Origin: Escherichia coli
Lineage (GTDB): Bacteria; Pseudomonadota; Gammaproteobacteria; Enterobacterales; Enterobacteriaceae
Direction: 5' to 3' (one strand)
Assembly: GCF_013315695.1 (NCBI RefSeq)
Contig: NZ_CP054353.1
Length of the DNA: 64,000 nucleotides
In this document: piece after piece, positions 1 through 64,000 of the stretch
How positions within the stretch are numbered: position 1 is the first letter of the stretch
How the letters are laid out: every line of letters starts with the position of its first letter
Position numbers and translations under genes: made by a program
Notes under the pieces: model-generated
Seen by the model: only the letters and a program-made list of their open reading frames with translations
Told to the model about the DNA's origin: nothing
The model's database searches: none

Positions 1-30
1 CCGAAGTTCTCAGACAATGGATCACCAGCA

Positions 31-1041
31 ATGAGCGAATTGACAACAAATAAGAGCAACAGCTACCTGGAACAGGCGGCGATCCTGCTGCTGTGTCTGG
101 GCGAAGAGGCGGCGGCAACGGTGATGCAAAAACTCAGCCGTGAAGAAGTGGTGCGCCTGAGCGAAAACATGGCGCGGCTTTCCGGTGTCAAAACCAGCAT
201 GGCGCGCAAAGTGATCAACAACTTCTTTGATGAGTTCCGCGAACAGAGCGGGATCAATGGCGCGTCGCGATCTATGTTGCAGGGCATTCTCAACAAAGCG
301 CTAGGCACCGAGATCGCCAGCAGCGTGATCAACGGCATCTACGGCGATGAGATCCGCTCGCGGATGGCGCGACTGCAATGGGTGGAACCGCGCCAGCTGG
401 CGATGCTGATCTCCGAAGAGCATCTGCAATTGCAGGCAGTATTCCTCGCGTTTCTGACGCCGGAAATCTCGGCGGCGGTGCTCTCGTATCTCAATGAATC
501 GGTGCAAAACGAAATTCTCTATCGGGTGGCGAAACTCAACGACGTCAACCGCGACGTGGTGGATGAACTGGACAGGCTGATTGAACGCGGCCTGTCGGTG
601 CTTTCGGAGCACGGCTCGAAGGTGAAAGGCATCAAACAGGCGGCGGATATCGTCAACCGCTTCCAGGGCAACCAGCAGGTGATCCTCGACCAGATGCGCG
701 AGCGCGACGAAGACGTGCTGGAGCAGCTTCAGGATGAGATGTACGACTTCTTTATCCTCAGCCGCCAGAACGAAGAGGTGCGTCGACGTCTGCTCGACGA
801 AGTACCGATGGAAGACTGGGCGGTAGCGCTGAAAGGCACCGAAGCCCTGTTGCGCCGTTCCATTTACGCGGTGATGCCAAAACGTCAGGCGCAGCAACTG
901 GAAGCGATCACCGCGCGTCTGGGGCCGGTGCCGGTCAGCCGTATCGAACAGATCCGCCGCGAAATCATGGGCATTGCCCGTGAACTGGAAGAGGCGGGCG
1001 AAATTCAGCTACAGCTCTTTGCGGAACAGACGGCGGAGTAA
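31..1041 (+). CDS. lfiG: Flagellar rotor/switch protein, FliG family (Flag-2 LfiG)
   Basis: 336-aa ORF of FliG-like length and helical composition; first gene of a colinear fliG-H-I-J-like block; Flag-2 assignment follows from position upstream of dinB. Confidence 0.8.
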   Translation: MSELTTNKSNSYLEQAAILLLCLGEEAAATVMQKLSREEVVRLSENMARLSGVKTSMARKVINNFFDEFREQSGINGASRSMLQGILNKALGTEIASSVINGIYGDEIRSRMARLQWVEPRQLAMLISEEHLQLQAVFLAFLTPEISAAVLSYLNESVQNEILYRVAKLNDVNRDVVDELDRLIERGLSVLSEHGSKVKGIKQAADIVNRFQGNQQVILDQMRERDEDVLEQLQDEMYDFFILSRQNEEVRRRLLDEVPMEDWAVALKGTEALLRRSIYAVMPKRQAQQLEAITARLGPVPVSRIEQIRREIMGIARELEEAGEIQLQLFAEQTAE

Positions 1042-1043
1042 CC

Positions 1044-1754
1044 ATGACCATTGAAACACTGCGCGGGCGCTATCGCCTGCACCGTTTTCCGCCGCGCCAG
1101 CGTGCGGTGACCGGAGAACCGCTCACCGCCAGCATTAGCGCCGCCGATTACCAGCGCCAGTTGATGGACGGTTTTCAGGAAGGGCTGCAAAAAGGGTTTG
1201 CTCAGGGAATGACCGAAGGCCAGGAGCAGGGCTTTAGCGAAGGTCATCAACAAGGTTTTGCCGAGGGGCGACGCCAGGGCTACACCGAAGGCAGCCTCGC
1301 CGGGCAGCAGGAAGGGCGCAAACAGTTTGTTGACGCGGCACAGCCGCTGGAAGCCATCAGCGGAAAAGTGAACGACTTTCTCGCCCATATCGAACGCAAA
1401 CAGCGGGAAGATTTGCTGCAACTGGTGGAAAAAGTCACCCGCCAGGTGATCCGCTGCGAACTGGCGCTGCAACCGACGCAGTTGCTGGCGCTGGTGGAAG
1501 AGGCACTGGCGGCCTTCCCGGCAATGCCGGAGACCCTCCAAGTGATGCTAAGTACGGAAGAATTTAACCGCTTGCGCGACGCGGTGCCGGAAAAGGTCAG
1601 CGAATGGGGGCTGACGCCTTCGCCGGATCTGCCGCCGGGTGAATGCCGGGTGATCACCGATAAATCCGAACTGGATATCGGCTGCGAGCACCGCCTGGAA
1701 CAATGCATGACCGCGCTACAAGAGACGCTAACGCCGGAGTCACAGGGTGAGTGA
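1044..1754 (+). CDS. lfiH: Flagellar export ATPase regulator, FliH family (LfiH)
   Basis: 236 aa, Glu/Gln-rich repeats (EGxxxGF) typical of FliH; immediately precedes the FliI-like ATPase with 8-nt overlap. Confidence 0.7.
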   Translation: MTIETLRGRYRLHRFPPRQRAVTGEPLTASISAADYQRQLMDGFQEGLQKGFAQGMTEGQEQGFSEGHQQGFAEGRRQGYTEGSLAGQQEGRKQFVDAAQPLEAISGKVNDFLAHIERKQREDLLQLVEKVTRQVIRCELALQPTQLLALVEEALAAFPAMPETLQVMLSTEEFNRLRDAVPEKVSEWGLTPSPDLPPGECRVITDKSELDIGCEHRLEQCMTALQETLTPESQGE

Positions 1755-3084
1755 TTTTTCCGCTTTCGATAACGCCCTGCGCTCGCTGGAGTCGATCCCG
1801 CTGGCCCGCGTCGCCGGGCGGCTGGTGCGCCTTAATGGCATCCTGCTGGAGAGCGTCGGCTGCCCGCTAATGACCGGGCAGCTGTGTCGCATCGAAAGCG
1901 CCAACCACACGCTTATCGACGCGCAGGCCGTAGGCTTTAATCGCGATATCACTTACTTAATGCCGTTTAAACAGCCGGTCGGCCTGATGGCGGGGGCGCG
2001 CGTCTTCCCGGAAGAAAAAGCCCACGACATCCTGATTGGCGAAAGCTGGTTAGGCCGCGTGGTTAACGGCCTCGGCGAACCGCTGGATGGCAAAGGCCGC
2101 CTGAACGGCAACGACCTTCTGCCGCCGCTGCCGCCGTCGGTTAATCCCTTAACCCGCCGTTCGGTGGACGAACCGCTGGACGTGGGCGTGAAAGCGATCA
2201 ACGGCCTGCTGACCATCGGCAAAGGCCAGCGTGTCGGGCTGATGGCGGGCAGCGGCGTCGGGAAAAGCGTGCTGCTGGGGATGATCACCCGCCAGACCAA
2301 AGCCGACATTGTGGTGGTCGGGTTGATTGGCGAACGCGGGCGCGAAGTAAAAGAGTTTATCGACCACTCGCTGGGCGCGGACGGGCTGGCAAAGTCTATC
2401 GTCGTCGTCGCGCCCGCCGATGAATCGCCGCTGATGCGCCTGAAAGCCACCGAACTGTGCCACTCCATCGCCGCCTGGTTTCGCGACCGCGGGCATCACG
2501 TTTTACTGCTGGTGGATTCCCTGACCCGTTACGCGATGGCCCAGCGGGAAATAGCTCTCTCGCTCGGCGAACCGCCCGCCACCAAAGGCTATCCGCCGTC
2601 GGCATTCGGCATGATCCCCAAACTGGTCGAGAGCGCAGGCAACAGCGAAAGCGCGGGATCGATGACCGCCATCTACACCGTGTTGGCGGAAGGCGACGAT
2701 CAGCAAGATCCGATTGTCGACTGCGCCCGTGCGGTGCTGGACGGGCATATCGTATTAACCCGCAAACTGGCGGAAGCGGGGCACTATCCGGCTATTGATA
2801 TCGGCCAGTCGATCAGCCGTTGCATGAATCAGGTGACCAGCCTGGAACATCAGCAATCCGCCCGTGCGTTAAAGCAAAACTACGCCGCGTATATGGAGAT
2901 CAAACCGCTGATCCCGCTCGGCGGCTACGTGGCAGGTGCCGACGCCAGCGTCGACAAAGCGGTAAAAATGTTCCCGGCTATCGAGCGTTTTTTGCGCCAG
3001 GAGATGCGCGAACCTGCCTCCCTGGAACTGGTGCAAAGCCGCCTGCAAATTCTCTTTCCTGGTGTCAAAAAGGCAGAACAGTAA
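1747..3084 (+). CDS. lfiI: Flagellum-specific ATPase, FliI family (LfiI)
   Basis: 445 aa; Walker A GSGVGKS and F1/T3SS-ATPase-like core visible in translation. Confidence 0.9.
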   Translation: MSDFSAFDNALRSLESIPLARVAGRLVRLNGILLESVGCPLMTGQLCRIESANHTLIDAQAVGFNRDITYLMPFKQPVGLMAGARVFPEEKAHDILIGESWLGRVVNGLGEPLDGKGRLNGNDLLPPLPPSVNPLTRRSVDEPLDVGVKAINGLLTIGKGQRVGLMAGSGVGKSVLLGMITRQTKADIVVVGLIGERGREVKEFIDHSLGADGLAKSIVVVAPADESPLMRLKATELCHSIAAWFRDRGHHVLLLVDSLTRYAMAQREIALSLGEPPATKGYPPSAFGMIPKLVESAGNSESAGSMTAIYTVLAEGDDQQDPIVDCARAVLDGHIVLTRKLAEAGHYPAIDIGQSISRCMNQVTSLEHQQSARALKQNYAAYMEIKPLIPLGGYVAGADASVDKAVKMFPAIERFLRQEMREPASLELVQSRLQILFPGVKKAEQ

Positions 3085-3086
3085 CC

Positions 3087-3521
3087 ATGCGACAAATCAT
3101 CGACACCCTGGCGCAGTTGCAGCGCCTGCGGGATAAATCGGTCAAAGACAAAACCGTCGAGCTGGCAAAGCAAAAACAGATTTGTGCGGGTTATGACAAC
3201 AATATCAAAGCATTAGGCTACCTGGTGGAGAAAACATCTGCGGGCGCGGCAGCGTCGGTGGAATCGCTGAAAAACGTCAGCGACTACAAAGGCACCTTGC
3301 GCAAGGTGATCGCCTGGCAGGAGCAGGAAAAAACGCTGGCTAACATCAAAGCCACGCGAATGCAGAAAAACCTGACGGCGGCGGCGTGCGAAGAGAAAGT
3401 GGTGGCCCTGACGCTGGACGACAAACGCCGCGAGCAGCAAGAAAGTGCCACGGCGAAAGCGCAAAAAGCGGTGGATGACATCGCCGTCCAGTGCTGGCTG
3501 CGGCATAAGTTAGCGGAGTAG
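3087..3521 (+). CDS. lfiJ: Flagellar export chaperone-like protein, FliJ family (LfiJ)
   Basis: 144 aa coiled-coil-type protein; ATG at 3087 two nt after the fliI-like stop; position after the ATPase gene. Confidence 0.6.
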   Translation: MRQIIDTLAQLQRLRDKSVKDKTVELAKQKQICAGYDNNIKALGYLVEKTSAGAAASVESLKNVSDYKGTLRKVIAWQEQEKTLANIKATRMQKNLTAAACEEKVVALTLDDKRREQQESATAKAQKAVDDIAVQCWLRHKLAE

Positions 3522-3523
3522 CC

Positions 3524-3928
3524 ATGAAAACGGTCATCACCTTCGGCACCTTCGATGTGTTTCATGTCGGTCATCTGCGCCTTTTACAACGCGCCCGCAC
3601 GCTGGGCGAACGGCTGCTGGTCGGCGTATCGTCCGACGCCTTAAATATCGCCAAAAAGGGCAGAGCACCGGTTTACCCTCAGGATGACCGCATGTCGATC
3701 ATCGCCGGGCTGGCGTGCGTGGATGGCGTATTTCTGGAGGAATCGCTGGAGCAGAAAGCGGAGTATCTGCGGGGGTACCGTGCGGATATTTTAGTGATGG
3801 GCGATGACTGGGCAGGAAAGTTTGACAGCTTCGCGTATATTTGTGAGGTAGTGTATTTCCCCCGCACGCCGTCGGTGTCGACGACGGGGATTATTGAGGT
3901 GATTAGGGGTAAATCAGCCACCTACTGA
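3524..3928 (+). CDS. Cytidylyltransferase (glycerol-3-phosphate cytidylyltransferase TagD-like, nucleotidyltransferase superfamily)
   Basis: 134 aa; N-terminal FGTFDVFHVGH (HxGH) motif; ATG 2 nt after the lfiJ stop with GGAG upstream, so translationally coupled to the flagellar operon. Confidence 0.75.
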   Translation: MKTVITFGTFDVFHVGHLRLLQRARTLGERLLVGVSSDALNIAKKGRAPVYPQDDRMSIIAGLACVDGVFLEESLEQKAEYLRGYRADILVMGDDWAGKFDSFAYICEVVYFPRTPSVSTTGIIEVIRGKSATY

Positions 3929-3976
3929 TTTAATTCCCGCAGTGAGAGAAGATGATGCCGTTTGGCTATGTTAAAT

Positions 3977-4079
3977 ATGTTTAAAAAATCGCGTTTTTTC
4001 GACATATCCCCAAAACATGTCGATGGCATAAACGTATTCCAACGACATGTTTAAAAATCGCATTTTATCGACATATCCC
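3977..4079. repeat. Two ~34-bp direct repeats (ATGTTTAAAAA-TCGACATATCCC) in the convergent intergenic region
   Basis: Copies at 3977-4010 and 4047-4079, each with an internal ACATGTCGA/TCGACAT inverted motif; the second overlaps the glycosyltransferase stop. Confidence 0.4.
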
Positions 4080-6521
4080 TGACGATTCCTTGCCCGCCAA
4101 CGCCTCCACAATCACCATCGTCGCCCGTTCTCCCGCCTTGCCATCCATAAACGCATCGCAATAGTGATGACGAATCTTCGTAAGCCGCGCCTGCACCGCC
4201 CCCCAGTCAAACGCCTCTGACAACAAGTAACGCAACTCTGCCATATCATGAGCCACCGGCAATATTTCGCGGATTTGCTGATCGGCGCTCTCCGGCGTGG
4301 AGTAGCTTTTCTCGCCGTCGAGCAATTCACTCATGCCCGGAAAGTCGAGCAGGATCACCCGCTTATCAACGTGGATAGCATCGAAAATAAAGCCGCTGTT
4401 ATCGGTCAGCACGTAATCGGCCTTTGCCAGCAGCGCCAGCGTGTGACGGGCGGAGTCGGTGCGCTGTTTTAAATGCCTGCGAGCCAGGGCCAGCGATGCA
4501 GCTTCTTCCGGGCGCGAGCAGGTGCCGTGGTGCAGTTTGCAAATCAGGTTCACATCATCGCTTAAGCGCCCCAATTTTTCTGCCCAGTGGGGCAGGGAGC
4601 TTAATGCGCCAAACGTTGGGGCGTAGAGTACGGTGGGTTTACGCTCGTCCAGTTTGATATTTTCCGGCAACGCGCGGTCGAACGTGGCGTTATGCCAGGC
4701 GTCGAAGCGCGGGTTGCCGACCACTATTGCGTTGCTGAGGTGCGCCAGCGCCTGCTGGCTGTAGTGGCTGTAACACAAAATGCGCTGATAAAAACGGTTC
4801 CAGTCGGCGTGGTTCCACGTTTCTTTGGCTAAGCCGTACATGGCGCGAATGTTCAGGGGGGAAAGGCCACTGAGCGCAGGCGTGTGATAGGGGCTGACCA
4901 GGCATTTTACTCGCTGACCGTGTGCCTGCATTTCTGACAGACGCATACCTTTAAGCTGCGGATCGTCGATGTTTTTCAGTGTTTCCAGCATCTCATCCAG
5001 AAACGGTTTAAACACGCGGTCATTGATCACCAGTGTGCAGCTCTGCCCCTGCGCCTGCAGGGCGGTGATGATTGGGCGGTAGAGCGCGTAGTGGAATGAG
5101 GTTTCCATAAAAAAGCCGATGGTATCGGCGATAGGTAATGTAGATGGCTTGGTGGCTACGGGTAACTTATTGAAGTAGTGGTTAATGTTATCAGTCGCTT
5201 TTTTCTCGATATCACTAAAGCCCGGTCGCTGATAACAAAGGCTCGGGTAACAGGCCAGCCATTTGTCGGTGCGCAGCAGCGGCTGCCAGCCGTCTTCCAG
5301 CGAATGCTCATCGTTGTTCATCTGCTGCGCCAGCTGCGGGTAGTAGCGGCGGTTCACCAGATAAGCGCACACTTTGCGGCAGTCCCGCGCGTGCACCAGC
5401 CCAGGCAAACTTTTTAGCATCGTTCCCTGCGAAATTTCGCCGCCGAGGATCATCACCTGCCAGGGAATTTTCGCCAGGCTCGCCAGCAGCGCGTTCAGCA
5501 CCTGAATATGTTTCTCCTGTTTGAGAATAACCGCGTCATCTTCCAGCAGCAGGTAGTTTTGCCAGCCGCGTTGTTGCGCCAGACGCAGTGCCTGCAAGTG
5601 TGATTGCTGGCGGCCCCGTTGACCGTTTTCATTTTCACTGGCGGCAAGGCGGGTGATCTTCTCAGGAGGAATATGCAGCAATGTGAGTTCTTCACGGATC
5701 TGCTGTAAGCGATCCGGGCGTTTATCCAGATTCAGCAGAACGATCTGATCGATCGCCTGATGATGAGTGGCGTTATGCAGACTCAGATAAGCATTGCGGA
5801 GCAGCGGATCGCGGACGATATCCGTAAGCGTCGCGTTTACTGGCGTGCTGGCCCCGAGAATAAAGTCTTTATCAAAGGTGTTGTGGCTGTGCGAGATACA
5901 CAAAATCGTGCGCTCGCCGGGCAGTTGTAGCGGGTTAACGCTGAAATTGTCGGTGAAACTTTTCTCTTCGCCTAAATTGCAATCGTCATCGTAGCGGTGC
6001 TTTTTCAGGTAGTTACGGTGATAGCAAAAGGTGCCGTTGAGGATGTTATGCGGGCCGAAGCTGCGGCTTTGAAAGATGCGATTGATGTGGCTGTACCAGA
6101 TGGGGATCTGGTCGGAACCGGAGATGAGCGCCCGGTTTTTTTGCATCATAGCGATGGTGTAAGAGATTTTATCTGCCGGGTAGTAGTCGTCATCGTCCAT
6201 GCAGAGGATGTATTCGCCGCGCGCCAGTTCGTTGAGCATATTGCGTTTTTTGCCCAGCGGCAGTTTTTCCGGGTGATGGATGTAGCGGATGTTGAAGGCT
6301 TCCGGTGTGCCATTGGTCAGGCGGTCGATGATGTGTTGATGGCTTTGCGGGGAATCGTCGAGGATGATGAGTTCGCGGCGGTCTGCCGGGTAGTCCTGAT
6401 AGCGGTACATATAAAGCAGGTACGGCAGGAATGCGCTGCGGTTCCAGGTTGGCGTGACGACGCTGACGGACGGTTTTTCGCGCTGGGTGGCGAGTGTTTT
6501 GATAATGGTTGGTGTTGGCAT
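4065..6521 (-). CDS. Large multidomain glycosyltransferase (GT-A family 2-like + GT25-like + CDP-glycerol glycerophosphotransferase-like domains)
   Basis: N-terminal VSVVTPTWNR and CMDDDDYY (DxD) GT-A motifs; central LLNLDKRPDR GT25-like motif; C-terminal TagB/TagF-like region. The ORF track begins at a GTG (6593) inside a repeat, so ATG at 6521 is preferred. Confidence 0.75.
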   Translation of the reverse strand: MPTPTIIKTLATQREKPSVSVVTPTWNRSAFLPYLLYMYRYQDYPADRRELIILDDSPQSHQHIIDRLTNGTPEAFNIRYIHHPEKLPLGKKRNMLNELARGEYILCMDDDDYYPADKISYTIAMMQKNRALISGSDQIPIWYSHINRIFQSRSFGPHNILNGTFCYHRNYLKKHRYDDDCNLGEEKSFTDNFSVNPLQLPGERTILCISHSHNTFDKDFILGASTPVNATLTDIVRDPLLRNAYLSLHNATHHQAIDQIVLLNLDKRPDRLQQIREELTLLHIPPEKITRLAASENENGQRGRQQSHLQALRLAQQRGWQNYLLLEDDAVILKQEKHIQVLNALLASLAKIPWQVMILGGEISQGTMLKSLPGLVHARDCRKVCAYLVNRRYYPQLAQQMNNDEHSLEDGWQPLLRTDKWLACYPSLCYQRPGFSDIEKKATDNINHYFNKLPVATKPSTLPIADTIGFFMETSFHYALYRPIITALQAQGQSCTLVINDRVFKPFLDEMLETLKNIDDPQLKGMRLSEMQAHGQRVKCLVSPYHTPALSGLSPLNIRAMYGLAKETWNHADWNRFYQRILCYSHYSQQALAHLSNAIVVGNPRFDAWHNATFDRALPENIKLDERKPTVLYAPTFGALSSLPHWAEKLGRLSDDVNLICKLHHGTCSRPEEAASLALARRHLKQRTDSARHTLALLAKADYVLTDNSGFIFDAIHVDKRVILLDFPGMSELLDGEKSYSTPESADQQIREILPVAHDMAELRYLLSEAFDWGAVQARLTKIRHHYCDAFMDGKAGERATMVIVEALAGKESSGICR

Positions 6522-6570
6522 GGTGTTTGGGTGAGTTAATGGGTGAATGTGATGAATGTGCGTGCTGATG

Positions 6571-6680
6571 CCCTCACCCCGACCCTCTCCCACAGGGAGA
6601 GGGAGAAAACCAGCGCCGATTTTAACACCGTGCTCGATCGGTTCCCTCGCCCCTTTGGGGAGAGGGTTAGGGGGAGGGGA
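6571..6680. repeat. GC-rich double palindromic intergenic element
   Basis: CCCTCTCCC-ACA-GGGAGAGGG (6583-6603) and CCCTCGCCCC-TTT-GGGGAGAGGG (6644-6666), flanked by CCCTCACCCC and GGGGGAGGGG. Confidence 0.45.
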
Positions 6681-6699
6681 AAAGCGCGCACAGAGCGAC

Positions 6700-7629
6700 T
6701 CACGTCAGCAGCGAAAATGCTGACAGCAGCGGCTCTGCCGCACATAACGACTGGAGCTGCTGGCGAATCGCCGCAGCATTTTCACTCTCTCGCCAGCGTT
6801 CAAACACCGCAAAAAGGGCGAAAATATCCTCCTTCCGCAGCGGTGAACCATCCAGCGTCCATAAACTGATTAACGTGCGGATGAGATAAAAATCACACAC
6901 CAGCGGGCAATAATCTGCTCCGTCTGCCTGCCCAATCACGTCGTGATAAACGCGGTAAATCAGCCAGTTGCGCATCATCCACGGCGCGGCGGCAAAATGC
7001 TGTTGCCAGGTGGTTTGCCACTGCACCTTAAGCTGCTGTTGCAACAAAGCTTCGCTGTTGGCGTCATGCAACGTCAGCAAAGTCACCTGCAACGGTAGCG
7101 AGGCTTTGCGCGGGCTTTCCGGCAAAATCGACCAGTCAAACGCAAAACTCCCGAGCAGCGTCACCAGTTGGCGCGCCAGTTGTGGCACGGGTGGGAGTTG
7201 GGCGAACTGTGCCTGTAGCGTGCCTTTTTGTGCATGATCCCCCAGCGCCTGTGGCAGCGTCGTCAAGCGGGCAAGAATATCTCCGTCTCTGCCCGGCATT
7301 TTACTGGCGCGGGAGAGCAAAATCCCGACGGCATACAGGGAAAGCTCCGGGGTTAAATCGGGGAGCGTAAGGGTGCTCAAAATGGCCTGGTTTACTATCG
7401 CATCGCGCGCGGATAGCTCGGCGGCATTGTCTTCCACAGGGCGGTAGGTGAGCTGTAAATCAAAGGCCCTGGCATCGTTGAGCACCGCTTTGCAACTTTC
7501 AATATCGGTCAATGCCAGGCTCTGGCGAATCTCATTCTTCCAGACCTTGCGGACGTACAAAGGCGAATCGGGATATTGCGTCATAAAATTGCGCACGTAT
7601 TCCGGTTCGTAACATTCAATAAAACTCAT
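6700..7629 (-). CDS. Hypothetical protein (unknown function) downstream of the flgN-like gene
   Basis: ORF track 6700..7668 begins with TTG; internal ATG (MSFIECYEP) at 7629 with a GGAAG-like SD is preferred; no recognisable motif. Confidence 0.45.
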   Translation of the reverse strand: MSFIECYEPEYVRNFMTQYPDSPLYVRKVWKNEIRQSLALTDIESCKAVLNDARAFDLQLTYRPVEDNAAELSARDAIVNQAILSTLTLPDLTPELSLYAVGILLSRASKMPGRDGDILARLTTLPQALGDHAQKGTLQAQFAQLPPVPQLARQLVTLLGSFAFDWSILPESPRKASLPLQVTLLTLHDANSEALLQQQLKVQWQTTWQQHFAAAPWMMRNWLIYRVYHDVIGQADGADYCPLVCDFYLIRTLISLWTLDGSPLRKEDIFALFAVFERWRESENAAAIRQQLQSLCAAEPLLSAFSLLT

Positions 7630-7756
7630 AGGTGGCTTCCAGTCTTTATTACTTTGCGGAATGTGCAATAAGCGTGCCGGGAATTTTTGTAATCAAAAAC
7701 AAGGGATTGAGAATCAGGCGGAAAATCCGTTTCCGCGATGGGGGAAGGAATTGTCG

Positions 7757-8185
7757 TTATTCCTGGTACAGAAAATCTGTTTCGCCGCCTAAAAAAAACT
7801 GAATAAATTCATACTGGCGAATCAACAGCTCGCCGTTTTTGTCGTTGTAGGCTTTGCAGCGTTCCGCTTTTTGCTCAAGGCGTTGCCACAACTGTTGTGC
7901 TGCTGCTTTTTGCACAGCCGGAAGCCAGGCAAAAACCTGCGCCAGACCGTCACGATTTACACTGACATTAAGCATTTTCAGCAGGCTGTGCCGCTGATGG
8001 CTATGCCCATGCAACTGTTCATAGTGCTGCGTTATCTCGTCGTTTACCGCCAGCAGATCTTCGCTGGCGCGGCGAATCATGCAGATCCGCTGACGCTGGA
8101 GAAGTTCGCGCAGGGAATCGTACAGTGCGTCGTCGTCACGAATGCCCTGCAACAACGCCTTCACCTGTTGTAACCGGATACTCAC
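7757..8185 (-). CDS. lfgN: Flagellar chaperone FlgN family (LfgN)
   Basis: 142 aa; position downstream of the flgM-like gene in a flgA-flgM-flgN-like minus-strand operon. Confidence 0.65.
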   Translation of the reverse strand: MSIRLQQVKALLQGIRDDDALYDSLRELLQRQRICMIRRASEDLLAVNDEITQHYEQLHGHSHQRHSLLKMLNVSVNRDGLAQVFAWLPAVQKAAAQQLWQRLEQKAERCKAYNDKNGELLIRQYEFIQFFLGGETDFLYQE

Positions 8186-8197
8186 TTCATCGGCCTC

Positions 8198-8476
8198 TTA
8201 GTTCTGGAAAAAACTCAGCATGTCGCTGGCTAACTGTTCGGTGTCCACTTGCAGGCTGCCGGACGCCAGCATCGCCTGCATTTGCGCCACTTTATCGCTG
8301 TCGATATCGCTCTCTTGCTGGTCGTTCAGCGTTTGCTGGGCAGACTGCAATCCCGCCTGGGTAATGTCGTCTGCGCTCTGCGTAGTGGTGGTGGTCGCCG
8401 TGCTTTTGCGTGGCTGGCTGGAGCCAGCCGTTGTGGCTGTCGGGCGATTGCCTGGCATAGTCGGGGTGATTTTCAT
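8198..8476 (-). CDS. lfgM: Anti-sigma-28 factor FlgM family (LfgM)
   Basis: 92 aa; Ser/Thr-rich N-terminus and conserved C-terminal helical region typical of FlgM. Confidence 0.7.
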   Translation of the reverse strand: MKITPTMPGNRPTATTAGSSQPRKSTATTTTTQSADDITQAGLQSAQQTLNDQQESDIDSDKVAQMQAMLASGSLQVDTEQLASDMLSFFQN

Positions 8477-8556
8477 CGCAACCTCGTCTCGGTATTTAGG
8501 TGGGTTACTCCAGTAAAGCGGTTAACAGGCGGCAAAACTTTAATCGCCTGCGCAAA

Positions 8557-9315
8557 TTACTCCGCGCTTACCGTCGTCACCACGCCGCTTTCTGCCACCC
8601 TCGCGCTAATGACCCGCTGGCTGCTGGCGTTACGCACTTTCACCATCTCGCCCTTACGACCATTTTTCAGCGCCACGCCGGGCATCGAGGCGCTGAGCCC
8701 CGCGCTCTGGTAAACAATCATCACCGGTTGATCGCGCTCGACCAGCACCGGAGATATCAGTTCTTCTTTGGTGATTGGCCTGCCCGGTTGCAGCGCGTGT
8801 TTACTGCTGAAACCAATCGCGTCATTGGGTTCCATCAACACCTCCCGGTGCTGGGCACTGACGTTGTAAGGCTTCAACTCCACATCATTCGCCGTGAGCG
8901 GCGTATCGCGGGCAACCAGTGACTTTGCCATCACCACCGGCACCAGAACATCCGGGCGTACCGCGACGTTCATCTGCCAGCTTTGCGGGCAACTGACGGT
9001 GAAGTTCATCCGGTTGAGGGCGATTTCCGCAGGCGAAGTCAGCGTGACGCCGGGGGCCGTAGCGCAGGGCGTGGCGGTCGCAATCTGCGAGGGAATGTAG
9101 ACCTTAAAGGTGTAGCGATAGTCATGCCACTGCCGTTGTTGCGCCAGCGATTCAATCTGCTGGCTCGCGGCATTCAGCACCTGGGCGTTGACTTGTTCCC
9201 GCGCGCTGTGTTGCACGGGGTGGACGGCGGCGTAGCCCGGTAAGGTCAGCGCCAGGAGGAAATAAAACTTCCGCCTGCAAAATTGAAAACTCATAAACCC
9301 TTTCTCATCAGTCAC
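8557..9315 (-). CDS. lfgA: Flagellar P-ring assembly chaperone FlgA family (LfgA)
   Basis: 252 aa with N-terminal signal peptide; divergent from the flgB-like operon as in canonical flg loci; alternative start at second Met. Confidence 0.7.
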   Translation of the reverse strand: MTDEKGFMSFQFCRRKFYFLLALTLPGYAAVHPVQHSAREQVNAQVLNAASQQIESLAQQRQWHDYRYTFKVYIPSQIATATPCATAPGVTLTSPAEIALNRMNFTVSCPQSWQMNVAVRPDVLVPVVMAKSLVARDTPLTANDVELKPYNVSAQHREVLMEPNDAIGFSSKHALQPGRPITKEELISPVLVERDQPVMIVYQSAGLSASMPGVALKNGRKGEMVKVRNASSQRVISARVAESGVVTTVSAE

Positions 9316-9345
9316 TTAAAAAATGGCACGGCAATTGCTTAGCGT

Positions 9346-9711
9346 ATGCGGATTGAAGCAGGAGTGACGCAGAGAATGGGGATCAGTTTTCAACAAGCAT
9401 TGGGAGTGCATCCGCAGGCAGTGAAGTTACGTCTTGAGAGGACCGAGCTACTGACTGCGAATCTGGCGAACGTCGATACGCCAAATTTCAAGGCTAAAGA
9501 TATTGATTTTGCCAGGGAGATGCAACGGGCAAATAACGCGGCGGTGGATGTCCAGTACCGCGTGCCGATGCAGCCGTCAGAAGATGGCAACACCGTGGAA
9601 CTGAACAGCGAACAGGCACGGTTTTCACAAAATAGTATGGATTATCAAAGCTGTCTGACCTTTCTGAATCTGCAAATCAGCGGCATCAGAGAGGCCATTG
9701 AAGGGAAATAA
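9346..9711 (+). CDS. lfgB: Flagellar proximal rod protein FlgB family (LfgB)
   Basis: Conserved ANLANVDTPNFKAKDIDF and C-terminal DGNTVELN rod motifs; start uncertain (9346 or 9376). Confidence 0.8.
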   Translation: MRIEAGVTQRMGISFQQALGVHPQAVKLRLERTELLTANLANVDTPNFKAKDIDFAREMQRANNAAVDVQYRVPMQPSEDGNTVELNSEQARFSQNSMDYQSCLTFLNLQISGIREAIEGK

Positions 9712-9713
9712 GC

Positions 9714-10145
9714 ATGTCATTTACTGATATCTATCAGATTTCCGGCTCGGCGATGACGGCGCAAACGCTACGTCTGAATACCGTCGCCAGTAACCTGGCG
9801 AATGCTAATGCACCTGCCAGCAGCGAGGCGCAGGCGTATAAAGCGCGCAGCCCGGTGTTTGCGACGGTGTATCACCACAGCTTGCTGGTGGGTACACATC
9901 GTCATGCCATTGATGGTGCCAGCGTGCAGGTGCAGGACGTGCTGCAAACCGGCGGGGCGGTGAAACGCTATGAACCGCATTCGCCGCTGGCGGATGCTAA
10001 CGGGGATGTCTGGTATCCCGACGTCAACGTGGTGGAACAGATGGCGGACATGATGTCGGCCTCGCGCGATTTTGAAACCAATGTCGATGTGCTCAACAAC
10101 GTGAAAAGTATGCAGCAAAGCCTGCTGAAACTGGGAGAAGCCTGA
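9714..10145 (+). CDS. lfgC: Flagellar rod protein FlgC family (LfgC)
   Basis: 143 aa; SNLANANAP N-terminal motif and C-terminal PLADANG...MVDMMSASR motifs; appears full length. Confidence 0.85.
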   Translation: MSFTDIYQISGSAMTAQTLRLNTVASNLANANAPASSEAQAYKARSPVFATVYHHSLLVGTHRHAIDGASVQVQDVLQTGGAVKRYEPHSPLADANGDVWYPDVNVVEQMADMMSASRDFETNVDVLNNVKSMQQSLLKLGEA

Positions 10146-10858
10146 TGAATACCCTGGCGCTGAATGCGCAATCGCCGCAGCCGACCGCCACGGCGGAAAG
10201 CAACAACGTGGCGGCCAGCGACACGACAAGCAGCAGCGATAGCTCGCCCGTTGATACTTTCCTGACGCTGTTTGTCGCTGAGATCCAAAACCAGGACCCG
10301 ACCGACCCGACCGACGCCACCGAATATATCGACCAGCTTTCGTCAATGGCGCAGGTGGCGATGATGGAAGAGATGAGCGTGCAGGCGAATACCAACGCGG
10401 TGTTGATGAGCAACATTCAGGTGATGGCGCTCGGCAACCTGGTGGGCGACGACATTATGGTGCAGACCACCGCCTTGCAGGTGAGTGACCAGACCATTAA
10501 CGGTCGCGCCACGCTGGATGACGCCTGTACCACCGCCGATCTCCACTTTACCGATGCTGCGGGCGATGACTACACCGTCTCGCTGATCCCGGAAGGGAGT
10601 TCGTCGGTTGGGCCAGGCCAGGTCGATTTCTCGATTAATCCGGCGGATTACGGCATCCCGCCGGGCGATTACGACGTCTCGGTGGTGACCAACACCGGGG
10701 AAGAAGAGGTGCCGATTGAAGTCTCCGGCGAAGTGGAAGATGTACGCATCCCGCTCGACGGCAGCTCTCCGGTGCTCAACGTTGCAGGTGTGGGCGAAGT
10801 GCCGTTCACCATGATTAGCCAGTTTGGCGTACCCGATGCCGACAGTGATGTGGCGTGA
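10145..10858 (+). CDS. lfgD: Flagellar hook capping protein FlgD family (LfgD)
   Basis: 237 aa; DTFLTLFVAEIQNQDPTDP N-terminal FlgD motif. Confidence 0.8.
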   Translation: MNTLALNAQSPQPTATAESNNVAASDTTSSSDSSPVDTFLTLFVAEIQNQDPTDPTDATEYIDQLSSMAQVAMMEEMSVQANTNAVLMSNIQVMALGNLVGDDIMVQTTALQVSDQTINGRATLDDACTTADLHFTDAAGDDYTVSLIPEGSSSVGPGQVDFSINPADYGIPPGDYDVSVVTNTGEEEVPIEVSGEVEDVRIPLDGSSPVLNVAGVGEVPFTMISQFGVPDADSDVA

Positions 10859-10869
10859 TGTCTGGTGCC

Positions 10870-10975
10870 AAATTGCCTGATGCGCTTCGCTTATCAGGCC
10901 TACATGAAACTGCAATGTATTGAATCTGCATGGTTTTGTAGGCCGGACAAGGCGTTCACGCCGCATCCGGCAAAA
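10870..10975. repeat. REP/BIME element (two REP units)
   Basis: GCCTGATGCGCTTCGCTTATCAGGCCTAC and GTAGGCCGGACAAGGCGTTCACGCCGCATCCGGCA palindromic units. Confidence 0.7.
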
Positions 10976-11017
10976 CAACGGGCACGCAGTCAAAATTTGA
11001 ATTAACAGGACGAAACA

Positions 11018-12220
11018 ATGAGTTATGAAATTGCCGCAACGGGGTTGAATGCCGTTAACGAACAACTGGACGGGATCAGTAACAACATCGCCAACGCCGG
11101 AACGGTAGGCTATAAGTCGATGACCACCCAGTTTTCAGCCATGTATGCCGGAAGTCAGGCGATGGGCGTCAGCATGGCAGGCACCGCGCAAAGTATTTCG
11201 CGCGGCGGTTCGCTGGTATCCACCGGTAACGCGCTGGATCTGGCGATTAACGACGACGGCTTTTTTGTTACCTGCGACAGCGCGGGCAACATTTCTTATA
11301 CCCGCGCCGGATCGTTTGAAACCGACAAAAACGGCTATATCGTCAACGCCTCAGGCGCTTATTTGCAGGGCTATCCGGTCGATGACACGGGCACTCTGCA
11401 AACCGGTACAGTCACCGATATCCAGATCAAAACTGGCAATATTCCGGCGCAGGCCAGCAGCAGCCTGACCTTTACCGCCAACTTCGATGCCAGCGACGAC
11501 GCTATCGACCGCACTACCGTACCGTTCGACGCGACCAACAGCAGCTCGTATACCGACAGCTACACCACCACGGTGTACGACTCATTAGGTAACGAACACT
11601 CGGTATGCCAGTACTTCACCAAAACCAGCGACAACACCTGGGAAGTGCAGTACACCTTCGACGGTCAGCAGCAGACCGGCGTTCCGGCGACGACGTTAAC
11701 CTTCGACCCGAACACCGGAAAACTGACCTCGCCAACTACGCCGCAGACCATTGAGTTTCAGACCGACGCCGCCGCGCCCATCGATTTAACCGTCGATTAC
11801 TCCACCTGTACGCAATACGGTTCTGAATTTTCTGTCACCACCAACGCCGCCGACGGCTACGCCTCCGCGACTCAGAACGGTGTGCAGGTCGATGACGATG
11901 GCAAAGTTTACGCCACCTACAGCAACGGCGAGCGCATGTTGCAGGGCCAGGTGGTGCTGGCGACTTTCCCGAATGAAAACGGCCTGGAGGCAGTGAGCGG
12001 CACCGCGTGGGTACAAACCGGGGAATCCGGCACCCCGCTGATTGGCGTTCCCGGCTCCGGCACCTGCGGTACGCTGTCGTCCGGCGTGCTCGAAAGCTCT
12101 AACGTCGATATCACCAGCGAGTTAGTCAACCTGATGACCGCCCAGCGTAACTATCAGGCCAACACCAAAGTTATCGCTACCAGCACGCAGCTCGATGACG
12201 CGCTGTTCCAGGCAATGTAA
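11018..12220 (+). CDS. lfgE: Flagellar hook protein FlgE family (LfgE)
   Basis: 400 aa; conserved N-terminal (GISNNIANAGTVGYK) and C-terminal (SNVDITSELVNLMTAQRNYQAN) rod/hook motifs. Confidence 0.9.
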   Translation: MSYEIAATGLNAVNEQLDGISNNIANAGTVGYKSMTTQFSAMYAGSQAMGVSMAGTAQSISRGGSLVSTGNALDLAINDDGFFVTCDSAGNISYTRAGSFETDKNGYIVNASGAYLQGYPVDDTGTLQTGTVTDIQIKTGNIPAQASSSLTFTANFDASDDAIDRTTVPFDATNSSSYTDSYTTTVYDSLGNEHSVCQYFTKTSDNTWEVQYTFDGQQQTGVPATTLTFDPNTGKLTSPTTPQTIEFQTDAAAPIDLTVDYSTCTQYGSEFSVTTNAADGYASATQNGVQVDDDGKVYATYSNGERMLQGQVVLATFPNENGLEAVSGTAWVQTGESGTPLIGVPGSGTCGTLSSGVLESSNVDITSELVNLMTAQRNYQANTKVIATSTQLDDALFQAM

Positions 12221-12957
12221 TGGATCGCCTGATTTATACCGCCCTGAGCGGGGCTTCTCAGACGTTGTACGAGCAGCAAATTAGCGCCAACAACCTGGCG
12301 AACGTCAACACCAACGGTTTTCGCGCCGATATGGCGATGGCGACCAACGACAAGGTGAAAGGCGGCGGCTTCGACACGCGCTATATGGCGCAGGAAGGGG
12401 CCAGCGGCGTGAACGACAGCACAGGTGTGGCGGAGAAAACAGAACGCCCGCTGGACGTGGCGATTCAGGGCGCGGGTTACATTGCGGTGCAGGATAAAAA
12501 CGGCAACGAAGTCTATACCCGCAACGGCAACATTCAGCAGGACGACCAGGGGCAACTGACCATCGACGGCAATCTGGTGCTGGGGGATAACGGGCCGATT
12601 ATTCTGCCGCCGAACGCCATCGCCTCGTTTGGCAGCGACGGCACGCTGTCGGTGACGCCCGATGACGGCGACGTGACCGCGACGATGGATATCGACCGCC
12701 TGAAGCTGGTGGATATTCCGGTCGCTAACCTGGCGAAAAATCCTGAAGGGATGCTGATAACTGCCGACGGCGTTCCGGCCCAGCGCGATGAAAACATCAA
12801 AGTCAGCGGCGGTTTTCTCGAAGGCAGCAACGTCTCGGCGGTGAGCGAAATGATGTCGTCCATCGCCATGAATCGCCAGTTTGAAGCGCAGATCAAGATG
12901 ATGAAAACCGCCGAAGATATCAGCGACGCGGGCAACCGCTTATTGCGCGGCTCGTAA
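12220..12957 (+). CDS. lfgF: Flagellar rod protein FlgF family (LfgF)
   Basis: 245 aa with rod-protein N- and C-terminal motifs; ATGA-type overlap with the flgE-like gene. Confidence 0.85.
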   Translation: MDRLIYTALSGASQTLYEQQISANNLANVNTNGFRADMAMATNDKVKGGGFDTRYMAQEGASGVNDSTGVAEKTERPLDVAIQGAGYIAVQDKNGNEVYTRNGNIQQDDQGQLTIDGNLVLGDNGPIILPPNAIASFGSDGTLSVTPDDGDVTATMDIDRLKLVDIPVANLAKNPEGMLITADGVPAQRDENIKVSGGFLEGSNVSAVSEMMSSIAMNRQFEAQIKMMKTAEDISDAGNRLLRGS

Positions 12958-12964
12958 CCGCACA

Positions 12965-13003
12965 TCGTAGGCCGGATAAGGCGTTCACGCCGCATCCGGC
13001 AAC
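12965..13003. repeat. REP element
   Basis: GTAGGCCGGATAAGGCGTTCACGCCGCATCCGGCA unit between the flgF-like and flgG-like genes. Confidence 0.7.
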
Positions 13004-13035
13004 TGCGGCCCAAAAATAACACGGAATTTACCACC

Positions 13036-13821
13036 ATGAACGCAGCGCTATGGATCAGCAAAACCGGCCTCTCGGCGCAGGATGCTGAAATGAGCGCGAT
13101 TGCCAACAACATCGCCAACGTTAACACCACCGGCTTCAAGCGTGACCGGGTGATGTTTCAGGATCTGTTCTACCAGACCCAGGAAGCGCCGGGCGCGATG
13201 CTCGACCAGAACAACATCATGCCGACCGGGCTGCAATTCGGTAGCGGCGTGCGCATTGTCGGCACCCAAAAAACCTTCACCGAAGGCAACGTCGAAACCA
13301 CCGACAACGCCATGAATGTCGCCATCATGGGACAGGGATTTTTGCAGGTGCAAAAGGCTAACGGCGATATCGCCTATACCCGCGATGGCAACTTGCAGGT
13401 GAACGCCGACGGCGTGTTGACTAACTCGCAGGGTTTGCCGTTACAACCGGAAATCGACGTTCCGGCGGGGGCGACTAACGTTGCGTTTGGTGAGGACGGC
13501 ACGGTGACGGCGATCTTACCCGGCGACAGCGATGTGACCGAGTTAGGGCAACTGACACTGGTGAACTTCGCTAACCCGGCGGGGCTTTCCGCCGAGGGCG
13601 ACAACCTGTATCTGGAAACCGCTGCCAGCGGTCAGCCGACCGAAGGCGTACCGGGCGAAGATGGGCTTGGCACCTTGCAGGACAACGCGCTCGAAGGCTC
13701 GAACGTGGATATCGTCAACGAGATGGTGGCGATGATTACGGTGCAACGGGCGTACGAGATGAACGCCAAAATGGTGTCGGCTGCGGACGATATGTTGCAG
13801 TACATCAGTCAGACGCTGTAA
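13036..13821 (+). CDS. lfgG: Flagellar distal rod protein FlgG family (LfgG)
   Basis: 261 aa; rod motifs ANNIANVNTTGFK and GSNVDIVNEMVAMITVQRAYEMN. Confidence 0.9.
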   Translation: MNAALWISKTGLSAQDAEMSAIANNIANVNTTGFKRDRVMFQDLFYQTQEAPGAMLDQNNIMPTGLQFGSGVRIVGTQKTFTEGNVETTDNAMNVAIMGQGFLQVQKANGDIAYTRDGNLQVNADGVLTNSQGLPLQPEIDVPAGATNVAFGEDGTVTAILPGDSDVTELGQLTLVNFANPAGLSAEGDNLYLETAASGQPTEGVPGEDGLGTLQDNALEGSNVDIVNEMVAMITVQRAYEMNAKMVSAADDMLQYISQTL

Positions 13822-13822
13822 G

Positions 13823-13866
13823 GCCGAAATGTCGGATGCGACGCTGACACGTCTTATCCGACCTAC
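13823..13866. repeat. REP element
   Basis: GCCGAAATGTCGGATGCGACGCTGACACGTCTTATCCGACCTAC palindromic unit; the ORF-track N-terminus of the next gene reads through it. Confidence 0.7.
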
Positions 13867-13903
13867 AAGAGCACATAACTCACTGTATTTAAACAGGCAG
13901 AAC

Positions 13904-14569
13904 GTGAAAAATTATCTCTGGCTGGTGGCGCTGCTTCCCCTGCTTAGCGGGTGTGAATCGCAGGCCATTCTGGTCAAAAAAGACGACGCATACTTTGCGC
14001 CACCGAAAACCGAAGCACCGCCTCCGGCAGACGGGCGTGCCGGGGGCGTGTTTGAAACCGGCTACAACTGGTCGCTAACTGCCGACCGGCGGGCTTACCG
14101 CGTGGGCGATATCCTGACGGTGATCCTCGAAGAATCCACCCAGTCGAGCAAACAGGCGAAAACCAACTTCGGCAAAAGCAACACCGTCGATATCGGCGCA
14201 CCGACCATTTTTGGTCACACCAAAGATAAGCTTTCCGGCTCCATCGATGCCAACCGCGACTTTGACGGCAGCGCCACTTCCCAGCAGCAGAACAGCCTGC
14301 GCGGGGAGATCACGGTTTCCGTCCATGCGGTGCAGCCCAACGGCATCCTGGAAATTCGCGGCGAGAAATGGCTCACCCTCAACCAGGGCGATGAGTACAT
14401 CCGTTTAAGCGGTCTGGTGCGCGCCGACGATATCCAGAACGACAACTCGGTTTCCTCCCAGCGGATCGCCGATGCCCGCATCTCCTATGCCGGACGCGGC
14501 GCGTTAAGCGACGCCAACGCCGCAGGCTGGCTGACGCGGCTGTTTAACCATCCTCTGTTCCCGATTTAA
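13904..14569 (+). CDS. lfgH: Flagellar L-ring lipoprotein FlgH family (LfgH)
   Basis: GTG start at 13904 gives a lipoprotein signal peptide with lipobox LLSGC; the ORF-track start at 13829 lies inside a REP element. Confidence 0.85.
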
Positions 14570-15684
14570 TGCCGGAGAGTGCAATGCAAAACTGGATAAA
14601 GGCCGCAGTTATCGCCCTAAGCCTGGCGCTGCCCGGCGTGGCGCTGGCGCAATCGCTGGAGTCGCTGGTCAACGTACAAGGCGTGCGTGAAAACCAACTG
14701 GTCGGCTACAGCCTGGTGGTCGGCCTCGACGGTACTGGCGATAAAAACCAGGTCAAATTCACCAACCAGACCATCACCAATATGCTGCGCCAGTTTGGCG
14801 TGCAATTGCCGAATAAAATCGACCCGAAGGTGAAAAATGTCGCGGCGGTGGCAGTGAGCGCCACGCTGCCACCGATGTACTCACGCGGGCAGACTATTGA
14901 TGTCACCGTCTCGTCGATTGGTGATGCCAAAAGTATTCGTGGCGGCACCTTGCTGCTGACCCAACTGCACGGCGCAGATGGCGAGGTTTATGCCCTGGCA
15001 CAGGGCAGCGTGGTGGTGGGCGGGATGAACGCCACCGGGGCCAGCGGTTCCAGTGTGACGGTTAATACGCCAACTGCCGGGTTAATTCCCAACGGCGCGA
15101 CGGTGGAGCGCGAGATCCCCAGCGATTTTCAGATGGGCGACACCATCACGCTCAACCTGAAACGCCCGTCGTTTAAAGACGCCAACAACATTGCGGCGGC
15201 GATCAACGCCTCGTTTGGCGGCATTGCCACGGCGCAGAGTTCCACCAACGTCACCGTGCGTGCGCCCACCAGCCCCGGCGCGCGGGTGGCATTTATGTCG
15301 CAACTGGATGATGTACAGGTGCAGGCAGAGAAAATCCGCGCCCGCGTGGTGTTTAACTCGCGTACCGGCACGGTGGTGATGGGCGATGGCGTTGCGCTGC
15401 ATGCGGCGGCGGTGTCGCACGGCAGTTTGACCGTCTCGATTAACGAAACCAGCAACGTCAGCCAGCCGAATGCCTTTGCAGGCGGGCGCACGGCGGTAAC
15501 GCCGCAGAGCAATATCGCGGTGAATCATGCGCGCCCGGGCGTGGTGAGTTTGCCGGAGTCGAGCAGCCTGAAAACGCTGGTCAATGCGTTGAACAGTTTG
15601 GGCGCGACGCCGGACGACATTATGTCGATTTTACAGGCGCTGCATGAGGCGGGCGCGCTGGATGCCGACCTGGAGGTGATCTGA
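14569..15684 (+). CDS. lfgI: Flagellar P-ring protein FlgI family (LfgI)
   Basis: 371 aa with signal peptide (alternative start MQNWIK at 14584). Confidence 0.9.
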
Positions 15685-15983
15685 TGAAAGTGAACGCCAG
15701 CGGCGGGATTGATGGCAGCGATGCGTTAATGGGGCCGAAGGTTCAGGCCAATGATATTAAGCAGGCCGCGGAGCAGTTTGAGGCGATTTTTTTACGCAAC
15801 ATGCTGAAAGAGATGCGTAAAACCAACGAGTTGTTCGATTCGAAAGATAACCCGTTTAACAGCGATTCGGTGCGCATGATGCAGGGGTTTTATGACGATG
15901 AGTTGTGTAACACCCTGGCGCAGCAGCACGGGATTGGGATTGCGGCGATGATTGTGAAGCAGTTGTCGCCGAAGCATAAATGA
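15684..15983 (+). CDS. lfgJ: FlgJ-like rod-binding protein, single domain (no muramidase domain)
   Basis: 99 aa; matches only the N-terminal rod-binding region of FlgJ; the ORF stops before any glucosaminidase domain. Confidence 0.65.
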   Translation: MKVNASGGIDGSDALMGPKVQANDIKQAAEQFEAIFLRNMLKEMRKTNELFDSKDNPFNSDSVRMMQGFYDDELCNTLAQQHGIGIAAMIVKQLSPKHK

Positions 15984-15999
15984 GGCTCCGACGTTCGGT

Positions 16000-16335
<336 letters not shown>

Positions 16336-16403
16336 TACGGAACTTAAGAATCCCCATCTTCACGCCGCTTTTAACCGGCACGATTTACCGGTAAGGATCC
16401 AAC

Positions 16404-17780
16404 ATGGACATGATTAACATCGGCTACAGCGGCGCATCAACCGCGCAGGTAGAGCTGAACGTCACGGCGCAAAACACCGCCAACGCCATGACCACGGGCT
16501 ACACCCGTCAGGTGGCGGAGATCAGCACCATCGGCGCCAGCGGTGGTTCGCCGAACAGCGCCGGTAACGGCGTGCAGGTCGACAGTATTCGCCGCGTCTC
16601 CAACCAGTATCAGGTGAATCAGGTGTGGTATGCCGCCAGCGATTACGGCTATTACAGCACCCAGCAGGGGTATCTCACGCAACTGGAAGCGGTACTGAGC
16701 GACGATAACAGCAGCCTGAGCGGCGGCTTCGATAACTTCTTCGCCGCCCTCAACGAAGCGACCACCAGCCCTGATGATTCCGCCCTGCGCGAGCAGGTGA
16801 TCAGCGAAGCCGGGGCGCTGTCGTTGCGTATCGACAACACGCTGGATTACATCGACTCGCAAAGCACGGAAATCATCAGCCAGCAGCAGGCGATGGTCTC
16901 GCAAATCAACACGCTCACCAGCGGTATCGCCAGCTATAACCAGCAAATCGCTCAGGCCGAAGCCAACGGCGATAACGCCTCCGCGCTGTACGACGCCCGC
17001 GATCAGATGGTGGAAGAACTGAGCGGAATGATGGATGTGCAGGTCAATATTGACGACCAGGGCAACTACAACGTCACCCTGCAAAACGGTCAGCCGCTGG
17101 TGAGCGGGCAGCAAAGCTCAACCATCGCGCTGGAAACCAACGCCGATGGTACAGCAAGCATGACGCTGACCTTCGCTGGCACCACCTCGACCATGACCAC
17201 CGACACTGGCGGTTCGTTAGGCGCTCTGTTCGACTATCAAAACGACGTGCTGACGCCGCTGACCGACACCATCAACAGCATGGCGTCGCAGTTCGCCGAT
17301 GCGGTCAACAACCAGCTGGCGCAGGGCTACGATCTCAACGGTAACCCCGGCGAGCCGCTGTTTATTTACGATGCCAGCAATGCCGATGGCCCGCTGACCG
17401 TTAACCCGGATATCACCGCCGATGAGCTGGCGTTCTCCAGTTCGCCGGATGAAAGCGGCAACAGCGACAACCTCCAGGCGCTGATCAATATTTCCACCGA
17501 ACCGCTGGAGATAGCCAACCTCGGCAGCGTGACGGTCGGGCAGGCGTGCTCGTCAATCATCAGCAATATCGGCATTTACAGTCAGCAAAATCAGACGGAA
17601 GTCGATGCCGCGTCCAATGTCTATTCCGAAGCTCAAAACCAGCAGAGTAGCGTCAGCGGCGTCAGCATGGACGAAGAAGCGGTGAACCTGATCACCTATC
17701 AACAAATTTATGAAGCTAATCTGAAAGTCATTTCCGCCGGGGCCGAGATTTTCGATTCGGTGCTGGAAATGTGCAGCTAA
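16404..17780 (+). CDS. lfgK: Hook-associated protein 1, FlgK family (LfgK)
   Basis: 458 aa with conserved N-terminal and C-terminal (EAVNLITYQQIYEANLKVI) HAP1 motifs. Confidence 0.85.
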   Translation: MDMINIGYSGASTAQVELNVTAQNTANAMTTGYTRQVAEISTIGASGGSPNSAGNGVQVDSIRRVSNQYQVNQVWYAASDYGYYSTQQGYLTQLEAVLSDDNSSLSGGFDNFFAALNEATTSPDDSALREQVISEAGALSLRIDNTLDYIDSQSTEIISQQQAMVSQINTLTSGIASYNQQIAQAEANGDNASALYDARDQMVEELSGMMDVQVNIDDQGNYNVTLQNGQPLVSGQQSSTIALETNADGTASMTLTFAGTTSTMTTDTGGSLGALFDYQNDVLTPLTDTINSMASQFADAVNNQLAQGYDLNGNPGEPLFIYDASNADGPLTVNPDITADELAFSSSPDESGNSDNLQALINISTEPLEIANLGSVTVGQACSSIISNIGIYSQQNQTEVDAASNVYSEAQNQQSSVSGVSMDEEAVNLITYQQIYEANLKVISAGAEIFDSVLEMCS

Positions 17781-17794
17781 GCGGGAGCGCGAAA

Positions 17795-18724
17795 ATGCGA
17801 GTAACCACCCAACAAACCTACGTCTCGATGACGCAAAGTTTTAATAATCTCTCCGGCTCTCTGGCGCATGTGGTCGAGCAGATGGCAACCGGCAAGGAAA
17901 TTTTGCAGCCGTCGGATGACCCGATCGCCGCCACGCGTATCACCCAGTTGAACCGCCAGCAGTCGGCGATTGAGCAGTATCAAAGCAATATTGACTCTGC
18001 GTCGGCGGGGTTAAGCCAGCAGGAGTCGATTCTCGATGGCGTCAACAACAGCCTGCTGGCGGTGCGCGACGACCTGCTGGAAGCGGCGAACGGCACCAAT
18101 ACCGCTGATTCGCTCGCAAGCCTCGGGCAGGATATTCAGTCGCTCACCGAATCGATGGTGGCGGCGCTCAATTATCAGGACGAAGACGGGCATTACGTGT
18201 TTGGCGGTACCATCAACGATCAGCCGCCGATTGTGGCGGTGGACGATGACGGCGACGGCGTGACCGACAGCTACAGCTACCAGGGCAACAGCGATCACCG
18301 CCAGACCACCGTGTCGAACGGCGTGGAAGTGGACACCAACGTGGCGGCGAGCGATTTCTTCGGCAGTAATTTAGACGTGCTCAACACCCTTAATTCCCTG
18401 TCGCAGGAGCTGCAAAACCCGGACGTCGATCCGGCAGATCCGCAGGTGCAGAGCGATATTCAGAACGCCGTTGATGTGGTGGACACCGCCTCGGACGATC
18501 TCAACGCCTCGATTGCGTCGCTCGGCGAGACGCAAAACACCATGTCGATGCTGAGCGATGCGCAGACGGATATCTCTACCTCTAATGATGAGCTGATTGG
18601 TTCATTACAGGATCTCGATTACGGCCCGGCGTCGATCACCTTTACCGGACTGGAAGTGGCAATGGAAGCTACCCTCAAGACTTACTCGAAAGTGAGTGAG
18701 TTGAATTTGTTCAGCGTTCTCTAA
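17795..18724 (+). CDS. lfgL: Hook-associated protein 3, FlgL family (LfgL)
   Basis: Flagellin-like N-terminus; ATG at 17795 (MRVTTQQTY) preferred over the ORF-track start at 17771. Confidence 0.75.
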   Translation: MRVTTQQTYVSMTQSFNNLSGSLAHVVEQMATGKEILQPSDDPIAATRITQLNRQQSAIEQYQSNIDSASAGLSQQESILDGVNNSLLAVRDDLLEAANGTNTADSLASLGQDIQSLTESMVAALNYQDEDGHYVFGGTINDQPPIVAVDDDGDGVTDSYSYQGNSDHRQTTVSNGVEVDTNVAASDFFGSNLDVLNTLNSLSQELQNPDVDPADPQVQSDIQNAVDVVDTASDDLNASIASLGETQNTMSMLSDAQTDISTSNDELIGSLQDLDYGPASITFTGLEVAMEATLKTYSKVSELNLFSVL

Positions 18725-18740
18725 CTCTTTCAGGAACAGT

Positions 18741-19718
18741 ATGCAGGTCGGACTTACATCTTCATCACTCGCCACCGGCGGCGCGCATAGCGCTGCGGTA
18801 TCGTCGTCAACCGTTGCGCCCACTCAGGCGGTGCGGCAAACGCTCCCGGCGACGGCGAGTGAATATCCGGCCTCGCCGCTGATTACCACTCGCCCGCAGC
18901 GTTACAGCGTACAGCTTAACGACCAGCTCACCACGTTGCAGCAGGCGGATCACTATCTCGGGCAACTGGAGCAGCAGTTGCTCGATTATCGTCATAGCCA
19001 GCGTAAAGGCGGGCAGGCGCAGAGTTCGGCGCTGATGCAGATGCTGGACAAACGCGCCGCACTTTCCGGCGGCGCGGTGGACCGCCAGTTACAACCAGTG
19101 TTGCAGGGGGAAGCGCGGGTGACTTTTCACTCGCCGGATCTGACGAATCTGGTACACAATCCCACGCCGGGAACGCGCATGTTCAGTGTCACTGGCGGGC
19201 GGCAGACCCAGCTTTCGGCGGTGATGCTGTCTGAGGATGACAGCGCCGCGCAGTATCAGACGCGGCTGACCAACGCTCTGCGCCGCGTGGGTGTGCAACT
19301 GCATCAGCAAGCGGACGGCATCAGCTTCTCCACCACTGAAAAACAGTGGCCCCATATCGAGCGCACCTTAAGCGTGCGCACCGATGGCGATAAGTCGGCG
19401 TTTATGCCGCTGAAAACCTTTGCCGAACCGTCACAGGCGGACCGCTTAGCGCAAAGCCTGCAACAAGGCGGGGCGGGAATTTCTCAAATGCTGGAAAACA
19501 TTAATCAGCAGCGCGCGCAAATGGCGGTGCAGCAGGAAAAAGCGCGGCAGTTGATCGACGGCATGTCCCGCTTCCCGCAAACGGAAAGCGCCGTGCAGGC
19601 GTCGGAAAATCTCGGCGGCGTGCTGGATAGCGCCAATCATAACTATCAAGTTTTATTGCAGGCGGTGAACGGTCAGGCACGGATTTCCAGCCAGACGGTG
19701 AGGAGTTTATTGGGGTAG
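18741..19718 (+). CDS. Hypothetical Gln-rich protein in LafW position
   Basis: 325 aa, no recognisable motif; located between the flgL-like and regulator genes. Confidence 0.45.
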   Translation: MQVGLTSSSLATGGAHSAAVSSSTVAPTQAVRQTLPATASEYPASPLITTRPQRYSVQLNDQLTTLQQADHYLGQLEQQLLDYRHSQRKGGQAQSSALMQMLDKRAALSGGAVDRQLQPVLQGEARVTFHSPDLTNLVHNPTPGTRMFSVTGGRQTQLSAVMLSEDDSAAQYQTRLTNALRRVGVQLHQQADGISFSTTEKQWPHIERTLSVRTDGDKSAFMPLKTFAEPSQADRLAQSLQQGGAGISQMLENINQQRAQMAVQQEKARQLIDGMSRFPQTESAVQASENLGGVLDSANHNYQVLLQAVNGQARISSQTVRSLLG

Positions 19719-19968
19719 TGTTATTGAAAATCAATCAAATGAGGTTGTCGTAAAAAATCATTTCAGTGCAGAATATGCTGTAACTCTGCGGGTTAAAAAA
19801 GGAATGAAATGGCCACTCTCAAGCAACTGATGGATAAGCAAAGCCCTGAAAGTCGTAGGCGAATAATAAAAAAAGCAGAACGACTCCGCCAAACTGTCAT
19901 TAATAAAAAGCTAGAGTTACCAATAACTAAACCTATCAGCAATTCCGATTGATTTCATTCGGGATTTT

Positions 19969-20005
19969 CGTAGGCCGGATAAGACGCCTTTAGCGTCGCA
20001 TCCGG
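19969..20005. repeat. REP element
   Basis: GTAGGCCGGATAAGACGCCTTTAGCGTCGCATCCGGCA unit. Confidence 0.7.
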
Positions 20006-20021
20006 CATATATTGGCACTCA

Positions 20022-20864
20022 TCAGCATTTCTGCACAGTATTTAACAACTTCTCCAAATTCTGATACATCGCGCTATTAATATCGCTGTTCTGCCAACCT
20101 TCCACATTAAAGGTTAATTGCCAGCTGCCGTTGCACTGGTTACGCAGAACAATATCGCTTTCCAGTCGGTTACGAACATATTTATAATAGGTTGTCATTG
20201 TCATATTATGCGCTGACAATAAATTATCGAGTTTGTCTTTTCCTGGTGCGAGGGTTTGTGATAGTAACGGTACGGAATTATTTTCTCCAGCAGAAGTTAA
20301 ATGAAATATTTTTATTCTTGGACTGTTAATTGACTCTTTTACCAGTTGCGGGGCGTCAGGTGTACTTTTCAAGTGTGAATACCCCACGGTCGAGCCAATA
20401 AATATAACAGCCGCGGTCAACGCTAACCCCATCAGTCCTTTATGTTTTTTTCTAACTGGTACAGGCGGTGTTGTCGAAGATATCTCTTCTGACACAGTTT
20501 CCTGTACCTGGTCGGTAATAATCAGCGCTTCCGCAGGCGATAACTCCGGCAAAGACACATACTCTTTATTGCACAAGTAACCTTTCTTCGGAATTGTTTT
20601 AATAATGTTCTGTTGTTTGCCATCATCGTCGATAGCAACGCGCAACGCATGGATCGCCGTCGGCAGGCTGTTACCGCCGACTATGCGGTTCTTCCATACT
20701 TCGGCACATAAATAAGATCGCGATAAAACCACATCGGCATTTTTTGCTAATGTTTCCAGCAAAATAAAATGGTATTCGCCGAGACGACGTGTTTCACCCG
20801 TTTCGCAATGTATTAAGGCATTAAGCGACGGGTCCATCCGCCAGTTGTTGATAATAATACTCAT
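20022..20864 (-). CDS. Membrane-anchored winged-helix transcriptional regulator (ToxR/CadC-like) in LafZ position
   Basis: N-terminal OmpR/PhoB-type winged-helix region, one hydrophobic TM segment (GLMGLALTAAVIFIGSTVGY), periplasmic C-terminal domain; alternative start at 20915. Confidence 0.6.
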   Translation of the reverse strand: MSIIINNWRMDPSLNALIHCETGETRRLGEYHFILLETLAKNADVVLSRSYLCAEVWKNRIVGGNSLPTAIHALRVAIDDDGKQQNIIKTIPKKGYLCNKEYVSLPELSPAEALIITDQVQETVSEEISSTTPPVPVRKKHKGLMGLALTAAVIFIGSTVGYSHLKSTPDAPQLVKESINSPRIKIFHLTSAGENNSVPLLSQTLAPGKDKLDNLLSAHNMTMTTYYKYVRNRLESDIVLRNQCNGSWQLTFNVEGWQNSDINSAMYQNLEKLLNTVQKC

Positions 20865-21350
20865 AGTTGAGTTTACCTTAGCAAGGGATAAATGTTTCCT
20901 GATAGTGCTTTGCATAAAGCACAGTCTTATACGTCCCTGAGAAGATGATTTTTCTGCGTGATAATTAATATTTTATGGTAATAGGATTATTCTTAATCAC
21001 TATATGGCGTGGAAATGTAACGAAATGACAGGACAGGTACAATAGCCAAATGTGTACTATTTGCAACGCAATGTAAATTTTGGCATCAGTACATTGAGAA
21101 CAAAACGCGATAATTGATGGCAATCTTAACTATATCAAGCATTTGATAAAGACATATTTTGATACCTGGCCATGTGGCAGATATTGCTAATAATCTTTTT
21201 ATCTGAATTTAAACTCTGCTTTTTTTTAGCTAAAAGTGGCATCGGATAATACGTGGCGAAAAAATTTTAACGGCGATTTTAAGTTTGCTCCTGAGGTGTC
21301 GTTTTTACAGGGTATCGAAACGAAAACGATTAATCCCAAGGAGCAGTATC

Positions 21351-22265
21351 ATGTTATCTATTAACACCAATAACGCCTCAATGGCCGCCGTTAATGCAAT
21401 CAGCAAAAGCAGCTCTTCTCTGTCTACATCTATGGAACGCCTGGCAACGGGTAACCGGATTAACTCTTCTGCCGATGACGCAGCGGGCAAACAAATTGCT
21501 AACCGTCTGACAGCACAGTCCAGCGGTATGGGTGTGGCGCTGAGCAACATCAATGATGCCACCGCGATGCTGCAAACCGCCGACAGCATGTTCGACGAAA
21601 TGTCTGATGTGCTGGGTCGTATGAAAGACCTGTCAACTCAGGCAGCGAACGGCACCTACAGCGACGACGACCTGCAGGCGATGCAGGACGAATACGACGA
21701 ACTGGGTCAGCAGATGTCTGACATGCTGCAAAACACCACTTACGGCGGTACCAACCTGTTCGGTGTTTCCGGCACCAGCAACACCGGTACTGACGGCCTG
21801 TTCCAGAGCGCGGTAACTTTCCAGGTGGGCGCGGAATCTTCCGACACCATGACCGTGAACATTTCAAGCCAACTGAACACCCTGGTGACCGATCTTTCTT
21901 CTATCAGCAACTCCTTTAGTGCGGATCAGGCTGACACCACGGGCACCGCAGGTGTTTCTGGCGGTACTGAGCTGACCGCGTCTGGCTCGGCTAACCAGAT
22001 GATCACCAGCATCTCTACCGCGATGGATGATGTTTCGCAGATCCAATCCAAGCTGGGTGCGTCTATTAACCGTCTGAACGACACTGCCAACAACCTGACC
22101 AGCATGCAGAACAACACGGAAGTCGCTATCGGTAACATCATGGATACCGACTACGCGACGGAAGCGTCCAACATGACCAAACAACAGGTGCTGATGCAGA
22201 CCGGCATCACTATGCTGAAACAGTCCAACAGCATGTCCAGCATGGTTTCCAGCCTGCTGCAGTAA
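21351..22265 (+). CDS. lafA: Lateral-type flagellin (LafA)
   Basis: 304 aa; canonical flagellin N-terminus (MLSINTNNASM...LATGNRINSSADDAAG); AAGGAG SD 8 nt upstream of the ATG. Confidence 0.9.
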   Translation: MLSINTNNASMAAVNAISKSSSSLSTSMERLATGNRINSSADDAAGKQIANRLTAQSSGMGVALSNINDATAMLQTADSMFDEMSDVLGRMKDLSTQAANGTYSDDDLQAMQDEYDELGQQMSDMLQNTTYGGTNLFGVSGTSNTGTDGLFQSAVTFQVGAESSDTMTVNISSQLNTLVTDLSSISNSFSADQADTTGTAGVSGGTELTASGSANQMITSISTAMDDVSQIQSKLGASINRLNDTANNLTSMQNNTEVAIGNIMDTDYATEASNMTKQQVLMQTGITMLKQSNSMSSMVSSLLQ

Positions 22266-22267
22266 TG

Positions 22268-22306
<39 letters not shown>

Positions 22307-22312
22307 ACGAAC

Positions 22313-22341
22313 AACACCGCCTGCGGGCGGTGTTGTTCTTT
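22313..22341 (+). terminator. Rho-independent terminator after lafA
   Basis: Hairpin AACACCGCC-TGCG-GGCGGTGTT followed by a T-rich tract (GTTCTTT). Confidence 0.55.
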
Positions 22342-22470
22342 CTGCGGCAGGCCTTTTTCCGCCAGACCGGAAACACCATTTCCGCCCCTTTTTCAATTTA
22401 TTGATTATTCACATAAAAATTATTGGCACGCCTTTTGCCAATAACCTGACATCGTTATCCGGAGTCATCA

Positions 22471-23787
22471 ATGATCAACCCAAGAACCATTGCGCAAGAA
22501 ATCGCCTATGCGGATGTTGCCACTCAGGCGGCAAACTTGCAGGAGAAGCAGAGCGAGCTGGATGCGGAAAGCAGCGGCCTGGACTCGCTCAGCTCAGCGT
22601 TGAGCGATTTTCAGAGCGCCGTTGACGCGCTGAACAGCGATACTGACGGCCCGGTGACGTTTGCCGCCACCAGCAATAATGACTCGGCGACCGTTTCCGC
22701 CAATTCCCAGGCGCAGGCGGGAAGCTACTCATTTTTCGTTGAGCAACTGGCACAGGGGCAGCAAACCACGTTCAGTATGGGCGACGACGCCTTTTCCGCT
22801 ACCGGCACCTTCGAACTGACGATGGGCGGCAGCACCATGGATATCGATCTGTCGGCGGCGGATCAAAACGGTGACGGCGACGGTTTTATCGACGCCAGTG
22901 AACTGGTGAATGCGATTAACGACTCTGATGACAATCCGGGCGTGTCGGCGGCACTGGTAAAAACCGACGGCACCACCACGATTATGCTCACCTCCGATAG
23001 CACCGGGGCGCAGAGCGCATTTTCGGTGAGCGTAACGGGGCATGACGCCAGCAACGACAGCGCCAGCGCGCCTGTTGCTACGGATGTTTCCTCCGCCCAG
23101 GACGCGATTATTCATCTCGGCAGCGCCACGGGGCCAGAGATCACTAATAGCAGCAATACCTTTGATGATGTGATCCCCGGCGTCACCATGACTTTCACCG
23201 AAGTCAGCGATTCTGACAGCGATCTCACTACCTTTAACATCAGCGAAGATTCCAGCGCCAGCCAGGAGAAAGTACAGACCTTTGTCGATGCATATAACAC
23301 CTTGATTGATACGGTTGATTCGCTGACCACCCACGGTGATGACAGTACCAGCGCCGGGGTATTTGCAGGCGACGCCGGACTCAGCTCACTGGCAAACCAG
23401 CTCGATGACATCGCCCATGCCAGCTACAACGGCGTGTCGATTGTCGACTATGGCATTACGCTCGATTCTCACGGCCATTTACAGATTGATTCAGACCAGT
23501 TCAACGACGCGATGAAGAGCGATCCCGACGGCCTGACCTCTATTTTCGTCGGCGATAACAGCATGGTGGCGCAGATGGACAGCCTTATTGACACCTATAC
23601 CGACTCCAGCAACGGCATCATCACCCTGCGCCAGCAGAACATTGACGATCAGATGAGCAAAATTCAGGACGAAGGCGATCAGCTTACCGATACCTATAAC
23701 GCCAACTACGACCGTTATCTGGAGGAGTACACCAACACGCTGGTTGAGGTGTACACCATGAAAGCCAGCATGGCGGCATTCGCGTAA
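22471..23787 (+). CDS. lafB: Flagellar filament cap protein, FliD family (LafB)
   Basis: 438 aa; FliD-like N-terminal coiled-coil region and overall composition. Confidence 0.8.
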   Translation: MINPRTIAQEIAYADVATQAANLQEKQSELDAESSGLDSLSSALSDFQSAVDALNSDTDGPVTFAATSNNDSATVSANSQAQAGSYSFFVEQLAQGQQTTFSMGDDAFSATGTFELTMGGSTMDIDLSAADQNGDGDGFIDASELVNAINDSDDNPGVSAALVKTDGTTTIMLTSDSTGAQSAFSVSVTGHDASNDSASAPVATDVSSAQDAIIHLGSATGPEITNSSNTFDDVIPGVTMTFTEVSDSDSDLTTFNISEDSSASQEKVQTFVDAYNTLIDTVDSLTTHGDDSTSAGVFAGDAGLSSLANQLDDIAHASYNGVSIVDYGITLDSHGHLQIDSDQFNDAMKSDPDGLTSIFVGDNSMVAQMDSLIDTYTDSSNGIITLRQQNIDDQMSKIQDEGDQLTDTYNANYDRYLEEYTNTLVEVYTMKASMAAFA

Positions 23788-23809
23788 CTCAGAAGGAATA
23801 TCCCTAAAG

Positions 23810-24202
23810 ATGTACCAAGTACAGGATGGCTATTCGCAATACAAAGAGGTCGATCTCGCGGCGCGTACCGCTGCGGCATCGCCTCTTGAACTGGTGCTGG
23901 TGCTGTTTTCTGGCCTGATGGACGAGCTGGAACGCGCCAGAAGCCACATTGAAGGGCGGCGTTTCGAGAAGAAAGCCCAGAGCATCAATAAATGCATCGA
24001 CATTCTCAATGCGCTCACCAGTTCGCTGGAGTTTGAAACCGGTGGCGAGCTGGTGGTGAATCTTTCTCGCCTCTATGACCACTGCGTGTATCGCTTGTAT
24101 GAAGCCAGTGGCGAACTGTCGGCAGAGAAAATCGATGAAGTGATGCTGATCTTAAGCAACCTGCGTGAAGGCTGGGAAGGGCTTTCGGGCAAGCTGGGTT
24201 AA
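23810..24202 (+). CDS. lafC: Flagellin chaperone FliS family (LafC)
   Basis: 130 aa; helical-bundle protein with the FliS-like N-terminus MYQVQDGYSQY; position after the fliD-like gene. Confidence 0.8.
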   Translation: MYQVQDGYSQYKEVDLAARTAAASPLELVLVLFSGLMDELERARSHIEGRRFEKKAQSINKCIDILNALTSSLEFETGGELVVNLSRLYDHCVYRLYEASGELSAEKIDEVMLILSNLREGWEGLSGKLG

Positions 24203-24206
24203 GACG

Positions 24207-24518
24207 ATGGAAAAACAACGCAGGCAACTTTTCGCGCTGGTTGAAGCGATGAACGAAGCCCTCGACAAGCAACGCTGGCGACGCCTTCCGGCACTGCATC
24301 AGCAGTTGATGCGCCAGTTTCACGATTACGTGGCGGCGGAAACCGACGCGGCGCAGTTGTGTGCGGTGAAGGCGCAGCTGTACGGCGCGTTTAATGCCCT
24401 GATTAAACGGCGCGAGCAGCGTGCAGAAGTGTTGAAGGCGCGTATGGAACAGCATCAGCGGCATCAGGAAGGCGTACTGGCCTACTCAATTGTTAATTTA
24501 CTTTCGGAGAAGTCATGA
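24207..24518 (+). CDS. Hypothetical small helical protein (FliT-like position, LafD)
   Basis: 103 aa from ATG at 24207; assignment by position only. Confidence 0.4.
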   Translation: MEKQRRQLFALVEAMNEALDKQRWRRLPALHQQLMRQFHDYVAAETDAAQLCAVKAQLYGAFNALIKRREQRAEVLKARMEQHQRHQEGVLAYSIVNLLSEKS

Positions 24519-25603
24519 ATCCGGCATTGCTTGCCACGCTCGGAACACTTGCGGAAACGGCGTCGCTGAAAGCGGATATTTTACCGCCGGTGAGTAGTGA
24601 AAACGCGCCCGCGTTTACCCTGCCGAAAATGGCGGTCGCGGCGGTGGCGGAGCGCGTTCATAGCGCTAAAACCAGTCAGCATCAGGCGACGCGCCCGCAG
24701 GAGAACGATCCGGTGGCGATGCAGGCGCTAATGGCGCTGTTACTTCCGCAACCTGCCGCGCCGCATCAGGACACGCCGCAGCCGCGAAACGTCGCAACAT
24801 CGCCGGTTATCCAGCAATTGACGAAAGCGGTGGTGCAAAACGCGCCGCAACGCCCGACGCAGCAGCAGGAACTCACGTCGTTGCCGCCGCAGTTGCAGGA
24901 ACTCACGTCGTTGCCGCCGCAGTTGCAGGAACTGATCGGTCAGTTGCCGCAGGCGAAACCCGAACAGCAGGCCAGACTGGCGACTTACGCCAGTGACGAT
25001 TTACATGCCATTGCGCCGACGCAGCCGCGCGTCTCAACACCGCCAGCTCGCCCGAAACCTGAACTACCCCGTGTGAACGCGCGCCCGCAGGTCGAGCGTA
25101 AAACGGAAAAAGTGCCGGACAGCGAACCGGTTATTGCGCGTGCGGTGTTGCAGGTTAAGACGCCGGATCTGGTCAGCGAACATCATGAGATTGTCGCCAA
25201 ACCAGCCACGCTTTCGATGGACGAACTGGGCGAAAAACTGACGACGCTGTTGAAAGATCAGATCCACTTTCAGCTCAACAAACAACAGCAGATCTCCACC
25301 ATCCGTCTCGATCCACCGTCGCTTGGCAAGCTTGAGATCGCCGTACAACTCGATAACGGCAAACTGATGGTGCACATCGGCGCGAACCAAAGTGAAGTTT
25401 GCCGCGCGTTACAACAGTTTAGCGACGATCTCTGCCAGCATTTGACGGCGCAAAATTTTATGGAGGTGAACGTACAGGTTTCCTCCGAAGGGCAGTCGCA
25501 GCAACAACAGTCGGGCCATCAGCAGGAAGAGGTGAGTGCCGCCTTACAGCTTGATGATGCGCCTCAATTTCAACAGAACGAATCCGTTTTGATCAAAGTG
25601 TAA
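24515..25603 (+). CDS. lafE: Hook-length control protein, FliK family (LafE)
   Basis: 362 aa; Pro/Gln-rich linker with tandem repeat and C-terminal Flg_hook-like domain (LGKLEIAVQLDNGKLMVHI). Confidence 0.7.
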   Translation: MNPALLATLGTLAETASLKADILPPVSSENAPAFTLPKMAVAAVAERVHSAKTSQHQATRPQENDPVAMQALMALLLPQPAAPHQDTPQPRNVATSPVIQQLTKAVVQNAPQRPTQQQELTSLPPQLQELTSLPPQLQELIGQLPQAKPEQQARLATYASDDLHAIAPTQPRVSTPPARPKPELPRVNARPQVERKTEKVPDSEPVIARAVLQVKTPDLVSEHHEIVAKPATLSMDELGEKLTTLLKDQIHFQLNKQQQISTIRLDPPSLGKLEIAVQLDNGKLMVHIGANQSEVCRALQQFSDDLCQHLTAQNFMEVNVQVSSEGQSQQQQSGHQQEEVSAALQLDDAPQFQQNESVLIKV

Positions 25604-25610
25604 AGGCAAT

Positions 25611-26078
25611 ATGAAGAAAATCGTGGTGGCGGGCGTGGTCAGCGCCGTTCTGGCGTTGGTGGTGGGGGCCGGAGCTGGATGGGGTGTCTGGCATCATTAT
25701 GCCGGAAAAGGAAAACCGACTGCCGCCGCGCAGACGGAAACGGTGGAAACCCTGGATGAAAGCAAAAGCGTATTTGTGACGTTGCCGGAAACCATTGTCA
25801 CGCTGCATGACAACAACGGCGCGGACCATTATTTGTCGGCGGAATTAGTGATGGTGGTCGCCAGTGACAAAGAAGCGGAAAAAATAAAACATCAGGAGCC
25901 GCTGTATCAAAGTATTGCAGTTGAATGCCTGACGGAAATGAAATTTGAAGATTTGCGTGGCATGAAAATATCCGCCATCCGCAAACTGATTTCGGATGCG
26001 TTAAAGAAAGATCTTCAACGTCGCAAAATGAGCGCACCGTATAAGGATTTGCTGGTGAAAAAAGTGGTCTTCCAGTAA
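25611..26078 (+). CDS. lafF: Flagellar basal-body-associated protein, FliL family (LafF)
   Basis: 155 aa with a single N-terminal TM helix and FliL-like C-terminal region. Confidence 0.65.
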   Translation: MKKIVVAGVVSAVLALVVGAGAGWGVWHHYAGKGKPTAAAQTETVETLDESKSVFVTLPETIVTLHDNNGADHYLSAELVMVVASDKEAEKIKHQEPLYQSIAVECLTEMKFEDLRGMKISAIRKLISDALKKDLQRRKMSAPYKDLLVKKVVFQ

Positions 26079-26097
26079 TCACCAGGCGGATATAAAC

Positions 26098-26817
26098 ATG
26101 CTACAGGACGTATTATTCGAGTCAGAAGAATTTGCTGCCGCGCCGGTATTAACCCCGCAGCAGGAGAGCCACTACTTGCAGGCCTATTTACCTCTGGTGC
26201 GTAAAGTGGTGCGGCAACTTGCCCCGCAGTGTAATTGCATTATTGATCGTCAGGATATGGAACAAACGGCGTTAATGGGGCTGTTGAACGCCATTCGTCG
26301 CTATGGGCTGCCGGACGAAGGTTTTGCGGGCTATGCCGTGCACCGGATTCGCGGCGCGATCCTTGATGAGCTGCGCGCTCTCGACTGGCGACCGCGCCAG
26401 CTGCGACAGAAATATCATCAGATGAAAGACCTGATTCGCGAAACGCGTAAAAAACTGGGGCACGAACCGGAGTGGCAGGAGCTGGCTGAGGAAGGGATCT
26501 CGCATGAAGATTATCTCGAATATCAGCAACTGGAAGGGGCGGAAACGCTCGCCAGCCTGGACGAACTGCTGAACGGCGAAGGGCCAGGCATTCCGCTTGC
26601 TGGCAGAGACCTGGAAGATCAGTTTGTCACCCAGCAAATGCTGCAACACGCGCTTTCACAATTAAGCGAAAAAGAGCAACTGATCCTCTCCATGTATTAC
26701 CAGCATGAGATGAATCTCAAAGAGATTGCGCTGGTATTAGGGCTAACCGAGGCCCGAATTTGTCAACTGAATAAACAGATCGCGCAGAAAATTCGTGATT
26801 TTGTCTATCCGAATTAA
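26098..26817 (+). CDS. lafS: Flagellar sigma-28 factor, FliA family (LafS)
   Basis: 239 aa; sigma-70 region 2 and region 4 helix-turn-helix (LKEIALVLGLTEARICQL). Confidence 0.85.
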   Translation: MLQDVLFESEEFAAAPVLTPQQESHYLQAYLPLVRKVVRQLAPQCNCIIDRQDMEQTALMGLLNAIRRYGLPDEGFAGYAVHRIRGAILDELRALDWRPRQLRQKYHQMKDLIRETRKKLGHEPEWQELAEEGISHEDYLEYQQLEGAETLASLDELLNGEGPGIPLAGRDLEDQFVTQQMLQHALSQLSEKEQLILSMYYQHEMNLKEIALVLGLTEARICQLNKQIAQKIRDFVYPN

Positions 26818-26829
26818 AGTGAAGAAATC

Positions 26830-27693
26830 ATGCAAAAAATATTAGGTTTACTGGTGGTGCTCGGCTGCGTATTTGGCGGTTATTTTGAAGCGGGCGGCCA
26901 ATTAGTGGCTATCTGGCAGCCTGCAGAGATAGTTATTATTTTAGGTGCTGGTTTCGGGGCGATGATTATTGGGAACCCGAAACATGTGCTGAAAGAGATT
27001 GCCCATCAAATTAAAGGCGTGATCAGTAAAAAACAGCTCGGGCCGGAGTTTCAGCGCCAGCTATTAATGTGCCTGTATGAGTTGCTTGAAATGGTACAAA
27101 ACGGCGGTCTGCGGATGTTGGATCAGCATATTGAGCAGCCGGAAGAGAGTACCGTTTTCCAGAAATACCCGCTGGTGTTAACCCAGAAGCGGCTGGTGAC
27201 TTTTATTGCCGATAACTTTCGCCTGATGGCGATGGGTAAAATCGACGCCCATGAACTGGAAGGCATTCTCGATCAGGAGCTGGATACCGCCGAAGAGTCG
27301 CTGCTAACGCCGTCACGCTCGCTGCAACGGACCGCCGAAGCGATGCCGGGATTTGGTATTTGTGCAGCAGTGTTGGGCATCATCATTACCATGCAGTCGA
27401 TTGACGGCTCTATCGCCCTGATCGGCCTGAAAGTGGCGGCAGCGCTGGTGGGGACGTTTTTAGGCGTGTTTATCTGCTACTGCCTGATGGATCCGCTTGC
27501 CAACGCCATGGAACAACAGGCGCGGGCGGAACATTCGCTGCTGGAGTGTGTGCGTACCGTGCTGGTGGCCCAGGCGGGCGGCAAACCGACGCTGTTGGCG
27601 GTGGACGCCGGGCGTAAGTTGCTGCATCTGGCGTCCAAACCGACCTTCGCCAACCTCGACGCGTGGGTGAATGCGATGCTGGAGCAAGAATAA
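26830..27693 (+). CDS. lafT: Flagellar stator protein MotA family (LafT)
   Basis: 287 aa polytopic membrane protein with a MotA/TolQ/ExbB-type channel region. Confidence 0.85.
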   Translation: MQKILGLLVVLGCVFGGYFEAGGQLVAIWQPAEIVIILGAGFGAMIIGNPKHVLKEIAHQIKGVISKKQLGPEFQRQLLMCLYELLEMVQNGGLRMLDQHIEQPEESTVFQKYPLVLTQKRLVTFIADNFRLMAMGKIDAHELEGILDQELDTAEESLLTPSRSLQRTAEAMPGFGICAAVLGIIITMQSIDGSIALIGLKVAAALVGTFLGVFICYCLMDPLANAMEQQARAEHSLLECVRTVLVAQAGGKPTLLAVDAGRKLLHLASKPTFANLDAWVNAMLEQE

Positions 27694-27695
27694 GC

Positions 27696-28619
27696 ATGAG
27701 AAAGACGGGCAACCGCCGCGAGCGTGGGGCAAAAACCACCATCGTCCGGCGGCAGATCAAAAAGAATCATGCCGGGCATCATGGCGGGGCGTGGAAGGTG
27801 GCGTTCGCCGACTTTACCCTGGCGATGATGGCGCTATTTATGACGCTGTGGATTGTCAACAGCGTCAGTAAATCCGAGCGTGAAAGCATTATCGCCGCGC
27901 TGCACGGGCAGTCGATTTTTAATGGTGGAGGGCTGTCGCCGTTAAATAAAATCAGCCCGTCTCATCCGCCAAAACCTGCCACCGTGGCGGTGCCGGAAGA
28001 GACGGAGAAAAAAGCGCGTGACGTCAATGAGAAAACGGCGCTGCTGAAGAAGAAATCCGCTACTGAGCTTGGCGAGCTGGCGACCAGTATCAACACTATT
28101 GCCCGTGATGCACATATGGAAGCGAATCTGGAGATGGAGATTGTTCCCCAGGGACTGCGCGTGCTGATTAAAGATGACCAGAACCGCAATATGTTTGAAC
28201 GCGGCAGCGCACAGATTATGCCGTTCTTTAAAACTTTGCTGGTGGAGTTAGCGCCGGTTTTTGATTCGCTCGACAATAAGATCATCATCACCGGGCATAC
28301 CGATGCGATGGCCTACAAAAACAATATCTACAACAACTGGAACCTTTCGGGTGACCGCGCGCTTTCGGCTCGTCGGGTGCTGGAAGAGGCAGGAATGCCG
28401 GAAGATAAAGTGATGCAGGTGAGCGCAATGGCGGACCAGATGCTGCTGGATGCCAAAAATCCGCAAAGCGCGGGCAACCGGCGCATTGAGATTATGGTGC
28501 TGACTAAAAGCGCGTCCGATACGCTGTATCAATACTTTGGTCAGCATGGGGATAAAGTGGTGCAGCCGCTGGTGCAAAAGCTGGATAAGCAGCAGGTACT
28601 TTCACAGCGAACGCGCTAG
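27696..28619 (+). CDS. lafU: Flagellar stator protein MotB family (LafU)
   Basis: ATG at 27696 immediately after the lafT stop; N-terminal TM helix and C-terminal OmpA-like peptidoglycan-binding motif (NWNLSGDRALSARRV). Confidence 0.85.
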   Translation: MRKTGNRRERGAKTTIVRRQIKKNHAGHHGGAWKVAFADFTLAMMALFMTLWIVNSVSKSERESIIAALHGQSIFNGGGLSPLNKISPSHPPKPATVAVPEETEKKARDVNEKTALLKKKSATELGELATSINTIARDAHMEANLEMEIVPQGLRVLIKDDQNRNMFERGSAQIMPFFKTLLVELAPVFDSLDNKIIITGHTDAMAYKNNIYNNWNLSGDRALSARRVLEEAGMPEDKVMQVSAMADQMLLDAKNPQSAGNRRIEIMVLTKSASDTLYQYFGQHGDKVVQPLVQKLDKQQVLSQRTR

Positions 28620-28657
28620 ATGCTGAATCTTTACGCATTTCTCAAACCCTGAAATCA

Positions 28658-28673
28658 CTGTATACTTTACCAG
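28658..28673 (+). promoter_or_regulatory. LexA (SOS) box upstream of dinB
   Basis: CTGTATACTTTACCAG matches CTGT-N8-ACAG, 17 nt upstream of the dinB start. Confidence 0.65.
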
Positions 28674-28689
28674 TGTTGAGAGGTGAGCA

Positions 28690-29745
28690 ATGCGTAAAAT
28701 CATTCATGTGGATATGGACTGCTTTTTCGCAGCGGTGGAGATGCGCGACAATCCCGCTCTGCGCGATATCCCTATTGCTATTGGCGGCAGCCGCGAACGT
28801 CGGGGGGTGATCAGCACCGCCAATTATCCCGCGCGTAAATTTGGCGTACGCAGCGCTATGCCGACAGGGATGGCGCTCAAATTATGCCCACATCTCACCT
28901 TGCTTCCGGGGCGCTTTGACGCCTACAAAGAAGCCTCAAATCATATCCGAGAAATTTTCTCGCGCTATACCTCGCGCATTGAACCGTTATCACTGGATGA
29001 AGCCTATCTCGACGTCACCGATAGTGTGCATTGCCACGGTTCTGCGACCCTCATCGCCAAGGAAATCCGTCAGACGATCTTTAACGAGCTGCAACTGACG
29101 GCATCTGCGGGCGTTGCGCCGGTAAAGTTTCTCGCCAAAATTGCTTCCGACATGAATAAACCCAACGGTCAGTTTGTGATTACGCCGGCAGAAGTTCCGG
29201 CATTTCTGCAAACCTTACCGCTGGCAAAAATTCCCGGCGTCGGCAAAGTCTCGGCGGCAAAACTGGAAGCGATGGGGCTACGGACCTGCGGCGATGTACA
29301 AAAGTGTGATCTGGTGACTCTGCTCAAACGTTTTGGCAAATTTGGACGCATTTTGTGGGAGCGTAGTCAGGGCATTGACGAGCGCGACGTTAACAGCGAG
29401 CGGTTGCGAAAATCCGTCGGCGTGGAACGCACGATGGCGGAAGATATTCATCACTGGTCTGAATGTGAAGCGATTATCGAGCGGCTGTATCCTGAACTTG
29501 AACGCCGTCTGGCAAAGGTAAAACCTGATTTACTGATTGCTCGCCAGGGGGTGAAATTAAAGTTTGATGATTTTCAGCAAACCACTCAGGAGCACGTCTG
29601 GCCGCGGCTGAATAAAGCTGACTTAATCGCCACCGCGCGTAAAACCTGGAATGAACGCCGTGGCGGGCGCGGTGTGCGTCTGGTGGGGCTGCATGTGACG
29701 TTGCTTGACCCTCAAATGGAAAGACAACTGGTGCTGGGATTATGA
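28690..29745 (+). CDS. dinB: DNA polymerase IV (Y-family translesion polymerase)
   Basis: 351 aa; N-terminal [14 protein letters not shown] motif and full-length Y-family architecture. Confidence 0.95.
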
Positions 29746-29796
29746 TGTATACTATTATGTATATTCTGATGTGCATTATTATGAGGGGATCACTGT

Positions 29797-30090
29797 ATGC
29801 ATCGAATTCTCGCTGAAAAATCGGTCAATATCACTGAGTTACGTAAAAACCCAGCTAAATACTTTATTGATCAACCGGTTGCGGTTCTTTCTAATAATCG
29901 CCCCGCAGGATATCTCTTAAGTGCCAGCGCATTTGAAGCGTTAATGGACATGCTTGCTGAACAAGAGGAGAAAAAACTGGTTAAGGCGCGCTTCCGTCCG
30001 AGTGCCGCAAGATTAGAGGAAATTACACGCCGCGCTGAACAATATCTTAATGATATGACGGATGATGATTTCAATGACTTTAAGGAATAA
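29797..30090 (+). CDS. yafN: Antitoxin YafN (Phd/YefM-type)
   Basis: 97 aa; position downstream of dinB and upstream of the yafO-like gene. Confidence 0.85.
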   Translation: MHRILAEKSVNITELRKNPAKYFIDQPVAVLSNNRPAGYLLSASAFEALMDMLAEQEEKKLVKARFRPSAARLEEITRRAEQYLNDMTDDDFNDFKE

Positions 30091-30092
30091 GG

Positions 30093-30491
30093 ATGCGGGT
30101 ATTCAAAACAAAACTTATTCGCCTGCAACTTACAGCAGAGGAACTTGATGCGTTAACGGCGGATTTTATTTCCTATAAGCGTGACGGTGTTTTGCCAGAT
30201 ATATTTGGTCGCGATGCACTCTACGACGACTCGTTTACCTGGCCATTAATCAAATTTGAGCGAGTTGCTCATATTCATCTGGCAAATGTGAATAATCCAT
30301 TTCCGCCACAGTTGCGCCAATTCAGCAGAACGAATGACGAAGCGCATTTGGTATATTGTCAGGGTGCGTTTGATGAGCAAGCATGGTTGCTCATTGCCAT
30401 TCTGAAACCTGAACCTCATAAACTGGCTCGAGATAACAACCAAATGCATAAAATTGGGAAAATGGCAGAAGCGTTTCGCATGCGTTTTTGA
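30093..30491 (+). CDS. yafO: Ribosome-dependent mRNA interferase toxin YafO
   Basis: 132 aa; begins 2 nt after the yafN stop in the dinB-yafN-yafO-yafP arrangement. Confidence 0.85.
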   Translation: MRVFKTKLIRLQLTAEELDALTADFISYKRDGVLPDIFGRDALYDDSFTWPLIKFERVAHIHLANVNNPFPPQLRQFSRTNDEAHLVYCQGAFDEQAWLLIAILKPEPHKLARDNNQMHKIGKMAEAFRMRF

Positions 30492-30500
30492 ATTTATATT

Positions 30501-30953
30501 ATGAATAACATACAAATAAGAAACTATCAGCCTGGCGATTTTCAGCAACTATGCGCTATTTTCATTAGAGCGGTTACGATGACCGCCAGTCAGCATTATT
30601 CACCACAACAAATTGCCGCCTGGGCGCAGATTGACGAATCTCGCTGGAAGGAGAAACTCGCGAAATCACAAGTGCGGATTGCAGTCATTAATGCAAAACT
30701 GGTCGGCTTTATTACCTGCGTTGAACACTATATCGATATGTTATTTGTTGACCCTGAGTACACCCGCCGTGGGGTTGCCAGCGCTTTGTTAAAACCTTTG
30801 ATTAAGTCTGAATCCGAACTTACTGTGGACGCCAGCATAACCGCAAAACCCTTTTTTGAACGTTATGGTTTTCAGACAGTTAAGCAGCAGCGCGTTGAAT
30901 GCCGGGGAGCGTGGTTTACTAATTTTTATATGCGATATAAACCGCAACATTAA
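30501..30953 (+). CDS. yafP: GNAT-family N-acetyltransferase YafP
   Basis: 150 aa; GNAT-like core (RRGVASALL). Confidence 0.8.
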   Translation: MNNIQIRNYQPGDFQQLCAIFIRAVTMTASQHYSPQQIAAWAQIDESRWKEKLAKSQVRIAVINAKLVGFITCVEHYIDMLFVDPEYTRRGVASALLKPLIKSESELTVDASITAKPFFERYGFQTVKQQRVECRGAWFTNFYMRYKPQH

Positions 30954-31131
30954 ATCCAGCTTGCAAAGAAAATAACGCCCGCCTAGTATGTGCGCGTTTT
31001 CTTATTCCACAAACTGCAAGGAGGTAAATCATGACAAATCCTTTATCAATGACTCTTTCCAGACCTTTCCAGGATTAATTCTTTTTTTCTTGCCCTGGAT
31101 TCGTCTGCCATTTCCTGATTTTTATTCATAA

Positions 31132-32280
31132 ATGGAATGGTACATGGGCAAATATATTCGTCCCTTATCTGATGCGGTACTTACCATCGCATCTGATGAC
31201 CTGTGGATCGAGAGTTCAGCGATCCAACAATTACACACCACGGCAAATTTACCCGACATGCAACGCGTAGTAGGGATGCCAGATTTACACCCCGGACGCG
31301 GCTATCCGATTGGCGCAGCGTTCTTCTCCGTAGGCCGTTTTTACCCGGCACTGGTCGGCAATGATATCGGCTGCGGTATGGCGCTATGGCAAACAGATAT
31401 TTTCGCGCGCAAATACAACGCCGATAAGTTTGAAAAGCGATTATCTGCGCTGGATGACGTTGCTGAAGAAAGCTGGCTGGAGGAAAACCTGCCGTCAGCG
31501 TTAGCACAGCATCCGTGGCGCAGCTCGCTGGGTTCCATCGGTGGCGGAAACCACTTCGCAGAACTGCAACAAGTTGATCAAATTATCGACGCTGAACTGT
31601 TTGCACTGACAGGTCTGGATGCGCAGCATCTGCAACTGCTGGTTCATAGCGGCTCGCGGGGTTTGGGCCAGTCTATTTTACAGCGGCATATTGCCTCGTT
31701 TTCGCATCATGGTTTGCCTGAAGGCAGTGACGACGCGCTAAGTTATATTGTGGAACATGATGATGCGCTGGCGTTTGCGCGTATTAATCGCCAGATGATC
31801 GCTTTGCGCATAATGCAACAGGTTAAGGCCACCGGAAGTCCTGTTCTGGATGTGGCGCATAACTTTGTTAGCGCCTGTCAAATCGGCGATCAACAGGGCT
31901 GGTTGCATCGTAAAGGTGCCACGCCGGATGACAACGGTCTGGTGATTATTCCCGGTTCACGCGGTGATTACTCCTGGCTGGTTAAACCTGTTGCGAACGA
32001 AAAAACGCTCCACTCGCTGGCGCATGGGGCAGGGCGTAAATGGGGGCGCACCGAGTGTAAAGGGCGTCTGGCAGCGAAATACACGGCGACGCAACTCTCG
32101 CGTACTGAACTTGGCAGTCGGGTAATTTGTCGCGATAAACAACTCATCTTTGAAGAAGCGCCACAAGCCTATAAATCGGCTGAAAGCGTGGTGCAATGTC
32201 TGGTGCAGGCCGGTTTAATTATTCCTGTCGCGCGGCTGCGTCCGGTGCTAACGCTCAAAAACAATGGAGAAAAAGGATGA
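31132..32280 (+). CDS. rtcB2: RtcB-family RNA ligase paralog (RtcB2; intact form of K-12 pseudogene ykfJ)
   Basis: 382 aa; RtcB metal/GTP-site motifs visible ([35 protein letters not shown]); possible start at 31144. Confidence 0.75.
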
Positions 32281-32891
32281 TCTTGCTACAACTCTCCTCA
32301 GCTCAGGGGCCGGAAGAATGTTGCCTGGCAGTGAAAAAGGCGCTGGACAGGTTGATTAAAGAAGCTACCCGACAAGACGTCGCGGTAACGGTGCTGGAAA
32401 CAGAAACGGGTCGCTACTCTGACACACTGCGTTCGGCGCTGATTTCTCTGGATGGCGATAACGCATGGGCTCTAAGCGAAAGCTGGTGTGGCACTATCCA
32501 GTGGATTTGTCCGAGTCCGTATCGGCCTCATCATGGGCGCAAAAACTGGTTTCTGGGCATTGGGCGTTTTACCGCTGATGAGCAGGAACAATCCGACGCG
32601 ATCCGTTATGAGACGCTGCGTTCGTCGGGGCCGGGCGGTCAACATGTCAATAATACCGACTCGGCGGTACGCGCCACGCATCTGGCATCCGGTATTAGCG
32701 TGAAGGTTCAGTCAGAGCGCAGTCAGCATGCTAACAAACGGCTGGCGCGATTACTGATTGCCTGGAAGCTGGAACAACAGCAACAGGAAAATAGCGCGGC
32801 GCTGAAATCGCAGCGGCGAATGTTCCATCACCAGATTGAACGTGGCAACCCGAGACGGACATTTACAGGGATGGCTTTTATCGAAGGATAA
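32277..32891 (+). CDS. prfH: Peptide chain release factor homolog PrfH
   Basis: 204 aa from ATG at 32277 (ATGA overlap with the rtcB2 stop); GGQ motif SGPGGQHVN. Confidence 0.8.
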
Positions 32892-32947
32892 TGAAGGATG
32901 AAACTGCCGGAAGGCGATTAAACGCCATCCGGCAGCAAATCAAATAA

Positions 32948-34405
32948 TTACTTCGCCGGAATTTCTTTCAGCAGTTCAGTCAGCAGTGTCCAGTAATGAC
33001 CTACGCTTTCGATATGAACTTGCTCATCCGGAGAGTGTGGACCGGTAATGGTTGGCCCGATAGAAACCATGTCCATTTCCGGATACGGTTTTTTGAACAG
33101 ACCACATTCCAGGCCCGCGTGAATAATCTGGATGTTCGGCGTCTTGTTGAACAGGCGCTGATAGGTTTCACGTACCAGATGCATCACCGGAGAATTAGCG
33201 TCCGGCTGCCAGCCAGGATATGCGCCTTTCGCTTCGGTTTTCGCGCCAGCCAGTTTACCCAGAGAATCCAGCATGCTCACCACGTAGTCTTTACCGCTGT
33301 CGATCAGAGAACGGATCAGGCAGTGAATTTCTACGTTATTGTCAGTCATGGTCACCACACCCACGTTCAGGGAGGTTTCGACCACGCCTTTTGCCACGTC
33401 GGAGTTGCGGATCACACCGTTCGGGGTGGCGTTCAGCAGACGAATAAAGGTATCGCGAGATTTCGCAATCAGGGCAGCTTTATCGTTCGCAACAGAGTCC
33501 AGCAGCAATGCCAGATTTTTCTCTTTCTCTGCCAGCTCGTTTTTCAGGATCTCCTGATAGGTATTCACCAGAGATTTCAGTGCGTCGACTTTATCAGCTG
33601 CGACAGCAATCGTCGCAAAGGCTTCACGCGGGATGGCGTTACGCAGTGTGCCACCGTTGAAATCGATAAGGCGCAGGTCCAGCTCTTCCGCATGACCCGC
33701 CAGGAAGCGCACCAGCAGTTTGTTGGCATTACCCAGGCCAACGTGGATTTCACCGCCGGAGTGACCGCCTTTCAGACCTTTTAAGGTTAACTTGAAGGTT
33801 TCAAAACCAGCTGGAACCGCTTCACGATCTAAATGCAGGTTGGAGGTGAAGTCGATACCCCCCGCACAACCCATGTAGATTTCACCTTCTTCTTCGGAGT
33901 CGGTGTTAATCAGAATATCAGCCTGCAACCAGTTGCTCTGTAAGCCAAAAGCACCGTCCATACCGGCTTCTTCGGTCATGGTCAGCAGCACTTCCAGCGG
34001 GCCGTGAACCACGTTTTCGTCAGCCAGAACCGCCAGTGCAGAGGCCATACCAATGCCGTTATCCGCACCCAGCGTGGTGCCGCGCGCTTTAACCCATTCG
34101 CCATCAATATAAGGCTGGATAGGATCTTTCGTGAAGTCATGCACGGTGTCGTTATTTTTCTGCGGCACCATATCGAGGTGGGCCTGCAAGACGACCGGTT
34201 TACGATTTTCCATACCTGCGGTGGCAGGTTTACGAATCAGGATATTACCCACCTGATCGCGTTCGACATGGAAACCTTTCTCTTTTGCCCAACCAACAAT
34301 GTATTCAGCGAGTTGCTCTTCATGATAGGACGGGTGAGGAATAGAACAGATTTTGGCAAAAATATCCCACAGCGGCTGTGGAGATAATTGAGACAGTTCA
34401 GACAC
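32948..34405 (-). CDS. pepD: Cytosol nonspecific dipeptidase (aminoacyl-histidine dipeptidase)
   Basis: 485 aa M20-family metallopeptidase; conserved backbone gene. Confidence 0.95.
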   Translation of the reverse strand: MSELSQLSPQPLWDIFAKICSIPHPSYHEEQLAEYIVGWAKEKGFHVERDQVGNILIRKPATAGMENRKPVVLQAHLDMVPQKNNDTVHDFTKDPIQPYIDGEWVKARGTTLGADNGIGMASALAVLADENVVHGPLEVLLTMTEEAGMDGAFGLQSNWLQADILINTDSEEEGEIYMGCAGGIDFTSNLHLDREAVPAGFETFKLTLKGLKGGHSGGEIHVGLGNANKLLVRFLAGHAEELDLRLIDFNGGTLRNAIPREAFATIAVAADKVDALKSLVNTYQEILKNELAEKEKNLALLLDSVANDKAALIAKSRDTFIRLLNATPNGVIRNSDVAKGVVETSLNVGVVTMTDNNVEIHCLIRSLIDSGKDYVVSMLDSLGKLAGAKTEAKGAYPGWQPDANSPVMHLVRETYQRLFNKTPNIQIIHAGLECGLFKKPYPEMDMVSIGPTITGPHSPDEQVHIESVGHYWTLLTELLKEIPAK

Positions 34406-34665
34406 GTTAAGTCTCCTTGTCGATCACCCGCAAAACAGTATTGCAGGTCACAGGGTTAGCAGAAAATGTTGTCAACACAAGACAGGCTTGCGAGATATGT
34501 TTGAGAATACCACTTTATCCCGCGTCAGGGAGAGGCAGTGCGTAAAAAGACGCGGACTCATGTGAAATACTGGTTTTTAGTGCGCCAGATCTCTATAATC
34601 TCGCGCAACCTATTTTCCCCTCGAACACTTTTTAAGCCGTAGATAAACAGGCTGGGACACTTCAC

Positions 34666-35124
34666 ATGAGCGAAAAATACATCGTCACCTGGGACATGTT
34701 GCAGATCCATGCACGTAAACTCGCAAGCCGACTGATGCCTTCTGAACAATGGAAAGGCATTATTGCCGTAAGCCGTGGCGGTCTGGTACCGGGTGCGTTA
34801 CTGGCGCGTGAACTGGGTATTCGTCATGTCGATACCGTTTGTATTTCCAGCTACGATCACGACAACCAGCGCGAGCTTAAAGTGCTGAAACGCGCAGAAG
34901 GCGATGGCGAAGGCTTCATCGTTATTGATGACCTGGTGGATACCGGTGGTACTGCGGTTGCGATTCGTGAAATGTATCCAAAAGCGCACTTTGTCACCAT
35001 CTTCGCAAAACCGGCTGGTCGTCCGCTGGTTGATGACTATGTTGTTGATATCCCGCAAGATACCTGGATTGAACAGCCGTGGGATATGGGCGTCGTATTC
35101 GTCCCGCCAATCTCCGGTCGCTAA
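34666..35124 (+). CDS. gpt: Xanthine-guanine phosphoribosyltransferase
   Basis: 152 aa; PRPP-binding motif [11 protein letters not shown]. Confidence 0.95.
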
Positions 35125-35215
35125 TCTTTTCAACGCCTGGCACTGCCGGGCGTTGTTCTTTTTAACTTCAGGCGGGTTACAATAGTTTCCAGTAAGTATT
35201 CTGGAGGCTGCATCC

Positions 35216-36460
35216 ATGACACAGGCAAACCTGAGCGAAACCCTGTTCAAACCCCGCTTTAAACATCCTGAAACCTCGACGCTAGTCCGCCGCTTTAATC
35301 ACGGCGCACAACCGCCTGTGCAGTCGGCCCTTGATGGTAAAACCATCCCTCACTGGTATCGCATGATTAACCGTCTGATGTGGATCTGGCGCGGCATTGA
35401 CCCACGTGAAATCCTCGACGTCCAGGCGCGTATTGTGATGAGCGATGCCGAACGTACCGACGATGATTTATACGATACGGTGATTGGCTACCGCGGCGGC
35501 AACTGGATTTATGAGTGGGCTACCCAGGCGATGGTGTGGCAACAAAAAGCCTGTGCGGAAGAAGATCCGCAACTCAGCGGTCGACACTGGCTGCATGCGG
35601 CTACGTTGTACAACATTGCTGCCTATCCTCATCTGAAAGGAGATGACCTGGCCGAGCAAGCGCAGGCTTTGTCAAACCGCGCCTATGAAGAGGCCGCTCA
35701 GCGTCTGCCGGGCACGATGCGGCAGATGGAGTTTACCGTACCCGGCGGTGCGCCCATCACCGGCTTTTTGCATATGCCGAAAGGTGATGGCCCGTTCCCG
35801 ACAGTATTAATGTGTGGTGGTCTGGATGCGATGCAGACGGACTATTACAGCCTGTATGAACGTTATTTTGCGCCGCGCGGCATTGCGATGCTGACTATTG
35901 ATATGCCGTCGGTGGGCTTTTCTTCAAAATGGAAGCTCACCCAGGACTCCAGCCTGTTGCATCAGCACGTCTTAAAGGCGCTGCCTAACGTACCGTGGGT
36001 AGATCACACTCGCGTCGCGGCCTTTGGTTTCCGTTTCGGCGCTAACGTTGCCGTGCGTCTGGCATACCTTGAATCGCCGCGTCTGAAAGCGGTTGCCTGT
36101 CTTGGTCCGGTAGTTCATACCCTGTTGAGTGATTTTAAGTGCCAGCAACAGGTGCCGGAAATGTATCTTGACGTTCTGGCGAGCCGTTTGGGGATGCATG
36201 ATGCTTCCGACGAAGCGTTGCGCGTGGAGCTGAATCGCTATTCATTAAAAGTGCAAGGATTGCTGGGACGTCGCTGCCCAACGCCAATGTTATCAGGCTA
36301 CTGGAAGAACGATCCGTTCAGCCCGGAAGAGGACTCACGCTTAATCACCTCATCATCTGCTGACGGTAAATTGTTAGAGATCCCATTTAACCCGGTGTAT
36401 CGGAATTTTGACAAAGGTCTTCAGGAAATCACCGACTGGATCGAAAAACGATTGTGTTAA
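35216..36460 (+). CDS. frsA: Esterase FrsA (fermentation/respiration switch protein)
   Basis: 414 aa alpha/beta hydrolase-type protein in the conserved gpt-frsA-crl order. Confidence 0.9.
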
Positions 36461-36919
<459 letters not shown>

Positions 36920-36957
36920 GTGAAATGTGCCGGATGCATCACATCCGGCAATATCCA

Positions 36958-38013
36958 TTAAAACTGATAGGTCATGCCAACCGCGACAATATCATCATTA
37001 TTGATGTTCAGCTTATTATCGCTATCCAGTTGGTTTATTTTATAATCAACAAATGCCGACATATTTTTGTTGAAATAATACGTAGCACCAACATCGATAT
37101 AATTGACCAGATCTTCATCACCGATGCCTTCAATATCTTTCCCTTTCGATAAGACATAACCCAGCGACGGACGCAGACCAAAGTCAAACTGGTATTGGGC
37201 GACCGCTTCAAAGTTCTGTGTCTTATTGGCAAAGCCGCCAGTTATTGGCGTCATTTTGCGTGTTTCAGAATAGAAAGTTGCCAGATAAATATTATTGGCA
37301 TCGTATTTCAGACCTGTTGCCCATGCTTCTGCACGCTTGCCTGTGCCACGGCTTTGCAGGTTCTGCTCGTTGGTGCGATCAGAGTTGGTATAGGCTCCAC
37401 TGATGGCGAAATCGCTGCCACCAAAGTCATATGTCAATGACGTGCCGAAGCCATCGCCGTTTTGCTTTTTAACGTCGCGGTTTTCGTTTTTCCCTTGATA
37501 TTGCAGGGTTAAGTTCAGACCATCGATAACGCCGAAGAAGTCGGTGTTCCTATACGTCGCCAGACCGCTGGCACGTTTGGTCATAAAGTTGTCGGTCTGT
37601 GCGGAGGAGTCGCCACCAAACTCCGGGAACATATCGGTCCAGGCTTCCACGTCATACAGCGCGCCCAGGTTACGACCATAATCGAAAGAACCCAAATCTT
37701 TATATTTCAACCCGGCAAAAGCGAGACGCGTTTTTTGCTGTGCAGTATCACTCTCCGCTTTATTACCGGCAAACTCTGCTTCCCACCGACCATAACCCGT
37801 CAGTTGATCGTTAATTTGTGTTTCGCCTTTAAAACCAAAACGGATATAACTTTGGTCGCCATCTTTACTGTCATTATCGCTCATATAATGCATGGCTTTA
37901 ACTTTGCCATAGACATCCAGTTTATTACCGTCTTTGTTATATATTTCTGCGGCCTGTACGGATGCCGATGCCACAATGCCCATCACCACTAATGCCAGAG
38001 TGCTCTTTTTCAT
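36958..38013 (-). CDS. phoE: Outer membrane phosphoporin PhoE
   Basis: Porin with signal peptide [21 protein letters not shown] and C-terminal ...GMTYQF; second Met taken as the start. Confidence 0.95.
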
Positions 38014-38093
38014 TTTCATTCCTGATTTTAATTAACGCGCGAATATTCAGCGGGAGAGCCCCGTTGAAAACAGGAAAGTTTTTAACCTGAGAT

Positions 38094-38112
38094 TGTTAAA
38101 GATATATTACAG
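38094..38112 (-). promoter_or_regulatory. Pho box (PhoB binding site) in the phoE promoter
   Basis: Minus-strand CTGTAATATATCTTTAACA matches the Pho box consensus, about 80 nt upstream of the phoE start. Confidence 0.55.
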
Positions 38113-38300
38113 ATTAATGATATTCTTAAAATGTGGTAATTTATTAAATCTGTAATAAAAGCGTAAACAACTGCCGCTACGCTTGCTGATCCCGCGCAAC
38201 AAAACGCCATGCTTTGCTTGCAGATGGTTGGCAACCGACGACAGTCCTGCTAAAACGTTCGTTTGATATCATTTTTCCTAAAATTGAATGGCAGAGAATC

Positions 38301-39404
38301 ATGAGTGACAGCCAGACGCTGGTGGTAAAACTCGGCACCAGTGTGCTAACAGGCGGATCGCGCCGCCTGAACCGTGCCCATATCGTTGAACTTGTTCGCC
38401 AGTGCGCGCAGTTACATGCCGCCGGGCATCGGATTGTTATTGTGACGTCGGGCGCGATCGCCGCCGGACGTGAGCACCTGGGTTACCCGGAACTGCCAGC
38501 GACTATCGCCTCGAAACAACTGCTGGCGGCGGTAGGGCAGAGTCGACTGATTCAACTGTGGGAACAGCTGTTTTCGATTTATGGCATTCACGTCGGGCAA
38601 ATGCTGCTGACCCGTGCTGATATGGAAGATCGTGAACGCTTCCTGAACGCCCGCGACACCCTGCGTGCGTTGCTCGATAACAATATCGTTCCGGTAATCA
38701 ATGAGAACGATGCTGTTGCTACGGCAGAGATTAAGGTCGGCGATAACGACAATCTTTCTGCGCTGGCGGCGATTCTGGCGGGTGCCGATAAACTGTTGCT
38801 GCTGACCGATCAAAAAGGTTTGTATACCGCTGACCCGCGCAGCAATCCGCAGGCAGAACTGATTAAAGATGTTTACGGCATTGATGACGCACTGCGCGCG
38901 ATTGCCGGTGACAGCGTTTCAGGCCTCGGAACTGGCGGCATGAGTACCAAATTGCAGGCCGCAGACGTGGCTTGCCGTGCGGGTATCGACACCATTATTG
39001 CCGCGGGCAGCAAGCCGGGCGTTATTGGTGATGTGATGGAAGGCATCTCCGTCGGTACGTTGTTCCATGCCCAGGCGACTCCGCTTGAAAACCGCAAACG
39101 CTGGATTTTCGGTGCGCCGCCGGCGGGGGAAATCACGGTAGATGAAGGGGCAACCGCCGCCATTCTTGAACGCGGCAGCTCCCTGTTGCCGAAAGGCATT
39201 AAAAGCGTGACTGGCAACTTCTCGCGTGGTGAAGTCATCCGCATTTGCAACCTCGAAGGTCGCGATATCGCCCACGGCGTCAGTCGTTACAACAGCGATG
39301 CATTACGCCGTATTGCCGGACACCACTCGCAAGAAATTGATGCAATACTGGGATATGAATACGGCCCGGTTGCCGTTCACCGTGATGACATGATTACCCG
39401 TTAA
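38301..39404 (+). CDS. proB: Glutamate 5-kinase
   Basis: 367 aa from ATG at 38301; amino-acid kinase domain plus C-terminal PUA domain. Confidence 0.95.
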
Positions 39405-39415
39405 GGAGCTGGCCG

Positions 39416-40669
39416 ATGCTGGAACAAATGGGCATTGCCGCGAAGCAAGCCTCTTATAAATTAGCGCAACTCTCCAGCCGCGAAAAAAATCGTGTGCTGG
39501 AAAAAATCGCCGATGAACTGGAAGCACAAAGCGAAATCATCCTCAACGCTAACGCCCAGGATGTTGCTGACGCGCGTGCCAATGGCCTTAGCGAAGCGAT
39601 GCTTGACCGTCTGGCACTGACGCCCGCACGGCTGAAAGGCATTGCCGACGATGTGCGCCAGGTGTGCAATCTCGCCGATCCGGTGGGGCGGGTAATCGAT
39701 GGCGGCGTACTGGACAGTGGCCTGCGTCTGGAGCGTCGTCGCGTACCGCTGGGGGTTATTGGCGTGATTTATGAAGCGCGCCCGAACGTGACGGTTGATG
39801 TCGCTTCGCTGTGCCTGAAAACAGGTAACGCAGTGATCCTGCGCGGCGGCAAAGAAACCTGTCGCACTAACGCTGCAACGGTAGCGGTGATTCAGGACGC
39901 CCTGAAATCCTGCGATTTACCGGCAGGCGCAGTACAGGCGATTGATAATCCTGACCGCGCGCTGGTCAGTGAAATGCTGCGTATGGATAAATACATCGAC
40001 ATGCTGATCCCGCGCGGCGGGGCTGGTTTGCATAAACTGTGCCGCGAACAGTCGACAATCCCGGTGATCACTGGTGGTATAGGCGTATGCCATATTTACG
40101 TTGATGAAAGCGCAGAGATCGCTGAAGCATTAAAAGTGATCGTCAACGCGAAAACTCAGCGACCGAGCACATGTAATACGGTAGAAACCTTGCTGGTAAA
40201 TAAAAACATCGCCGATAGCTTCCTGTCCGCATTAAGCAAGCAAATGGCGGAAAGCGGCGTGACGTTACACGCAGATGCTGCTGCGCTGGCGCAGTTGCAG
40301 ACAGGCCCCGCGAAGGTGGTGGCGGTTAAAGCCGAAGAGTATGACGATGAGTTTCTGTCATTAGATTTGAACGTCAAAATCGTCAGCGATCTTGACGATG
40401 CCATCGCCCATATTCGTGAACACGGCACGCAACACTCCGATGCGATCCTGACCCGCGATATGCGCAACGCCCAGCGTTTTGTTAACGAAGTGGATTCGTC
40501 CGCTGTTTACGTTAACGCCTCTACGCGTTTTACCGACGGCGGCCAGTTTGGTCTGGGAGCGGAAGTGGCGGTAAGCACACAAAAACTCCACGCGCGTGGC
40601 CCGATGGGCCTGGAAGCACTGACCACTTACAAGTGGATCGGCATCGGTGATTACACCATTCGTGCGTAA
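39416..40669 (+). CDS. proA: Gamma-glutamyl phosphate reductase
   Basis: 417 aa aldehyde-dehydrogenase-family protein directly after proB. Confidence 0.95.
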
Positions 40670-40783
40670 ATAAAACCGGGTGATGCAAAAGTAGCCATTT
40701 GATTCACAAGGCCATTGACGCATCGCCCGGTTAGTTTTAACCTTGTCCACCGTGATTCACGTTCGTGAACATGTCCTTTCAGG

Positions 40784-40859
40784 GCCGATATAGCTCAGTT
40801 GGTAGAGCAGCGCATTCGTAATGCGAAGGTCGTAGGTTCGACTCCTATTATCGGCACCA
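40784..40859 (+). tRNA. thrW: tRNA-Thr (anticodon CGU), thrW-like
   Basis: 76-nt GCCGATATAGCTCAGTTGGTAGAGCAGCGCATTCGTAATGCGAAGGTCGTAGGTTCGACTCCTATTATCGGCACCA; cloverleaf arms, CGT anticodon, encoded CCA. Confidence 0.9.
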
Positions 40860-41024
40860 TTCAAACATCTCCCCAAGTCTACTAAAGTCTTTCAAAACCC
40901 CTTATAATCCGCGTATTAAAGCCCCGTTCGTCTTTTGACGTCTACTAAAGTCCCTCAAAATCTACGGTCAGATGGGGGTACTTATGGGGGTATTTGCTGT
41001 TCGGTTTAGTGGAGGTACCCCCAA

Positions 41025-42239
41025 GTGAAACTCAATGCCCGTCAAATAGACACAGCCAAGCCAAAAGAGAAGGCTTACAAGCTGGCCGATGGTGGCGGTT
41101 TGTATCTCTTGGTAAAACCTAATGGAGGTAAATACTGGCGACTTAAATATCGTGTAGCTGGTAAAGAGAAGCTATTGGCACTAGGTGTTTATCCTGAGGT
41201 TACTCTAGCCGATGCTCGGGCAAAACGTGAAGATGCGAAAAGAGGTATCGCTGGTGGTATCGAACCGATGGAAGCGAAACGAGAGGAAAAGATTGCCCGG
41301 GAAACGCAGTTAAACAACACCTTCAAAGATATTGCCCTTGAGTGGCACAGCAGCAAATTAAAAAAATGGTCTGCTGGTTATGCTTCAGACATCCTCGAAG
41401 CCTTCAACAAAGATGTGTTCCCTTACATTGGCAAAAAACCCATCGCCGAAATCAAACCACTTGAACTTCTGAATGTGCTGCGTCGCATCGAGGGGCGCGG
41501 TGCTACAGAAAAAGCCAAAAAAGTGAGGCAACGGTGCGGGGAAGTTTTCCGCTATGCAATAGTCACTGGTCGCGCAGAGTATAACCCTGCACCAGACCTT
41601 ACTAGCGCGATGCAAGGCCATGAATCTAATCATTACCCTTTCCTTACAGCCAAAGAATTACCTGATTTTTTCAAGGCATTGTCCAGTTACTCAGGAAGCG
41701 CATTGGTTGTTATGGCGGCTCGTCTACTGATTATCACCGGCTTGCGGACTGGCGAACTACGTGGCGCATTATGGGATGAAATTGATTTCAACAAGGCTAT
41801 CTGGGAGATACCCGCTTCACGTATGAAAATGCGGCGGCCTCATATTGTGCCATTGTCTGAGCAGGCTCTTTCGCTTATTGGGAAGATTAGAGAAATAACA
41901 GGCAATTACCCTCTTATGTTTCCCGGGCGCAATGATCCAAGGAAAACAATGAGCGAGGCCAGCATAAACCAAGTGTTTAAGCGCATTGGCTACGCTGGAC
42001 GTGTAACTGGTCATGGGTTCCGGCACACTATGAGTACGATTTTGCATGAGCAGGGCTATAACACTGCGTGGATAGAAACGCAGCTCGCTCACGTTGATAA
42101 GAACTCAATTCGTGGCACATACAACCATGCGCAATATCTGGATGGAAGGCGGGAGATGCTTCAATGGTATGCCGACTATATGGATTCTCTCGAGCATGGC
42201 GGAAATGTGGTGCATATGGTGTTTGAAAAACACGCATGA
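41025..42239 (+). CDS. int: Tyrosine site-specific integrase (P4-type)
   Basis: 404 aa, GTG start with GGAGG SD; N-terminal arm-binding-type region (GGGLYLLVKPNGGKYWRLKYR) and C-terminal catalytic R-H-R-Y region (HGFRHT ... RGTYNHAQY). Confidence 0.85.
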   Translation: MKLNARQIDTAKPKEKAYKLADGGGLYLLVKPNGGKYWRLKYRVAGKEKLLALGVYPEVTLADARAKREDAKRGIAGGIEPMEAKREEKIARETQLNNTFKDIALEWHSSKLKKWSAGYASDILEAFNKDVFPYIGKKPIAEIKPLELLNVLRRIEGRGATEKAKKVRQRCGEVFRYAIVTGRAEYNPAPDLTSAMQGHESNHYPFLTAKELPDFFKALSSYSGSALVVMAARLLIITGLRTGELRGALWDEIDFNKAIWEIPASRMKMRRPHIVPLSEQALSLIGKIREITGNYPLMFPGRNDPRKTMSEASINQVFKRIGYAGRVTGHGFRHTMSTILHEQGYNTAWIETQLAHVDKNSIRGTYNHAQYLDGRREMLQWYADYMDSLEHGGNVVHMVFEKHA

Positions 42240-42890
42240 AACAACTGGACAAGTATACAGAGGTTTACTAAAGTATAAGGGAGTAGATTGATAAAAACTC
42301 ACAGAGGATTGCTATTTAACAGTTAGCCATGGAGAAGGGCAATCGCTCTTTTAACAACGAAGATGGAATCTTCTACGCAGCTGAAAAGCTGGATGCTCTT
42401 TAACAGCCTTTGGTGCTTTTCTGATGCAGGAAAGAATAGGGATACATGCACCTTTACAATGCATGTAATGATTCATCCATGAGGCTGCGGAGCGCTGACA
42501 AAGCGCAATTGCTCTTTAACATTGATGTGGGCGGGATGGTTCGTCCCGCAGTGACCGATAGATTTCTATCGGGAAACATACAATGATTCAAATATGAATC
42601 TACGGCGCTGACAAAGCGCAATTGCTCTCTTGCCTGCCCACCATGCCCTGAAAAAGGGCGTTCTTTAAAACTACTGGATGTCACGCCTAATAGCGTGATC
42701 CTGCCGAAATGCAGGGTAGCTCTACCCTTGTGGAGCAAACAAACCAAAACAATCTGACTATCTTTTATAAAAGACCGCAATATGTTTTTCATATTGTGGT
42801 CTTTGGCGTATTCGACATTTGACGCAAATAAAACTCTCGCCATTCGTTGCAGGAGGGGGTTATTGCGTCATTAGTACAGGATATTAATAA

Positions 42891-43094
42891 ATGGCTAATT
42901 ACAATTCATTAATTCGTCTCTCTGAAGTTCAAAGGCGAACTGGTTATAGCAAAGCATGGATTTATCGTCTTATTAGTCAGGGGAGGTTCCCTAAACAGGT
43001 AAAAATTGGAAGTCGGGCAATTGCTTTTGTTGAGTCTGAAATAGATGAATGGATTGAGAAGTGTATATTAGAATCTAGAGACGAGGTGGCCTGA
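42891..43094 (+). CDS. alpA: AlpA-family phage transcriptional regulator / excisionase-like protein
   Basis: 67 aa; AlpA signature RLSEVQRRTGYSKAWIYRLISQGRFPKQVKIGSRAIAFVESEIDEWI. Confidence 0.8.
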   Translation: MANYNSLIRLSEVQRRTGYSKAWIYRLISQGRFPKQVKIGSRAIAFVESEIDEWIEKCILESRDEVA

Positions 43095-43525
43095 TGGAAA
43101 AGAAAAACCGCCCATTACAGGCGGCTAATTCAGATATTCGTGTATCTGATGTTACGCCCCTTACAAAATCCCTTCAAGCACCAAAGCGCACACCGAAAAA
43201 GCATCGTGCCAGAGTCTATATGCTGCGTACTGGTATAGAGGGATGGACAGAAAATGACATTCTTCGCTACTGCCGTCTGTCTTCTGGTCGTAACTATGCA
43301 ACAGAGTTAGAACGCCAGCTTGGAATCACTCTGGAGCGTATCGACGAAAAGAATCCTGATGGTATCGGAACACACCTTCGCTACCGTTTCTCCTGCCGTG
43401 GTGATGTTCTGAAAGTGATCACTCATGTTAACCATCTTGCGAACATAAATGATCACAACGGACTTTCTCAGCAGGAAATTGCCGACATTCTGAAACTCTA
43501 CCCGGACGCGTTTAACGCCGCCTAA
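43094..43525 (+). CDS. Hypothetical basic protein
   Basis: 143 aa; begins at the alpA stop; no recognisable motif. Confidence 0.4.
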   Translation: MEKKNRPLQAANSDIRVSDVTPLTKSLQAPKRTPKKHRARVYMLRTGIEGWTENDILRYCRLSSGRNYATELERQLGITLERIDEKNPDGIGTHLRYRFSCRGDVLKVITHVNHLANINDHNGLSQQEIADILKLYPDAFNAA

Positions 43526-43537
43526 CGGAGACTGAAA

Positions 43538-44371
43538 ATGAACATCGAAAAAAGCAGATTAATTTCTGAGGCCGCCCCTCATCTGAACGCCTCTCTGGGC
43601 ACAATTAACGGTAATGAATTTGCCGCAATTGTCCCGGTTATTCCTGGTCATATCGGTGGGCGTGAAACCAATATTGTTAGCGCAAAAGCGTTACACAAAG
43701 CGTTGGGCGTGGGAAAAGACTTCTCTACATGGATCACTGATCGCATCTCTGAATATGACTTCACCATTGGGCACGATTACTCAGTCCATAAAACAATTTC
43801 CCCAAATTTGGGGAAAAGCCCGAATGGCGCGGCTTACAGCAAGATAAAGCACTCTGGCAGACCCGGTAAAGACTATCTGTTAAGTGTCGGAATGGCGAAA
43901 GAACTGGCAATGATCGAACGCAATGATCAGGGTCGCGCTATCCGCCGTTATTTCATCCAGTGCGAGGAAGAATTACAGCGTAGCGTTCCTGAAATCGCCG
44001 CCCGCTATCGTCGCCAGCTAAAAGCCCGTCTCAGTGCCGCAAACAACTTTAAGCCAATGTGCGATGCGCTGAATATGGCCCGTGCCGAGATGGGTAAAAC
44101 GACGCAGCAACACCACTACACAAACGAGAGCAATATGATTTCTCGTATCGTTCTTGGTGGGCTAACTGCTAAGCAGTGGGCGCGGATAAATGGCTATTCT
44201 GGCGAACCTCGCGACCATATGAACGCAGAACAGCTTGAGCACCTCTCATATCTCGAAAGCACCAATATCACGTTAATTGATATGGGCATGGAATATGAGC
44301 AGCGCAAAGGAGAACTCACCCGCCTGTCGCAACGCTGGCTCGCCAAGCGTCTGGAGGCGGTCCATGTTTAA
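43538..44371 (+). CDS. Phage antirepressor-like protein
   Basis: 277 aa; N-terminal SAKALHKALGV...FSTWITDRI block resembles the antirepressor N-terminal domain. Confidence 0.5.
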   Translation: MNIEKSRLISEAAPHLNASLGTINGNEFAAIVPVIPGHIGGRETNIVSAKALHKALGVGKDFSTWITDRISEYDFTIGHDYSVHKTISPNLGKSPNGAAYSKIKHSGRPGKDYLLSVGMAKELAMIERNDQGRAIRRYFIQCEEELQRSVPEIAARYRRQLKARLSAANNFKPMCDALNMARAEMGKTTQQHHYTNESNMISRIVLGGLTAKQWARINGYSGEPRDHMNAEQLEHLSYLESTNITLIDMGMEYEQRKGELTRLSQRWLAKRLEAVHV

Positions 44372-44546
44372 GCCGACAGGAACACCACAACCTCAAAAAC
44401 GCTACAAAGATGCCCACGGAGCACTCGTTACTGTCGAAAGCGTGTCTCACAACCGAGTGACGTTTTATCGCGACGGGTATCAATCGCCATGCGTACAACC
44501 GCTGGCGCGCTTCATGAAGGAGTTCGCGGAGGTTAACAAATGCTAA
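44364..44546 (+). CDS. Hypothetical small protein
   Basis: 60 aa from ATG at 44364 (ATGTTTAA overlap with the preceding stop). Confidence 0.3.
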   Translation: MFKPTGTPQPQKRYKDAHGALVTVESVSHNRVTFYRDGYQSPCVQPLARFMKEFAEVNKC

Positions 44547-45607
44547 CCGTCCAGAAGAAGATATTTTCACTGGCTGGTATGTCACCAAAATCCAGCAATA
44601 TGACAGCAAAGTCTGGCATTAATACAGCAGATACAAGCAAAGTTTATCATTTTCTGGTGGTAGGAGCGGATGCCTTAACTATGTCAGAAATTACGGTCGA
44701 TGGTGTTAGCGTTGAGAAGGTCAGCGGCTGCGCCAGAGAATTTCTGGTCGTAGATGGCTTTCTCTGCTCGCGTAGTGACTCCACAAAAACCTTCGTCCAT
44801 ACGCGCGACGTTAACGAAATGAGCGCGATGTATTGTGCATCTGGTGCTTCCAATACTGAGTTTTCGGAGTCCATAAAAAAGAGCTTGCCGTTATGCGGCA
44901 ACACGGTTTATGGTTATAAGGCACCTCATAAAACGGGTGCCGGGATTGGCGTCCTGAAAATTCTGAAGGCGACATATGACGCGCCGAGCGTCTTTTTTTA
45001 TGTCGTAGGTCTGACTCACCCATTTTTTGGGCGTTGGTGTATAATCCAGCGCCTTTGTCAATCAATGGTGGCTCAGGCGGGGGCTTCTTCGGAAGCGCCG
45101 GTATCCTTCAGAGCCGGTTACGCCAACCCTGTCTGGGCTACCACCAGCGAAATTGGCGTTTCCGGTGGTAGCGTAACCTGCTATCTGAAGGAGGCTGCCA
45201 CATGCTGGCTACTACCCCTACCCAAAAACCGCAATTTATCTGGATTATCGCCGCAGTTCGCCGCGATTGCCCGACAATTACCGCCAAAATTCATCATATT
45301 GCTGCCGAGTCTGAACGCGATGCTCGCCGTTCTCTGGTGCGCGATCACGTCTGCTTTTTTGCTGGTCGTATCCGCATGGAGGTGGCACATGATTAAAACC
45401 TACGATGTGCATATGGATCCCCTCGAACGCACAAGCCAGATCATCACACTGACAGAAGTGATTAACGACATTCTGGTGAGCAACTCTCCCTCACGAGACG
45501 AAAGGCTGAAGGCGTTACTCGCGATATTGGATCTCGCCGTTCGTGACGTTCATTTCCTGCTGGAAGGTGGCGAAATGCCAGGAAAAACGGGGGCAACCAA
45601 TGAATAA
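44540..45607 (+). CDS. Hypothetical ORF, possibly over-called or chimeric
   Basis: 355-aa open frame with heterogeneous composition; the only long open frame over 44.5-45.6 kb; its C-terminal part could be an independent small gene. Confidence 0.25.
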
Positions 45608-45794
45608 CTCAATTAATACCCCTCGCCTTACGTCCGCACTTCAATTAATCGAGCAAGCAGCGGCTGTCCTGGTTGCTGTCAGTCTTTCGGCTGAAGAAAT
45701 GGACGCTGCTGATGTCGTGGATGCGATTAAAGCGTGCTCATCTTTGGTTAACGATGCCCGTGCCGAGCTGGTAATTCTTGGGGGTGAAAAATGA
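45600..45794 (+). CDS. Hypothetical small protein
   Basis: 64 aa from ATG at 45600. Confidence 0.3.
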   Translation: MNNSINTPRLTSALQLIEQAAAVLVAVSLSAEEMDAADVVDAIKACSSLVNDARAELVILGGEK

Positions 45795-46054
45795 ATATCA
45801 ACTTAATTTATCGTCATCCGTGTGAGCTGGAAATTGAATCATTGCTGGGGCGTGAAGAGCCATATCCAGACTCATTCACTCCCGCAGATTGCGCGACTGA
45901 ACGGCTTACCAGAGCGCGCACAGGTCTGGTTCATGTGATGAATGAGATTGTTCCCTCGGTGGGAGGGGAACAGGCGACAGTAATCAATAGCTGGCTACAA
46001 AAAGTTACCTCCCTGATAGATATCGGTTTAATCGATGTGGAGAGTGCGAAATGA
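45791..46054 (+). CDS. Hypothetical small protein
   Basis: 87 aa; overlaps neighbours by 4 nt on the same strand. Confidence 0.35.
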   Translation: MNINLIYRHPCELEIESLLGREEPYPDSFTPADCATERLTRARTGLVHVMNEIVPSVGGEQATVINSWLQKVTSLIDIGLIDVESAK

Positions 46055-46272
46055 CCAACATCCAGCTCATTGAAGCGCAATGTCGCATCGAACAGGTTCA
46101 GACTGTTTTAGGGTTCTGGCTTGAAGGGGCCAGCCCCAGCAACAGAGACAAGTTAATGATTGGCGCGGTTATGTCACTGCTCAATGGCGTACCAGAAGCT
46201 ATTCAGGAAGCGGACGAATTGTTGGGCAAATATGAGTTACAGAATCATTCAGGCGAGGCGAAACATGAATAA
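46051..46272 (+). CDS. Hypothetical small protein
   Basis: 73 aa; 4-nt overlap with the upstream gene. Confidence 0.35.
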   Translation: MTNIQLIEAQCRIEQVQTVLGFWLEGASPSNRDKLMIGAVMSLLNGVPEAIQEADELLGKYELQNHSGEAKHE

Positions 46273-46867
46273 TTTCTTAACTTTCCATGCAGAAGCAACG
46301 CCTGACGGCGTAAACATCATGTACCGCAGCAACGATGGCATGACAGAACGCGTTGAGGCCGTCTCATATATTGATGCCGTAAATCGTCTGGATGCCGGGG
46401 ATTATGACGATAAACCAGATGAAGGTATGTCAATACATCTCGCTATTGCCGATGGCGGCAACCAGGGATATTTCGATTACACATCACAGCATAACGTCAT
46501 TATGTGGAGATGGCTGATCGCAACAGTATTCATGCTGGAAATGAGAGAGGAAAACGGCACTGTCAGCATCATTGATGATACTGGCAATCCTTCCGAAGTG
46601 GCTGTTTATTCCAACGGCATCGTCGCCATGCCGCTGTATCCAGTAGCAGAGCGCCTCGCTATGGCAAACAACATTGAGGGCGCGATGATAGAACGTTTTG
46701 GCATCGAGTCTGGCACAGAACGCGCCATCATTTTCTACAGAGCCATGATGGATGTGGAACAAGGAGCACTGACTCCATTTGGTCGTGAAACGCTTGCTGA
46801 ACTTCACAACAGCTTTATAGCTGAACTGAATGAAAACGGCATGCCAGCGGAACCAGTGACGCACTGA
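46265..46867 (+). CDS. Hypothetical protein
   Basis: 200 aa from ATG at 46265 (MNNFLTF). Confidence 0.4.
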   Translation: MNNFLTFHAEATPDGVNIMYRSNDGMTERVEAVSYIDAVNRLDAGDYDDKPDEGMSIHLAIADGGNQGYFDYTSQHNVIMWRWLIATVFMLEMREENGTVSIIDDTGNPSEVAVYSNGIVAMPLYPVAERLAMANNIEGAMIERFGIESGTERAIIFYRAMMDVEQGALTPFGRETLAELHNSFIAELNENGMPAEPVTH

Positions 46868-46877
46868 GGATGGAGCC

Positions 46878-47219
46878 ATGATTACTAAAAATTTCCGACT
46901 GAATGCGCTGGCAAATAAGTATGCGTCGGCACTGTATAACCACATTACCTCCACCAGCGGCGGGGACTATTTCATGGTTGATGCGGACGGCGAGGCCGTA
47001 CGTGTGGAAATCGTCAATGGAGTAAAAGGCGTTCGCAGCCTGATCGATAGCTACACACTGGCAGCCATGAAAGTGTTCTACCCGCAGTGGGAAACCGTGG
47101 GGATCGAGCTTCTTGAGCGTTGCGTCACTAAGGACGGATTGACTGACGTCGGGCGTGAGATATGGCAAAGCATGGTTAATGACATGGGCGCAACTGTAGC
47201 GGGAGGTTCTCATGCGTGA
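46878..47219 (+). CDS. Hypothetical protein
   Basis: 113 aa; same-strand operon member. Confidence 0.35.
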   Translation: MITKNFRLNALANKYASALYNHITSTSGGDYFMVDADGEAVRVEIVNGVKGVRSLIDSYTLAAMKVFYPQWETVGIELLERCVTKDGLTDVGREIWQSMVNDMGATVAGGSHA

Positions 47220-47583
47220 AAATGCAGAAATGGCGCTTAGCTCCGCAATCGGAGAGCAGGTGGCAAAGATTGCTGGTGCTGTGTGGATTCATAACCTTCA
47301 TTCTACTGGTGAAGAGAAAATGGCAATTCAGACGCCAGAGGGACGCACCATTACTACATCTCTGAAGCCGTCAGATGTTTGTGATCTGATTTGCGCATTC
47401 ATGTACCCAGCAATGAGGACTGTCCACGGCGATAAGTGGAAACTTGCGACAACCGCTGAATTTGATATGTGGCTAAACAATGATGGCATGCTGACTGATT
47501 ACGGAATAACCAAGTGGCAGATGCTGGTTAGCCATATCGCAAACGCTATAGACCACGTGGGGTACGGTGATGCGAAACATTGA
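47212..47583 (+). CDS. Hypothetical protein
   Basis: 123 aa; overlaps the primase start. Confidence 0.35.
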   Translation: MRENAEMALSSAIGEQVAKIAGAVWIHNLHSTGEEKMAIQTPEGRTITTSLKPSDVCDLICAFMYPAMRTVHGDKWKLATTAEFDMWLNNDGMLTDYGITKWQMLVSHIANAIDHVGYGDAKH

Positions 47584-50326
47584 TCTTATCCGTCAGGTTA
47601 TCAGTGCGTCTGAAAACAACTGGCCTCATGTGCTGGGCTGCCTGAACATAAATGTCCCTGACTCTCCGCGCCGTCATGCTCCCTGCCCTGCATGTGGGGG
47701 CAAAGATCGATTCCGGTTCGATGACAACGGGCGCGGTAGCTTCATCTGTAATCAGTGCGGCGCTGGTGATGGGCTGGATTTAATTAAACGCGTAAATAAC
47801 TGCGACACAACAGAGGCGGCGCTTCTTGCCGCTGATGTTCTGGGTATTGATTACCGGACAACGGAAACACCAGAAGCCACCAGCCAGAAACGGGAACAAC
47901 TGGAAACCGAGCGCCAGCGACGCGAACAGGAGCGCCTGAAAAGGGCAGAGAAGGACGAACAACAAAGACGGGATACGTTTTCCCGTCAGTTTGATGACAT
48001 GCGCAGAAAGGCTGTAAACGGCAAATCTGATTATCTGGTTGCGAAAGGGGTAGGTGATTTTACATTCCCCGTGTTGCCCGATGGATCTCTGTTGCTGGCG
48101 CTGGTGGATAAATCCGGCGCAGTCACAGCAGCACAGACTATTACATCACATGGTGAAAAAAGACTCCTGACAGGTTCAGCAAAGCGGGGGGCATATCACG
48201 CCATAAACGCGCCAGAAACAACACAGAGCATCTTAATCGCAGAAGGGCTGGCAACGGCATTATCTGCCCATTTAATTCGTCCAGAGGCGCTGACAGTGGC
48301 GGCGATTGATGCCGGGAACCTGTTATATGTCGCCCAGGTACTGCGGGATAAATTTCCTTCAGCACAAATCATCATTGCTGCGGATAACGACCACAGCGAA
48401 GGAAGACAAAACACGGGGAGAATAGCAGCAGAAAAAGCAGCTTTATCTGTTTCTGGATGGGTGGCATTACCCCCGACAGATCACAAAGCAGACTGGAATG
48501 ATTACCACCAAAAACACGGCATTAAATGCGCCACAGAAGCGTTCAATAAGTCAATGTACCAACCACAGGGTAATGGCGTGAAACATGAGCCACAGACCAT
48601 TGAGGGAAGCGATTTTAAGGTTATGGATACCGACCCACTGAAACCAAGAATAGAAAGCCGCGAGGATGGTATTTATTGGGTATCTCCGAGAGCTGACAGC
48701 CAGAGTGGAGAAATCATCAATAACGAAAGCTGGTTATGTTCTCCGTTAAGCGTTATCGGTACTGGCAGAGACGATAAAGACCAGTATCTCATTCTTCGCT
48801 GGCTGTCGTTTGGTTCTGAAACGCCGACAACCGCTGCCATTCCACTGGCTGATATTGGTGAACGTGAAGGATGGCGCACACTTAAAGCTGGTGGGGTAAA
48901 TGTCACGACCAAAAGCAGCCTCAGAGCAATACTGGCAGACTGGCTACAACGCAGTGGCTCTCGTGAATTGTGGCGTGTTGCTCATGCCACTGGCTGGCAA
49001 TGCGGAGCGTACATCATGCCTGATGGGGAAATCATCGGAACACCTGAAAATCCTGTGCTGTTCAGCGGGAGAAGCTCAGCCGCAGCCGGATATACCGTCT
49101 CAGGGAGCGCGAAAAGCTGGCGTGATAACGTGGCGCGTCTGGCCTTTGGTAACTATTCAATGATGACCGGGATCGGCGCAGCACTGGCAGCGCCATTGAT
49201 TGGGCTGGTGGGCGCTGACGGGTTCGGCATTCATTTCTATGAGCAGTCGAGCGCAGGTAAGACCACCACGGCAAACGTGGCGAGCAGCTTATACGGCAAC
49301 CCTGATTTACTGCGGCTGACGTGGTACGGAACCGCGCTGGGGCTGGCAAATGAGGCCGCCGCCCACAATGACGGACTAATGCCGCTTGATGAAGTTGGTC
49401 AGGGCGCTGATCCTGTCAGCGTTTCACAGTCTGCCTATGCGTTATTTAACGGTGTAGGGAAACTGCAAGGCGCTAAAGATGGTGGAAACCGGGATCTAAA
49501 ACGCTGGCGTACAGTGGCAATCAGCACCGGAGAAATGGATTTAGAAACATTTATCGCTACTTCCGGGCGAAAAACCAAAGCCGGGCAACTGGTGCGACTG
49601 CTGAATATTCCGTTGAGTAAAGCAGTACGCTTTCACGATTACCAGAACGGAAAACAGCACGCAGACGCACTGAAAGACGCTTACCAGCATCACCACGGCG
49701 CGTCCGGGCGTGAGTGGATTAAATGGCTGGCAGACCACCAGCAACAGGCTATTAAAACCGTTCGTGACTGCGAAAGCAGATGGAGAAGCCTGATCCCATC
49801 CGATTATGGTGAGCAGGTTCACCGTGTAGCCGCGCGATTTGCCATTCTGGAGGCCGCATTGTTGTTAGGCGAGGTTGTAACAGGCTGGGATGCTCAGACA
49901 TGCCGTGATGCGATACAGCACAGCTATAACGCATGGTTGCGCGAGTTCGGCACAGGTAACAAAGAGCATCAGCAGATTATTGAACAAACGGAGGCATTTC
50001 TTAATGCCTATGGGCTTAGCCGTTTTGCACCATTTCCATACAGCCCGGCAGATTTGCCCATCAAAGATTTAGCCGGATACCGTCAGCGTGGAGAACATGA
50101 CGAAAGCCCAATGATTTTCTACACATTCCCGGCCACATTTGAAAAGGAGATCGCATGTGGTTTCAACGCAAAACAGTTTGCTGAAGTGTTGAAAAAAGCC
50201 GGGATGCTAACCCCACCAAACAGCGGTCGTGGATACCAAAGAAAATCACCACGTATTCAGGGACGACAAATAAACGTTTATGTACTCAATTACCAGCCAG
50301 GAGATTATAACTCATCTGAAGAATGA
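47567..50326 (+). CDS. Satellite-type DNA primase/helicase (zinc-finger + TOPRIM + D5-like NTPase)
   Basis: 919 aa; N-terminal CPACGG...CNQCG zinc finger, TOPRIM-like region (ILIAEGLATALS), Walker A SSAGKTT in the C-terminal half. Confidence 0.8.
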   Translation: MMRNIDLIRQVISASENNWPHVLGCLNINVPDSPRRHAPCPACGGKDRFRFDDNGRGSFICNQCGAGDGLDLIKRVNNCDTTEAALLAADVLGIDYRTTETPEATSQKREQLETERQRREQERLKRAEKDEQQRRDTFSRQFDDMRRKAVNGKSDYLVAKGVGDFTFPVLPDGSLLLALVDKSGAVTAAQTITSHGEKRLLTGSAKRGAYHAINAPETTQSILIAEGLATALSAHLIRPEALTVAAIDAGNLLYVAQVLRDKFPSAQIIIAADNDHSEGRQNTGRIAAEKAALSVSGWVALPPTDHKADWNDYHQKHGIKCATEAFNKSMYQPQGNGVKHEPQTIEGSDFKVMDTDPLKPRIESREDGIYWVSPRADSQSGEIINNESWLCSPLSVIGTGRDDKDQYLILRWLSFGSETPTTAAIPLADIGEREGWRTLKAGGVNVTTKSSLRAILADWLQRSGSRELWRVAHATGWQCGAYIMPDGEIIGTPENPVLFSGRSSAAAGYTVSGSAKSWRDNVARLAFGNYSMMTGIGAALAAPLIGLVGADGFGIHFYEQSSAGKTTTANVASSLYGNPDLLRLTWYGTALGLANEAAAHNDGLMPLDEVGQGADPVSVSQSAYALFNGVGKLQGAKDGGNRDLKRWRTVAISTGEMDLETFIATSGRKTKAGQLVRLLNIPLSKAVRFHDYQNGKQHADALKDAYQHHHGASGREWIKWLADHQQQAIKTVRDCESRWRSLIPSDYGEQVHRVAARFAILEAALLLGEVVTGWDAQTCRDAIQHSYNAWLREFGTGNKEHQQIIEQTEAFLNAYGLSRFAPFPYSPADLPIKDLAGYRQRGEHDESPMIFYTFPATFEKEIACGFNAKQFAEVLKKAGMLTPPNSGRGYQRKSPRIQGRQINVYVLNYQPGDYNSSEE

Positions 50327-50350
50327 GCTTCTTCATGTGCGTAGAAAAGG

Positions 50351-50456
50351 TGTTGGTTCAGTTGGTTCAATTTGTAAAGAGTATTGTTTTATAAGGATTT
50401 TATTCTTTTTATTGAACCAACACTGAACCAACAACACGGTATTTTGAACCAACACA
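50351..50456. promoter_or_regulatory. Candidate replication origin: inverted clusters of TGAACCAAC iterons flanking an AT-rich spacer
   Basis: GTTGGTTCAGTTGGTTCAA (50352-50370) then ~42 bp AT-rich, then TGAACCAACACTGAACCAACAA and TGAACCAACACA (50413-50456); begins 25 bp after the primase stop. Confidence 0.5.
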
Positions 50457-50774
50457 ATGTGACTGAATTGATGCGCACAACACCTGGCTGGCATCAGAGA
50501 GTGTTTTACGAGACTTTCGTAAAATCCTGTGTACAAGGGCGTGACGTTTTTGAAAGTGAGCACTACGAAATTTTCGTAGTTCAGAAAACAGCCTCTGAGA
50601 AGTTGTTATGCCTGTTCAGCAAACCATCCGCATAGCTGATCGCGAATCAAATTACCAATGGAGCCAGAAGCAAGGGCAGAACTGAAAAGCGCCTGCCGTG
50701 AAGAGTAATGCGACACCATAAATATAGTTTTTAGAGTCCATAAAAAACCTGTCAAAACCTGACACACAGAACGA

Positions 50775-50806
50775 TGCCACCAGCTACTGAGCGGTGGCAT
50801 TTTTTT
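50775..50806 (+). terminator. Rho-independent terminator
   Basis: Hairpin TGCCACC-AGCTACTGAGC-GGTGGCA followed by TTTTTTT. Confidence 0.6.
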
Positions 50807-50901
50807 GTGCTATTTGTTTCATATTTTGCAATTACGATGATGAATATTGCGATTTGTGAAACTATAATAACTGTTGTTTTATACAGTTCTAAGGGGGCGT
50901 T

Positions 50902-51063
50902 ATGGCTATTTCAGTAAAGCCGGTATTGATAAGTGAGAAGCAAATGGAAGCGATAAAGAAAATTCAGGAAGAGCAGCGTAAAAAATCAGGAATTGGAGTA
51001 GCGCCAACTCTGCATGAAATTGCACGAGGGTTAATAGATAAGGCGCTGGCAGGCTGTATGTGA
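50902..51063 (+). CDS. Small ORF (53 aa) not in the ORF track; possible small DNA-binding protein
   Basis: ATG at 50902 with AAGGGGG SD 7 nt upstream; charged helical composition. Confidence 0.35.
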   Translation: MAISVKPVLISEKQMEAIKKIQEEQRKKSGIGVAPTLHEIARGLIDKALAGCM

Positions 51064-51079
51064 AAATGGATGGCATCGC

Positions 51080-51541
51080 ATGGAACTAAAATTTATTGAT
51101 AACCCTGTGCGATTACAGGCCTTTCTTAACGAGCCAGGCAATACCGAAAATATTGTTGAGCCGGGGCACACGTACTACATCAAGCCTGATGCGGTATATC
51201 TCGGCATCTACGAAGGATTAGTGCTGGCTGGCGTTCATGAAGTGCGTAACTTCTGGCATAGCGTTGTTGAATGCCATGCGGTGTACGACCCCGGATTCCG
51301 TGGTGAATATGCACTGCAAGGACATCGATTATTCTGCAAATGGCTTCTCGAAAACTCACCATTCCTTAACAGCATTACCATGGTTCCTGACACCACGAAA
51401 TACGGACGGGCAATTATCCGTTTGCTTGGCGCTACCCGTGTTGGTCATCTTGATGATGCTTATATCAGATGTGGTAAACCCGTCGGCGTAACGCTTTATC
51501 AGTTAACTCGGCAACAATATAAGGAATTCAGCGAATGTTAA
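51080..51541 (+). CDS. Hypothetical protein (candidate virion-associated protein)
   Basis: 153 aa; first of three tightly coupled same-strand genes. Confidence 0.4.
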   Translation: MELKFIDNPVRLQAFLNEPGNTENIVEPGHTYYIKPDAVYLGIYEGLVLAGVHEVRNFWHSVVECHAVYDPGFRGEYALQGHRLFCKWLLENSPFLNSITMVPDTTKYGRAIIRLLGATRVGHLDDAYIRCGKPVGVTLYQLTRQQYKEFSEC

Positions 51542-52212
51542 TTACCCATATAGCTTATAAACATCTCAATCGTGCCGTATACGAAAAAGGCGGTGATGGT
51601 GGTGCCTCTAAAGCTCAGGCGAAGGCCCAGCAGCAGGCAATTGATTTGCAGCGCGAGCAGTGGAATACGGTGATGAATAATCTCAAGCCGTATGCAGAAG
51701 TCGGATTGCCTGCTTTACAACAACTACAAGGACTGATGACTCTGGAAGGGCAGAATAAAGCCGCGAATGATTTCTTTGGTTCTGGTTTATATAAAACACA
51801 GGCAGATCAGGCCCGTTATCAGAACCTTGTCTCAGCAGAAGCTACCGGGGGGCTTGGCTCAACAGCTACCAGTAACCAGTTATCTTCCATTGCGCCCATG
51901 CTTTATAACAATTGGCTCAGTGGGCAAATGCAAAATTATGGAAACCTGCTAAATGTCGGGATGAATGCGGCATCAGGGCAGGCAACAGCAGGGCAAAACT
52001 ACGCCAATAATACCGGACAACTCTTGCAGGGGCTTGGCGCTATTCGTGCAGGTCAGGCGCAGCAGCCATCCAGTCTTGCGCGTGGTATTGGTGGGGCGGC
52101 ATCAGGCGCTTTAGCGGGTGCGCAACTTGGTTCCGTTGTTCCGGGTATAGGTAATGTCGCCGGGGCTATTGGTGGTGGGCTTATTGGTCTTGTTGGGGGG
52201 CTTGGATTCTAA
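51535..52212 (+). CDS. Hypothetical protein with Gly-rich hydrophobic C-terminus (candidate phage ejection/internal protein)
   Basis: 225 aa; Gln/Asn-rich middle, C-terminal GxxxG-rich tail (GIGNVAGAIGGGLIGLVGGLGF). Confidence 0.4.
   Translation: MLITHIAYKHLNRAVYEKGGDGGASKAQAKAQQQAIDLQREQWNTVMNNLKPYAEVGLPALQQLQGLMTLEGQNKAANDFFGSGLYKTQADQARYQNLVSAEATGGLGSTATSNQLSSIAPMLYNNWLSGQMQNYGNLLNVGMNAASGQATAGQNYANNTGQLLQGLGAIRAGQAQQPSSLARGIGGAASGALAGAQLGSVVPGIGNVAGAIGGGLIGLVGGLGF

Positions 52213-64000: not shown

Follow-up and report, generated by a model that had tools for sequence, protein, structure and literature searches.

Rulers of type III secretion systems

The protein considered here, LafE, is encoded in a stretch of 64,000 nucleotides of Escherichia coli DNA (hereafter the window), and its closest described counterparts are FliK of the Flag-1 flagellum and YscP of Yersinia enterocolitica. 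FliK of Salmonella and E. coli Flag-1 resembles LafE in having a C-terminal T3S4 domain, in having an N-terminal and central part that is long, rich in Pro and Gln and disordered (by prediction in the case of LafE), and in being encoded within a flagellar cluster, but homology between the two is recognisable in the C-terminal domain only. LafE is also shorter, at 352-362 aa compared with 405 aa for Salmonella FliK (bioRxiv 10.1101/2020.03.25.007062), and it is part of lateral Flag-2, a system not yet proven to be expressed in E. coli (PMC4637896), whereas FliK belongs to Flag-1. The lateral flagella of Vibrio parahaemolyticus, Aeromonas and Plesiomonas and the enterobacterial Flag-2 systems (Ren et al. 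2005; De Maayer et al. 2020, PMC6993521) have LafE within a shared gene order, lafA-lafB(fliD)-lafC(fliS)-lafD-lafE-lafF(fliL)-lafS-lafT-lafU.

In YscP, repeats of 14, 25 and 46 aa vary by strain, and proteins of 452, 515 and 538 aa are known (PMC3469391). That paper, citing Wagner et al. 2009, describes needle length as linear with protein length. YscP is like LafE in that both are type III rulers with a T3S4 domain and strain-variable tandem repeats in the central region. However, the YscP repeats are longer and more numerous, vary commonly between serotypes and have measured effects on the needle, whereas in LafE a single additional unit of 10 aa occurs, confined to one clonal group, and the predicted effect amounts to a few nm. 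Repeat polymorphism in type III rulers is already established by YscP, and LafE is a smaller and rarer flagellar example. The duplication described below leaves the understanding of hook-length control unchanged; its main value is as a clean textbook case of how a unit lying between 9-bp direct repeats is gained and lost, here in a disordered segment of a protein.

To our knowledge, tandem-repeat polymorphism in LafE has no earlier description. In the comparative Flag-2 papers searched we found no mention of variation in lafE length or repeats, and the terms “lafE”, “fliK” and “hook length” do not occur in PMC6993521.

The lafE gene and its product

Upstream of lafE are lafA, fliD, fliS and a FliT-like gene (lafD), and downstream are a fliL-like gene, a gene for a FliA-type sigma-28-like factor, motA and lafU, followed by dinB. 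Judged by these neighbours, the locus is the E. coli Flag-2 (lateral-type) flagellar cluster. All of its ORFs within the window are intact, and the cluster runs on past the left window edge. The main features of the gene, outside the repeat, are as follows (window coordinates):

24515..25603, + strand: lafE (Flag-2 fliK), hook-length control (ruler) gene; 362 aa; Pfam Flg_hook PF02120; named by PGAP in identical genomes
25262..25507, + strand: coding region of the T3S4 / Flg_hook switch domain, aa 250-331; untouched by the duplication and of the same length in all alleles
25499..25510, + strand: poly-Q tract Q329-Q332 (CAG/CAA) in the C-terminal tail; 4-6 Q between alleles

The PF02120 match extends over aa 250-331 (E=1.3e-15, model positions 4-85 of 85), and the PGAP label in identical genomes is “flagellar hook-length control protein FliK”; the NCBIfam model TIGR02514 (type_III_yscP) scores 39.9 bits, under its cut-off of 76.5. 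Outside the Pro/Gln-rich segment, the poly-Q tract is the sole length-variable spot in the aligned alleles, and its variation from 4 to 6 Q accounts for the occurrence of both 1059-bp and 1062-bp lafE genes among one-copy strains.

LafE has the general make-up of a ruler protein, namely a T3S4 domain, a location in a flagellar cluster and a long, poorly conserved and largely disordered N-terminal and central region. In an AlphaFold2 model built on 31 homologues the mean pLDDT is 44.8, residues 77-134 and 162-233 are below 50, and the T3S4 part (aa 235-325) alone reaches 50-65. The repeat lies in coil with pLDDT values of 31-37, so that this segment is predicted to be disordered. With a mean pLDDT of 44.8 the model is too low in confidence for fold searches, and we used it just to place the repeat in the unstructured part. 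A PDB sequence search with LafE gave no match at E<=0.01.

The initial annotation had described a FliK-type hook-length control gene carrying a perfect 30-bp tandem duplication in a Pro/Gln-rich linker. The gene assignment is borne out by the PF02120 match and by the position within the Flag-2 cluster, and the Pro/Gln-rich setting by the composition of aa 84-180, which contain the repeat (16% Pro, 19% Gln). The word linker is only loosely right: by position, the repeat is at the end of the N-terminal ruler region, roughly 100 residues N-terminal to the T3S4 switch domain, and not in the linker beside the C-terminal domain. The duplication itself is where it was placed, with a perfect periodicity slightly longer than had been noted (69 bp, see below).

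Anatomy of the repeat

Two identical 30-bp units, CAGGAACTCACGTCGTTGCCGCCGCAGTTG, stand in tandem at 24866-24895 and 24896-24925. Both are in frame with the ORF 24515-25603, and they encode QELTSLPPQL twice (aa 118-137). Perfect identity at a period of 30 extends over 39 nt (24865-24903 equals 24895-24933), which gives a perfect repeat of 69 bp (24865-24933), or 2.3 copies. The array reported by TRF is longer (24854-24950; 3.1 copies, 89% identity) because a degenerate third unit adjoins the perfect ones. The components are as follows:

24866..24895, + strand: repeat unit 1, aa 118-127, QELTSLPPQL
24896..24925, + strand: repeat unit 2, aa 128-137, QELTSLPPQL; the extra copy, missing from nearly all other E. 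coli, where the aligned strains have a clean 30-bp / 10-aa gap
24926..24955, + strand: degenerate third unit, aa 138-147, QELIGQLPQA; an older copy that has since diverged, shared by all E. coli alleles (TRF and alignments)
24865..24873, + strand: first 9-bp direct repeat GCAGGAACT, boundary of the event (duplication or deletion)
24895..24903, + strand: second 9-bp direct repeat GCAGGAACT
24925..24933, + strand: third 9-bp direct repeat GCAGGAACT

Among units of 10-100 bp, the 64-kb window has no second perfect tandem duplication, and chance alone would be expected to yield ~6e-14 for a 30-bp unit and ~7e-7 over all unit sizes.

Three other roles for this stretch were considered and rejected. 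The 120-nt region around the repeat folds worse than its shuffled controls (z=+1.7), which argues against a role in RNA structure; the overlapping ORFs on the opposite strand have just 36-46 aa and include no credible antisense gene; and a PHROGs search for a phage connection had no match.

Copy number in E. coli and related genera

A 180-bp query across the repeat was compared with 5426 complete E. coli genomes, and 1298 of these match. Two copies are present in three of the 1298, MS 21-1, AF3 (NZ_OZ547117.1) and MSB1_4I, each of which matches the query as a single piece at 100%. In the other genomes among the matches listed, the query spans 150 bp, one unit fewer, which corresponds to one copy, and the aligned one-copy strains show a clean 30-bp (10-aa) gap with respect to the window. 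The two-copy genomes at first appeared to match at three places per record, but this is an artefact of off-register alignment of the repeated query, and a one-copy query finds one place. Two of the lafE matches in this search are to records labelled as plasmids, and in one or two assemblies a portion of Flag-2 may thus be carried on a plasmid or have been misassigned.

Synthetic queries were used for the two adjoining states. A 210-bp query for a three-copy allele found none in the complete genomes, its best matches being the three two-copy genomes, each as two pieces. A 120-bp junction query for a zero-copy allele likewise found none in the complete genomes, and zero-copy alleles occur as singletons in the protein collection only (~15 billion proteins). 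In this collection E. coli LafE ranges from 297 to 364 aa; the two-copy protein cluster has 43 member sequences, as against 522 and 3792 in the one-copy clusters. The exact LafE of the window appears on 238 contigs, a variant that differs by one residue appears on a further 266, and with several hundred contigs to its name the two-copy allele has persisted. The SLPPxLQ unit occurs just once in each of the homologues from E. albertii, E. marmotae, Pseudocitrobacter, Citrobacter, Kluyvera and Salmonella.

The comparison of copy number across strains that the initial annotation had proposed thus finds a repeat that is not invariant. Variation between strains, as it had supposed, does exist (0, 1 and 2 copies), but it is rare, with two copies in 3 of 1298 genomes, zero copies in singletons and one copy in other genera. 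LafE is therefore a ruler with tandem repeats of strain-variable number in its ruler region, and the same region has also undergone an independent 11-aa duplication and its reciprocal deletion (described below). It differs from a contingency locus, which has many short copies with high-rate slippage, usually frame switching, and a wide spread of copy number among close relatives. Here the 30-bp unit keeps the frame, there are two perfect copies only, no allele with at least three copies was found in the 1298 genomes, and there is one change of state within the clonal group, the other rows inspected having one copy.

Allelic series and origin of the extra unit

At the DNA level, the 0-copy (L008, protein P0004), 1-copy and 2-copy alleles differ by whole 30-bp units only. 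GCAGGAACT occurs once in the 0-copy allele, twice in the 1-copy allele and three times in the 2-copy allele, the spacing being 30 bp. The lafE genes of AF14 and AF10 correspond to the window gene minus one unit, with zero other differences in 1059 bp.

Paired direct repeats at short spacing are a standard substrate for slipped-strand mispairing and unequal exchange. Since the one-copy allele carries 9-bp direct repeats 30 bp apart, it is a substrate for duplication or for the reciprocal deletion. From this anatomy we infer slippage as the mechanism: mispairing or unequal exchange between the GCAGGAACT pair of the common one-copy lafE would produce the extra unit, and QELTSLPPQL would be added to the disordered Pro/Gln-rich centre while the N-terminal region and the T3S4 switch domain are left untouched.

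The same segment has changed length in other ways. In protein P0125 (364 aa), an 11-residue stretch, LPPQLQELISQ, is duplicated in another register and on another allele background, and P0006 has the reciprocal 11-residue deletion. Several singleton alleles have larger deletions, all of them inside aa 84-180. Among rare E. coli alleles, P0011, P0013, P0015-P0022, P0026 and P0030 have in-frame deletions of 28-65 residues, and some of these lose a conserved block at aa ~149-168. Such alleles may be non-functional rulers that are tolerated by a silent Flag-2.

The clonal group and the direction of change

The lafE gene of the window is 100% identical to those of MS 21-1 and MSB1_4I. Over 35 kb the window is closest to MSB1_4I (4 SNPs) and next to AF3 (8 SNPs). 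Together with AF10 and AF14, which have one copy, the three two-copy genomes make up a tight clonal group, within which there are 4-26 SNPs over 35 kb around Flag-2 and 3-14 SNPs over a 33.5-kb stretch ~2.7 Mb away. The nearest other genomes are separated from it by ~470-900 SNPs over those stretches and are 1.3-2.5% divergent.

The more distant alleles all have one copy, and one copy is therefore ancestral. Within the clone there could have been a single gain, or a gain followed by loss in AF10 and AF14. The SNPs at two loci of ~35 kb conflict on the direction: at two sites the two-copy genomes come out as monophyletic, at three to six MS 21-1 is excluded from a group to which AF10 and AF14 belong, and at one MS 21-1 goes with AF14. 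These conflicting sites are probably blurred by recombination. Whether there was one gain or a gain and then a loss, the change in copy number is recent on the scale of the diversification of the clone.

One member of the clonal group has a damaged Flag-2 gene. In MSB1_4I, the P-ring gene flgI of Flag-2 is truncated by the deletion of ~230-240 bp and is annotated as a pseudogene (L010 10313-11164; window equivalent ~15409-15637), which suggests that Flag-2 is dispensable in this group. In the window flgI (14584-15684) is intact.

We consider it very probable that the extra unit is a recent, lineage-restricted, near-neutral slippage duplication that marks one clonal group. A near-neutral allele would simply have been carried along with this group, and the two-copy allele could serve as a clonal-group marker in E. 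coli.

Predicted effect on the lateral hook

The size of the expected effect can be estimated by analogy with Salmonella FliK. There, as engineered FliK ranges from 363 to 785 residues, hooks range from 42 to 135 nm, with a slope of 0.2 nm per residue (PMC6126814), and a fully extended chain would add 0.37 nm per residue (PMC6972891). If these figures, which are for the FliK of Salmonella Flag-1 and so for another flagellar system, carry over to LafE, the longer ruler would delay the export switch slightly, and ten extra residues would lengthen the lateral hook by about 2 to 3.7 nm, provided that Flag-2 is expressed. The ruler part of Salmonella FliK consists of FliK-N and the linker (PMC6972891), and by this analogy the LafE repeat would be located in the part that acts as the ruler. 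Wild-type Salmonella hooks measure 53-55 nm with an SD of ~6 nm (PMC6972891), so that the predicted shift of 2-4 nm would fall inside the normal scatter of hook length.

Deletions of 5-10 residues in the linker of Salmonella FliK shorten the hook by ~4 nm and leave motility essentially unaffected, with only the 216-225 deletion causing a slight reduction (PMC6972891). Because the 5-residue deletions shorten the hook by more than geometry accounts for, the effect of the LafE unit could be somewhat greater than 2-4 nm. If ten residues do lengthen the hook measurably, the alleles with 0, 1 and 2 copies, whose backgrounds are nearly identical, would offer a natural test of whether an unrelated second flagellar system also follows the rule of ~0.2 nm per residue. 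What Flag-2 does in Enterobacterales is described as largely unknown (PMC6993521), and in E. coli EC958, the single strain with a test in the literature, Flag-2 did not support motility and LafA was undetectable under the conditions tested (PMC4637896).

The small predicted shift, the unaffected motility of the Salmonella mutants, the lack of detectable Flag-2 expression in EC958 and the truncated flgI of MSB1_4I together make it unlikely that the extra unit serves a selected role. The initial annotation had proposed copy-number slippage as a simple way to vary hook length between strains; copy number does vary, but as a device for this purpose slippage is quantitatively weak (~2-4 nm against a scatter of ~6 nm), and the variation is rare.

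Alternative explanations

In its strongest form, this proposal makes the repeat number a selected and readily switching device by which strains tune the length of the lateral hook. It draws on the existence of 0-, 1- and 2-copy alleles in a segment that is a recurrent site of indels, on the presence of 1- and 2-copy alleles inside one clonal group, and on the linear dependence of hook length on FliK length in Salmonella (PMC6126814); in YscP, strain-variable repeats reportedly accompany different protein and needle lengths (PMC3469391). However, one copy is the state in more than 99% of the complete genomes examined and in other genera, three copies occur in none of these genomes, and two 30-bp copies are a poor substrate for slippage in comparison with true contingency repeats. 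The predicted change lies within the natural spread of +/-6 nm, FliK changes of similar size left Salmonella motility unaltered (PMC6972891), and in EC958 Flag-2 is unexpressed and does not drive motility (PMC4637896). The truncated flgI in MSB1_4I, itself a two-copy genome, also argues against strong selection on the apparatus. We regard adaptive tuning as improbable, although it is the best placed of the alternatives to near-neutral slippage.

A related but slightly less probable view is that the Pro/Gln-rich centre of LafE is a natural adjustable ruler. Its short direct repeats (GCAGGAACT 30 bp apart and GTTGCCGC 33 bp apart) would make gains and losses of 10-11 residues recur, with toggling inside a clone (a possible 2-to-1 reversion in AF10 and AF14) and small steps in lateral-hook length on which selection could act; the YscP polymorphism would then have its equivalent in the flagellum.

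A still weaker candidate is that the duplication acts through a short linear motif, SLPPxLQ, and not through ruler length. In this case the motif would be a contact site, with the hook cap, the hook interior or a chaperone among the conceivable partners, and its doubling would alter binding or the kinetics of FliK export. Within an otherwise poorly conserved central region, at least 90% of sequences have L133 and P135, and Q138 does not vary among the Escherichia, Citrobacter, Kluyvera, Salmonella and Pseudocitrobacter homologues; the conserved block at aa ~149-168, a predicted helix, follows directly after the repeat. Because the duplicated unit holds the best-conserved positions of the variable region, it may be more than a passive spacer. 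Nevertheless, natural 0-copy alleles that lack the motif exist, larger natural deletions take out the motif and the conserved block together, and the AlphaFold2 model shows no structure at the motif, so that we think this explanation very unlikely. We know of no partner or function for SLPPxLQ.

Short tandem duplications can arise as assembly errors, but three complete genomes of separate origin (USA, UK and Australia), sequenced independently, share the identical allele, and the protein is recorded on hundreds of contigs from several sources, which leaves a negligible chance of an assembly or sequencing artefact.

Other variation in and around Flag-2

In the intergenic stretch that separates the flgJ-like gene of Flag-2 from flgK, the window contains a tandem array with a 117-bp period (16000-16310; 2.6 copies, 92% identity). 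We take its consensus to resemble paired REP (BIME-type) palindromic elements, with the motifs GCCTGATGCGACGC...GCCGGATAAGGCG. Two SNPs that separate close relatives (16016 and 16018) are inside this array.

Members of the clonal group also differ from one another downstream of lafE. In MS 21-1, a ClbS/DfsB-family gene and an ISL3-like ISEc53 transposase gene are inserted between lafU and dinB (L011 24255-26012; window ~28620-28690), and this insertion is missing from the window, AF3, MSB1_4I, AF10 and AF14. In AF10 and AF14, an inserted IS1A (L013/L009 25957-26783; window ~30575-30955) truncates yafP, a gene that is intact in the window, which has IS1 copies at ~53626-54394 and ~57129-57903. 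At ~32270 of the window there is a 3-bp in-frame indel in an RtcB-family RNA ligase gene with respect to AF3, and in MSB1_4I the gene is likewise annotated as 1137 bp, as opposed to 1140 bp. Farther downstream, an integrase and a prophage-like island occur by the tRNA-Thr downstream of proA (from window ~40866 onward) in the window, AF3, MSB1_4I, AF10 and AF14. MS 21-1 and E7-1N7 are without this island and run on instead into yagU-ykgJ-ecp, a stretch that the window seems to have in inverted orientation at its far end (61742-64000).

Follow-up and report, generated by a model that had tools for sequence, protein, structure and literature searches.

Does the rtcB2-prfH pair of this E. coli chromosome, which has decayed in K-12, form a working ribosome-repair operon, and how might its expression be controlled? 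The pair lies within a window of 64,000 nucleotides (the whole stretch of DNA that was analysed, from contig NZ_CP054353.1), in which an earlier reading of the sequence alone had pointed out two apparently intact, overlapping genes. Taking all lines of evidence together, we are confident, short of certainty, that positions 31144..32891 hold a functional allele of the known E. coli RtcB2-PrfH rescue-and-repair operon, preceded by a leader that would make its expression ribosome-dependent. The finding on the gene pair is correct and already published, and it is the leader, not the gene pair, that is the useful lead.

Structure and conservation of the gene pair

The locus is chromosomal, with yafP and pepD on either side. 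According to the list of open reading frames and the sequence itself, an uninterrupted ORF spans 31132..32280 on the + strand, and the prfH ORF (32277..32891, + strand, release-factor homologue PrfH of 204 aa) runs from ATG 32277 to the TAA that ends at 32891. The junction reads AAAAGG-ATGA-TC, in which the prfH ATG (32277-32279) and the rtcB2 TGA (32278-32280) share a 4-nt overlap, and this ATGA couples the two genes in translation. Both rtcB2 and prfH were readable in 73 related loci, and in every one of these the genes overlap or abut in the same order (-22 to +1 nt). A chance pair of ORFs is ruled out by NCBIfam E-values of 1e-192 and 5e-98.

While the overlapping, full-length pair claimed by the sequence-only reading was borne out, its start for rtcB2, at 31132, was dropped. 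Translation probably begins four codons downstream at ATG 31144 (MGKYIRPL), which gives rtcB2 the coordinates 31144..32280 (+ strand) and makes its product, a PrfH-coupled RtcB-family 3'-phosphate/5'-OH RNA ligase, 378 aa long. This start is favoured because it is the PGAP annotation in the 100%-identical record NZ_LR898874.1, the alignment to NCBIfam model NF007153 begins at residue 5 of the 382-aa ORF, the ATGGGC start is kept in 79 of 80 related loci while ATG 31132 is not conserved, and the resulting numbering is consistent with that published for the catalytic histidine, H294.

RtcB2 scored 639.9 bits against NF007153 (curated cut-off 407) and 621.6 bits against TIGR03073 (curated cut-off 271.8), and it matched Pfam PF01139 with an E-value of 3e-59; judged by these scores it is a member of the PrfH-coupled RtcB family, above the curated equivalog cut-off. 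The metal and GTP-site motifs that had been pointed out were all found, namely D74 and C77 (GNDIGCG), H137 (GGGNHF), H168 (VHSGSRG), H239 (AHN) and H294 (HGAGR). These six residues are invariant across 13 RtcB2 orthologues, and in alignment the motifs coincide with the P. horikoshii RtcB sites for metal and GMP and also with the motifs of T. thermophilus RtcB. A search of the PDB returned no RtcB2 sequence among the solved structures, and the structural roles of these residues were therefore taken from distant RtcBs.

PrfH reached 326.6 bits against TIGR03072 (curated cut-off 166.65) and stayed below the cut-offs of prfB (92.8 vs 370), prfA (81.9 vs 423) and ArfB (30.3 vs 100). Among Pfam families it matched the RF-1 domain alone, over residues 106-194, with neither RF domain 1 nor a PCRF domain, and the GGQ motif recognised earlier was located at residues 120-122. 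The full-length alignment to a characterised PrfH that had been suggested as a check gave 202 of 204 identical residues, end to end, with PDB 7SA4 chain 8 (E 4e-136). Neither truncation nor loss of catalytic residues was seen, as all catalytic and contact residues are present. In particular, every published rRNA-contact residue of PrfH is kept (R52, S53, R83, H85, H86, R88, K89, N90, Q122, R181, H184 and R189). The roles of the PrfH residues, like the catalytic roles in RtcB2, were taken from PMC9304027, in which R83/H86/R88/R189 recognise cleaved A1493-3'P, K89/N90 contact h18/S12, R52/S53/R181/H184 contact C1914 and H85 contacts C1054.

The two differences from 7SA4 are K20 (R there) and N126 (K there), the latter occupying the K position of GGQHVN-K-T. 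Among 74 PrfH sequences, the residue following GGQHVN is K in 46, T in 25 and R in 2, and N only here; the N126 allele is common to 11 genomes including IAI39 and CE10. Since the site carries K, T or R in orthologues, K126N is probably neutral, and a loss-of-function change is unlikely. By its length of 204 aa and its alignment over residues 1-204 with the 204-aa chain of 7SA4, PrfH belongs to the tail-less PrfH subfamily. Its homologue CgPrfH of Capnocytophaga gingivalis (PDB 9MOR/9MQ4), with which it aligned over residues 3-201 (E 1e-39), is in contrast 231 aa long and has a conserved C-terminal tail, and it also rescues intact non-stop ribosomes.

Over the locus, the DNA is about 96% identical to that of most E. 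coli. RtcB2 carries 18-26 amino-acid differences relative to other E. coli alleles (about 93-95% identity) and, after a one-codon C-terminal deletion, counts 378 aa instead of 379. Against those alleles, dN/dS was about 0.15 for rtcB2 and 0.07-0.10 for prfH; these values indicate purifying selection on both genes and rule out pseudogene-like relaxed evolution. The best characterised relative is the RtcB2-PrfH operon of E. coli ATCC 25922 (Tian et al. 2022 PNAS, PDB 7SA4; Maviza et al. 2022; RNA Biol 2026), which has the same locus, gene order and ATGA; H294 and Q122 are kept and both PrfH proteins are of the tail-less subfamily, whereas ATCC 25922 has R and K at PrfH positions 20 and 126 and an RtcB2 of 379 aa.

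The contrast that had been drawn with the decayed K-12 genes also held, as K-12-type genomes lack 31351..32365, a deletion of about 1 kb (the decay of the locus in K-12 was described by Baranov 2006). The intact state is common in E. coli, a point absent from the sequence-only reading: a full-length rtcB2-prfH locus was found in 2709 of 5426 complete genomes, about half. Downstream, in the gap between prfH and pepD, which converge, a stable inverted repeat (32904..32935, no strand assigned) folds to -25.1 kcal/mol; it may have some role, and it went uncalled in the terminator scan, as it is without a T-run.

Role in ribosome rescue and repair

Work published in 2022 demonstrated that RtcB2-PrfH rescues and re-ligates ribosomes after cleavage by colicin E3 or CdiA-CT, and the repair role has been established biochemically, structurally and in vivo (PMC9304027, PMC9223846, PMC13166195). 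The rescue/repair function ascribed to the pair at the outset thus agrees with published work and was already known. The near-identity to the ATCC 25922 proteins suggests the same role for the pair in the window; re-ligation of 16S rRNA cut between A1493 and G1494 has been shown for ATCC 25922 RtcB2 only. Following that model, a colicin E3-type or CdiA-CT ribotoxin would cut 16S rRNA between A1493 and G1494 and the 70S ribosome would stall; PrfH would then enter the A site, recognise the cleaved, 3'-phosphorylated A1493 and use its GGQ motif to release the peptide, allowing the ribosome to be dismantled, and RtcB2 would re-seal the 16S rRNA in the 30S subunit via a His294-GMP intermediate. Presence or absence of RtcB2-PrfH is a known E. 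coli polymorphism and the pair is a well-characterised counter to colicin E3 and CdiA-CT; an intact pair predicts better resistance to ribotoxins of this type than in K-12-type strains. In PADLOC, neither RtcB2 nor PrfH matched an anti-phage defence system.

E. coli RtcB1-RtcA (rtcBA) shares the ligase fold and the reaction chemistry (PF01139; His-GMP, 3'-phosphate/5'-OH sealing). RtcB1, however, is reported to be about 28% identical, repairs tRNAs and not colicin-cut 30S subunits, and is partnered with RtcA at a different locus.

We consider it improbable that the main role of the module is general relief of antibiotic or translation-stress stalling, or ArmZ-like regulation, instead of ribotoxin defence. 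It has been reported that P. aeruginosa PA5470 (PrfH) relieves the stalling caused by azithromycin and that 4-azaleucine can induce the K-12 gene ykfJ (PMC3516279); the RtcB-like protein ArmZ is an anti-repressor of MexZ in P. aeruginosa, and the conserved leader described below implies induction by general translation stress. However, EcPrfH released peptide from cleaved ribosomes only, intact ones being without PrfH density, and EcRtcB2 repaired 30S subunits and not tRNAs (PMC9304027, PMC9223846, PMC13166195). In addition, the operon gave no protection against tRNA-targeting colicins, PrfH in the window does not have the C-terminal tail by which CgPrfH can work on intact ribosomes, and ArmZ works through MexZ, while no MexZ-like gene adjoins the operon here.

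A conserved leader ORF upstream of rtcB2

Upstream of rtcB2 lies a short ORF of 15 codons (31031..31078, + strand) encoding MTNPLSMTLSRPFQD and homologous to P. aeruginosa PA5471.1. Its Shine-Dalgarno sequence AAGGAGG (31018-31024) forms part of a segment designated S0, CTGCAAGGAGG (31014..31024, + strand), which is at the same time the 5' arm of a predicted helix, H0. AAGGAGG is followed after 6 nt by ATG 31031, and the leader ends 65 nt before rtcB2. A short leader ORF precedes rtcB2 in 80 of 80 related loci from many genera, always with AAGGAGG or AGGAG 5-8 nt before its ATG. The leaders are 12-20 codons long, with a Cys codon at position 8 to 10 in the 72 canonical ones; the codons CTT TGC (A/G)G(A/G) occur in 68 of these 72, always in frame despite the variation in length, and the Leu-Cys codons show no synonymous variation, even in G+C-rich Pseudomonas. 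In the window, a Ser codon TCC (31058-31060) stands in place of the otherwise invariant Cys codon TGC. This G-to-C change at 31059 weakens H0 by about 6.7 kcal/mol, and the leader allele with the Ser codon was found in 4 of 5363 E. coli records. Compared with most E. coli, the locus also has no ERIC element before rtcB2.

In P. aeruginosa, the arrangement PA5471.1-armZ (PA5471)-PA5470 (prfH) joins a homologous RtcB-like gene to prfH, again with a leader ORF upstream, and expression of that operon responds to ribosome stalling. The leader of P. aeruginosa PA7, MIQFSTLCRLRLA, and that of E. coli, MTNPLSMTLCRPFQD, have a common core, CTTTGCAGG, and a downstream complement. The core CTTTGC(A/G)G and its ...CTGCC complement are found in PA7 and in over 30 further Pseudomonas loci, from which the window deviates by one base (TCC for TGC). 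The two systems differ in that the leader-armZ spacer of P. aeruginosa is about 210 nt long with extra hairpins whereas that of E. coli is 65 nt, and in that ArmZ of P. aeruginosa has acquired the function of a MexZ anti-repressor.

The conserved element could instead be purely an RNA structure or a promoter/UTR, with the small ORF untranslated or its peptide a by-product. Conservation does operate at the nucleotide level, as seen in the CTT TGC codons, the Arg/Gly interchange in the leader preserves G-G, the N-terminal part of the peptide is not conserved, and neither the peptide nor the gene names looked for were found in two searchable sets of ribosome-profiling and small-ORF supplements. 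On the other hand, a strong Shine-Dalgarno sequence at correct spacing from an ATG is present in every one of the 80 loci, the core keeps its frame while its offset from the ATG changes in steps of entire codons within ORFs of 12-20 codons, and regulation by the P. aeruginosa homologue depends on leader translation. An untranslated element is thus unlikely, and a translated leader is preferred.

RefSeq annotates no feature at 31031..31078, and the only Rfam match in the region, STnc350 on the opposite strand, was below threshold (20.7 bits vs a cut-off of 60). The consulted studies of E. coli RtcB2-PrfH contain no word on a leader, a native promoter or an upstream element, and a 2025 review of MexXY describes leader-peptide control of ArmZ as apparently unique to MexXY. 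It is conceivable, although we hold it only loosely, that leader control has gone unrecognised until now for E. coli and for the RtcB2-PrfH family.

A promoter-like site for a leader-rtcB2-prfH transcript is proposed at 30961..30989 (+ strand), consisting of a -35 TTGCAA (30961-30966), a 17-nt spacer and a -10 TAGTAT (30984-30989) directly followed by the G+C-rich GTGCGCG, a discriminator whose composition hints at possible sensitivity to ppGpp/DksA. The consensus scan of the intergenic region by rtcB2 called no sigma-70 promoter or intrinsic terminator and gave site counts at the level of shuffled sequence, the site itself having 8 of 12 matches, under the threshold of 9 of 12. The proposal was therefore based on conservation across genera, since TTGCxx-17-TA(G/C/T)(T/G)AT followed by GCGC recurs at an equal distance from the leader in many of them.

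Predicted RNA switch between leader and rtcB2

Three helices were predicted in the leader RNA. H0 pairs S0 (31014-31023) with 31053-31062 and was present in the MFE structure of 10 of 10 species folded; its sequence hardly varies and so offers no covariation. H1 (31060..31107, + strand) pairs CAGAC 31060-31064, within leader codons 10-12, with GTCTG 31103-31107, and encloses an inner helix CCAGG (31069-31073)/CCTGG (31094-31098). It was predicted de novo by RNAalifold in two independent sequence sets, with 98.5% of cells paired across 66 distinct sequences and compensatory changes in 3 of 5 pairs. H2 (31108..31140, + strand), likewise an RNAalifold prediction, pairs CCATTTCC 31108-31115 with GGAATGG 31134-31140 around a U-rich loop, with 84.5% of cells paired and compensatory CG<->UA and AU<->UA changes; its 3' arm is a sequence resembling a Shine-Dalgarno, 4-10 nt upstream of the ATG of rtcB2. 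The H2 loop is occupied in most other E. coli by the ERIC element. H1 and H2 lie side by side and might both form at once.

A covariance model, R1, was constructed from 13 Enterobacterales sequences, and significant matches to it (E below 0.001, one such match per locus) were found in 70 of 81 sources. Each of the 70 was located upstream of rtcB2, and for 67 the match ended at the rtcB2 start; the model did not extend over the long spacer of P. aeruginosa PA7. With the leader initiation region masked, the accessibility predicted for the rtcB2 start rose by over 0.1 in 24 of 62 sequences, compared with 4 of 62 when the mask was placed at the Cys codon and 3 of 62 when it was placed at the last codon, an effect that is modest and absent in many species. 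The fold of the whole region 30954-31160 had a z-score of just -1.22, so single-sequence folding of this region alone is no evidence. Two further pairings were set aside, namely a long-range pairing of one CAUG start region with the other, because CAUG is self-complementary, and an extension of H1 into the H2 arm, which was judged by eye and is not conserved in E. coli.

These helices suggest how expression of rtcB2-prfH could depend on the behaviour of ribosomes on the leader. A ribosome lingering on the leader start region would prevent H0, leaving leader codons 10-12 available for pairing downstream as H1, and this pairing would loosen the structure covering the rtcB2 start. The experimentally studied PA5471.1 leader of P. 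aeruginosa responds to ribosome stalling, and the leader in the window probably senses stalled ribosomes as well; the reported induction of E. coli ykfJ by 4-azaleucine is a hint in the same direction. It is thus probably like PA5471.1 in what it senses, though perhaps not in its output: control in P. aeruginosa is described as transcription attenuation, whereas a scan of 31079-31143 found no terminator-like site between leader and rtcB2, and the conserved helices involve the rtcB2 ribosome-binding site, which the pairing covers.

In ermC-type leaders and in toiL-topAI, ribosome occupancy of a short upstream ORF re-pairs the RNA downstream and switches on a gene that acts against translation damage. 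The leader described here has no sequence relation to these, its predicted sensing helix involves the leader's own Shine-Dalgarno region, and its evidence is comparative only.

We put forward tentatively, as a possibility we would not yet call probable, that one conserved ribosome-sensing leader, made up of a 12-20-codon ORF and a three-helix RNA switch, switches on RtcB2-PrfH across Gamma- and Betaproteobacteria, PA5471.1 being one derived example; that the module is induced by damaged or stalled ribosomes; and that the mutation at 31059 in this lineage weakens H0 and may de-repress the operon. If so, a ribosome-repair module would be induced by the very ribosomes it repairs. A family-wide sensor of stalled ribosomes would also join two separate literatures and make detection of decoding-centre damage testable.

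Least probable among the alternatives, and quite unlikely, is that the pair is intact in sequence and yet compromised or dysregulated in this lineage by its private changes (K126N by the GGQ loop of PrfH and unique among the 74 sequences, the 18-26 RtcB2 substitutions, the lost C-terminal codon, and the rare Cys-to-Ser/G-to-C leader allele, which has a weaker H0-region MFE than any other among 72 leaders, at -7.4 vs a median of -12.75 kcal/mol), since the site after GGQHVN varies naturally and N126 recurs in other genomes, no catalytic or contact residue is altered, dN/dS is well below 1, and a weaker H0 more plausibly raises than abolishes expression. This last view follows from a 7-nt deletion (nt 16-22) in the P. 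aeruginosa leader that made expression constitutive and that, by mapping on the PA7 sequence, would remove the H0 arm. With its weakened H0, the functional operon in the window may be regulated differently from the norm.

The rtcB2-prfH pair and its products

The window is E. coli chromosome, with the gene order lafU, dinB, yafN, yafO, yafP, rtcB2, prfH, pepD (on the opposite strand), gpt, frsA, crl and phoE. A tested stretch of 1951 bp matched strain MSB1_4I (NZ_LR898874.1) at 100% identity and the majority of other E. coli at ~96%. The ORF list and the sequence gave, on the plus strand, an open rtcB2 frame at 31132..32280 and a prfH frame from ATG 32277 to TAA 32891, with the prfH ATG overlapping the rtcB2 TGA as ATGA at 32277-32280, which bears out the uninterrupted, overlapping pair proposed in the sequence-only reading. 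The rtcB2 start at 31132, taken from the same reading, was not upheld. ATG 31144 (product of 378 aa) is most likely the start instead, because it is the PGAP-annotated start in the identical record NZ_LR898874.1, the NCBIfam model alignment begins at residue 5 of the longer ORF, the start reads ATGGGC in 79 of 80 related loci while the upstream ATG is unconserved, and the published catalytic residue number H294 agrees with it.

RtcB2 scored 639.9 bits against NF007153 (cut-off 407) and 621.6 bits against TIGR03073 'release_rtcB' (cut-off 271.8), and contained PF01139. PrfH reached 326.6 bits against TIGR03072 (cut-off 166.65), scored far under the cut-offs of the NCBIfam models for RF1, RF2 and ArfB, and had only the RF-1 (GGQ) domain in Pfam, the PCRF domain being absent. 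The metal-site, GTP-site and GGQ motifs previously read from the sequence were all recovered: RtcB2 D74, C77, H137, H168, H239 and H294 align with the metal-binding residues and the histidine that accepts GMP in solved RtcBs and are invariant among 13 orthologues, down to 60% identity, and PrfH retains catalytic Q122. Full-length alignment to a characterised PrfH gave an end-to-end match, residues 1-204 aligning with the 204-residue chain 8 of PDB 7SA4, which is ATCC 25922 EcPrfH bound to the damaged ribosome. The two differences were K20 in place of R and N126 in place of K, and every residue given by Tian et al. as a contact to cleaved A1493-3'P, h18/S12, C1914 or C1054 was kept. Since orthologues vary at position 126 within GGQHVN-x-T (K 46, T 25, R 2) and 11 E. 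coli records, IAI39 and CE10 among them, contained the exact N126 60-mer, we regard N126 as a probable lineage polymorphism, not damage. Comparison with three other E. coli alleles gave dN/dS values of ~0.15 for rtcB2 and 0.07-0.10 for prfH, above the 0.01 of pepD yet far from neutral. Two database proteins (P0003, 522 aa; P0041, 583 aa) carried both PF01139 and PF00472 as apparent RtcB2-PrfH fusions; read-through or misassembly at the ATGA overlap may instead account for them.

The pair and its role are already known. Baranov et al. (2006) defined prfH and its upstream gene as an operon, inferred translational coupling, and described a ~1 kb deletion there in K-12 and O157. Tian et al. (2022) showed that peptide release by EcPrfH is limited to ribosomes cut between A1493 and G1494, solved the structure of the EcPrfH-ribosome complex, and found that EcRtcB2 re-ligates cut 30S but not cleaved tRNAs, and that the pair reverses toxin-induced growth arrest with Q122 and H294 required. 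ATCC 25922 is protected from colicin E3 (Maviza et al., 2022), and a 2026 paper reported that PrfH speeds up the repair of translating ribosomes. The ribosome rescue and repair role suggested earlier agrees with this work, and because of near-identity to the published proteins, the same mechanism can be assigned to the window's pair with high confidence.

A conserved leader upstream of rtcB2

The pair itself is of little new interest, and more lies in a conserved, unannotated leader and in this strain's natural mutation of it. A mexXY-inducibility note on one RefSeq pseudogene directed attention to P. aeruginosa, in which the homologous operon of armZ (PA5471, RtcB-like) and PA5470 (prfH) is under a 13-codon leader, PA5471.1, responsive to ribosome stalling. 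The 190-nt yafP-rtcB2 spacer of the window contains an ORF of 15 codons on the plus strand, from ATG 31031 to TAA 31076-31078, which encodes MTNPLSMTLSRPFQD, follows the consensus Shine-Dalgarno (SD) sequence AAGGAGG at 6 nt, and has no RefSeq feature. The comparison covered 80 rtcB2 loci, drawn from a collection with one genome for each species (Escherichia, Citrobacter, Klebsiella, Kosakonia, Proteus, Providencia, Morganella, Pseudomonas, Cupriavidus, Achromobacter, Rhodoferax, Neisseria and others). In every one of the 80, rtcB2 was preceded by an ORF of 12-20 codons with a strong SD, and this ORF usually stopped 60-130 nt short of rtcB2. A peptide core (T/S)-L-C-(R/G) was common to 72 of these leaders, among them MIQFSTLCRLRLA of P. 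aeruginosa PA7, the PA5471.1 leader itself; the E. coli leader is a homologue of this known element. Of the 72 canonical leaders, 68 encoded the core as CTT TGC (A/G)G(A/G); synonymous codons for Leu or Cys were never used, even in G+C-rich genomes, and the core was always in frame, its distance from the ATG shifting by whole codons. The leader is thus conserved at the level of nucleotides.

Nine loci (L068, L070, L076, L077, L079 and L081-L084; Achromobacter, Rhodoferax, Hydrogenophaga, P. fuscovaginae and Neisseria) had a divergent peptide, such as ...TSLWAGSAVAG... or ...QQQTSHAAGRV, and no match to the R1 covariance model described below. Upstream, a promoter-like -10 element (30961-30996; same place in L006-L080) is followed in many genera by a conserved sequence rich in G+C (GTGCGCG, ACGCGCG or GCGCGCC), similar to the discriminators of promoters under stringent control.

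The word 'leader' was not found in the papers on E. coli RtcB2-PrfH that were read, and targeted searches on the leader returned Pseudomonas work only. Neither the leader in E. coli, its family-wide conservation nor a structural model was found in the papers covered, with an earlier description possible in the primary 2009 paper. A 2025 review called leader control apparently unique to MexXY, and a 2015 screen listed the spacer, without comment, as 98th in its table of windows resembling riboswitches.

Leader RNA structure and a possible switch

From 13 sequences of Enterobacterales, RNAalifold predicted two plus-strand helices: H1, pairing CAGAC at 31060-64 (leader codons 10-12) with GTCTG at 31103-07, and H2, pairing CCATTTCC at 31108-15 with GGAATGG at 31134-40, the latter arm being the SD-like stretch ahead of the rtcB2 ATG. 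The covariance model built from these sequences (R1) matched 70 of 81 sources at E < 0.001, once per locus and once within the 64-kb window; every match lay upstream of rtcB2 and 67 ended at its start. No Rfam family was found for the element. Among 66 distinct sequences, aligned by fitting to R1 and hence with inflated pairing and compensation counts, H1 was 98.5% paired with compensatory changes in three of its five pairs (pair counts AU 47, GC 13, GU 6; GC 46, AU 19; CG 36, UG 22, UA 3), and for H2 the paired share was 84.5%, with exchanges of CG/UA and AU/UA. Pairing fell to at most 49% when the 3' partners of the helices were slid. H1 was predicted again, lengthened to 14 pairs, when 12 sequences from outside the Enterobacterales were analysed independently with MAFFT and RNAalifold. 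Minimum free energy (MFE) folds of all 10 species folded contained a third plus-strand helix, H0, pairing the leader SD region CTGCAAGGAG at 31014-23 with the Leu-Cys codons at 31053-62. H0 is in competition with H1 for a shared GCAG; H1 could exist alongside H2. The two arms of H0 hardly vary in sequence, which places this helix beyond covariation testing.

We infer, with modest support, a leader switch for rtcB2 expression. While the RNA is at rest, both ribosome-binding sites would be kept structured by H0 and the H2 region. A ribosome lingering at the leader start or early codons would occupy the 5' arm of H0, releasing the Cys-Arg codons to pair downstream as H1, and H1 formation would take away some of the structure that covers the rtcB2 start. 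The model fits the P. aeruginosa data, in which a 7-nt deletion of leader nt 16-22 (ACCCTTT, an H0 arm by our own mapping on the PA7 sequence) is constitutive and an amber at leader codon 3 also raises ArmZ, as well as the reported piling up of E3-cleaved ribosomes at start codons (2026 paper). It also fits the masking predictions: rtcB2-start accessibility rose by >0.1 in 24 of 62 sequences when the leader initiation region was masked, compared with 4 of 62 for the Cys codon and 3 of 62 for the last codon, with no predicted change in many species. The Pseudomonas PA5471.1 model is one of transcription attenuation, whereas no terminator was found between leader and rtcB2 in the window.

Allelic variation at the locus and its surroundings

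The leader Cys codon, TGC in all 71 other canonical leaders, is TCC (Ser) in the window, a G-to-C change at 31059 that places a mismatch in H0. The exact 60-mer of this leader occurred in 4 of 5363 E. coli records. The predicted stability of the H0 region drops from -14.1 to -7.4 kcal/mol, lower than in any other of the 72 leaders, and because H0 is weakened, the model predicts altered, perhaps higher, basal rtcB2 expression from the TCC allele. The window also lacks an insert in the H2 loop, at 31125-31128, that we take to be ERIC (enterobacterial repetitive intergenic consensus) from the ERIC1R and ERIC2 primer sequences. It is 127 nt in K-12 (L002 1627-1755) and ~57 nt in its short form in O111 and O17 strains (L003/L004 ~1625-1690). 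In most other E. coli the ERIC lies between the anti-SD and the rtcB2 SD, while the window's site is empty, as in other genera.

The intact pair is not rare in E. coli: 2709 of 5426 complete genomes matched at least 80% of the 1951-bp query, and the others mostly matched 48% or 39%. The decay in K-12, set against the intact state here by the earlier reading, was confirmed as a deletion of window 31351..32365; a second deletion type lacks 32561..32725 as well. The leader 60-mer was present in 5355 of the 5426 genomes, deletion carriers included. Plasmid-labelled records made up 15 of the 5438 places matching the query. Compared with other E. coli, dS was 0.15-0.30 for rtcB2-prfH (31144-32891) and 0.095 for adjacent pepD (32948-34405), and this excess synonymous divergence suggests an old or recombined allele. 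The window's allele is common to IAI39 and CE10. In E. coli O111:NM (L004, 1-1454), yafP directly follows dinB, the yafN-yafO toxin-antitoxin pair (window 29797-30491) being missing.

Upstream of dinB, ~1-28619 holds what looks like a complete Flag-2 lateral flagellar cluster (fliF ... lafA ... fliA, motA, lafU), of which only a remnant is left in K-12; its flgI homologue (~14827-15678) is annotated as a truncated pseudogene. At ~40784-54340, an integrase and a ~12-kb phage- or satellite-like element adjoin tRNA-Thr (~40784-40859), with a TOPRIM/DUF927 primase, an Ash-family gene, an antirepressor, a frameshifted DNA-ejection gene and an IS1 at its end. At ~57143-60180, the fimbrial usher gene ecpC in the ecp operon is truncated by a second IS1.

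Follow-up and report, generated by a model that had tools for sequence, protein, structure and literature searches.

The thrW locus and its integrated element

The window, i.e. the whole 64,000 nucleotide stretch of Escherichia coli DNA analysed here, is 99.9% identical to E. coli strain MSB1_4I over the tested stretch. Downstream of proBA it carries thrW (40784–40859, plus strand), a tRNA-Thr(CGT) gene detected by ARAGORN and the Rfam tRNA model, and proA lies upstream of thrW in all E. coli matches. A gap of 165 bp (40860–41024), the region studied here, separates thrW from a gene (int, 41025–42239, plus strand) with a GTG start codon that specifies a P4-family tyrosine integrase of 404 aa (Pfam Arm-DNA-bind_3 (PF13356), Phage_int_M and Phage_integrase). 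The Arm-DNA-bind_3 domain covers residues 3–88 (E = 2e-27) and is followed by the central and the tyrosine-recombinase catalytic domains. The protein shares 42% identity with P4 Int, the N-termini of the two being near-identical, and apo structures of the N-domain have been solved from its relatives (3JU0, 3JTZ).

Downstream of int is a gene (42891–43094, plus strand) for an HTH protein of the AlpA/Vis family (Pfam Phage_AlpA, 7e-20), which is 39% identical to the P4 excisionase Vis and 33% identical to AlpA, and is the candidate RDF (excisionase) for reading the box sequences described below. Further downstream in the element are antA/B and ash genes, matches to the C4 antisense RNA and isrK families, and a gene for a Zn-ribbon/Toprim/DUF927 primase (47567–50326). 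The element at thrW is a P4/PICI-like satellite.

Several other features of the window were noted. The Rfam matches to isrK (44921–44998, 67.8 bits) and C4 antisense RNA (45061–45148, 79.9 bits) both fall inside an Ash-family ORF (44540–45607), and this region resembles a CI-type RNA immunity region of the P4 kind. Just downstream of the primase gene, at 50352–50465, five iteron-like copies of TGAACCAAC (two inverted, three direct) are arranged around an AT-rich spacer; judged by its sequence this region is a probable replication origin, and a short part of it is also matched in two relatives of the element, L017 and L022. The spacer between int and alpA (42326–42640) contains direct repeats about 115 nt apart, including two copies of GCGCTGACAAAGCGCAATTGCTCT and three of TGCTCTTTAACA. 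RefSeq leaves this spacer unannotated in the identical strain, and L022 does not share it. Right after the satellite primase come P22-like genes (window 50900–53630; DUF2824 and ejection proteins), which also come after the primase in SBF22 (L011, 9933–14769) and are present at 424–3338 of L022, the contig that holds an attP-like junction. These helper-type ejection-protein genes may be carried by the satellite itself rather than belonging to a neighbouring prophage remnant. At about 21351–28619, upstream of dinB, is a set of lateral-flagella (Flag-2) genes, lafA to lafU, fliD, fliS, fliK, a fliA-like gene and motA, with coordinates mapped from the annotation of a near-identical strain (L001).

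The att core and the island side of the junction

The 3' end of thrW holds the att core, TCCTATTATCGGCACCAT (40843–40860, plus strand), an identity block common to attL, attB and attP that was reconstructed from the attB of strain EC101 (L095), the attR of L017, the attP-like junction of L022 and the attL of the window. At the empty site of EC101, thrW is followed by TCAAGAAAATCAATAAC..., and the same sequence follows the attR of L017, a complete 9 kb relative. Homology between the window and most of 5,412 E. coli genomes ends at 40860–40869, just beyond the tRNA. L022 is an IMG/VR contig in which a P arm, the 18 bp core and a P' arm adjoin at 9600–9700 with no tRNA gene, and its P' arm matches the window at 99.2% from the core onward; the junction points either to an excised circle or to copies of the satellite arranged in tandem.

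The original prediction was that short direct repeats in the gap are typical of integrase arm-binding sites next to an att core, and it proposed the empty thrW site as a means of delimiting attL. The comparison places the core at 40843–40860 and the end of the P' arm at 41026, and the gap does adjoin the core at the 3' end of thrW, as the island-side (P') arm of attL with sites for recombination proteins. The repeats were absent from the empty thrW site of EC101, where their presence would have contradicted the prediction, and also from thrW sites that hold other elements (L093, L094; CP4-6 of K-12 or a retron-bearing P4-like satellite). They belong, therefore, to the island and not to the chromosome.

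Repeats within the gap

The 13-mer GTCTACTAAAGTC occurs exactly at 40877–40889 and 40940–40952, both positions being as originally predicted, and the repeat extends to 21 nt at 90% identity. A second repeat, ATGGGGGTA, had been placed at 40973 and 40983; it is indeed present twice, but each position was off by one, the copies lying at 40972–40980 and 40984–40992 as a 12 bp tandem. A third, inverted copy (TACCCCCA, 41016–41023), which overlaps the GTG start region at 41025, had been missed. TGGGGGTA has three occurrences on the two strands of the 64 kb window, all within 51 bp. The last of the predicted repeats corresponds to CCCCAAGT, found at 40871–40878 and 41019–41026.

Chance expectation was taken from 2000 dinucleotide-preserving shuffles of the gap. 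Direct repeats of at least 13 nt were seen in none of them (0/2000), and three copies of one 8-mer, both strands considered, in 10/2000. An 8 nt direct repeat appeared in about 21% of shuffles, so the CCCCAAGT pair is not significant alone. Its first copy precedes Box I (see below), its second is made up of the inverted arm site plus AAGTG of the int start, and the two copies show no co-variation in relatives; the pair is consistent with chance, as an incidental by-product. A third, degenerate 13-mer at 42263–42275 (two mismatches) was also treated as a chance match, 0.58 such matches being expected per window, and lies in a variable segment not shared with L022.

Probable integrase arm-type sites

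The GenBank/RefSeq record of P4 (NC_001609) lists six 12 nt features named 'attP arm sequence repeat', with the motif TGGGGGCA. Two of them form a tandem immediately ahead of int, a third is inverted and overlaps the int start, two more form a tandem across the core from these, and the sixth falls within int. On the int side the layout in the window is that of P4 base for base (features 3965–3942 and 3915–3926), with a period of 12 and the start codon overlapped by the inverted copy; the distance from the core to the first site is 111 nt in the window and 112 nt in P4. The first predicted arm-type site, P'1 (ATGGGGGTACTT, 40972–40983, plus strand), matches the P4 repeat 3965–3954. P'2 (ATGGGGGTATTT, 40984–40995, plus strand) is in tandem with it, likewise has a P4 match, and is conserved in 45 unique relatives. 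The inverted site P'3 (41015–41026, minus strand; TACCCCCA on the plus strand) overlaps the int start codon, as does its equivalent in P4 (3915–3926).

Matching layouts were found next to P4-family integrases at selC, argW, leuX, thrW (other lineages), an argU-like site, glyU and ssrA (CP4-57). The tandem pair starts at −49 to −53 relative to the int start codon everywhere except in CP4-57 (−69), and position and period are kept to the base pair across integrases that are only 42–68% identical, at seven tRNA/tmRNA sites. Although the window itself has no P arm or attR, complete relatives carry copies on both arms: the P arm has a tandem pair of TGGGGGTA at a distance of about 62 nt from the core in L017 (attR), L022 (attP-like junction) and L044, whose integrases are 97–99% identical to that of the window, and such a P-arm pair is also present in the more distant L070 and L078.

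The sites also vary together with the integrase. All three P' copies switch together between lineages, the variants being TA, CA, CC, TGTGTATA and, in CP4-57, TAGGCCCA; the CP4-57 integrase combines this different motif with a divergent N-terminus. Within the G5 class (arm site TGGGGGNA), base 7 of the arm site (40979, 40991 and 41017) matches Int residue 31 (LYL-x-V; 41115–41117) without exception in about 40 unique sequences, Leu occurring with T (31 unique), Glu with C (six plus one) and Met with C (one). These states are interleaved on a neighbour-joining tree, which implies at least 2–3 independent switches, but joint transfer of the P' arm and the adjacent 5' end of int by recombination, as one block, could explain part of the covariation. 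Given the positional homology with P4, the recurrence on the P arm and the co-variation with the N-terminal domain of Int, we take the TGGGGGTA copies to be arm-type sites, with the features expected of sequences that this domain would read.

The same inverted arrangement could also act at the level of RNA. P'1–P'3 bracket the Shine-Dalgarno sequence of int, GGAGG (41011–41015, plus strand; read from the sequence, 9 nt ahead of the GTG), and extend over the start codon, and in the predicted RNA fold 40985–40992 pairs with 41016–41023 (MFE −29 kcal/mol, z = −2.2). The TGGGGGTA/TACCCCCA pair might then be mainly a hairpin of the int leader, serving translation control or premature termination, and not a set of DNA sites. 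The Shine-Dalgarno sequence would be enclosed by such a stem, with the start codon right beside it, paired changes preserve its complementarity across lineages, and a relative at selC (L007) has an additional terminator-like hairpin; P4 int is also reported to be post-transcriptionally regulated (PMC2951348) and Vis to bind RNA (PMC2603039). However, the covariation is equally expected from inverted copies of one DNA site, and a single 5' arm would suffice for an RNA stem, whereas conservation and co-variation extend to both tandem copies. The tandem pair on the distant P arm, moreover, is without an inverted partner, the z-score is modest, and the 5' arm may not be transcribed. A hairpin cannot account for the tandem and P-arm copies, and we regard it as a rather improbable main function of the pair, but it can coexist with DNA sites, in which case a P'2/P'3 hairpin predicted around the ribosome-binding site may add a translational layer.

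Probable excisionase boxes

The two copies of the 13/21 nt repeat resolve into 10 bp units. Box I (40877–40896, plus strand) includes the first copy and has two units, GTCTACTAAA and GTCTTTCAAA; Box II (40940–40969, plus strand) includes the second copy and has three, GTCTACTAAA, GTCCCTCAAA and ATCTACGGTC. Both are probable AlpA/Vis-type RDF sites. The units start at 40877 and 40887, and at 40940, 40950 and 40960, giving a 2+3 array of 10 bp-phased RTCWAY hexamers; in the window, both boxes have a degenerate second unit (GTCTTT and GTCCCT). Across 21 lineages, RTCWAY hexamers are fixed at −148/−138 (Box I) and −85/−75/−65 (Box II) from the int start, and their spacings are 10 bp in 13 instances and 20 bp in 15, with any other spacing seen at most once and shuffles giving about 0.02 per distance. 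RTCWAY or GTCTAC units were absent from the P arms of L017, L022, L070 and L078.

RDF sites typically take the form of direct repeats spaced by one helical turn (PMC7498355). The P4 Vis protein belongs to the AlpA family and is needed for excision (PMC2603039; PMC6092414), and it binds attP DNA in EMSA and footprinting experiments (PMC2603039).

What varies with the box sequence is the RDF. In an IMG/VR scan anchored on the AlpA of the window, which recovered AlpA proteins of 73–100% identity next to integrases that between them use at least four cores and four arm motifs (TGGGGGTA, TGGGGGCA, YGGGGCA and TGTGTATAG), the boxes beside every window-type AlpA were RTCWAY. Four combinations of integrase and RDF (P4, L174/L170, L093 plus L176, and L127/L150) form a natural two-by-two comparison. 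P4 combines the arm motif TGGGGGCA with Vis and box units of RTCCG, while L174, the integrase of which is 74% identical to P4 Int and has CGGGGCA or TGGGGCA arm sites, has a window-type AlpA and RTCWAY. L093 and L176 have TGTGTATA arm sites, a Vis 99% identical to that of P4 and RTCCR units, whereas L127 and L150, with the same arm motif, have a window-type AlpA and RTCWAY. The box sequence thus follows the type of RDF and not that of the integrase, in a sample of two RDF classes and few independent combinations. The HTH recognition helix reads SRSTIY in the Vis class and SKAWIY in the window-type AlpA class.

The original prediction would make integrase arm-type sites of all three repeat families, GTCTACTAAAGTC, ATGGGGGTA and CCCCAAGT. 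Every one of these repeats does lie in the P' arm beside the core, the integrase has an arm-binding domain, and the GTCTAC units are conserved in relatives. Against this, the P arm repeats the TGGGGGTA pair but has no GTCTAC units; the latter stay constant beside integrases with three or four arm motifs and change with RDF type; a single N-domain is unlikely to read two unrelated motifs; and the CCCCAAGT copies neither co-vary nor exceed what shuffles give for 8-mers (21%). We consider it quite unlikely that all three families are arm sites. P4 homology, P-arm copies and covariation with Int uphold that assignment for ATGGGGGTA, and it is given up for GTCTACTAAAGTC and CCCCAAGT. The lack of P-arm copies, the 10 bp phasing and the association with an AlpA/Vis-type protein in place of Int make the GTCTACTAAAGTC blocks, on these sequence comparisons, most likely excisionase boxes rather than arm sites.

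It is similarly doubtful that the GTCTAC boxes are sites for host factors such as IHF or Fis, or elements of the int promoter, in place of sites for a protein encoded by the element. Between the boxes lies the spacer element CCCCTTATAATCCGCGTATTAA (40898–40919, plus strand), which contains a perfect TATAAT hexamer (40903–40908), with Box I at the −35 position, and a sequence that, compared by eye, fits the IHF consensus weakly, with two mismatches, and IHF sites have been reported in the int regulatory regions of P4 and PAI I536 (PMC7286903). The spacer is conserved within the thrW clade but not in other lineages, however, and a sigma-70 scan of the gap called no consensus promoter, so that the TATAAT was not accepted as the int promoter; the IHF match is weak enough to make this at most a possible IHF site. 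Within a single host species, furthermore, sites for host factors would not be expected to alternate between RTCWAY and RTCCG depending on the RDF type, and 10 bp phasing at a fixed register is an RDF signature (PMC7498355). As for chance matches or neutral remnants without function, the CCCCAAGT pair alone, and the degenerate 13-mer at 42263 in its variable region, fit such an origin, but for the two main repeat classes it is effectively refuted by the absence of 13-mer repeats from 2000 shuffles and by conservation of position and period across seven tRNA/tmRNA sites, leaving it a negligible probability.

A model for the P' arm of attL

Taken together, the gap is quite probably the P' arm of attL of a P4/PICI-like satellite at thrW, with three candidate Int arm sites and five candidate units for an AlpA/Vis-type RDF. 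The basis for this is sequence, homology, positional conservation and covariation, from which we infer all protein binding. The tandem P'1 and P'2 and the inverted P'3, on the ribosome-binding site and start codon, would be bound by the N-terminal domain of the adjacent Int, and the five RTCWAY units (2+3) between core and arm sites by the AlpA/Vis-type RDF, possibly with a site for a host bending protein between Box I and Box II. Int would then bridge the arm sites and the core over DNA bent by the RDF, and perhaps by IHF, to give an excisive complex.

Because P'1–P'3 overlap the 5' region of int, Int bound there would also be expected to repress its own synthesis, as demonstrated in P4 and PAI I536. 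P4 Int is reported to repress its own promoter, with binding placed near the transcription start (PMC2951348); IntI likewise acts as a repressor of its promoter in PAI I536, where intI is preceded by an IHF site (PMC7286903). AlpA-type proteins need not act at Pint, since the AlpA of EcCICFT073 activated the island operon and left int expression unchanged (PMC6092414).

State of the element in the window

In L022 the element runs on past the position equivalent to 53625 of the window and up to the P arm. In the window it is cut at this point by an IS1 (53626–54394, minus strand; a 100% match to an IS1 in L017), after which the sequence passes into chromosomal ykg genes; the distal part of the element is gone, together with its P arm and attR. 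No attR or second copy of the core was detected in the 64 kb window with queries of 51, 30, 20 and 16 nt from the tRNA 3' end, mismatches allowed, and there is no second TGGGGGTA pair in the window. SBF22 likewise shows no attR within 17 kb, and EcPF5 (a 75% variant) was examined over 50 kb downstream of thrW, but the region is rearranged and uninformative on attR. A search of a phage collection returned short, integrase-internal matches only and no related att arm.

The attL of the window is therefore orphaned, and the element a truncated and probably immobile remnant, from which excision by Int and AlpA is not expected. With attR and its P arm deleted downstream of IS1, only a regulatory role can remain, and the orphaned attL can probably serve solely in int autoregulation.

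The surroundings of the truncation show further rearrangement. Two IS1 copies (53626–54394 and about 57129–57897) bracket ykgR, ykgM and ykgO, the first truncating a phage ejection-protein gene and the second ecpC, and the region found in K-12 between thrW and ykgM is missing.

Comparison with characterized systems

P4 shares with the window its integrase family, the class of arm motif (TGGGGGCA versus TGGGGGTA) and the layout of tandem, inverted and P-arm copies, as well as an AlpA/Vis-family RDF and two boxes of 10 bp units between the core and the arm sites. Two Vis boxes were reportedly placed between int and the core of P4 by Cali et al. in 2004. The differences lie in the site of integration (leuX in P4, thrW in the window), in arm base 7 and Int residue 31 (C/Glu31 versus T/Leu31), and in the box units and recognition helix (RTCCG with SRSTIY versus RTCWAY with SKAWIY). 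No sid, delta or psu genes were seen in the window element, and its P arm and attR are absent, unlike P4.

KplE1 (CPS-53) resembles the window in the number and grouping of RDF sites. Its attL overlaps the int regulatory region, and five sites for its RDF, TorI, are arranged as 2+3 between the core and the P' sites, as in the window (PMC2951348). Int and RDF both down-regulate int in that system (PMC2951348). IntS, however, belongs to another integrase lineage, its P' sites contain TAAA, and the TorI sites contain GTTCG, GATCG or GTCCG, unlike the RTCWAY of the window (PMC2951348). Transfer of the KplE1 map by way of an argW locus (L008) was abandoned, the integrase there being P4-like and not IntS, and the published motifs do not fit.

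CP4-57 (ssrA-intA-alpA) has the boxes, the 12 bp tandem pair and the inverted copy seen in the window, but differs in its arm sites (TAGGCCCA), its divergent Int N-terminus and its RTCCG boxes. The selC island L007 has the same architecture as the window, and intI of PAI I536 is also at selC; no base-level maps of arm sites were found in the accessible literature for CP4-57 or PAI I536. In L007 (1470–1510), an additional inverted arm copy comes right after the tandem pair, and GGGGGGCAT-AAAA-GATGCCCCC followed by ATTTT forms a terminator-like hairpin in the int leader. Lambda has in common with the window a heterobivalent Int with arm and core sites, phased direct repeats for its RDF, and sites for host bending proteins, but the motifs of its attP sites (P1, P2 and P'1–P'3; Xis X1, X1.5 and X2; IHF H) are unrelated to those of the window. 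The Xis sites of lambda lie on the arm distal to int, and lambda int is not controlled from a promoter inside attL.

Implications for att sites of P4-like satellites

The picture established for P4 and KplE1 is unchanged, and the P4-type att arm is already well known. The modest additions are that arm sites can be told apart from RDF boxes and that residue 31 correlates with base 7, and both points yield testable predictions. At the locus itself, attL is delimited for annotation. The result also corrects the habit of labelling every repeat beside a tRNA-linked integrase an 'arm site'.

A more speculative possibility, toward which we lean less than we doubt it, is a code of two proteins, in which Int residue 31 would set arm base 7 and the AlpA/Vis helix would independently set the box unit, while P'2/P'3 may gate int translation as a hairpin. 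If true, the specificity of arm sites and boxes would be predictable from sequence, and perhaps re-engineerable. More generally, the order of core, two-unit box, three-unit box, 12 bp tandem arm pair and inverted arm copy on the start codon is fixed across seven sites. The correspondence of arm sites with Int, and of boxes with the RDF, would provide a simple rule for att annotation, and for the compatibility of integrases, RDFs and their sites, in satellites, PICIs and pathogenicity islands.

Follow-up and report, generated by a model that had tools for sequence, protein, structure and literature searches.

Tandem phage-type nut sites upstream of alpA in an Escherichia coli phage-inducible island may couple satellite activation to helper N protein

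How Gram-negative phage-inducible chromosomal islands (PICIs) detect their helper phages has been an open question since 2018; published accounts go no further than stating that alpA is activated by the helper and that the inducer is being studied. The closest described element is EcCIMP1 of E. coli MP1, a PICI reported in 2025 at the same site as the island analyzed here, and its induction, excision and packaging by its helper, the P22-like phage Kapi1, have been shown for EcCIMP1 itself, not for the present allele (PMC11773190). A lux fusion spanning −449 to +50 of alpA, which in MP1 takes in the entire 427-nt int–alpA gap and 22 nt of int, has low uninduced activity, is strongly induced by mitomycin C in the Kapi1 lysogen only, and can still be induced, though less strongly, when alpA is deleted (PMC11773190). 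The same study names no inducer and does not mention antitermination. It reports a Kapi1-like prophage in 2 of 21 EcCIMP1 strains, with diverse helpers suggested by the authors, finds that EcCIMP1 does not lower Kapi1 titres, either on induction or on infection of non-lysogens, and leaves the superinfection immunity of EcCIMP1 unexplained (PMC11773190).

A second point of comparison is provided by helper-embedded PICIs, for which satellite expression is proposed to be coupled to helper transcription (PMC10111431); these satellites are embedded in a late gene of the helper, in an arrangement that allows regulation in cis, and apparently ride helper late-gene transcription. The satellite described below lies elsewhere on the chromosome, and would instead capture the early protein N in trans by means of its own nut sites. 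A full-text literature search for alpA, PICIs or satellites in connection with nut, boxA, boxB or antitermination found no paper making this link. The components of nut sites are classical; what appears to be new is that a satellite would use them as a tandem sensor of several specificities that acts in trans.

We analyzed a 64,000-nt stretch of E. coli DNA (the window) in which phoE, proB, proA, tRNA-Thr(CGU), a tyrosine integrase gene, a 651-nt gap and alpA follow one another, all on the + strand. The features that frame the gap are:

40784–40859, + strand: tRNA-Thr (CGU), the island integration site, with an att core-like sequence TCCTATTATC at 40843 (by comparison with the EcCIMP1 att core, PMC11773190)
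41025–42239, + strand: tyrosine integrase (int) of the island, phrog_1 (E = 1e-77), stop codon at 42237–42239
42891–43094, + strand: alpA, master activator of the island, WP_000035054.1, an accession shared with AlpA of EcCIMP1 and of the common allele

Downstream of alpA are a 143-aa ORF, an Ant-like antirepressor, an ash-family protein, a 919-aa primase, and P22-type head-morphogenesis and DNA-ejection genes. With int, alpA, primase and accessory genes at tRNA-Thr, and with its homology to EcCIMP1, the island is a PICI of the EcCIMP1 type: both elements occupy the tRNA-Thr site by proA (PMC11773190), their AlpA proteins are identical, and BLAST against the MP1 chromosome gives 98% DNA identity over 39523–42412 and 42660–52372, from int to the ejection-protein genes. 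Beyond 52372 the window island diverges and carries IS1 copies; since homology to EcCIMP1 stops there, and no second copy of the att core is found within the window, the right part of the island is either rearranged or beyond the window. The two IS1 transposase ORFs (53641–54144 and 57144–57647) are identical, with ~3 kb between them.

The P22-type genes carried by the satellite (gp14-, gp7- and gp20-like) are located at 51080–53630 and in the MP1 locus (L258), and relatives of the island have a gp16-like gene; head and ejection genes of its own are unusual PICI cargo, and this fits P22-like helpers. The 143-aa ORF (43094–43525) overlaps the alpA stop codon, is kept in EcCIMP1, contains the basic stretch KRTPKKHRARV, and has no match in the PHROG families searched.

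A preliminary description had presented the gap, which extends from the int stop codon to the alpA start codon at 42891, as a non-coding regulatory hub with duplicated 24-bp sites and a motif recurring at least four times. The repeats are borne out: the 24-mer GCGCTGACAAAGCGCAATTGCTCT is exact at 42492–42515 and 42605–42628 and at these two positions only, with no match at up to three mismatches in 100 shuffles, and GCTCTTTAA, allowing one mismatch, occurs five times in the 651 nt, always on the + strand, where 0.056 occurrences are expected from the rest of the window (Poisson P ~4e-9). The ORFs in the gap are short (46 aa on the + strand, 129 aa on the − strand) and are missing from the common 427-nt allele or cut short in it, and the gap is therefore, as had been claimed, effectively non-coding; neither ORF was retained as a gene. 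RefSeq lists the 129-aa frame (42454–42843, minus strand), which runs across the array, as hypothetical protein WP_248699324.1 in some genomes; this annotation is probably spurious, the frame being truncated in the 427-nt allele. The regulatory role assigned to the gap is supported by the published reporter, in which the EcCIMP1 counterpart gives helper-dependent induction of alpA (PMC11773190).

Judged by sequence, the repeats TGCTCTTTAACA(G/T) are boxA, the RNA site of NusB/NusE, and not DNA operators. Exact copies of TGCTCTTTAACA lie at 42394 and 42510, and the copy at 42310 departs from it at one position; CGCTCTTTTAACAA (42344), GTTCTTTAAAAC (42660) and the degenerate TGCTCTCTT (42623) are related to it. 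The nut-site boxA, CGCUCUU(U)A, is present in five copies on the transcribed strand, and each of these five consensus copies has a stable hairpin (−3 to −12 kcal/mol) no more than 11 nt downstream. The exact copies are identical at 12/13 positions to rrnB boxA TGCTCTTTAACAA of the MG1655 leader (rrn boxA consensus UGCUCUUUAACAA), and the island copies are identical or near-identical to the boxA elements of Kapi1 nutR (TGCTCTTTAACAG), Kapi1 nutL (GGCTCTTTAACAT) and P22 nutL (CGCTCTTTAAC).

The preliminary description had instead proposed probable operator sites, a reading in which the repeats would be bound by AlpA or Int on double-stranded DNA. Their position near a regulator gene, and the fact that AlpA auto-activates, speak for this reading; we nevertheless consider it highly improbable, as (i) all copies lie on one strand and match RNA signals of rrn, lambda, P22 and HK97, including the boxB elements of P22/HK97/933W and lambda described below, (ii) helper induction survives the loss of AlpA, and (iii) islands with related AlpA proteins (73–83% identical) do not have the motif. 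The boxA repeats were accordingly rejected as AlpA operators. A better placed element is found next to alpA:

42820–42870, no strand assigned: inverted repeat TGACGCAA ... TTGCGTCA, bracketing the presumed alpA promoter and conserved in both E. coli lineages

This inverted repeat is a likelier candidate for the AlpA auto-activation operator than the boxA repeats.

The succession of boxA copies and hairpins suggests that the gap specifies a leader RNA with six tandem nut modules, each consisting of a boxA followed by a hairpin, in phage order:

42310–42340, + strand: nut-1, boxA TGCTATTTAACAG, 3 nt, hairpin GCCATGGAGAAGGGC
42344–42391, + strand: nut-2, HK97-nutR-type, boxA CGCTCTTTTAACAA, spacer hairpin GAAGAUGGAAUCUUC, UACG, hairpin CAGCUGAAAAGCUG
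42394–42434, + strand: nut-3, boxA TGCTCTTTAACAG, identical to Kapi1 nutR boxA, then hairpin CUUUUCUGAUGCAGGAAAG
42492–42506, + strand: boxB copy A, GCGCUGACAAAGCGC, identical to P22 nutL and HK97/933W nutL boxB
42510–42549, + strand: nut-4, boxA TGCTCTTTAACAT, spacer TGATGTGG (like the P22 nutL boxA/spacer), hairpin GCGGGAUGGUUCGUCCCGC (−12.2 kcal/mol)
42575–42622, + strand: HK97/933W nutL homologue, spacer hairpin GAUUCAAAUAUGAAUC, UACG, boxB copy B GCGCUGACAAAGCGC (42605–42619)
42623–42659, + strand: nut-5, degenerate boxA TGCTCTCTT, 13 nt, lambda nutR boxB GCCCUGAAAAAGGGC
42660–42699, + strand: nut-6, phi21/Kapi1-like, boxA GTTCTTTAAAAC, 9-nt spacer TACTGGATG, hairpin UCACGC-CUAAUA-GCGUGA
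Island hairpin: UCACGCCUAAUAGCGUGA

Exact phage boxB sequences are found three times. The first 15 nt of the 24-mer (GCGCTGACAAAGCGC, at 42492 and 42605) are the boxB of P22 nutL and of HK97/933W nutL, and GCCCTGAAAAAGGGC at 42645–42659, overlooked in the preliminary description, is the 15-mer of lambda nutR boxB; the phi21-like hairpin of nut-6 is similar but not identical (CUAAUA vs CUAACC in the loop). The resemblance extends to whole layouts. Region 42575–42622 is 94–96% identical to annotated Stx-phage nutL, in the orientation of the pL transcript, and 44/50 identical to HK97 nutL, the latter match taking in the spacer hairpin and the UACG linker. The order of elements in nut-2 is that of HK97 nutR (unpaired boxA, spacer hairpin, UACG, boxB), with the same predicted fold, and in the L101/L105 alleles the nut-2 hairpin is UCGCUGACAAAGCGG, which has TACGTCGCTGACAAAGCG in common with HK97. 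Nut-6, which is kept in all alleles examined, has the layout of Kapi1 nutR: boxA, 9 nt (TACTGGATG vs TTCTGGCCT), a 6–7 bp stem, and a CUAA-- hexaloop, the Kapi1 hairpin being UUCACCU-CUAACC-GGGUGAG. BLAST of sub-regions of the gap against phage genomes found the nutL piece alone, hairpins of 14–18 nt being below BLAST sensitivity.

Compared with the nutL/nutR sites of lambdoid phages (lambda, P22, phi21/Kapi1, HK97/933W/H-19B), the island array thus has the boxA consensus, boxB elements identical to those of lambda nutR and P22/HK97 nutL, HK97-type and Kapi1-type layouts, and a position on the presumed transcript between a promoter-like site and a predicted terminator. It differs in that six modules are packed into ~400 nt rather than one site per operon, in that three N-specificity classes are mixed, in that another boxA comes right after many of the boxB hairpins, in that the element is a satellite with no N gene in the window, and in that the gene under presumed control is a satellite activator instead of phage early genes. 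The distance from boxA to the boxB downstream of it is as in Kapi1 nutR and P22 nutL for nut-6 (9 nt) and follows the HK97 nutR layout for nut-2, whereas upstream spacing is odd for the lambda boxB and for both P22-type copies, each of which has a boxA directly downstream. Several boxB hairpins are placed as in rrn, 0–3 nt before a boxA, and not, as in lambda, 8–9 nt after one; this counts against a role of N.

At 42500–42517 and 42613–42628, AAAGCGC, from the loop and 3' arm of each P22-type boxB, can pair almost throughout with the boxA behind it (GCTCTTT), giving an alternative hairpin around AATT; binding of N to boxB could therefore free boxA. Alternative structures have reportedly been described for H-19B nut sites.

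The rrn-like order raises the question of whether host factors alone could account for the array. In such a case, boxB–boxA would load Nus factors and SuhB and shield the leader and operon from Rho, with the helper being sensed elsewhere, e.g., at the alpA promoter; a helper-encoded activator at that promoter would also fit the reporter data. The island and the rrn leader (boxB-boxA-boxC) indeed have several properties in common: boxA identical at 12/13 positions to rrnB, many hairpins 0–3 nt before a boxA, like rrn boxB, and a long (600-nt) untranslated RNA with a C-rich stretch, a natural Rho target. After the boxA of nut-4 (boxA-4), TGTGGGC (42525–42531) recalls rrn boxC (TGTGTGGGC; UGUGUGGG), but the other boxA copies have no such match, and a clear boxC is absent. 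The island array is also followed by a strong predicted hairpin terminator, which the rrn system would pass poorly. On the other hand, the island hairpins are of phage type, and neither the exact copies of lambda and P22/HK97 boxB nor the complete layouts of HK97 nutL, HK97 nutR and Kapi1 nutR are explained by host-only antitermination; reiteration into six modules is unneeded, as one boxA is enough in rrn; and constitutive antitermination into alpA is at odds with the low uninduced reporter activity. We therefore regard an exclusively rrn-type role as unlikely.

We also examined the borders of the array, which lies between a conserved promoter-like site and a covarying hairpin terminator, both of them predictions:

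42246–42274, + strand: promoter-like site 'P_nut', TGGACA, 17 nt, TAAAGT
42700–42736, + strand: two conserved hairpins, CCUGC-CGAAAU-GCAGG (compensatory U-A to C-G) and GCUCUAC-CCUU-GUGGAGC
42737–42769, + strand: unstructured C-rich stretch, 7 C and 1 G in 33 nt, a candidate Rho-utilisation site
42770–42815, + strand: predicted terminator hairpin, 15 bp at 42770–42804, −20.8 kcal/mol, z = −6.1

The −35 hexamer of P_nut and its spacing are kept in three lineages, with TAAAGT as −10 hexamer in the window, TAACGT in the tRNA-Gly lineage (L007) and TACAGT in the folD-adjacent lineage (L019). The P_nut spacer (42253–42268) contains a partial palindrome, degenerate in the window and AGTATAC-AGAT-GTATACT in the tRNA-Gly lineage (L007:2912–2930), which could be a repressor or Int/Xis site overlapping the promoter. 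At the other border, the terminator hairpin has undergone one compensatory and one wobble-repairing change, and between the two E. coli lineages h12, h13 and the terminator together differ by two compensatory double changes and by three one-sided changes that preserve pairing, none of the changes being disruptive; in the neighbouring hairpin h14, one pair is broken in two sequences. The U tail of the terminator is UUUUUG in L007 and UUUUGUUG in L019, and its weakness in the thrW lineage (CUUUGG, as in the window) counts against control by N.

The leader as a whole (42281–42830) is highly structured (z = −6.8), and because of its G-U pairs the fold is particular to the + strand. The suggestion that the region encodes a small RNA holds in part. 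The gap resembles a transcription unit of its own, with promoter-like site, structured leader and terminator, and when uninduced should, on the model set out below, give a terminated non-coding leader of ~520 nt. No Rfam family matches it. Searches with Rfam covariance models at permissive E-values gave no relevant family: two chance-level matches (E = 2.1 and E = 4) were obtained within 42240–42890, and the only match above the Rfam gathering score is the tRNA gene at 40784.

If the modules are nut sites, an N protein has to be supplied. The cognate N that accompanies a nut site on the same element is lacking from the window: tblastn with the N proteins of Kapi1, HK97, P22, phi80 and lambda found no homologue, and no real ORF of the window contains an arginine-rich motif. 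An island-encoded N was rejected on the basis of these empty tblastn searches of the window, and any N must consequently come from a phage in trans.

From the sequence identities, the module layouts, the conservation and covariation, the lack of any window-encoded N and the identity to EcCIMP1, we infer a scheme of promoter activity, hairpin termination, N binding and read-through, and we consider it on balance probable that helper N loads at the nut sites of the leader and that RNA polymerase then reads through into alpA. A constitutive promoter (42246–42274) would drive a leader comprising the six boxA-plus-hairpin modules, copied from or mimicking several lambdoid phages, then the C-rich stretch, the terminator (42770–42804) and alpA. 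With no phage present, transcription would end before alpA, and the island would be silent. Upon induction of, or infection by, a lambdoid helper, its first early protein, N, would bind the matching boxB on the nascent leader, where lambda-type, P22/HK97/933W-type and phi21/Kapi1-like boxB are on offer, and NusB/NusE would bind the adjacent boxA. RNA polymerase would thereby become resistant to termination, pass both the candidate Rho site and the predicted terminator, and transcribe alpA, whose product would boost its own expression and turn on excision and replication.

In the known helper, Kapi1_020 is a phi21-type N whose residues 8–29 have exactly the sequence of the peptide in the phi21 N–boxB structure PDB 1NYB, and of the boxB loops CUAACC is that of phi21 and GACAA that of P22. 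The Kapi1 boxB loops (CUAACC) differ from that of the island (CUAAUA), and since Kapi1 is the sole experimentally shown helper, this counts against N as the inducer. The same applies to the P22-type boxB of MP1, in which a G-to-T change weakens the stem and favours the hairpin GCUUUG-UCGCUGA-CAAAGC. In MP1 EcCIMP1 this boxB reads GTCGCTGACAAAGCGC (L258:21095–21115, minus strand), and the N of the MP1 helper is of phi21 type, not P22 type. An array with several specificities fits the finding that just 2 of 21 EcCIMP1 strains carry a Kapi1-like prophage.

A broader reading, to which we assign even chances, is that N is captured in trans by a nut 'reader' of at least three classes that gates alpA, such that any lytic lambdoid phage would act as trigger and the modules would track local phages, and that the RNA may in addition soak up N and NusB/E and so aid the superinfection immunity of EcCIMP1. 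Were titration the primary role, a constitutive leader would act as a decoy for phage N and/or NusB-NusE and damp the early genes of superinfecting lambdoid phages, thereby providing immunity or interference. Each RNA would offer up to six boxA and at least four boxB copies for this purpose, and transcribed consensus boxA on multicopy plasmids is said, in the older lambda literature, to inhibit lambda through titration of NusB. A single-copy chromosomal promoter would, however, need to prevail over the nut sites of the phage itself, EcCIMP1 leaves Kapi1 titres undiminished, and a position just upstream of a terminator and a master activator is not required of a sponge; we find such a primary role quite unlikely, even if sponge and induction roles may coexist.

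If the N-gated reading holds, the island would be, within the literature searched, the first mobile element to use heterologous nut sites to sense phage N; the broad helper range would be explained, nut sites would evolve as exchangeable specificity modules, and the array would provide natural parts for phage-responsive genetic switches. For the EcCIMP1 family, this reading provides a concrete and readily testable candidate mechanism with named cis elements and trans factors.

Of 5426 complete E. coli genomes, 291 (~5%) carry the right half of the leader. Alleles differ by gain or loss of whole modules and by loop swaps. The 427-nt allele of MP1 and EC17GD31 has the promoter-like site, nut-1, nut-2, nut-6 and the terminator, and is without 42413–42659; these 247 nt, extra in the window allele, hold the second P22-type boxB, the HK97 nutL-like segment, nut-4 and the lambda boxB. 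In short alleles, a P22-type boxB directly follows the nut-3 boxA in place of CUUUUCUGAUGCAGGAAAG. The nut-1 hairpin has a perfect lambda-type stem, GCCCUGGAGAAGGGC, in other alleles, the loop of hairpin h3 is GAAA in some alleles and GACAA in others, and the nut-6-type loop of the tRNA-Gly lineage is CUAAUC. One of the two P22-type boxB copies is mutated in L011; L256 has an intact lambda boxB followed by a perfect CGCTCTTTAAAAC, decayed in its close relatives L007 and L255.

A related array is found in a distant, folD-adjacent lineage (L019, L264–L269), where the same promoter-like site precedes boxA modules with GNRA-tetraloop hairpins, one of them an HK97-nutR homologue with a GCAA loop. 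In one member of this lineage (L267:1789–3000), the same AlpA is preceded by a variant of the promoter-like site, and a DUF6387 gene replaces the nut array.

The mosaic alleles and module-sized insertions and deletions, the near-identity of 42575–42622 to HK97/933W nutL, and the unrelated gene in place of the array in L267 are what would be expected if fragments of lambdoid immunity regions had been left in the island by illegitimate or homologous exchange with prophages, as functionless debris. Such an origin would require at least five independent nut-derived segments, all in one orientation and with no phage genes alongside; it is further opposed by the conservation of boxA and the compensatory changes in hairpins, by the similar array built of different sequences in the distant lineage L019, and by the promoter and terminator that consistently flank the array. 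We consider recombination debris very unlikely.

We then analyzed the occurrence of the array beyond its immediate family. In an IMG/VR scan with hairpin h12, almost all loci came from the known island family, in addition to L133–L135; the scan with the 15-mer h1 gave mostly unrelated contigs among the matches listed, and that with the promoter anchor mostly chance matches plus the known family. In species-representative genomes, the promoter anchor with TTTAA gave a single chance match, which indicates that the family seldom occurs beyond E. coli strains and a single further lineage.

Among ~70 distinct alpA upstream regions, ~60 belong to AlpA relatives (73–83% identical) and contain 0–1 boxA, and a loose scan for boxB-type loops upstream of these relatives revealed a weak + strand excess (11 vs 2). 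The nut array is found neither in EcCICFT073, which is induced by lambda and phi80, nor in most of the AlpA-bearing islands examined, and it is therefore not a general mechanism of PICI induction; a role in all PICIs was ruled out on these grounds. The int–alpA gap of EcCICFT073 (L005:17313–17365), an unrelated PICI of E. coli CFT073, contains CACTCTTAAAAAT, which is identical at 12/13 positions to the boxA region of lambda nutL, CGCTCTTAAAAAT. Downstream of it, across 8 nt, lies a 12-bp hairpin (z = −4.3) whose loop is GUAAAA, and GAACAAC repeats are found further upstream. Judging from this arrangement, CACTCTTAAAAAT and its hairpin could be a different nut-like or terminator element.

Follow-up and report, generated by a model that had tools for sequence, protein, structure and literature searches.

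The window analyzed here, a 64,000-nt stretch of an Escherichia coli genome (contig NZ_CP054353.1), contains a P4-like satellite, a PICI-like island, that is integrated at tRNA-Thr(CGT). The island encodes an integrase, an AlpA-type HTH protein, AntA and a DUF4222 protein, followed by the proposed immunity region and by several small genes together with a TOPRIM/DUF927 primase. The integrase, the HTH gene, and the primase are all annotated in an identical E. coli genome, and the last of these matches the DNA primase PHROG with an E value of 2e-178. A search for the right-hand att site detected no direct repeat of the tRNA 3' end of at least 16 nt within 21 kb, and a scan of positions 42240 to 42900 for an upstream “late” promoter returned nothing above the shuffled expectation. 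Related sequences were found in 1392 of the 5426 complete E. coli genomes, i.e., in about one-quarter of them.

Genes, RNAs, and signals of the proposed immunity region

The promoter, RNAs, target sites, and small genes of this region all lie on one strand within a single open reading frame (ORF) of 355 codons (Table 1). In the RefSeq annotation of the identical locus, this is one 355-aa coding sequence named “ash family protein,” with neither an icd-like gene nor an RNA gene. The ORF is preceded by a GGAGG Shine-Dalgarno (SD) sequence (44528 to 44532) located 7 nt before its ATG, which itself overlaps the stop codon of the upstream DUF4222 gene (ATGCTAA); its stop codon shares bases with the start codon of the following gene (ATGAATAA at 45600). 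The original prediction, made from this sequence by itself, described the frame as patchy in composition and suspected several small genes or a structured RNA underneath it. The composition is indeed uneven, with a GC fraction of 0.41 at positions 44545 to 44680 and of 0.58 to 0.59 at positions 45040 to 45174.

Table 1. Coordinates of the features of the immunity region and of the tRNA gene at which the island is integrated
Feature	Positions	Strand	Details
tRNA-Thr	40784-40859		
Long eta-like ORF	44540-45607	+	355 codons, ATG start
Predicted sigma-70 promoter, P4 PLE counterpart	44885-44914	+	-35 TTGCCG (44885-44890), 18-nt spacer, -10 TATGGT (44909-44914)
IsrK/P4-SeqA-like leader RNA	44921-44998	+	Two 5' hairpins, then intrinsic terminator
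Site a1	44946-44952	+	TTGGCGT, loop of leader hairpin 2
Site b1	44962-44969	+	TCTGAAGG, leader linker
Conserved spacer hairpin	45030-45053	+	GGCGTTGG/CCAGCGCC, loop TGTATAAT with TATAAT (45040-45045)
C4/P4-CI-type antisense RNA	45061-45148	+	Rfam RF01695
Segment b'	45104-45112	+	TCCTTCAGA, single-stranded hairpin loop
Segment a'	45120-45126	+	ACGCCAA, single-stranded junction
Downstream target region, equivalent of P1 a2/b2 and P4 seqC	45153-45192	+	
Site a2	45153-45159	+	TTGGCGT
Site b2	45184-45192	+	TCTGAAGGA, overlaps the icd SD AAGGAGG (45188-45194)
Icd/Kil-like gene	45202-45396	+	64 aa, own SD, frame different from that of the long ORF
72-aa gene	45389-45607	+	SD GGAGG (45378-45382), 6 nt before ATG

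The covariance-model search suggested by the original prediction identified two structured RNAs inside the ORF, both scoring above the Rfam gathering thresholds. The leader RNA matches RF01394 with 67.8 bits (gathering score, 50) over model positions 1 to 77 of 77, its intrinsic terminator consisting of a stem-loop at positions 44978 to 44992 and a T-run. The second RNA matches the C4 family with 79.9 bits (gathering score, 45), again over the full length of the model (positions 1 to 87 of 87). Its long closing stem (45066 to 45082 paired with 45127 to 45143) encloses two hairpins, the closing helix resembles a tRNA acceptor stem, and the 3' end of the match reads ACCACCA. Mature C4 RNA is processed from a longer transcript, with RNase P acting at its 5' end in P1 and P4. 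The minimum free energy of the C4 segment, -46.4 kcal/mol, corresponds to a z score of -4.8 relative to 200 dinucleotide shuffles, versus -1.1 for the opposite strand; the inverted repeats that had been noticed in the GC-rich stretch at positions 45050 to 45180 are present and are not due to chance. In an alignment of 31 sequences, double compensatory changes were observed in 17 of the 28 base pairs of C4 and in 6 of the 16 base pairs of isrK, so that both of these structures are also backed by covariation.

The predicted promoter located just upstream of the leader was absent from the output of a generic sigma-70 scan and was recognized through conservation only: the CTTGC and TAT..T elements are found at a fixed distance from the start of isrK in all 42 loci compared. 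Transcription is predicted to start at around position 44921, where the match to isrK begins. A possible assignment of this segment to the c4-a1b1 family (RF03163) was rejected, as the match at positions 44908 to 44960 scored 19.1 bits, below the gathering score of 46.7. The locus does contain the a1 and b1 sequences as such, and some related loci reach the c4-a1b1 gathering score.

Given that an isrK-type terminator lies between this promoter and C4, synthesis of C4 RNA would need either read-through or a second promoter. The spacer between the two RNAs contains a conserved segment that represents either an RNA hairpin or the -10 element of a promoter close to C4. RNAalifold analysis of the 12 loci with a 62-nt spacer yielded 9 base pairs, of which 4 show double compensatory changes, and the sequence of this segment is conserved as well. 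Its TATAAT was weighed as a second C4 promoter; it sits in the loop of the covarying hairpin.

The expectation that the long ORF masks several small genes was also borne out. The first of these, the Icd/Kil-like gene, matches the NCBIfam family NF033153 with 71.7 bits (cutoff, 25; positions 45202 to 45393), as well as PHROG entries, and is orthologous to the 65-aa C terminus (Kil) of the P4 ORF; its SD, located 7 nt before the start codon, is the one overlapped by b2. The ATG of the second, the 72-aa gene, overlaps the icd stop codon by 8 nt (ATGATTAA). This gene is in frame with the long ORF, so that here it is fused to the C-terminal end of the latter. Its proposed independence from the rest of the frame is well supported: besides the in-frame ATG at position 45389 with its own GGAGG, there is a separate 219-nt coding sequence (WP_001426173.1) in a 92.7%-identical E. 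coli genome (relative L002), and the substitutions are mostly synonymous, with pN/pS values of 0 to 0.21 against relatives and no non-synonymous substitutions in 2 of the 3 comparisons. AlphaFold predicts a helical hairpin for this part, which is the sole section of the 355 aa with pLDDT values of 54 to 70. The 72-aa protein produced no matches in Pfam, NCBIfam, or PHROGs, and a BLASTP comparison revealed no similarity to P4 epsilon, which is encoded at the same position. An 85-aa ORF on the opposite strand (44647 to 44904) was considered as the true gene of the N-terminal region and was rejected, as it has no family match and the frames of that strand contain stop codons and have a higher pN/pS than the plus-strand frame.

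Predicted antisense pairing and relationship to P4, P1/P7, and Gifsy-1

The a' and b' segments of the C4 RNA are exactly complementary to a1 and b1 and, equally, to a2 and b2, over 7 nt for a and 8 to 9 nt for b. Across 45 loci with 32 distinct C4 cores, the a/b sites and the segments a' and b' change in concert, all three partners together, the average complementarity being 14.6/15.9 nt for self pairs versus 10.2/9.7 nt for non-self pairs. A three-way compensatory switch of b1, b', and b2 has occurred naturally in an E. coli locus that is 96.8% identical to the one analyzed here. These loci provide a clean natural example of antisense cassettes (a1/b1, a'/b', and a2/b2) being exchanged among otherwise near-identical islands, which bears on immunity between satellites and between satellites and their helpers.

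A close counterpart of this arrangement is found in phage P4, whose immunity region consists of the PLE promoter, seqA, the CI RNA, seqC, the nested genes eta and kil, and then epsilon up to the primase gene alpha. IsrK has been described as a structural homologue of the SeqA of P4, in which the CI RNA pairs with seqA and seqC (PMC4825925). PMC10111431 places the CI RNA, together with a constitutive promoter, within the eta gene, and describes Eta as being coupled to an alpA homologue, with its translation preventing termination. The three Rfam models with hits in this locus also hit the P4 region, and in identical order, with the P4 CI RNA scoring 74.9 bits against the C4 model. The P4 ORF of 214 codons, which entered the databases first as “put. 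ash gene” and subsequently as “cI gene product,” runs across the RNA genes and ends with a Kil/Icd-like sequence of 65 aa. All parts of the two regions have identical order and strand, with 75% DNA similarity over the core. In both, the long ORF begins upstream of the internal promoter and crosses the RNA genes, the first small gene after the RNA is Icd/Kil-like and has its SD inside the downstream target site, the next gene overlaps the kil/icd end by 8 nt, and the primase operon follows. Judged by its sequence, the long ORF is a homologue of P4 eta (“ash” and “cI ORF” in the older nomenclature).

There are also several differences. In P4, kil forms the in-frame C terminus of eta, whereas here icd is in another frame because the spacer before its ATG is 1 nt shorter than that in P4; the long ORF continues instead through the +1 frame of icd and fuses with the next gene, which brings it to 355 codons instead of 197. 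The spacer between isrK and C4, which in P4 measures 107 nt, is 62 nt long here and contains the conserved hairpin, and the long ORF is coupled to an upstream DUF4222 gene rather than to an AlpA/Vis homologue. The a/b specificity sequences differ, the gene at the position of epsilon is unrelated, and the integrase gene is located upstream in the same orientation, which is a PICI-like layout.

The immI region of P1 and P7, organized as a1 b1, c4, a2 b2, icd, and ant, encodes an RNA of the same C4 family, with a full-length match. There, too, two recognition segments pair with duplicated sites located upstream and downstream of the RNA, and the downstream site covers the ribosome-binding site of icd, a small gene similar to the one found here. 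In P1 and P7, the specificity of heteroimmunity is set by a few bases in a' and b', and the natural cassette variants described above mirror this specificity. Unlike P1 and P7, in which the antirepressor gene ant lies downstream, the island carries satellite replication genes at that position; it also differs in having the long overlapping ORF and in its subthreshold c4-a1b1 match, even though the sites are present.

Taken together, these features make it likely that the P4-like satellite has its immunity and early-control region here, with the long ORF as the counterpart of P4 eta serving as a ribosome shield. Homology is the basis on which a transcription start, the processing and termination of the RNA, and translation in the long frame are predicted. 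By analogy with P4 and P1, transcripts from the internal promoter would be processed to release the stable C4 RNA, which would bind the a1/b1 and a2/b2 sites of nascent transcripts and block the translation of icd. The untranslated RNA could then be expected to terminate early, leaving the downstream replication genes silent, which would constitute the “immunity” of the satellite. The long ORF, in turn, would be translatable only from transcripts that start upstream and run through alpA to DUF4222, to which its translation would be coupled. Ribosomes crossing the leader, C4, and the target sites would prevent RNA folding, C4 pairing, and termination; this passage is proposed to make induced upstream transcription insensitive to immunity.

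The leader could also operate in the manner of the isrK locus of the prophage Gifsy-1, either in place of the P4 mechanism or in addition to it: the short terminated RNA would remodel read-through transcripts in trans and switch on the translation of icd, their first downstream ORF, and of the genes coupled to it. We regard this as rather unlikely, though of some weight. The leader fits the model of IsrK, Rho-independent terminator included. In Salmonella, the translation of orf45-anrP on a read-through mRNA is activated by short IsrK, and STnc1160, a downstream RNA released by processing, shows complementarity to IsrK (PMC4825925). A downstream RNA complementary to the leader, here predicted to be processed, and a small first ORF with coupling to the gene that follows are features shared by the two loci. 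A short leader containing a1 and b1 could, in addition, titrate C4. However, the contacts that proved to be conserved and co-varying are those between C4 and the a/b sites. Further, the Gifsy-1 mechanism, in which trans-activation of orf45/anrP translation leads to the expression of AntQ, does not involve an Icd-like gene or a primase operon, and the presence of both in this island fits P4 rather than Gifsy-1.

Nature of the “Ash” segment and probable maintenance of the long frame

The long ORF has a strong match to the Pfam family Phage_ASH (PF10554), which scores 117.5 bits (gathering score, 26) and extends over aa 124 to 232, covering profile positions 1 to 106 of 107. In nucleotide coordinates, this corresponds to positions 44909 to 45235, i.e., exactly to the RNA genes. 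The internal promoter and both RNAs (44921 to 45148) lie downstream of the start of the long ORF and are enclosed by it. Among the cassette variants, 31% of the positions in the Ash part differ, and these differences are spread over the three codon positions as 35/27/30, with no bias. The AlphaFold model of the whole ORF has pLDDT values below 50 for residues 1 to 292, and inspection of this model for a hidden fold revealed none outside the C-terminal small gene. The “Ash” part is not a protein domain in the ordinary sense; on this reading, its amino acid sequence is dictated by the RNA genes.

The Rfam models of C4 and isrK detect relatives of CI and seqA in Gram-negative PICIs, inside the genes of the “Bro zone” (PMC10111431). 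In that study, which also covers helper-embedded PICIs, the islands consist of an integration zone with int and alpA, the Bro zone with AntA and Phage_ASH, and a replication zone with the primase, a layout that the island analyzed here matches. However, that study counts Phage_ASH among the protein domains of the Bro network, whereas here it coincides with the RNA genes to the very base and evolves like RNA.

The proposal that Ash is a folded regulatory protein, such as a repressor or antirepressor of the “Bro network,” with the RNA matches being secondary, could draw on the strength of the Pfam match, on the labels of the RefSeq and P4 records (“ash family protein” and “transcriptional repressor”), and on the short N-terminal motif M..VQK..F.LAGL, which recurs across genera. 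It nevertheless appears highly improbable, given the RNA-type covariation and the three-way antisense co-variation of the conserved block, the alteration by cassette replacement of about one-third of the codons at all three positions equally, and the lack of a confident predicted fold. In P4, moreover, the immunity factor that maps to this ORF is the CI RNA (PMC4825925, PMC10111431).

The same features of the Ash part, namely, its coincidence with the RNA genes, the flat distribution of differences over codon positions, and the low pLDDT values, could be taken to mean that the entire long ORF is a pure artefact, a frame that happens to be open across conserved, GC-rich RNA genes and an alternative frame of icd and is never translated, and that nothing here is real apart from the RNAs and the two small genes. 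Further points in this direction come from the N-terminal part, whose 122 aa have no match in Pfam, NCBIfam, or PHROGs and which is hypervariable between genera. In addition, codon 78 of the long ORF is a nonsense codon in one E. coli relative, which implies that a resident island, at least, can do without an intact frame, and 13 loci with the same RNAs and a spacer of only 21 to 25 nt have no such long ORF.

Even so, the frame shows multiple signs of having been maintained, which make the artefact explanation quite unlikely. In the 25 loci with an isrK-C4 spacer of at least 50 nt, the frame of the long ORF is free of stop codons in every case and in all four segments, including the poorly conserved spacer, although the retrieval of the 40 comparison loci, based on a translated query in this very frame, may favor open frames. 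The other two frames contain, on average, 0.7 to 2 stops per segment in the same 25 loci, and shuffled spacers are open only ∼40% of the time. The strong GGAGG SD and the ATG on the upstream stop codon recur in at least 16 related loci. In the N-terminal 120 codons, pN/pS is 0.29 to 0.41, the lowest of the six frames, which points to weak purifying selection. Finally, P4 eta itself is reported as translated and functional (PMC10111431).

The relationship between the long ORF and icd provides an additional argument against the artefact. Among 29 P4-like loci, icd is nested in frame with the long ORF in 21, shifted out of that frame by a 1-nt change in 7, and in the third frame in 1. The locus analyzed here is one of the 7 shifted loci: its icd gene occupies frame f0 and its long ORF frame f1. 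In all 7, the long ORF stays open through the +1 frame of icd, for which synonymous resampling gave a chance of 0.05 to 0.19 per locus. For about 4 independent lineages, the joint chance is roughly 1e-4, an inexact value, as the loci are phylogenetically related.

The doubts of the original prediction about the long frame are thus justified in one respect and not supported in another. The Ash part is indeed no ordinary protein domain, as follows from its overlap with the RNAs, the flat codon positions, and the low pLDDT. That the frame is simply unreal is not borne out, as it is the homologue of P4 eta and has an SD and a coupled ATG, is open in 25 out of 25 loci with a spacer of at least 50 nt, and has a low N-terminal pN/pS. 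From the comparative data, the long frame is probably open for the passage of ribosomes and not for the sake of a protein. It is tempting to go one step further and suggest, tentatively and with somewhat less than even confidence, that the ORF may be kept open purely for ribosome transit across the immunity RNAs, independently of the frame used or the product made.

Significance for P4-like satellites

This locus belongs to a known and well-understood kind of element that is poorly annotated; what sets it apart locally is the position of icd outside the frame of the long ORF. The main value of the analysis is in annotation: the element that probably decides whether the satellite is silent is invisible to the users of RefSeq. 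With respect to the long ORF, the comparative support for a frame kept open so that ribosomes can pass carries an old P4 experiment over to the entire family and does not raise a new question. If the ORF is in fact kept open purely for ribosome transit, a 355-aa read-through fusion protein would be predicted here, made only upon induction, and the names Phage_ASH and “ash family protein” would describe the translation of two RNA genes. The family would then offer comparative evidence of selection acting on translation itself, as a shield against termination.

RNA genes and nested reading frames

The 355-aa ATG-initiated ORF of the original prediction is present, and its composition is uneven as described, the GC content being 0.41 around 44545-44680 and 0.58-0.59 over 45040-45174. 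The short inverted repeats mentioned at ∼45050-45180 exceed chance: segment 45061-45148 folds with a minimum free energy of -46.4 kcal/mol (z = -4.8 versus 200 dinucleotide shuffles), and this folding is strand specific, the complementary strand giving z = -1.1. The suggestion that the region may hold a structured RNA was borne out by a covariance-model search: three relevant Rfam models matched within 40000-52000, all on the plus strand, and two of them, isrK and C4 (an antisense RNA of the C4/P4-CI type), score above their gathering thresholds. The C-terminal part of the ORF likewise proved to be an independent gene, with an in-frame ATG at 45389, GGAGG 6 nt upstream, and a separate annotation in an E. 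coli genome with 92.7% identity.

Features of the locus, in window coordinates
Feature	Position	Strand	Details
Long ORF	44540-45607	+	355 codons; RefSeq "ash family protein"
Predicted internal promoter	-35, 44885-90; -10, 44909-14	+	TTGCCG, 18-nt spacer, TATGGT; 42-locus conservation
c4-a1b1	44908-44960	+	Sub-threshold; Rfam 19.1 bits, gathering 46.7
isrK	44921-44998	+	Rfam 67.8 bits, gathering 50
Target site a1	44946-44952		Exact complement of a'
Target site b1	44962-44969		Exact complement of b'
Intrinsic terminator at leader end	44978-44992	+	Stem-loop, then T-run
Hairpin in 62-nt spacer before C4	45030-37 / 45046-53	+	Loop TGTATAAT
C4 antisense RNA	45061-45148	+	Rfam 79.9 bits, gathering 45
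Recognition segment b'	45104-45112	+	TCCTTCAGA; unpaired in C4
Recognition segment a'	45120-45126	+	ACGCCAA; unpaired in C4
Target site a2	45153-45159		Exact complement of a'
Target site b2	45184-45192		Exact complement of b'
Icd-like 64-aa ORF (icd)	45202-45396	+	NCBIfam 71.7 bits, cut-off 25
72-aa gene	45389-45607	+

The frame of the icd-like ORF differs from that of the long ORF. The sole Pfam match of the 355-aa product, Phage_ASH (aa 124-232, nt 44909-45235), spans the -10 box, the isrK-like RNA, the spacer, C4, the downstream targets, and the first icd codons. In E. coli MSB1_4I, which has an identical sequence, the RefSeq annotation consists of one "ash family protein" CDS, with neither the icd-like gene nor any RNA gene.

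The internal promoter is predicted from CTTGC and TAT..T motifs located at fixed distances upstream of the isrK match in all 42 loci compared; transcription is predicted to start at the first base of that match. In the spacer hairpin, 4 of the 9 pairs co-vary (12 loci), and this structure may act at the RNA level or may instead supply the -10 box of a second promoter close to C4.

Just upstream of the -35 box lies a 22-mer, AGTTTTCGGAGTCCATAAAAAA (44859-44880), with intergenic copies downstream of the primase gene at 50569-50590 and 50726-50747 (91% and 77% identity). A strong intrinsic terminator (∼50776-50806) lies beyond the 50726 copy. This 22-mer may be a shared operator, an UP-like element, or a small transcript.

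Antisense pairing and specificity cassettes

The C4 fold consists of two hairpins enclosed by a long closing stem. Target b2 overlaps the icd Shine-Dalgarno sequence (AAGGAGG, 7 nt before the ATG). Both C4 and isrK reach Rfam gathering thresholds in all 40 related loci of the comparison set (one genome per species, from Escherichia, Klebsiella, Buttiauxella, Pantoea, Lonsdalea, Xenorhabdus, Photorhabdus, and others), and double compensatory changes occur at 17 of the 28 base pairs of C4 and at 6 of the 16 of isrK (31 distinct sequences). In a set of 45 loci, among which 32 distinct C4 cores occur, every a' finds a 7-nt complement both upstream and downstream. For b', the downstream target offers a complement of 7 to 10 nt in all loci but one, and the upstream leader offers one in most loci. 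Pairing is clearly better with a locus's own flanks, averaging 14.6/15.9 nt versus 10.2/9.7 nt with those of other loci.

In a 96.8%-identical E. coli island, the region differs almost only by a matched switch of b1/b'/b2, from CTGAAGG/CCTTCAG to CGAATGG/CCATTCG. Other near-identical islands carry an entirely different cassette of unchanged length. The alternative cassette differs from that of the window at 92 of 296 positions. It behaves as an RNA specificity module and not as a protein domain: the differences are spread evenly over codon positions (35/27/30), and the flanking genes differ by 0-2% only.

The spacer between a2 and b2 (45164-45182) holds GGTGGTAGC and GCGTAACC, complements of 45137-45145, in the 3' strand of the closing stem of C4, and of 45116-45123, pointing to another way of pairing in read-through RNA before processing.

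Maintenance of the long frame

The original prediction held the long ORF to be of doubtful reality. That doubt stands for its product, which is probably not a folded, functional protein: AlphaFold pLDDT is below 50 for residues 1-292 and reaches 54-70 only in the C-terminal small gene, and the N-terminal part, except for a short initial motif, is unalignable between genera. It does not extend to the frame itself, as six lines of evidence point to its maintenance. The start codon overlaps the DUF4222 stop codon (ATGCTAA), with GGAGG 7 nt upstream, and in at least 16 related loci a Shine-Dalgarno sequence precedes an ATG that overlaps or adjoins the stop codon of a sizeable ORF upstream. Stops are absent from this frame across all four segments (isrK, spacer, C4, and the 50 nt beyond it) in each of the 25 loci with isrK-C4 spacers of at least 50 nt; like the rest of the comparison set, these loci are mutually related and were retrieved with a translated query in the long ORF's own frame. 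The other two frames contain on average 0.7-2 stops per segment, and shuffled spacers are open in the long frame only ∼40% of the time. Conservation of the RNAs does not by itself force an open frame, because 13 loci with a spacer of 21-25 nt have the same RNAs but neither the icd-like gene nor the long ORF. In the N-terminal 120 codons, outside the RNA genes, the long frame is the only one of the six without stops and has the lowest pN/pS (0.29-0.41 in three comparisons); in neighboring bona fide genes, this ratio is mostly 0-0.1 and up to ∼0.3.

Of the 29 P4-like loci, 21 resemble P4 in having icd in the frame of the long ORF; icd is out of frame in 7 (the window among them) and occupies the third frame in the remaining one. 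The source of the shift is a distance from GGAGGCTGCC to the ATG that is 1 nt shorter. The long ORF is stop-free through the +1 frame of icd in all 7 shifted loci (roughly four independent lineages), the chance of this being 0.05-0.19 by synonymous resampling of each icd sequence. Against maintenance, the long ORF of comparison locus L002 (E. coli Z1323CEC0013, 1741-2808) has a single nonsense codon, at codon 78, and PGAP labels the entire stretch a frameshifted Icd-like pseudogene, which shows that annotation of the region is unstable. We conclude that the long frame is probably translated and kept open; the comparison of loci lends modest support to the idea that translation itself is under selection.

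Phage P4 eta, the wider island, and a proposed mechanism

A sensitive DNA search of phage records matched phage P4 at 75% identity. The P4 region has the same Rfam order, c4-a1b1, isrK, and C4, and a stop-free ORF of 214 codons that reads through the RNA matches and ends with a 65-aa Icd-like sequence; record names for the ORF are "put. ash gene (aa 1-137)" (1984) and "cI gene product (AA 1-137)" (1990). We take this ORF to be the eta/kil pair of nested genes reportedly described by Forti et al. in 1999. By these matches, the long ORF can be identified as P4 eta.

In P4, eta encloses the CI RNA gene and a constitutive promoter, whose transcript ends early through CI-seqA interactions and is processed to CI; truncated Eta is Kil, and full-length Eta is translated only from the upstream late promoter, in coupling with the alpA homologue, its translation preventing termination (PMC10111431). 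IsrK is a structural homologue of P4 SeqA, and pairing of CI with seqA and seqC causes premature termination of the replication operon (PMC4825925). Relatives of CI and seqA have been detected in Gram-negative PICIs by the Rfam C4 and isrK models (PMC10111431). The architecture is already known from P4 and the RNA matches from these PICIs, and each component is recognized by a curated public model. Unlike P4, the window has a different icd-to-long-ORF frame relation, with the resulting fusion of the long ORF to the next gene, a spacer hairpin, a different upstream coupling partner, different a/b specificity sequences, and, where P4 has epsilon, an unrelated gene.

The 650-nt int-alpA intergenic region contains a 24-nt direct repeat, GCGCTGACAAAGCGCAATTGCTCT, exact at 42492 and 42605 and degenerate at 42326 (span 42326-42628), with a small hairpin in each copy; these repeats may serve to bind a regulator close to the upstream promoter. 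The int-alpA RNA (RF02996) reaches its gathering score upstream of alpA in nine related islands (comparison loci L004, L008, L012, L014, L017, L020, L022, L031, and L035) and was not found by the Rfam scan of window positions 40000-52000, even at E ≤ 1. Downstream of the primase gene lie P22-type ejection-protein genes (DUF2824, gp7, and Inj_translocase; 51080-53630). Beyond them are two IS1 copies, identical to each other (300-nt repeat, 53623 and 57126), and a gene for a CS1-type pilus usher (57883-60180). No tRNA 3'-end repeat of at least 16 nt marking the right border of the island was found within 21 kb. Seven of the loci with isrK-C4 spacers of 21-25 nt (L025, L029, L033, L037, L039, L042, and L043) carry the EFASI RNA (RF02957) 1.2-2.3 kb downstream of C4 and lack the icd-like gene and the long ORF; in them, the isrK-C4 pair has another genomic setting.

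Overlapping ORFs form a coupled chain from alpA to the primase gene. What the sequences show is this chain, the set of parts and their arrangement, the RNA structures, the co-varying contacts, and the occlusion of the icd Shine-Dalgarno sequence by b2; the regulatory steps are drawn from P4 and P1. While the island is resident, its internal promoter would produce a leader transcript, from which C4 would be processed; C4 would then pair with both sets of target sites (a1/b1 and a2/b2) of newly made transcripts, icd would stay untranslated, and transcription would stop ahead of the replication genes. Upon induction, upstream transcription would carry ribosomes through the long ORF; the entire operon up to the primase gene would be expressed because their passage would keep the RNA unfolded, unpaired, and shielded from termination. 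A short IsrK that activates translation in trans, as in Gifsy-1, may act as an additional layer.

In many E. coli genomes, the "ash family protein" annotation conceals an icd-like gene and two RNA genes.

Follow-up and report, generated by a model that had tools for sequence, protein, structure and literature searches.

The block of six small open reading frames (ORFs) described here lies within an integrated element in the 64-kb window, that is, the whole stretch of Escherichia coli DNA that was analyzed. The element begins at the tRNA-Thr(CGU) gene thrW (40784..40859, + strand; ARAGORN, Rfam), which is the integration site on the attL side, and is followed on the same strand by a PICI tyrosine integrase gene (41025..42239, in a region about 97.6% identical to the MP1 EcCIMP1 integrase region) and by alpA (42891..43094), the first gene in a coupled chain, encoding an HTH regulator that RefSeq lists as ‘helix-turn-helix transcriptional regulator’ in an identical copy. 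Downstream of alpA on the + strand are, directly next to it, a conserved hypothetical gene of 143 aa (h143, 43094..43525) that has no Pfam match and occurs in nearly all PICI-type loci, an AntA/KilAC-type antirepressor-family gene (43538..44371; PHROG anti-repressor matches, RefSeq antA/AntB family), a DUF4222 gene (44364..44546; Pfam DUF4222, E 6.7e-25), and a 355-aa ‘ash family’ ORF (44540..45607; present in the ORF list and in RefSeq) that contains isrK and C4 RNAs and an out-of-frame icd-like ORF. The six-ORF block (45600-47583) comes next and runs into a primase-helicase gene with Zn-ribbon, TOPRIM, and DUF927 domains (47570..50326, + strand; phrog_1139, E 2e-178; RefSeq ‘TOPRIM and DUF927 domain-containing protein’), the last gene of the operon. 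Behind the primase, an AT-rich gap (50350..50455, GC 0.398) holds five copies of the iteron TGAACCAACA in both orientations and is probably the ori; PICI origins have been reported downstream of pri (PMC10111431). A terminator-like hairpin with a T run (50783..50806, terminator scan), the first on the + strand after icd, probably marks where the operon ends.

This element, a PICI inserted at tRNA-Thr, is EcCIMP1-like: its identity to the published one is about 98%, and IS1 has truncated it on the right. EcCIMP1 is the PICI of E. coli MP1 and is mobilized by the P22-like phage Kapi1 (Pick, Stadel & Raivio 2025; PMC11773190); its helper-dependent excision, replication, and transfer have been experimentally shown with Kapi1, and AlpA is its master regulator (PMC11773190). 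Both elements lie at a tRNA-Thr next to proA, share 97.9% DNA identity over 42648-52372 (from the int/alpA region to gp7/gp20), and carry the same six hypothetical CDS between an Icd-like gene and a TOPRIM-DUF927 primase, and thrW in the window carries the TCCTATTATC core, the one reported for EcCIMP1 (PMC11773190). The window copy differs in having another C4/isrK immunity cassette and another sequence between int and alpA, and in being cut by IS1 after gp20; attR is missing from the 64-kb window, as is any second copy of the TCCTATTATC core. As in other Gram-negative PICIs, int, alpA, and pri are co-oriented, the size fits their range of about 10-20 kb, the site is a tRNA gene, and a full virion/lysis module is absent, the only late genes in the element being P22-type gp14, gp7, and gp20. 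Since the window island has no right end, its genes may be idle here. The six genes themselves lay outside the EcCIMP1 study (PMC11773190).

Structurally, the block is composed, just as the earlier note had described, of six small ORFs on one strand directly upstream of the primase (+ strand; 64, 87, 73, 200, 113, and 123 aa), and the RefSeq/PGAP calls in a 100% identical copy are exactly the same six CDS. The overlaps of 4-17 nt that the note gave hold for ORF1 through ORF4 (4, 4, and 8 nt), for ORF5/ORF6 (8 nt), and for ORF6 into the primase (14 nt from ATG 47570, or 17 nt from GTG 47567), but not for ORF4/ORF5, which have a gap of 10 nt between them. All six are real coding genes: together they cover 99.5% of the block, a purine-rich SD-like motif lies 6-13 nt before each of the six starts, and all are intact with pN/pS of 0.11-0.65 among 6-8 E. 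coli alleles, that is, under purifying selection. That some of them are mere open frames, kept accidentally or because they overlap other signals, is barely credible, for although ORF1 and ORF2 lack a family match in any library and have few divergent homologues, coverage of at least 90% arose in 0 of 1000 dinucleotide shuffles (maximum 83%), pN/pS stays below 1 for each ORF, other genera keep homologues as ORFs at 43-54% identity, and PGAP calls all six.

All six proteins are acidic (pI 4.2-5.6) and, in agreement with the novelty and the lack of recognizable motifs claimed for them before, all are uncharacterized. Neither Pfam nor NCBIfam gave any match for ORF1-6, PDB sequence searches gave no real one, and PADLOC gave nothing credible (two noise-level CARF matches for ORF1, at E about 0.008 and 14 bits, and none for ORF2-6). 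PHROGs, searched down to E 1, matched only ORF3, ORF4, and ORF5, in each case with PHROGs of unknown function. No catalytic motif or enzyme fold was found in the six proteins, and a literature search by the WP accessions of these ORFs found no paper.

The first three genes make up a zone whose content differs between relatives and genera. ORF1 (45600..45794, + strand; 64 aa, pI 4.2) encodes a small acidic protein that fell into no family in Pfam, NCBIfam, PADLOC, PHROG, and PDB searches and has homologues in two other loci (L019 and L052). ORF2 (45791..46054, + strand; 87 aa, pI 4.7) is the fastest-evolving of the six, with pN/pS of 0.65 and 6 protein variants among 8 alleles, and Kosakonia and Lonsdalea PICIs hold homologues at 50-54% identity. 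ORF3 (46051..46272, + strand; 73 aa, pI 4.7) belongs to a multi-copy small-protein family (phrog_20558, E 2.9e-9) with two or three copies in four loci (L021, L032, L043, and L047); hhalign linked its family (f10) to family f43 at 91%, and family f7 to f43 at 78%. A descent of orf0, the ORF preceding ORF1, and ORF1-3 as four tandem paralogues of one helical hairpin was considered and is not claimed, with hhalign giving a weak link for ORF1-ORF3 (18.6%, E 1.3e-3) and none for ORF2 or orf0.

Evolutionarily, the next two genes form a conserved pair. ORF4 (46265..46867, + strand; 200 aa, pI 4.3) is a conserved ‘prophage protein’ of the phage family phrog_1515, and its conserved partner ORF5 (46878..47219, + strand; 113 aa) belongs to the phage family phrog_37628; both have high-confidence predicted folds, that of ORF4 being two-lobed alpha/beta, and neither has a solved structural relative. 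ORF4 directly precedes ORF5 in 29 of 44 loci from more than 15 genera, with ORF5 abutting the primase in about 22 of them, and ORF5 is the primase-abutting gene in most relatives. The pair is syntenic across many Enterobacterales genera at 30-79% identity, with pN/pS of 0.27-0.36 for ORF4 and ORF5 against other genera. Temperate-phage early-left (PL-type) operons (phiP27 L06, Stx, Klebsiella, Xenorhabdus) resemble the window in the adjacency of ORF4 and ORF5 and in an upstream Bro/Ant gene: ORF4 is found in early-left regions of phiP27, Stx, and Klebsiella phages, and Xenorhabdus and Yersinia prophages have the order Bro/Ant, ORF4, ORF5 with a CI-like repressor before it and xis/int after it, which speaks for a phage origin. 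The pair lies between repressor and xis/int in prophages, whereas in PICIs it abuts the primase behind a putative C4 gate. Judged by this comparison of sequences and gene order, ORF4-ORF5 is a syntenic core pair and not variable hotspot cargo. In a common E. coli variant, nonetheless, ORF5 and ORF6 are absent and a DUF5906 primase comes straight after ORF1-4. Profile comparison is suggestive of homology between ORF5 and the C-terminal half of ORF4 (hhalign E 7e-4 to 1e-3, same element order). An internal duplication within ORF4, to which the order of its secondary structures had pointed, was rejected, as its N- and C-terminal halves share no sequence signal.

ORF6 (47212..47583, + strand; 123 aa) occupies the slot directly upstream of DUF927 primases, as its homologue clusters and the context in two other loci (L052 and L053) indicate, and is lineage-restricted. 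Only 21 homologue clusters were obtained, all from Enterobacteriaceae or Serratia, no phage matches to ORF6 were found, and homologues were observed only beside DUF927 primases. Its similarity to ORF5 (blastp E 0.002, hhalign E 2e-4) is suggestive, making ORF6 a possible distant paralogue of ORF5.

Upstream, the block is preceded by what resembles a phage immunity cassette embedded in the ash ORF. The last 72 codons of this ORF form orf0 (45389-45607), which overlaps ORF1 by 8 nt, whereas its Pfam Phage_ASH match is confined to residues 124-232, which correspond to the RNA genes; the frame stays open over C4 in 10/10 loci and is open in both the window and MP1 although 10 indels separate them. 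Within it lie an isrK-family RNA (44921..44998, + strand; Rfam RF01394, 67.8 bits, full-length) with a terminator-like hairpin and T run (44978-44992, + strand; terminator scan), a perfect TATAAT at 45040-45045, and, just after that, a C4-family antisense RNA of the P1 c4/P4 CI type (45061..45148, + strand; Rfam RF01695, 79.9 bits, positions 1-87 of 87). The first gene after C4 is the icd-like ORF (45202..45396, + strand; 64 aa; NCBIfam NF033153, 71.7 bits versus a cutoff of 25), which has 43% identity to the C-terminal half of the P4 ‘cI ORF’. Its Shine-Dalgarno sequence is overlapped by a target of the C4 loop (45184..45192, + strand), where UCCUUCAGA pairs with UCUGAAGGA over 9 nt ending 9 nt before the icd ATG (45202), and isrK has a second site complementary to the C4 loop, also with 9 nt of pairing.

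To compare these pairings among loci, loop-only pairing and a cross-matrix were used instead of RNAduplex on whole RNAs, which was too permissive. The C4 loop and its target co-vary in 9/9 related loci, among which there are 8 loop types, the pairing being 8-11 nt throughout and the target ending 7-10 nt before the icd ATG. Diagonal values in the loop-target cross-matrix are 8-10.5 versus 3.5-7.5 off the diagonal, except for L052 and L038, which share one loop, and MP1 carries yet another loop type with a matching target. Both isrK and C4 occur in 7 of the 10 PICI-type loci scanned, and C4 without isrK in one more. As the covariation shows, this family of PICIs relies on a predicted antisense RNA switch of the P1/P4 type that comes in many specificities. 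In the nine covariation loci and in MP1 the switch sits directly before these genes and the primase; such a switch ahead of the block would explain its silencing and, because specificities differ, near-identical islands such as those of the window and MP1 could be hetero-immune.

Three known systems offer precedents for this arrangement. The P4 left operon (CI RNA, epsilon, ORF151, cnr/ORF106, alpha primase) likewise has a C4/CI-type immunity RNA embedded in an ORF and then several small genes and a primase-helicase on one strand; the window element differs from P4 in its DUF927 C-terminal primase domain, in lacking sid, delta, and psu, and in having a P22-like rather than a P2-like helper. 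The earlier note had pointed to matches of all six ORFs with replication or regulatory proteins of P4-like elements as evidence against its view, and none of the six matches P4 epsilon, ORF151, or Cnr (blastp best E 2.8; hhalign probabilities ≤0.4%; Pfam DUF5375 absent). The P1/P7 ImmI region (c4, icd, ant1/2) also has a C4-family RNA followed by an icd-like ORF whose ribosome-binding site is complementary to the RNA loop, and the genes downstream in P1 reportedly depend on icd translation; in the window, six uncharacterized ORFs and a primase stand downstream in place of Ant, and an Ant-family gene stands upstream of the RNA. Finally, Gifsy-1 isrK-orf45-anrP-isrJ of Salmonella (Hershko-Shalev et al. 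2016, PMC4825925) shares with the window an isrK RNA with its own terminator, a read-through mRNA, and control of downstream genes via a short upstream ORF and RNA pairing. The Gifsy-1 locus yields an antirepressor-like protein and AntQ, with short IsrK acting in trans as an activator of translation (PMC4825925), whereas the window has a C4 RNA as well and its output is a replication operon.

Several features bear on how the block is transcribed. A consensus scan found no promoter- or terminator-like site on the + strand within 45600-47583 and no + strand terminator between that of isrK and 50783. The GC content of the block is 0.489 versus 0.481 for the element, with per-gene values of 0.47-0.52 that are like those of ant, icd, and the primase. 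Translational coupling begins before 45600, with the icd-like ORF, orf0, and ORF1 linked by 8-nt overlaps, and is traceable back to alpA at 42891. From the absence of internal + strand promoters and terminators, the overlaps and SD motifs at every junction, and a GC content equal to that of the element, we infer a single transcription unit. Overall, we favor, with some confidence, the reading that the six ORFs form the middle of a C4-gated early operon of an EcCIMP1-type PICI, and that they encode probable early protein-binding factors rather than autonomous cargo.

Mechanistically, we posit an early operon for induction and replication in which stop/start overlaps couple about 13 genes, in the order alpA, h143, ant, DUF4222, the ash ORF (carrying isrK and C4, with the icd-like ORF nested inside), ORF1-6, and primase. 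The C4 RNA would pair both at the icd ribosome-binding site and at the second site in isrK, thereby blocking icd translation, and in the quiescent island coupling and polarity would then silence ORF1-6 together with the primase; this repression and its polar effect on ORF1-6 are proposed by analogy with P1, P4, and Gifsy-1. Upon induction by a helper phage (Kapi1 for EcCIMP1, via AlpA), the chain would be expressed and the six proteins made along with the primase. Their genes may form three layers, with ORF1-3 drawn from a set of small acidic proteins that is variable and in part multi-copy, ORF4-ORF5 representing the conserved adjacent pair common to prophage early-left operons, and ORF6 being a recent addition to the ORF5 slot that was inserted between ORF5 and the primase. 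Functionally, the size and charge of the proteins, their context, and their lack of enzyme features are what suggest a role as protein-binding modulators, and the six proteins are most likely small early factors that would bind and act on helper or host proteins during induction. The gate may also be leaky: because the ash ORF is open through C4 in 10/10 loci, translation of an upstream transcript could bypass it, and basal expression is possible. In the MP1 transcriptome most island genes are detectably expressed and some EcCIMP1 genes are up in Kapi1 lysogens (PMC12922286), and the text of that paper gives no gene-level data for these ORFs.

A different role, in replication, would have ORF5 and/or ORF6 (perhaps also ORF4) regulate or assist the primase-helicase. 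In P4, Cnr is encoded immediately upstream of alpha and acts in copy-number control and origin loading. The position of the window genes matches that of cnr, an ORF5- or ORF6-family gene overlaps the primase start from directly upstream in about 22 PICI-type loci and in L052 and L053, and the ORF6 homologues observed all stood beside DUF927 primases. Yet neither sequence nor profile similarity links these proteins to P4 Cnr (DUF5375), ORF151, or epsilon, and ORF5 accompanies primases with differing C-terminal helicase domains (the L003 primase is P4-family, and the L015, L032, L037, and L042 primases match at the N-terminus only). Moreover, some prophages have ORF5 without a primase beside it, and the common E. 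coli variant with a DUF5906 primase does without both ORF5 and ORF6. We regard such a role as unlikely.

The other function to be weighed is the one to which the earlier note leaned when it called the operon typical of moron or defense cargo. Its operonic, translationally coupled character was borne out; the moron or defense character was not. Phage morons and satellite defense hotspots (such as P4 psu-int) do resemble the block as small uncharacterized mobile-element genes with some presence/absence variation, but the block has neither its own promoter or terminator, nor a composition shift, nor a known defense domain, and it is not at the variable end of the element. Even so, at least one of the six proteins might be what makes superinfection immunity against Kapi1 depend on EcCIMP1, or might stop other phages, by means that the defense databases do not yet cover. 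EcCIMP1 adds to the superinfection immunity of Kapi1 lysogens, a phenotype that is unexplained, and PADLOC and DefenseFinder found no known defense system in it (PMC11773190); the variable ORF1-3 content among relatives, the fast evolution of ORF2, and the uncharacterized state of all six proteins would fit as well. However, besides the lack of any credible PADLOC match, the block and the primase stand behind a predicted antisense-RNA gate, whereas immunity of a lysogen requires expression in the uninduced state, the ORF4-ORF5 core pair occurs in ordinary prophages too, and the P22-like gp14, gp7, and gp20, a second alpA, and the sequence to the right of the primase qualify as candidates just as well. 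Defense cargo is distinctly unlikely in our view.

We give little credence to a bolder proposal, that ORF4, ORF5, and ORF6 constitute one new domain family whose members may be effectors of EcCIMP1 superinfection immunity or of an early disarming of a host or helper protein; if true, this would be a new protein-based interference or counter-defense mechanism common to PICIs and temperate phages across Enterobacterales. It is very improbable that ORF6 is a satellite-encoded ubiquitin-like (beta-grasp) protein. The ORF6-family profile is collinear with ubiquitin (hhalign 29% identity over 63 columns, E 5e-4, probability 31%), with the motifs G[RK]T[IV]T..[LV].PSD and DG..L[ST]DY.I.K in common, but the score against a single ubiquitin is about 13 bits (E about 0.5), the polyubiquitin values being a repeat artifact, the C-terminus of ORF6 is GYGDAKH and not Gly-Gly, and its putative paralogue ORF5 is not beta-grasp in its predicted model. 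We judged the ubiquitin match of the ORF6 profile to be an artifact of summation over repeats on top of a weak local resemblance.

As early genes of a presumably C4-gated PICI operon, then, the six ORFs are conserved satellite/prophage genes, hitherto unstudied, in an already published satellite, and the finding is in that sense an ordinary one. Its wider meaning lies with the ORF4-ORF5 pair, for whose role MP1 and Kapi1 provide a tractable system: since the pair is widespread and conserved and has confidently predicted folds that lack a structural relative, one knock-out study in MP1/Kapi1 would annotate hundreds of genomes.

The six small ORFs at 45600-47583 are uncharacterised accessory genes in a probably antisense-RNA-gated early operon of a known family of phage-inducible chromosomal islands (PICIs). 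Judged by their coding signal, they are real genes: ORF1 (45600-45794, 64 aa), ORF2 (45791-46054, 87 aa), ORF3 (46051-46272, 73 aa), ORF4 (46265-46867, 200 aa), ORF5 (46878-47219, 113 aa) and ORF6 (47212-47583, 123 aa), all on the plus strand, as is the primase gene right after ORF6 (start ATG 47570 or GTG 47567; 918/919 aa). They fill 99.5% of the interval, against a mean of 33% and a maximum of 83% in 1000 dinucleotide-preserving shuffles (ORFs ≥60 aa), an SD-like purine-rich motif lies 6-13 nt 5' of each start, and RefSeq calls the same six CDS, and no others, in a 100% identical copy. All are unbroken in the 6-8 E. coli alleles sampled, with pN/pS of 0.11-0.65 (ORF2, at 0.65, being the fastest-evolving) and of 0.27-0.36 for ORF4 and ORF5 against other genera. 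The six proteins are acidic (pI 4.2-5.6), and the block was found in 560 of 5426 complete E. coli genomes. From ORF1 to primase, neighbouring genes overlap by 4, 4 and 8 nt, are then 10 nt apart, and overlap again by 8 and 14/17 nt; the overlaps of 4-17 nt described in the earlier note thus hold everywhere except between ORF4 and ORF5.

This stop/start chain extends upstream to alpA, with a 1-nt overlap between alpA and the adjoining 143-aa gene, a 12-nt gap before ant, and overlaps of 8 nt (ant/DUF4222), 7 nt (DUF4222/ash) and 8 nt (ash/ORF1), as well as 8 nt between an icd-like ORF and the final 72 codons of the ash ORF (orf0, 45389-45607). ORF1-6 therefore occupy the middle of a chain of some 13 genes, 7.4 kb long, with primase last. 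No plus-strand promoter- or terminator-like site was found inside the six-gene block, and the first plus-strand terminator-like site past the isrK terminator is at 50783, beyond primase. At the sequence level, icd, ORF1-6 and primase form one coupled unit.

Architecturally, the window island is that of EcCIMP1, the PICI of E. coli MP1, as judged from gene content and order. Downstream of tRNA-Thr(CGU) (40784-40859) come integrase, alpA, the 143-aa gene, an AntA/KilAC-family gene, DUF4222, the ash ORF, ORF1-6, primase, gp14, gp7 and gp20, the last three being P22-type ejection/injectosome homologues (gp14 as DUF2824) carried by the satellite at 51080-53630. Relatives L001, L052 and MP1 add a gp16-like or lytic-transglycosylase gene to this set. 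EcCIMP1 is integrated at the same tRNA-Thr beside proA, and is induced and transduced by the P22-like phage Kapi1, with alpA and int required; the six genes were left unstudied (PMC11773190). Identity between the two islands is 97.9% across 42648-52372, and all six CDS recur in MP1, again as hypothetical. The int-alpA interval (42412-42648) differs in sequence from MP1; the Rfam int-alpA RNA (RF02996), which lies between int and alpA in several relatives (L009, L010, L021, L041, L052), was not found in the window at E ≤0.1. TGAACCAACA occurs five times, three direct and two inverted, in the AT-rich gap (39.8% GC) right after primase (50350-50455), probably the island's origin of replication. 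Two IS1 elements of identical sequence (InsA/InsB ORFs at 53641-54338 and 57144-57841) flank a ykgM-like L31 paralogue (55786-56052), the first cutting the island after gp20, and past the second (57883-63997) lie a 5'-truncated ecpC, ecpD, ecpE, ykgJ and yagU in the order opposite to MP1. This arrangement indicates that an IS1-mediated deletion or inversion took away the right end and attR; since the island is cut by IS1 and a second att copy was not found in the window, this copy is probably immobile. At the other end of the window, GC is 0.54-0.61 across much of the first 20 kb (1-20000), well above the remainder.

Upstream of the block, Rfam identified isrK RNA (44921-44998; 67.8 bits) and, past a TATAAT at 45040, a full-length C4 antisense RNA (45061-45148; 79.9 bits), followed by the icd-like ORF (45202-45396; NF033153, 71.7 bits). 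In C4 hairpin 2, the loop UCCUUCAGA can base-pair with UCUGAAGGA at 45184-45192, which overlaps the icd-like ORF's SD and ends 9 nt before its ATG, and a second complementary site lies inside isrK. In 9 of 9 related loci, 8-11 nt of the loop pair with a site whose end lies 7-10 nt 5' of the first ATG past C4, and the loops take eight different sequences; in an all-versus-all matrix, each loop's best partner was its own target (8-10.5 versus 3.5-7.5), with the exception of one loop common to L052 and L038. A C4-type RNA thus sits, by its co-varying predicted target, at the first RBS of the unit. This layout has the same design as P1/P7 c4-icd-ant and as P4 CI with seqA/seqC, in which pairing stops translation of the first ORF and, with it, downstream transcription or translation. 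MP1 provides a further matched loop/target pair (CCUUGUAC/GUACAAGG), and it departs from the window mainly in the isrK-C4-RBS segment (44945-45172); that segment accounts for most of the 94 differences that separate the two ash ORFs, while both flanks are 98-99% identical. Because the differences are so concentrated and each island has its own matched pair, this looks like an immunity-cassette swap (UCCUUCAGA versus CCUUGUAC), which predicts hetero-immunity between two near-identical islands. More broadly, 7 of 10 PICI-type loci scanned have isrK and C4, and one more has C4 alone; such matches were already noted in GN-PICIs (PMC10111431), and isrK read-through with upstream-ORF logic was described for Gifsy-1 (PMC4825925).

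The RefSeq 'ash family protein' ORF (44540-45607, 355 aa) spans isrK, C4 and the out-of-frame icd-like ORF. Its Pfam Phage_ASH match is limited to residues 124-232, which correspond to the RNA region (nt 44909-45235); the supposed protein family thus seems to be conserved RNA genes read as protein. In 10 of 10 loci the frame (248-391 aa) is unbroken over C4, and the window and MP1, which represent two E. coli immunity types, keep it through 10 compensating indels; the ash ORF may be translated right through the RNA genes.

The earlier note had called the six genes novel and operonic, and both descriptions stand: in addition to the coupled chain without internal promoter or terminator, ORF1-6 had no match in Pfam or NCBIfam, nothing credible in PADLOC, and no relative in a PDB sequence search. 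PHROGs placed ORF3 (phrog_20558), ORF4 (phrog_1515) and ORF5 (phrog_37628) in families of unknown function, and ORF1, ORF2 and ORF6 matched nothing there even at E 1. Some database names mislead: the ORF2 allele WP_112918557.1 carries a spurious propagated label, 'nicotinic acetylcholine receptor subunit beta', in some RefSeq genomes, and Klebsiella phage ORF4 homologues are labelled '2-polyprenylphenol hydroxylase related flavodoxin oxidoreductase', with the supporting domain absent.

An ORF5 profile recovered 44 loci from one-genome-per-species contigs, whose genera include Escherichia, Kosakonia, Lonsdalea, Klebsiella, Pluralibacter, Buttiauxella, Yersinia, Cedecea, Xenorhabdus, Tatumella, Budvicia, Erwinia, Serratia, Pectobacterium, Providencia and Pantoea. 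When the proteins of the window were mapped to these loci and every ORF was clustered, three layers emerged. The first is ORF4-ORF5, a conserved adjacent pair (ORF4 ends just 5' of ORF5 in 29 of 44 loci) that, by gene order, constitutes a conserved early module of phages and satellites. PICI-type loci run int, alpA, h143 (the 143-aa gene), Ant/Bro, DUF4222, ash/C4/icd, small ORFs, ORF4, ORF5 and primase, with the ORF5 stop overlapping the primase ATG (CATGCGTAA); the pair also occurs in prophage early-left operons, a Xenorhabdus locus (L028) having a CI-like repressor, Bro/Ant, ORF4, ORF5, small ORFs and integrase, and ORF4 without ORF5 occurs in early-left regions of phiP27, Stx phages and Klebsiella phages. 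The second is the variable zone between icd and ORF4, populated by ORF1, ORF2, the ORF3 family (f10, present in as many as three copies per locus) and the ORF clusters f7, f21, f29, f43 and f67, several of these small families recurring in prophage operons; hhalign links ORF3/f10 to f43 (91%), f7 to f43 (78%) and, weakly, ORF1 to ORF3 (18.6%). The third is ORF6, narrowly distributed (21 clusters; E. coli, Citrobacter, Kluyvera, Serratia), which in Serratia and Citrobacter islands lies immediately 5' of a DUF927 primase with ORF4/ORF5 absent. Its start in the window (ATGCGTGAA) resembles that of primase (ATGCGTAAT), and ORF6 appears to have been inserted where ORF5 meets primase. The conserved ORF5 C-terminus (..VAGG..HA) encodes the next gene's SD and ATG (window 47190-47225; L009-L046 around 7330-7345), and that of ORF6 (GYGDAKH) overlaps the primase SD and start (47560-47590), so part of the protein conservation there is probably imposed by translation signals.

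A Cnr-like replication role for ORF5 and ORF6 fits their position. Against it, ORF5 co-occurs with differing helicase domains and is present in prophages, and one E. coli variant, with ORF1-4 directly followed by a DUF5906 primase, does without both genes; a second carries icd, then a single small ORF, ORF5 and a P4-family primase. The earlier note's moron or defence reading is not supported. A defence role keeps a low probability on the strength of the so far unexplained immunity phenotype of EcCIMP1, and is disfavoured by the predicted gate upstream of the block, by the block's lack of signals of its own and by the conserved ORF4-ORF5 core.

Structurally, the ORF5 model runs alpha-beta-beta-alpha-alpha-alpha, the same order of elements as in ORF4 residues 74-191, and hhalign aligns ORF5 28-105 with ORF4 99-190 (E 7e-4), with an LTxxGRE motif common to both. 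ORF5 also aligns end to end with ORF6 (blastp E 0.002; hhalign E 2e-4, probability 46%), and a single domain family shared by the ORF4 C-terminal part, ORF5 and ORF6 is plausible; no sequence repeat was found between the ORF4 halves. The ORF6 profile also matched polyubiquitin chains (E down to 5e-16) and, by hhalign, ubiquitin (29% identity over 63 columns, E 5e-4). We discounted a ubiquitin-like ORF6, since each unit in a chain adds just ~6 bits, a lone ubiquitin scores ~13 bits (E about 0.5), and the ORF5 model is not a beta-grasp.

Functionally, we posit that in the quiescent island C4 would block icd translation, with coupling and polarity holding ORF1-6 and primase off, and that helper induction via AlpA would relieve or bypass this block. 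Because the ash frame stays open over C4 and is kept despite indels, translation of the upstream transcript along it may override the gate, as P4 overrides its own by translating nested leader genes. The six acidic proteins would then be produced together with primase, and would most likely bind helper or host proteins. The main residual value of the block lies in two widely conserved, structurally orphan proteins with confident predicted folds, for which the needed genetics are already available.
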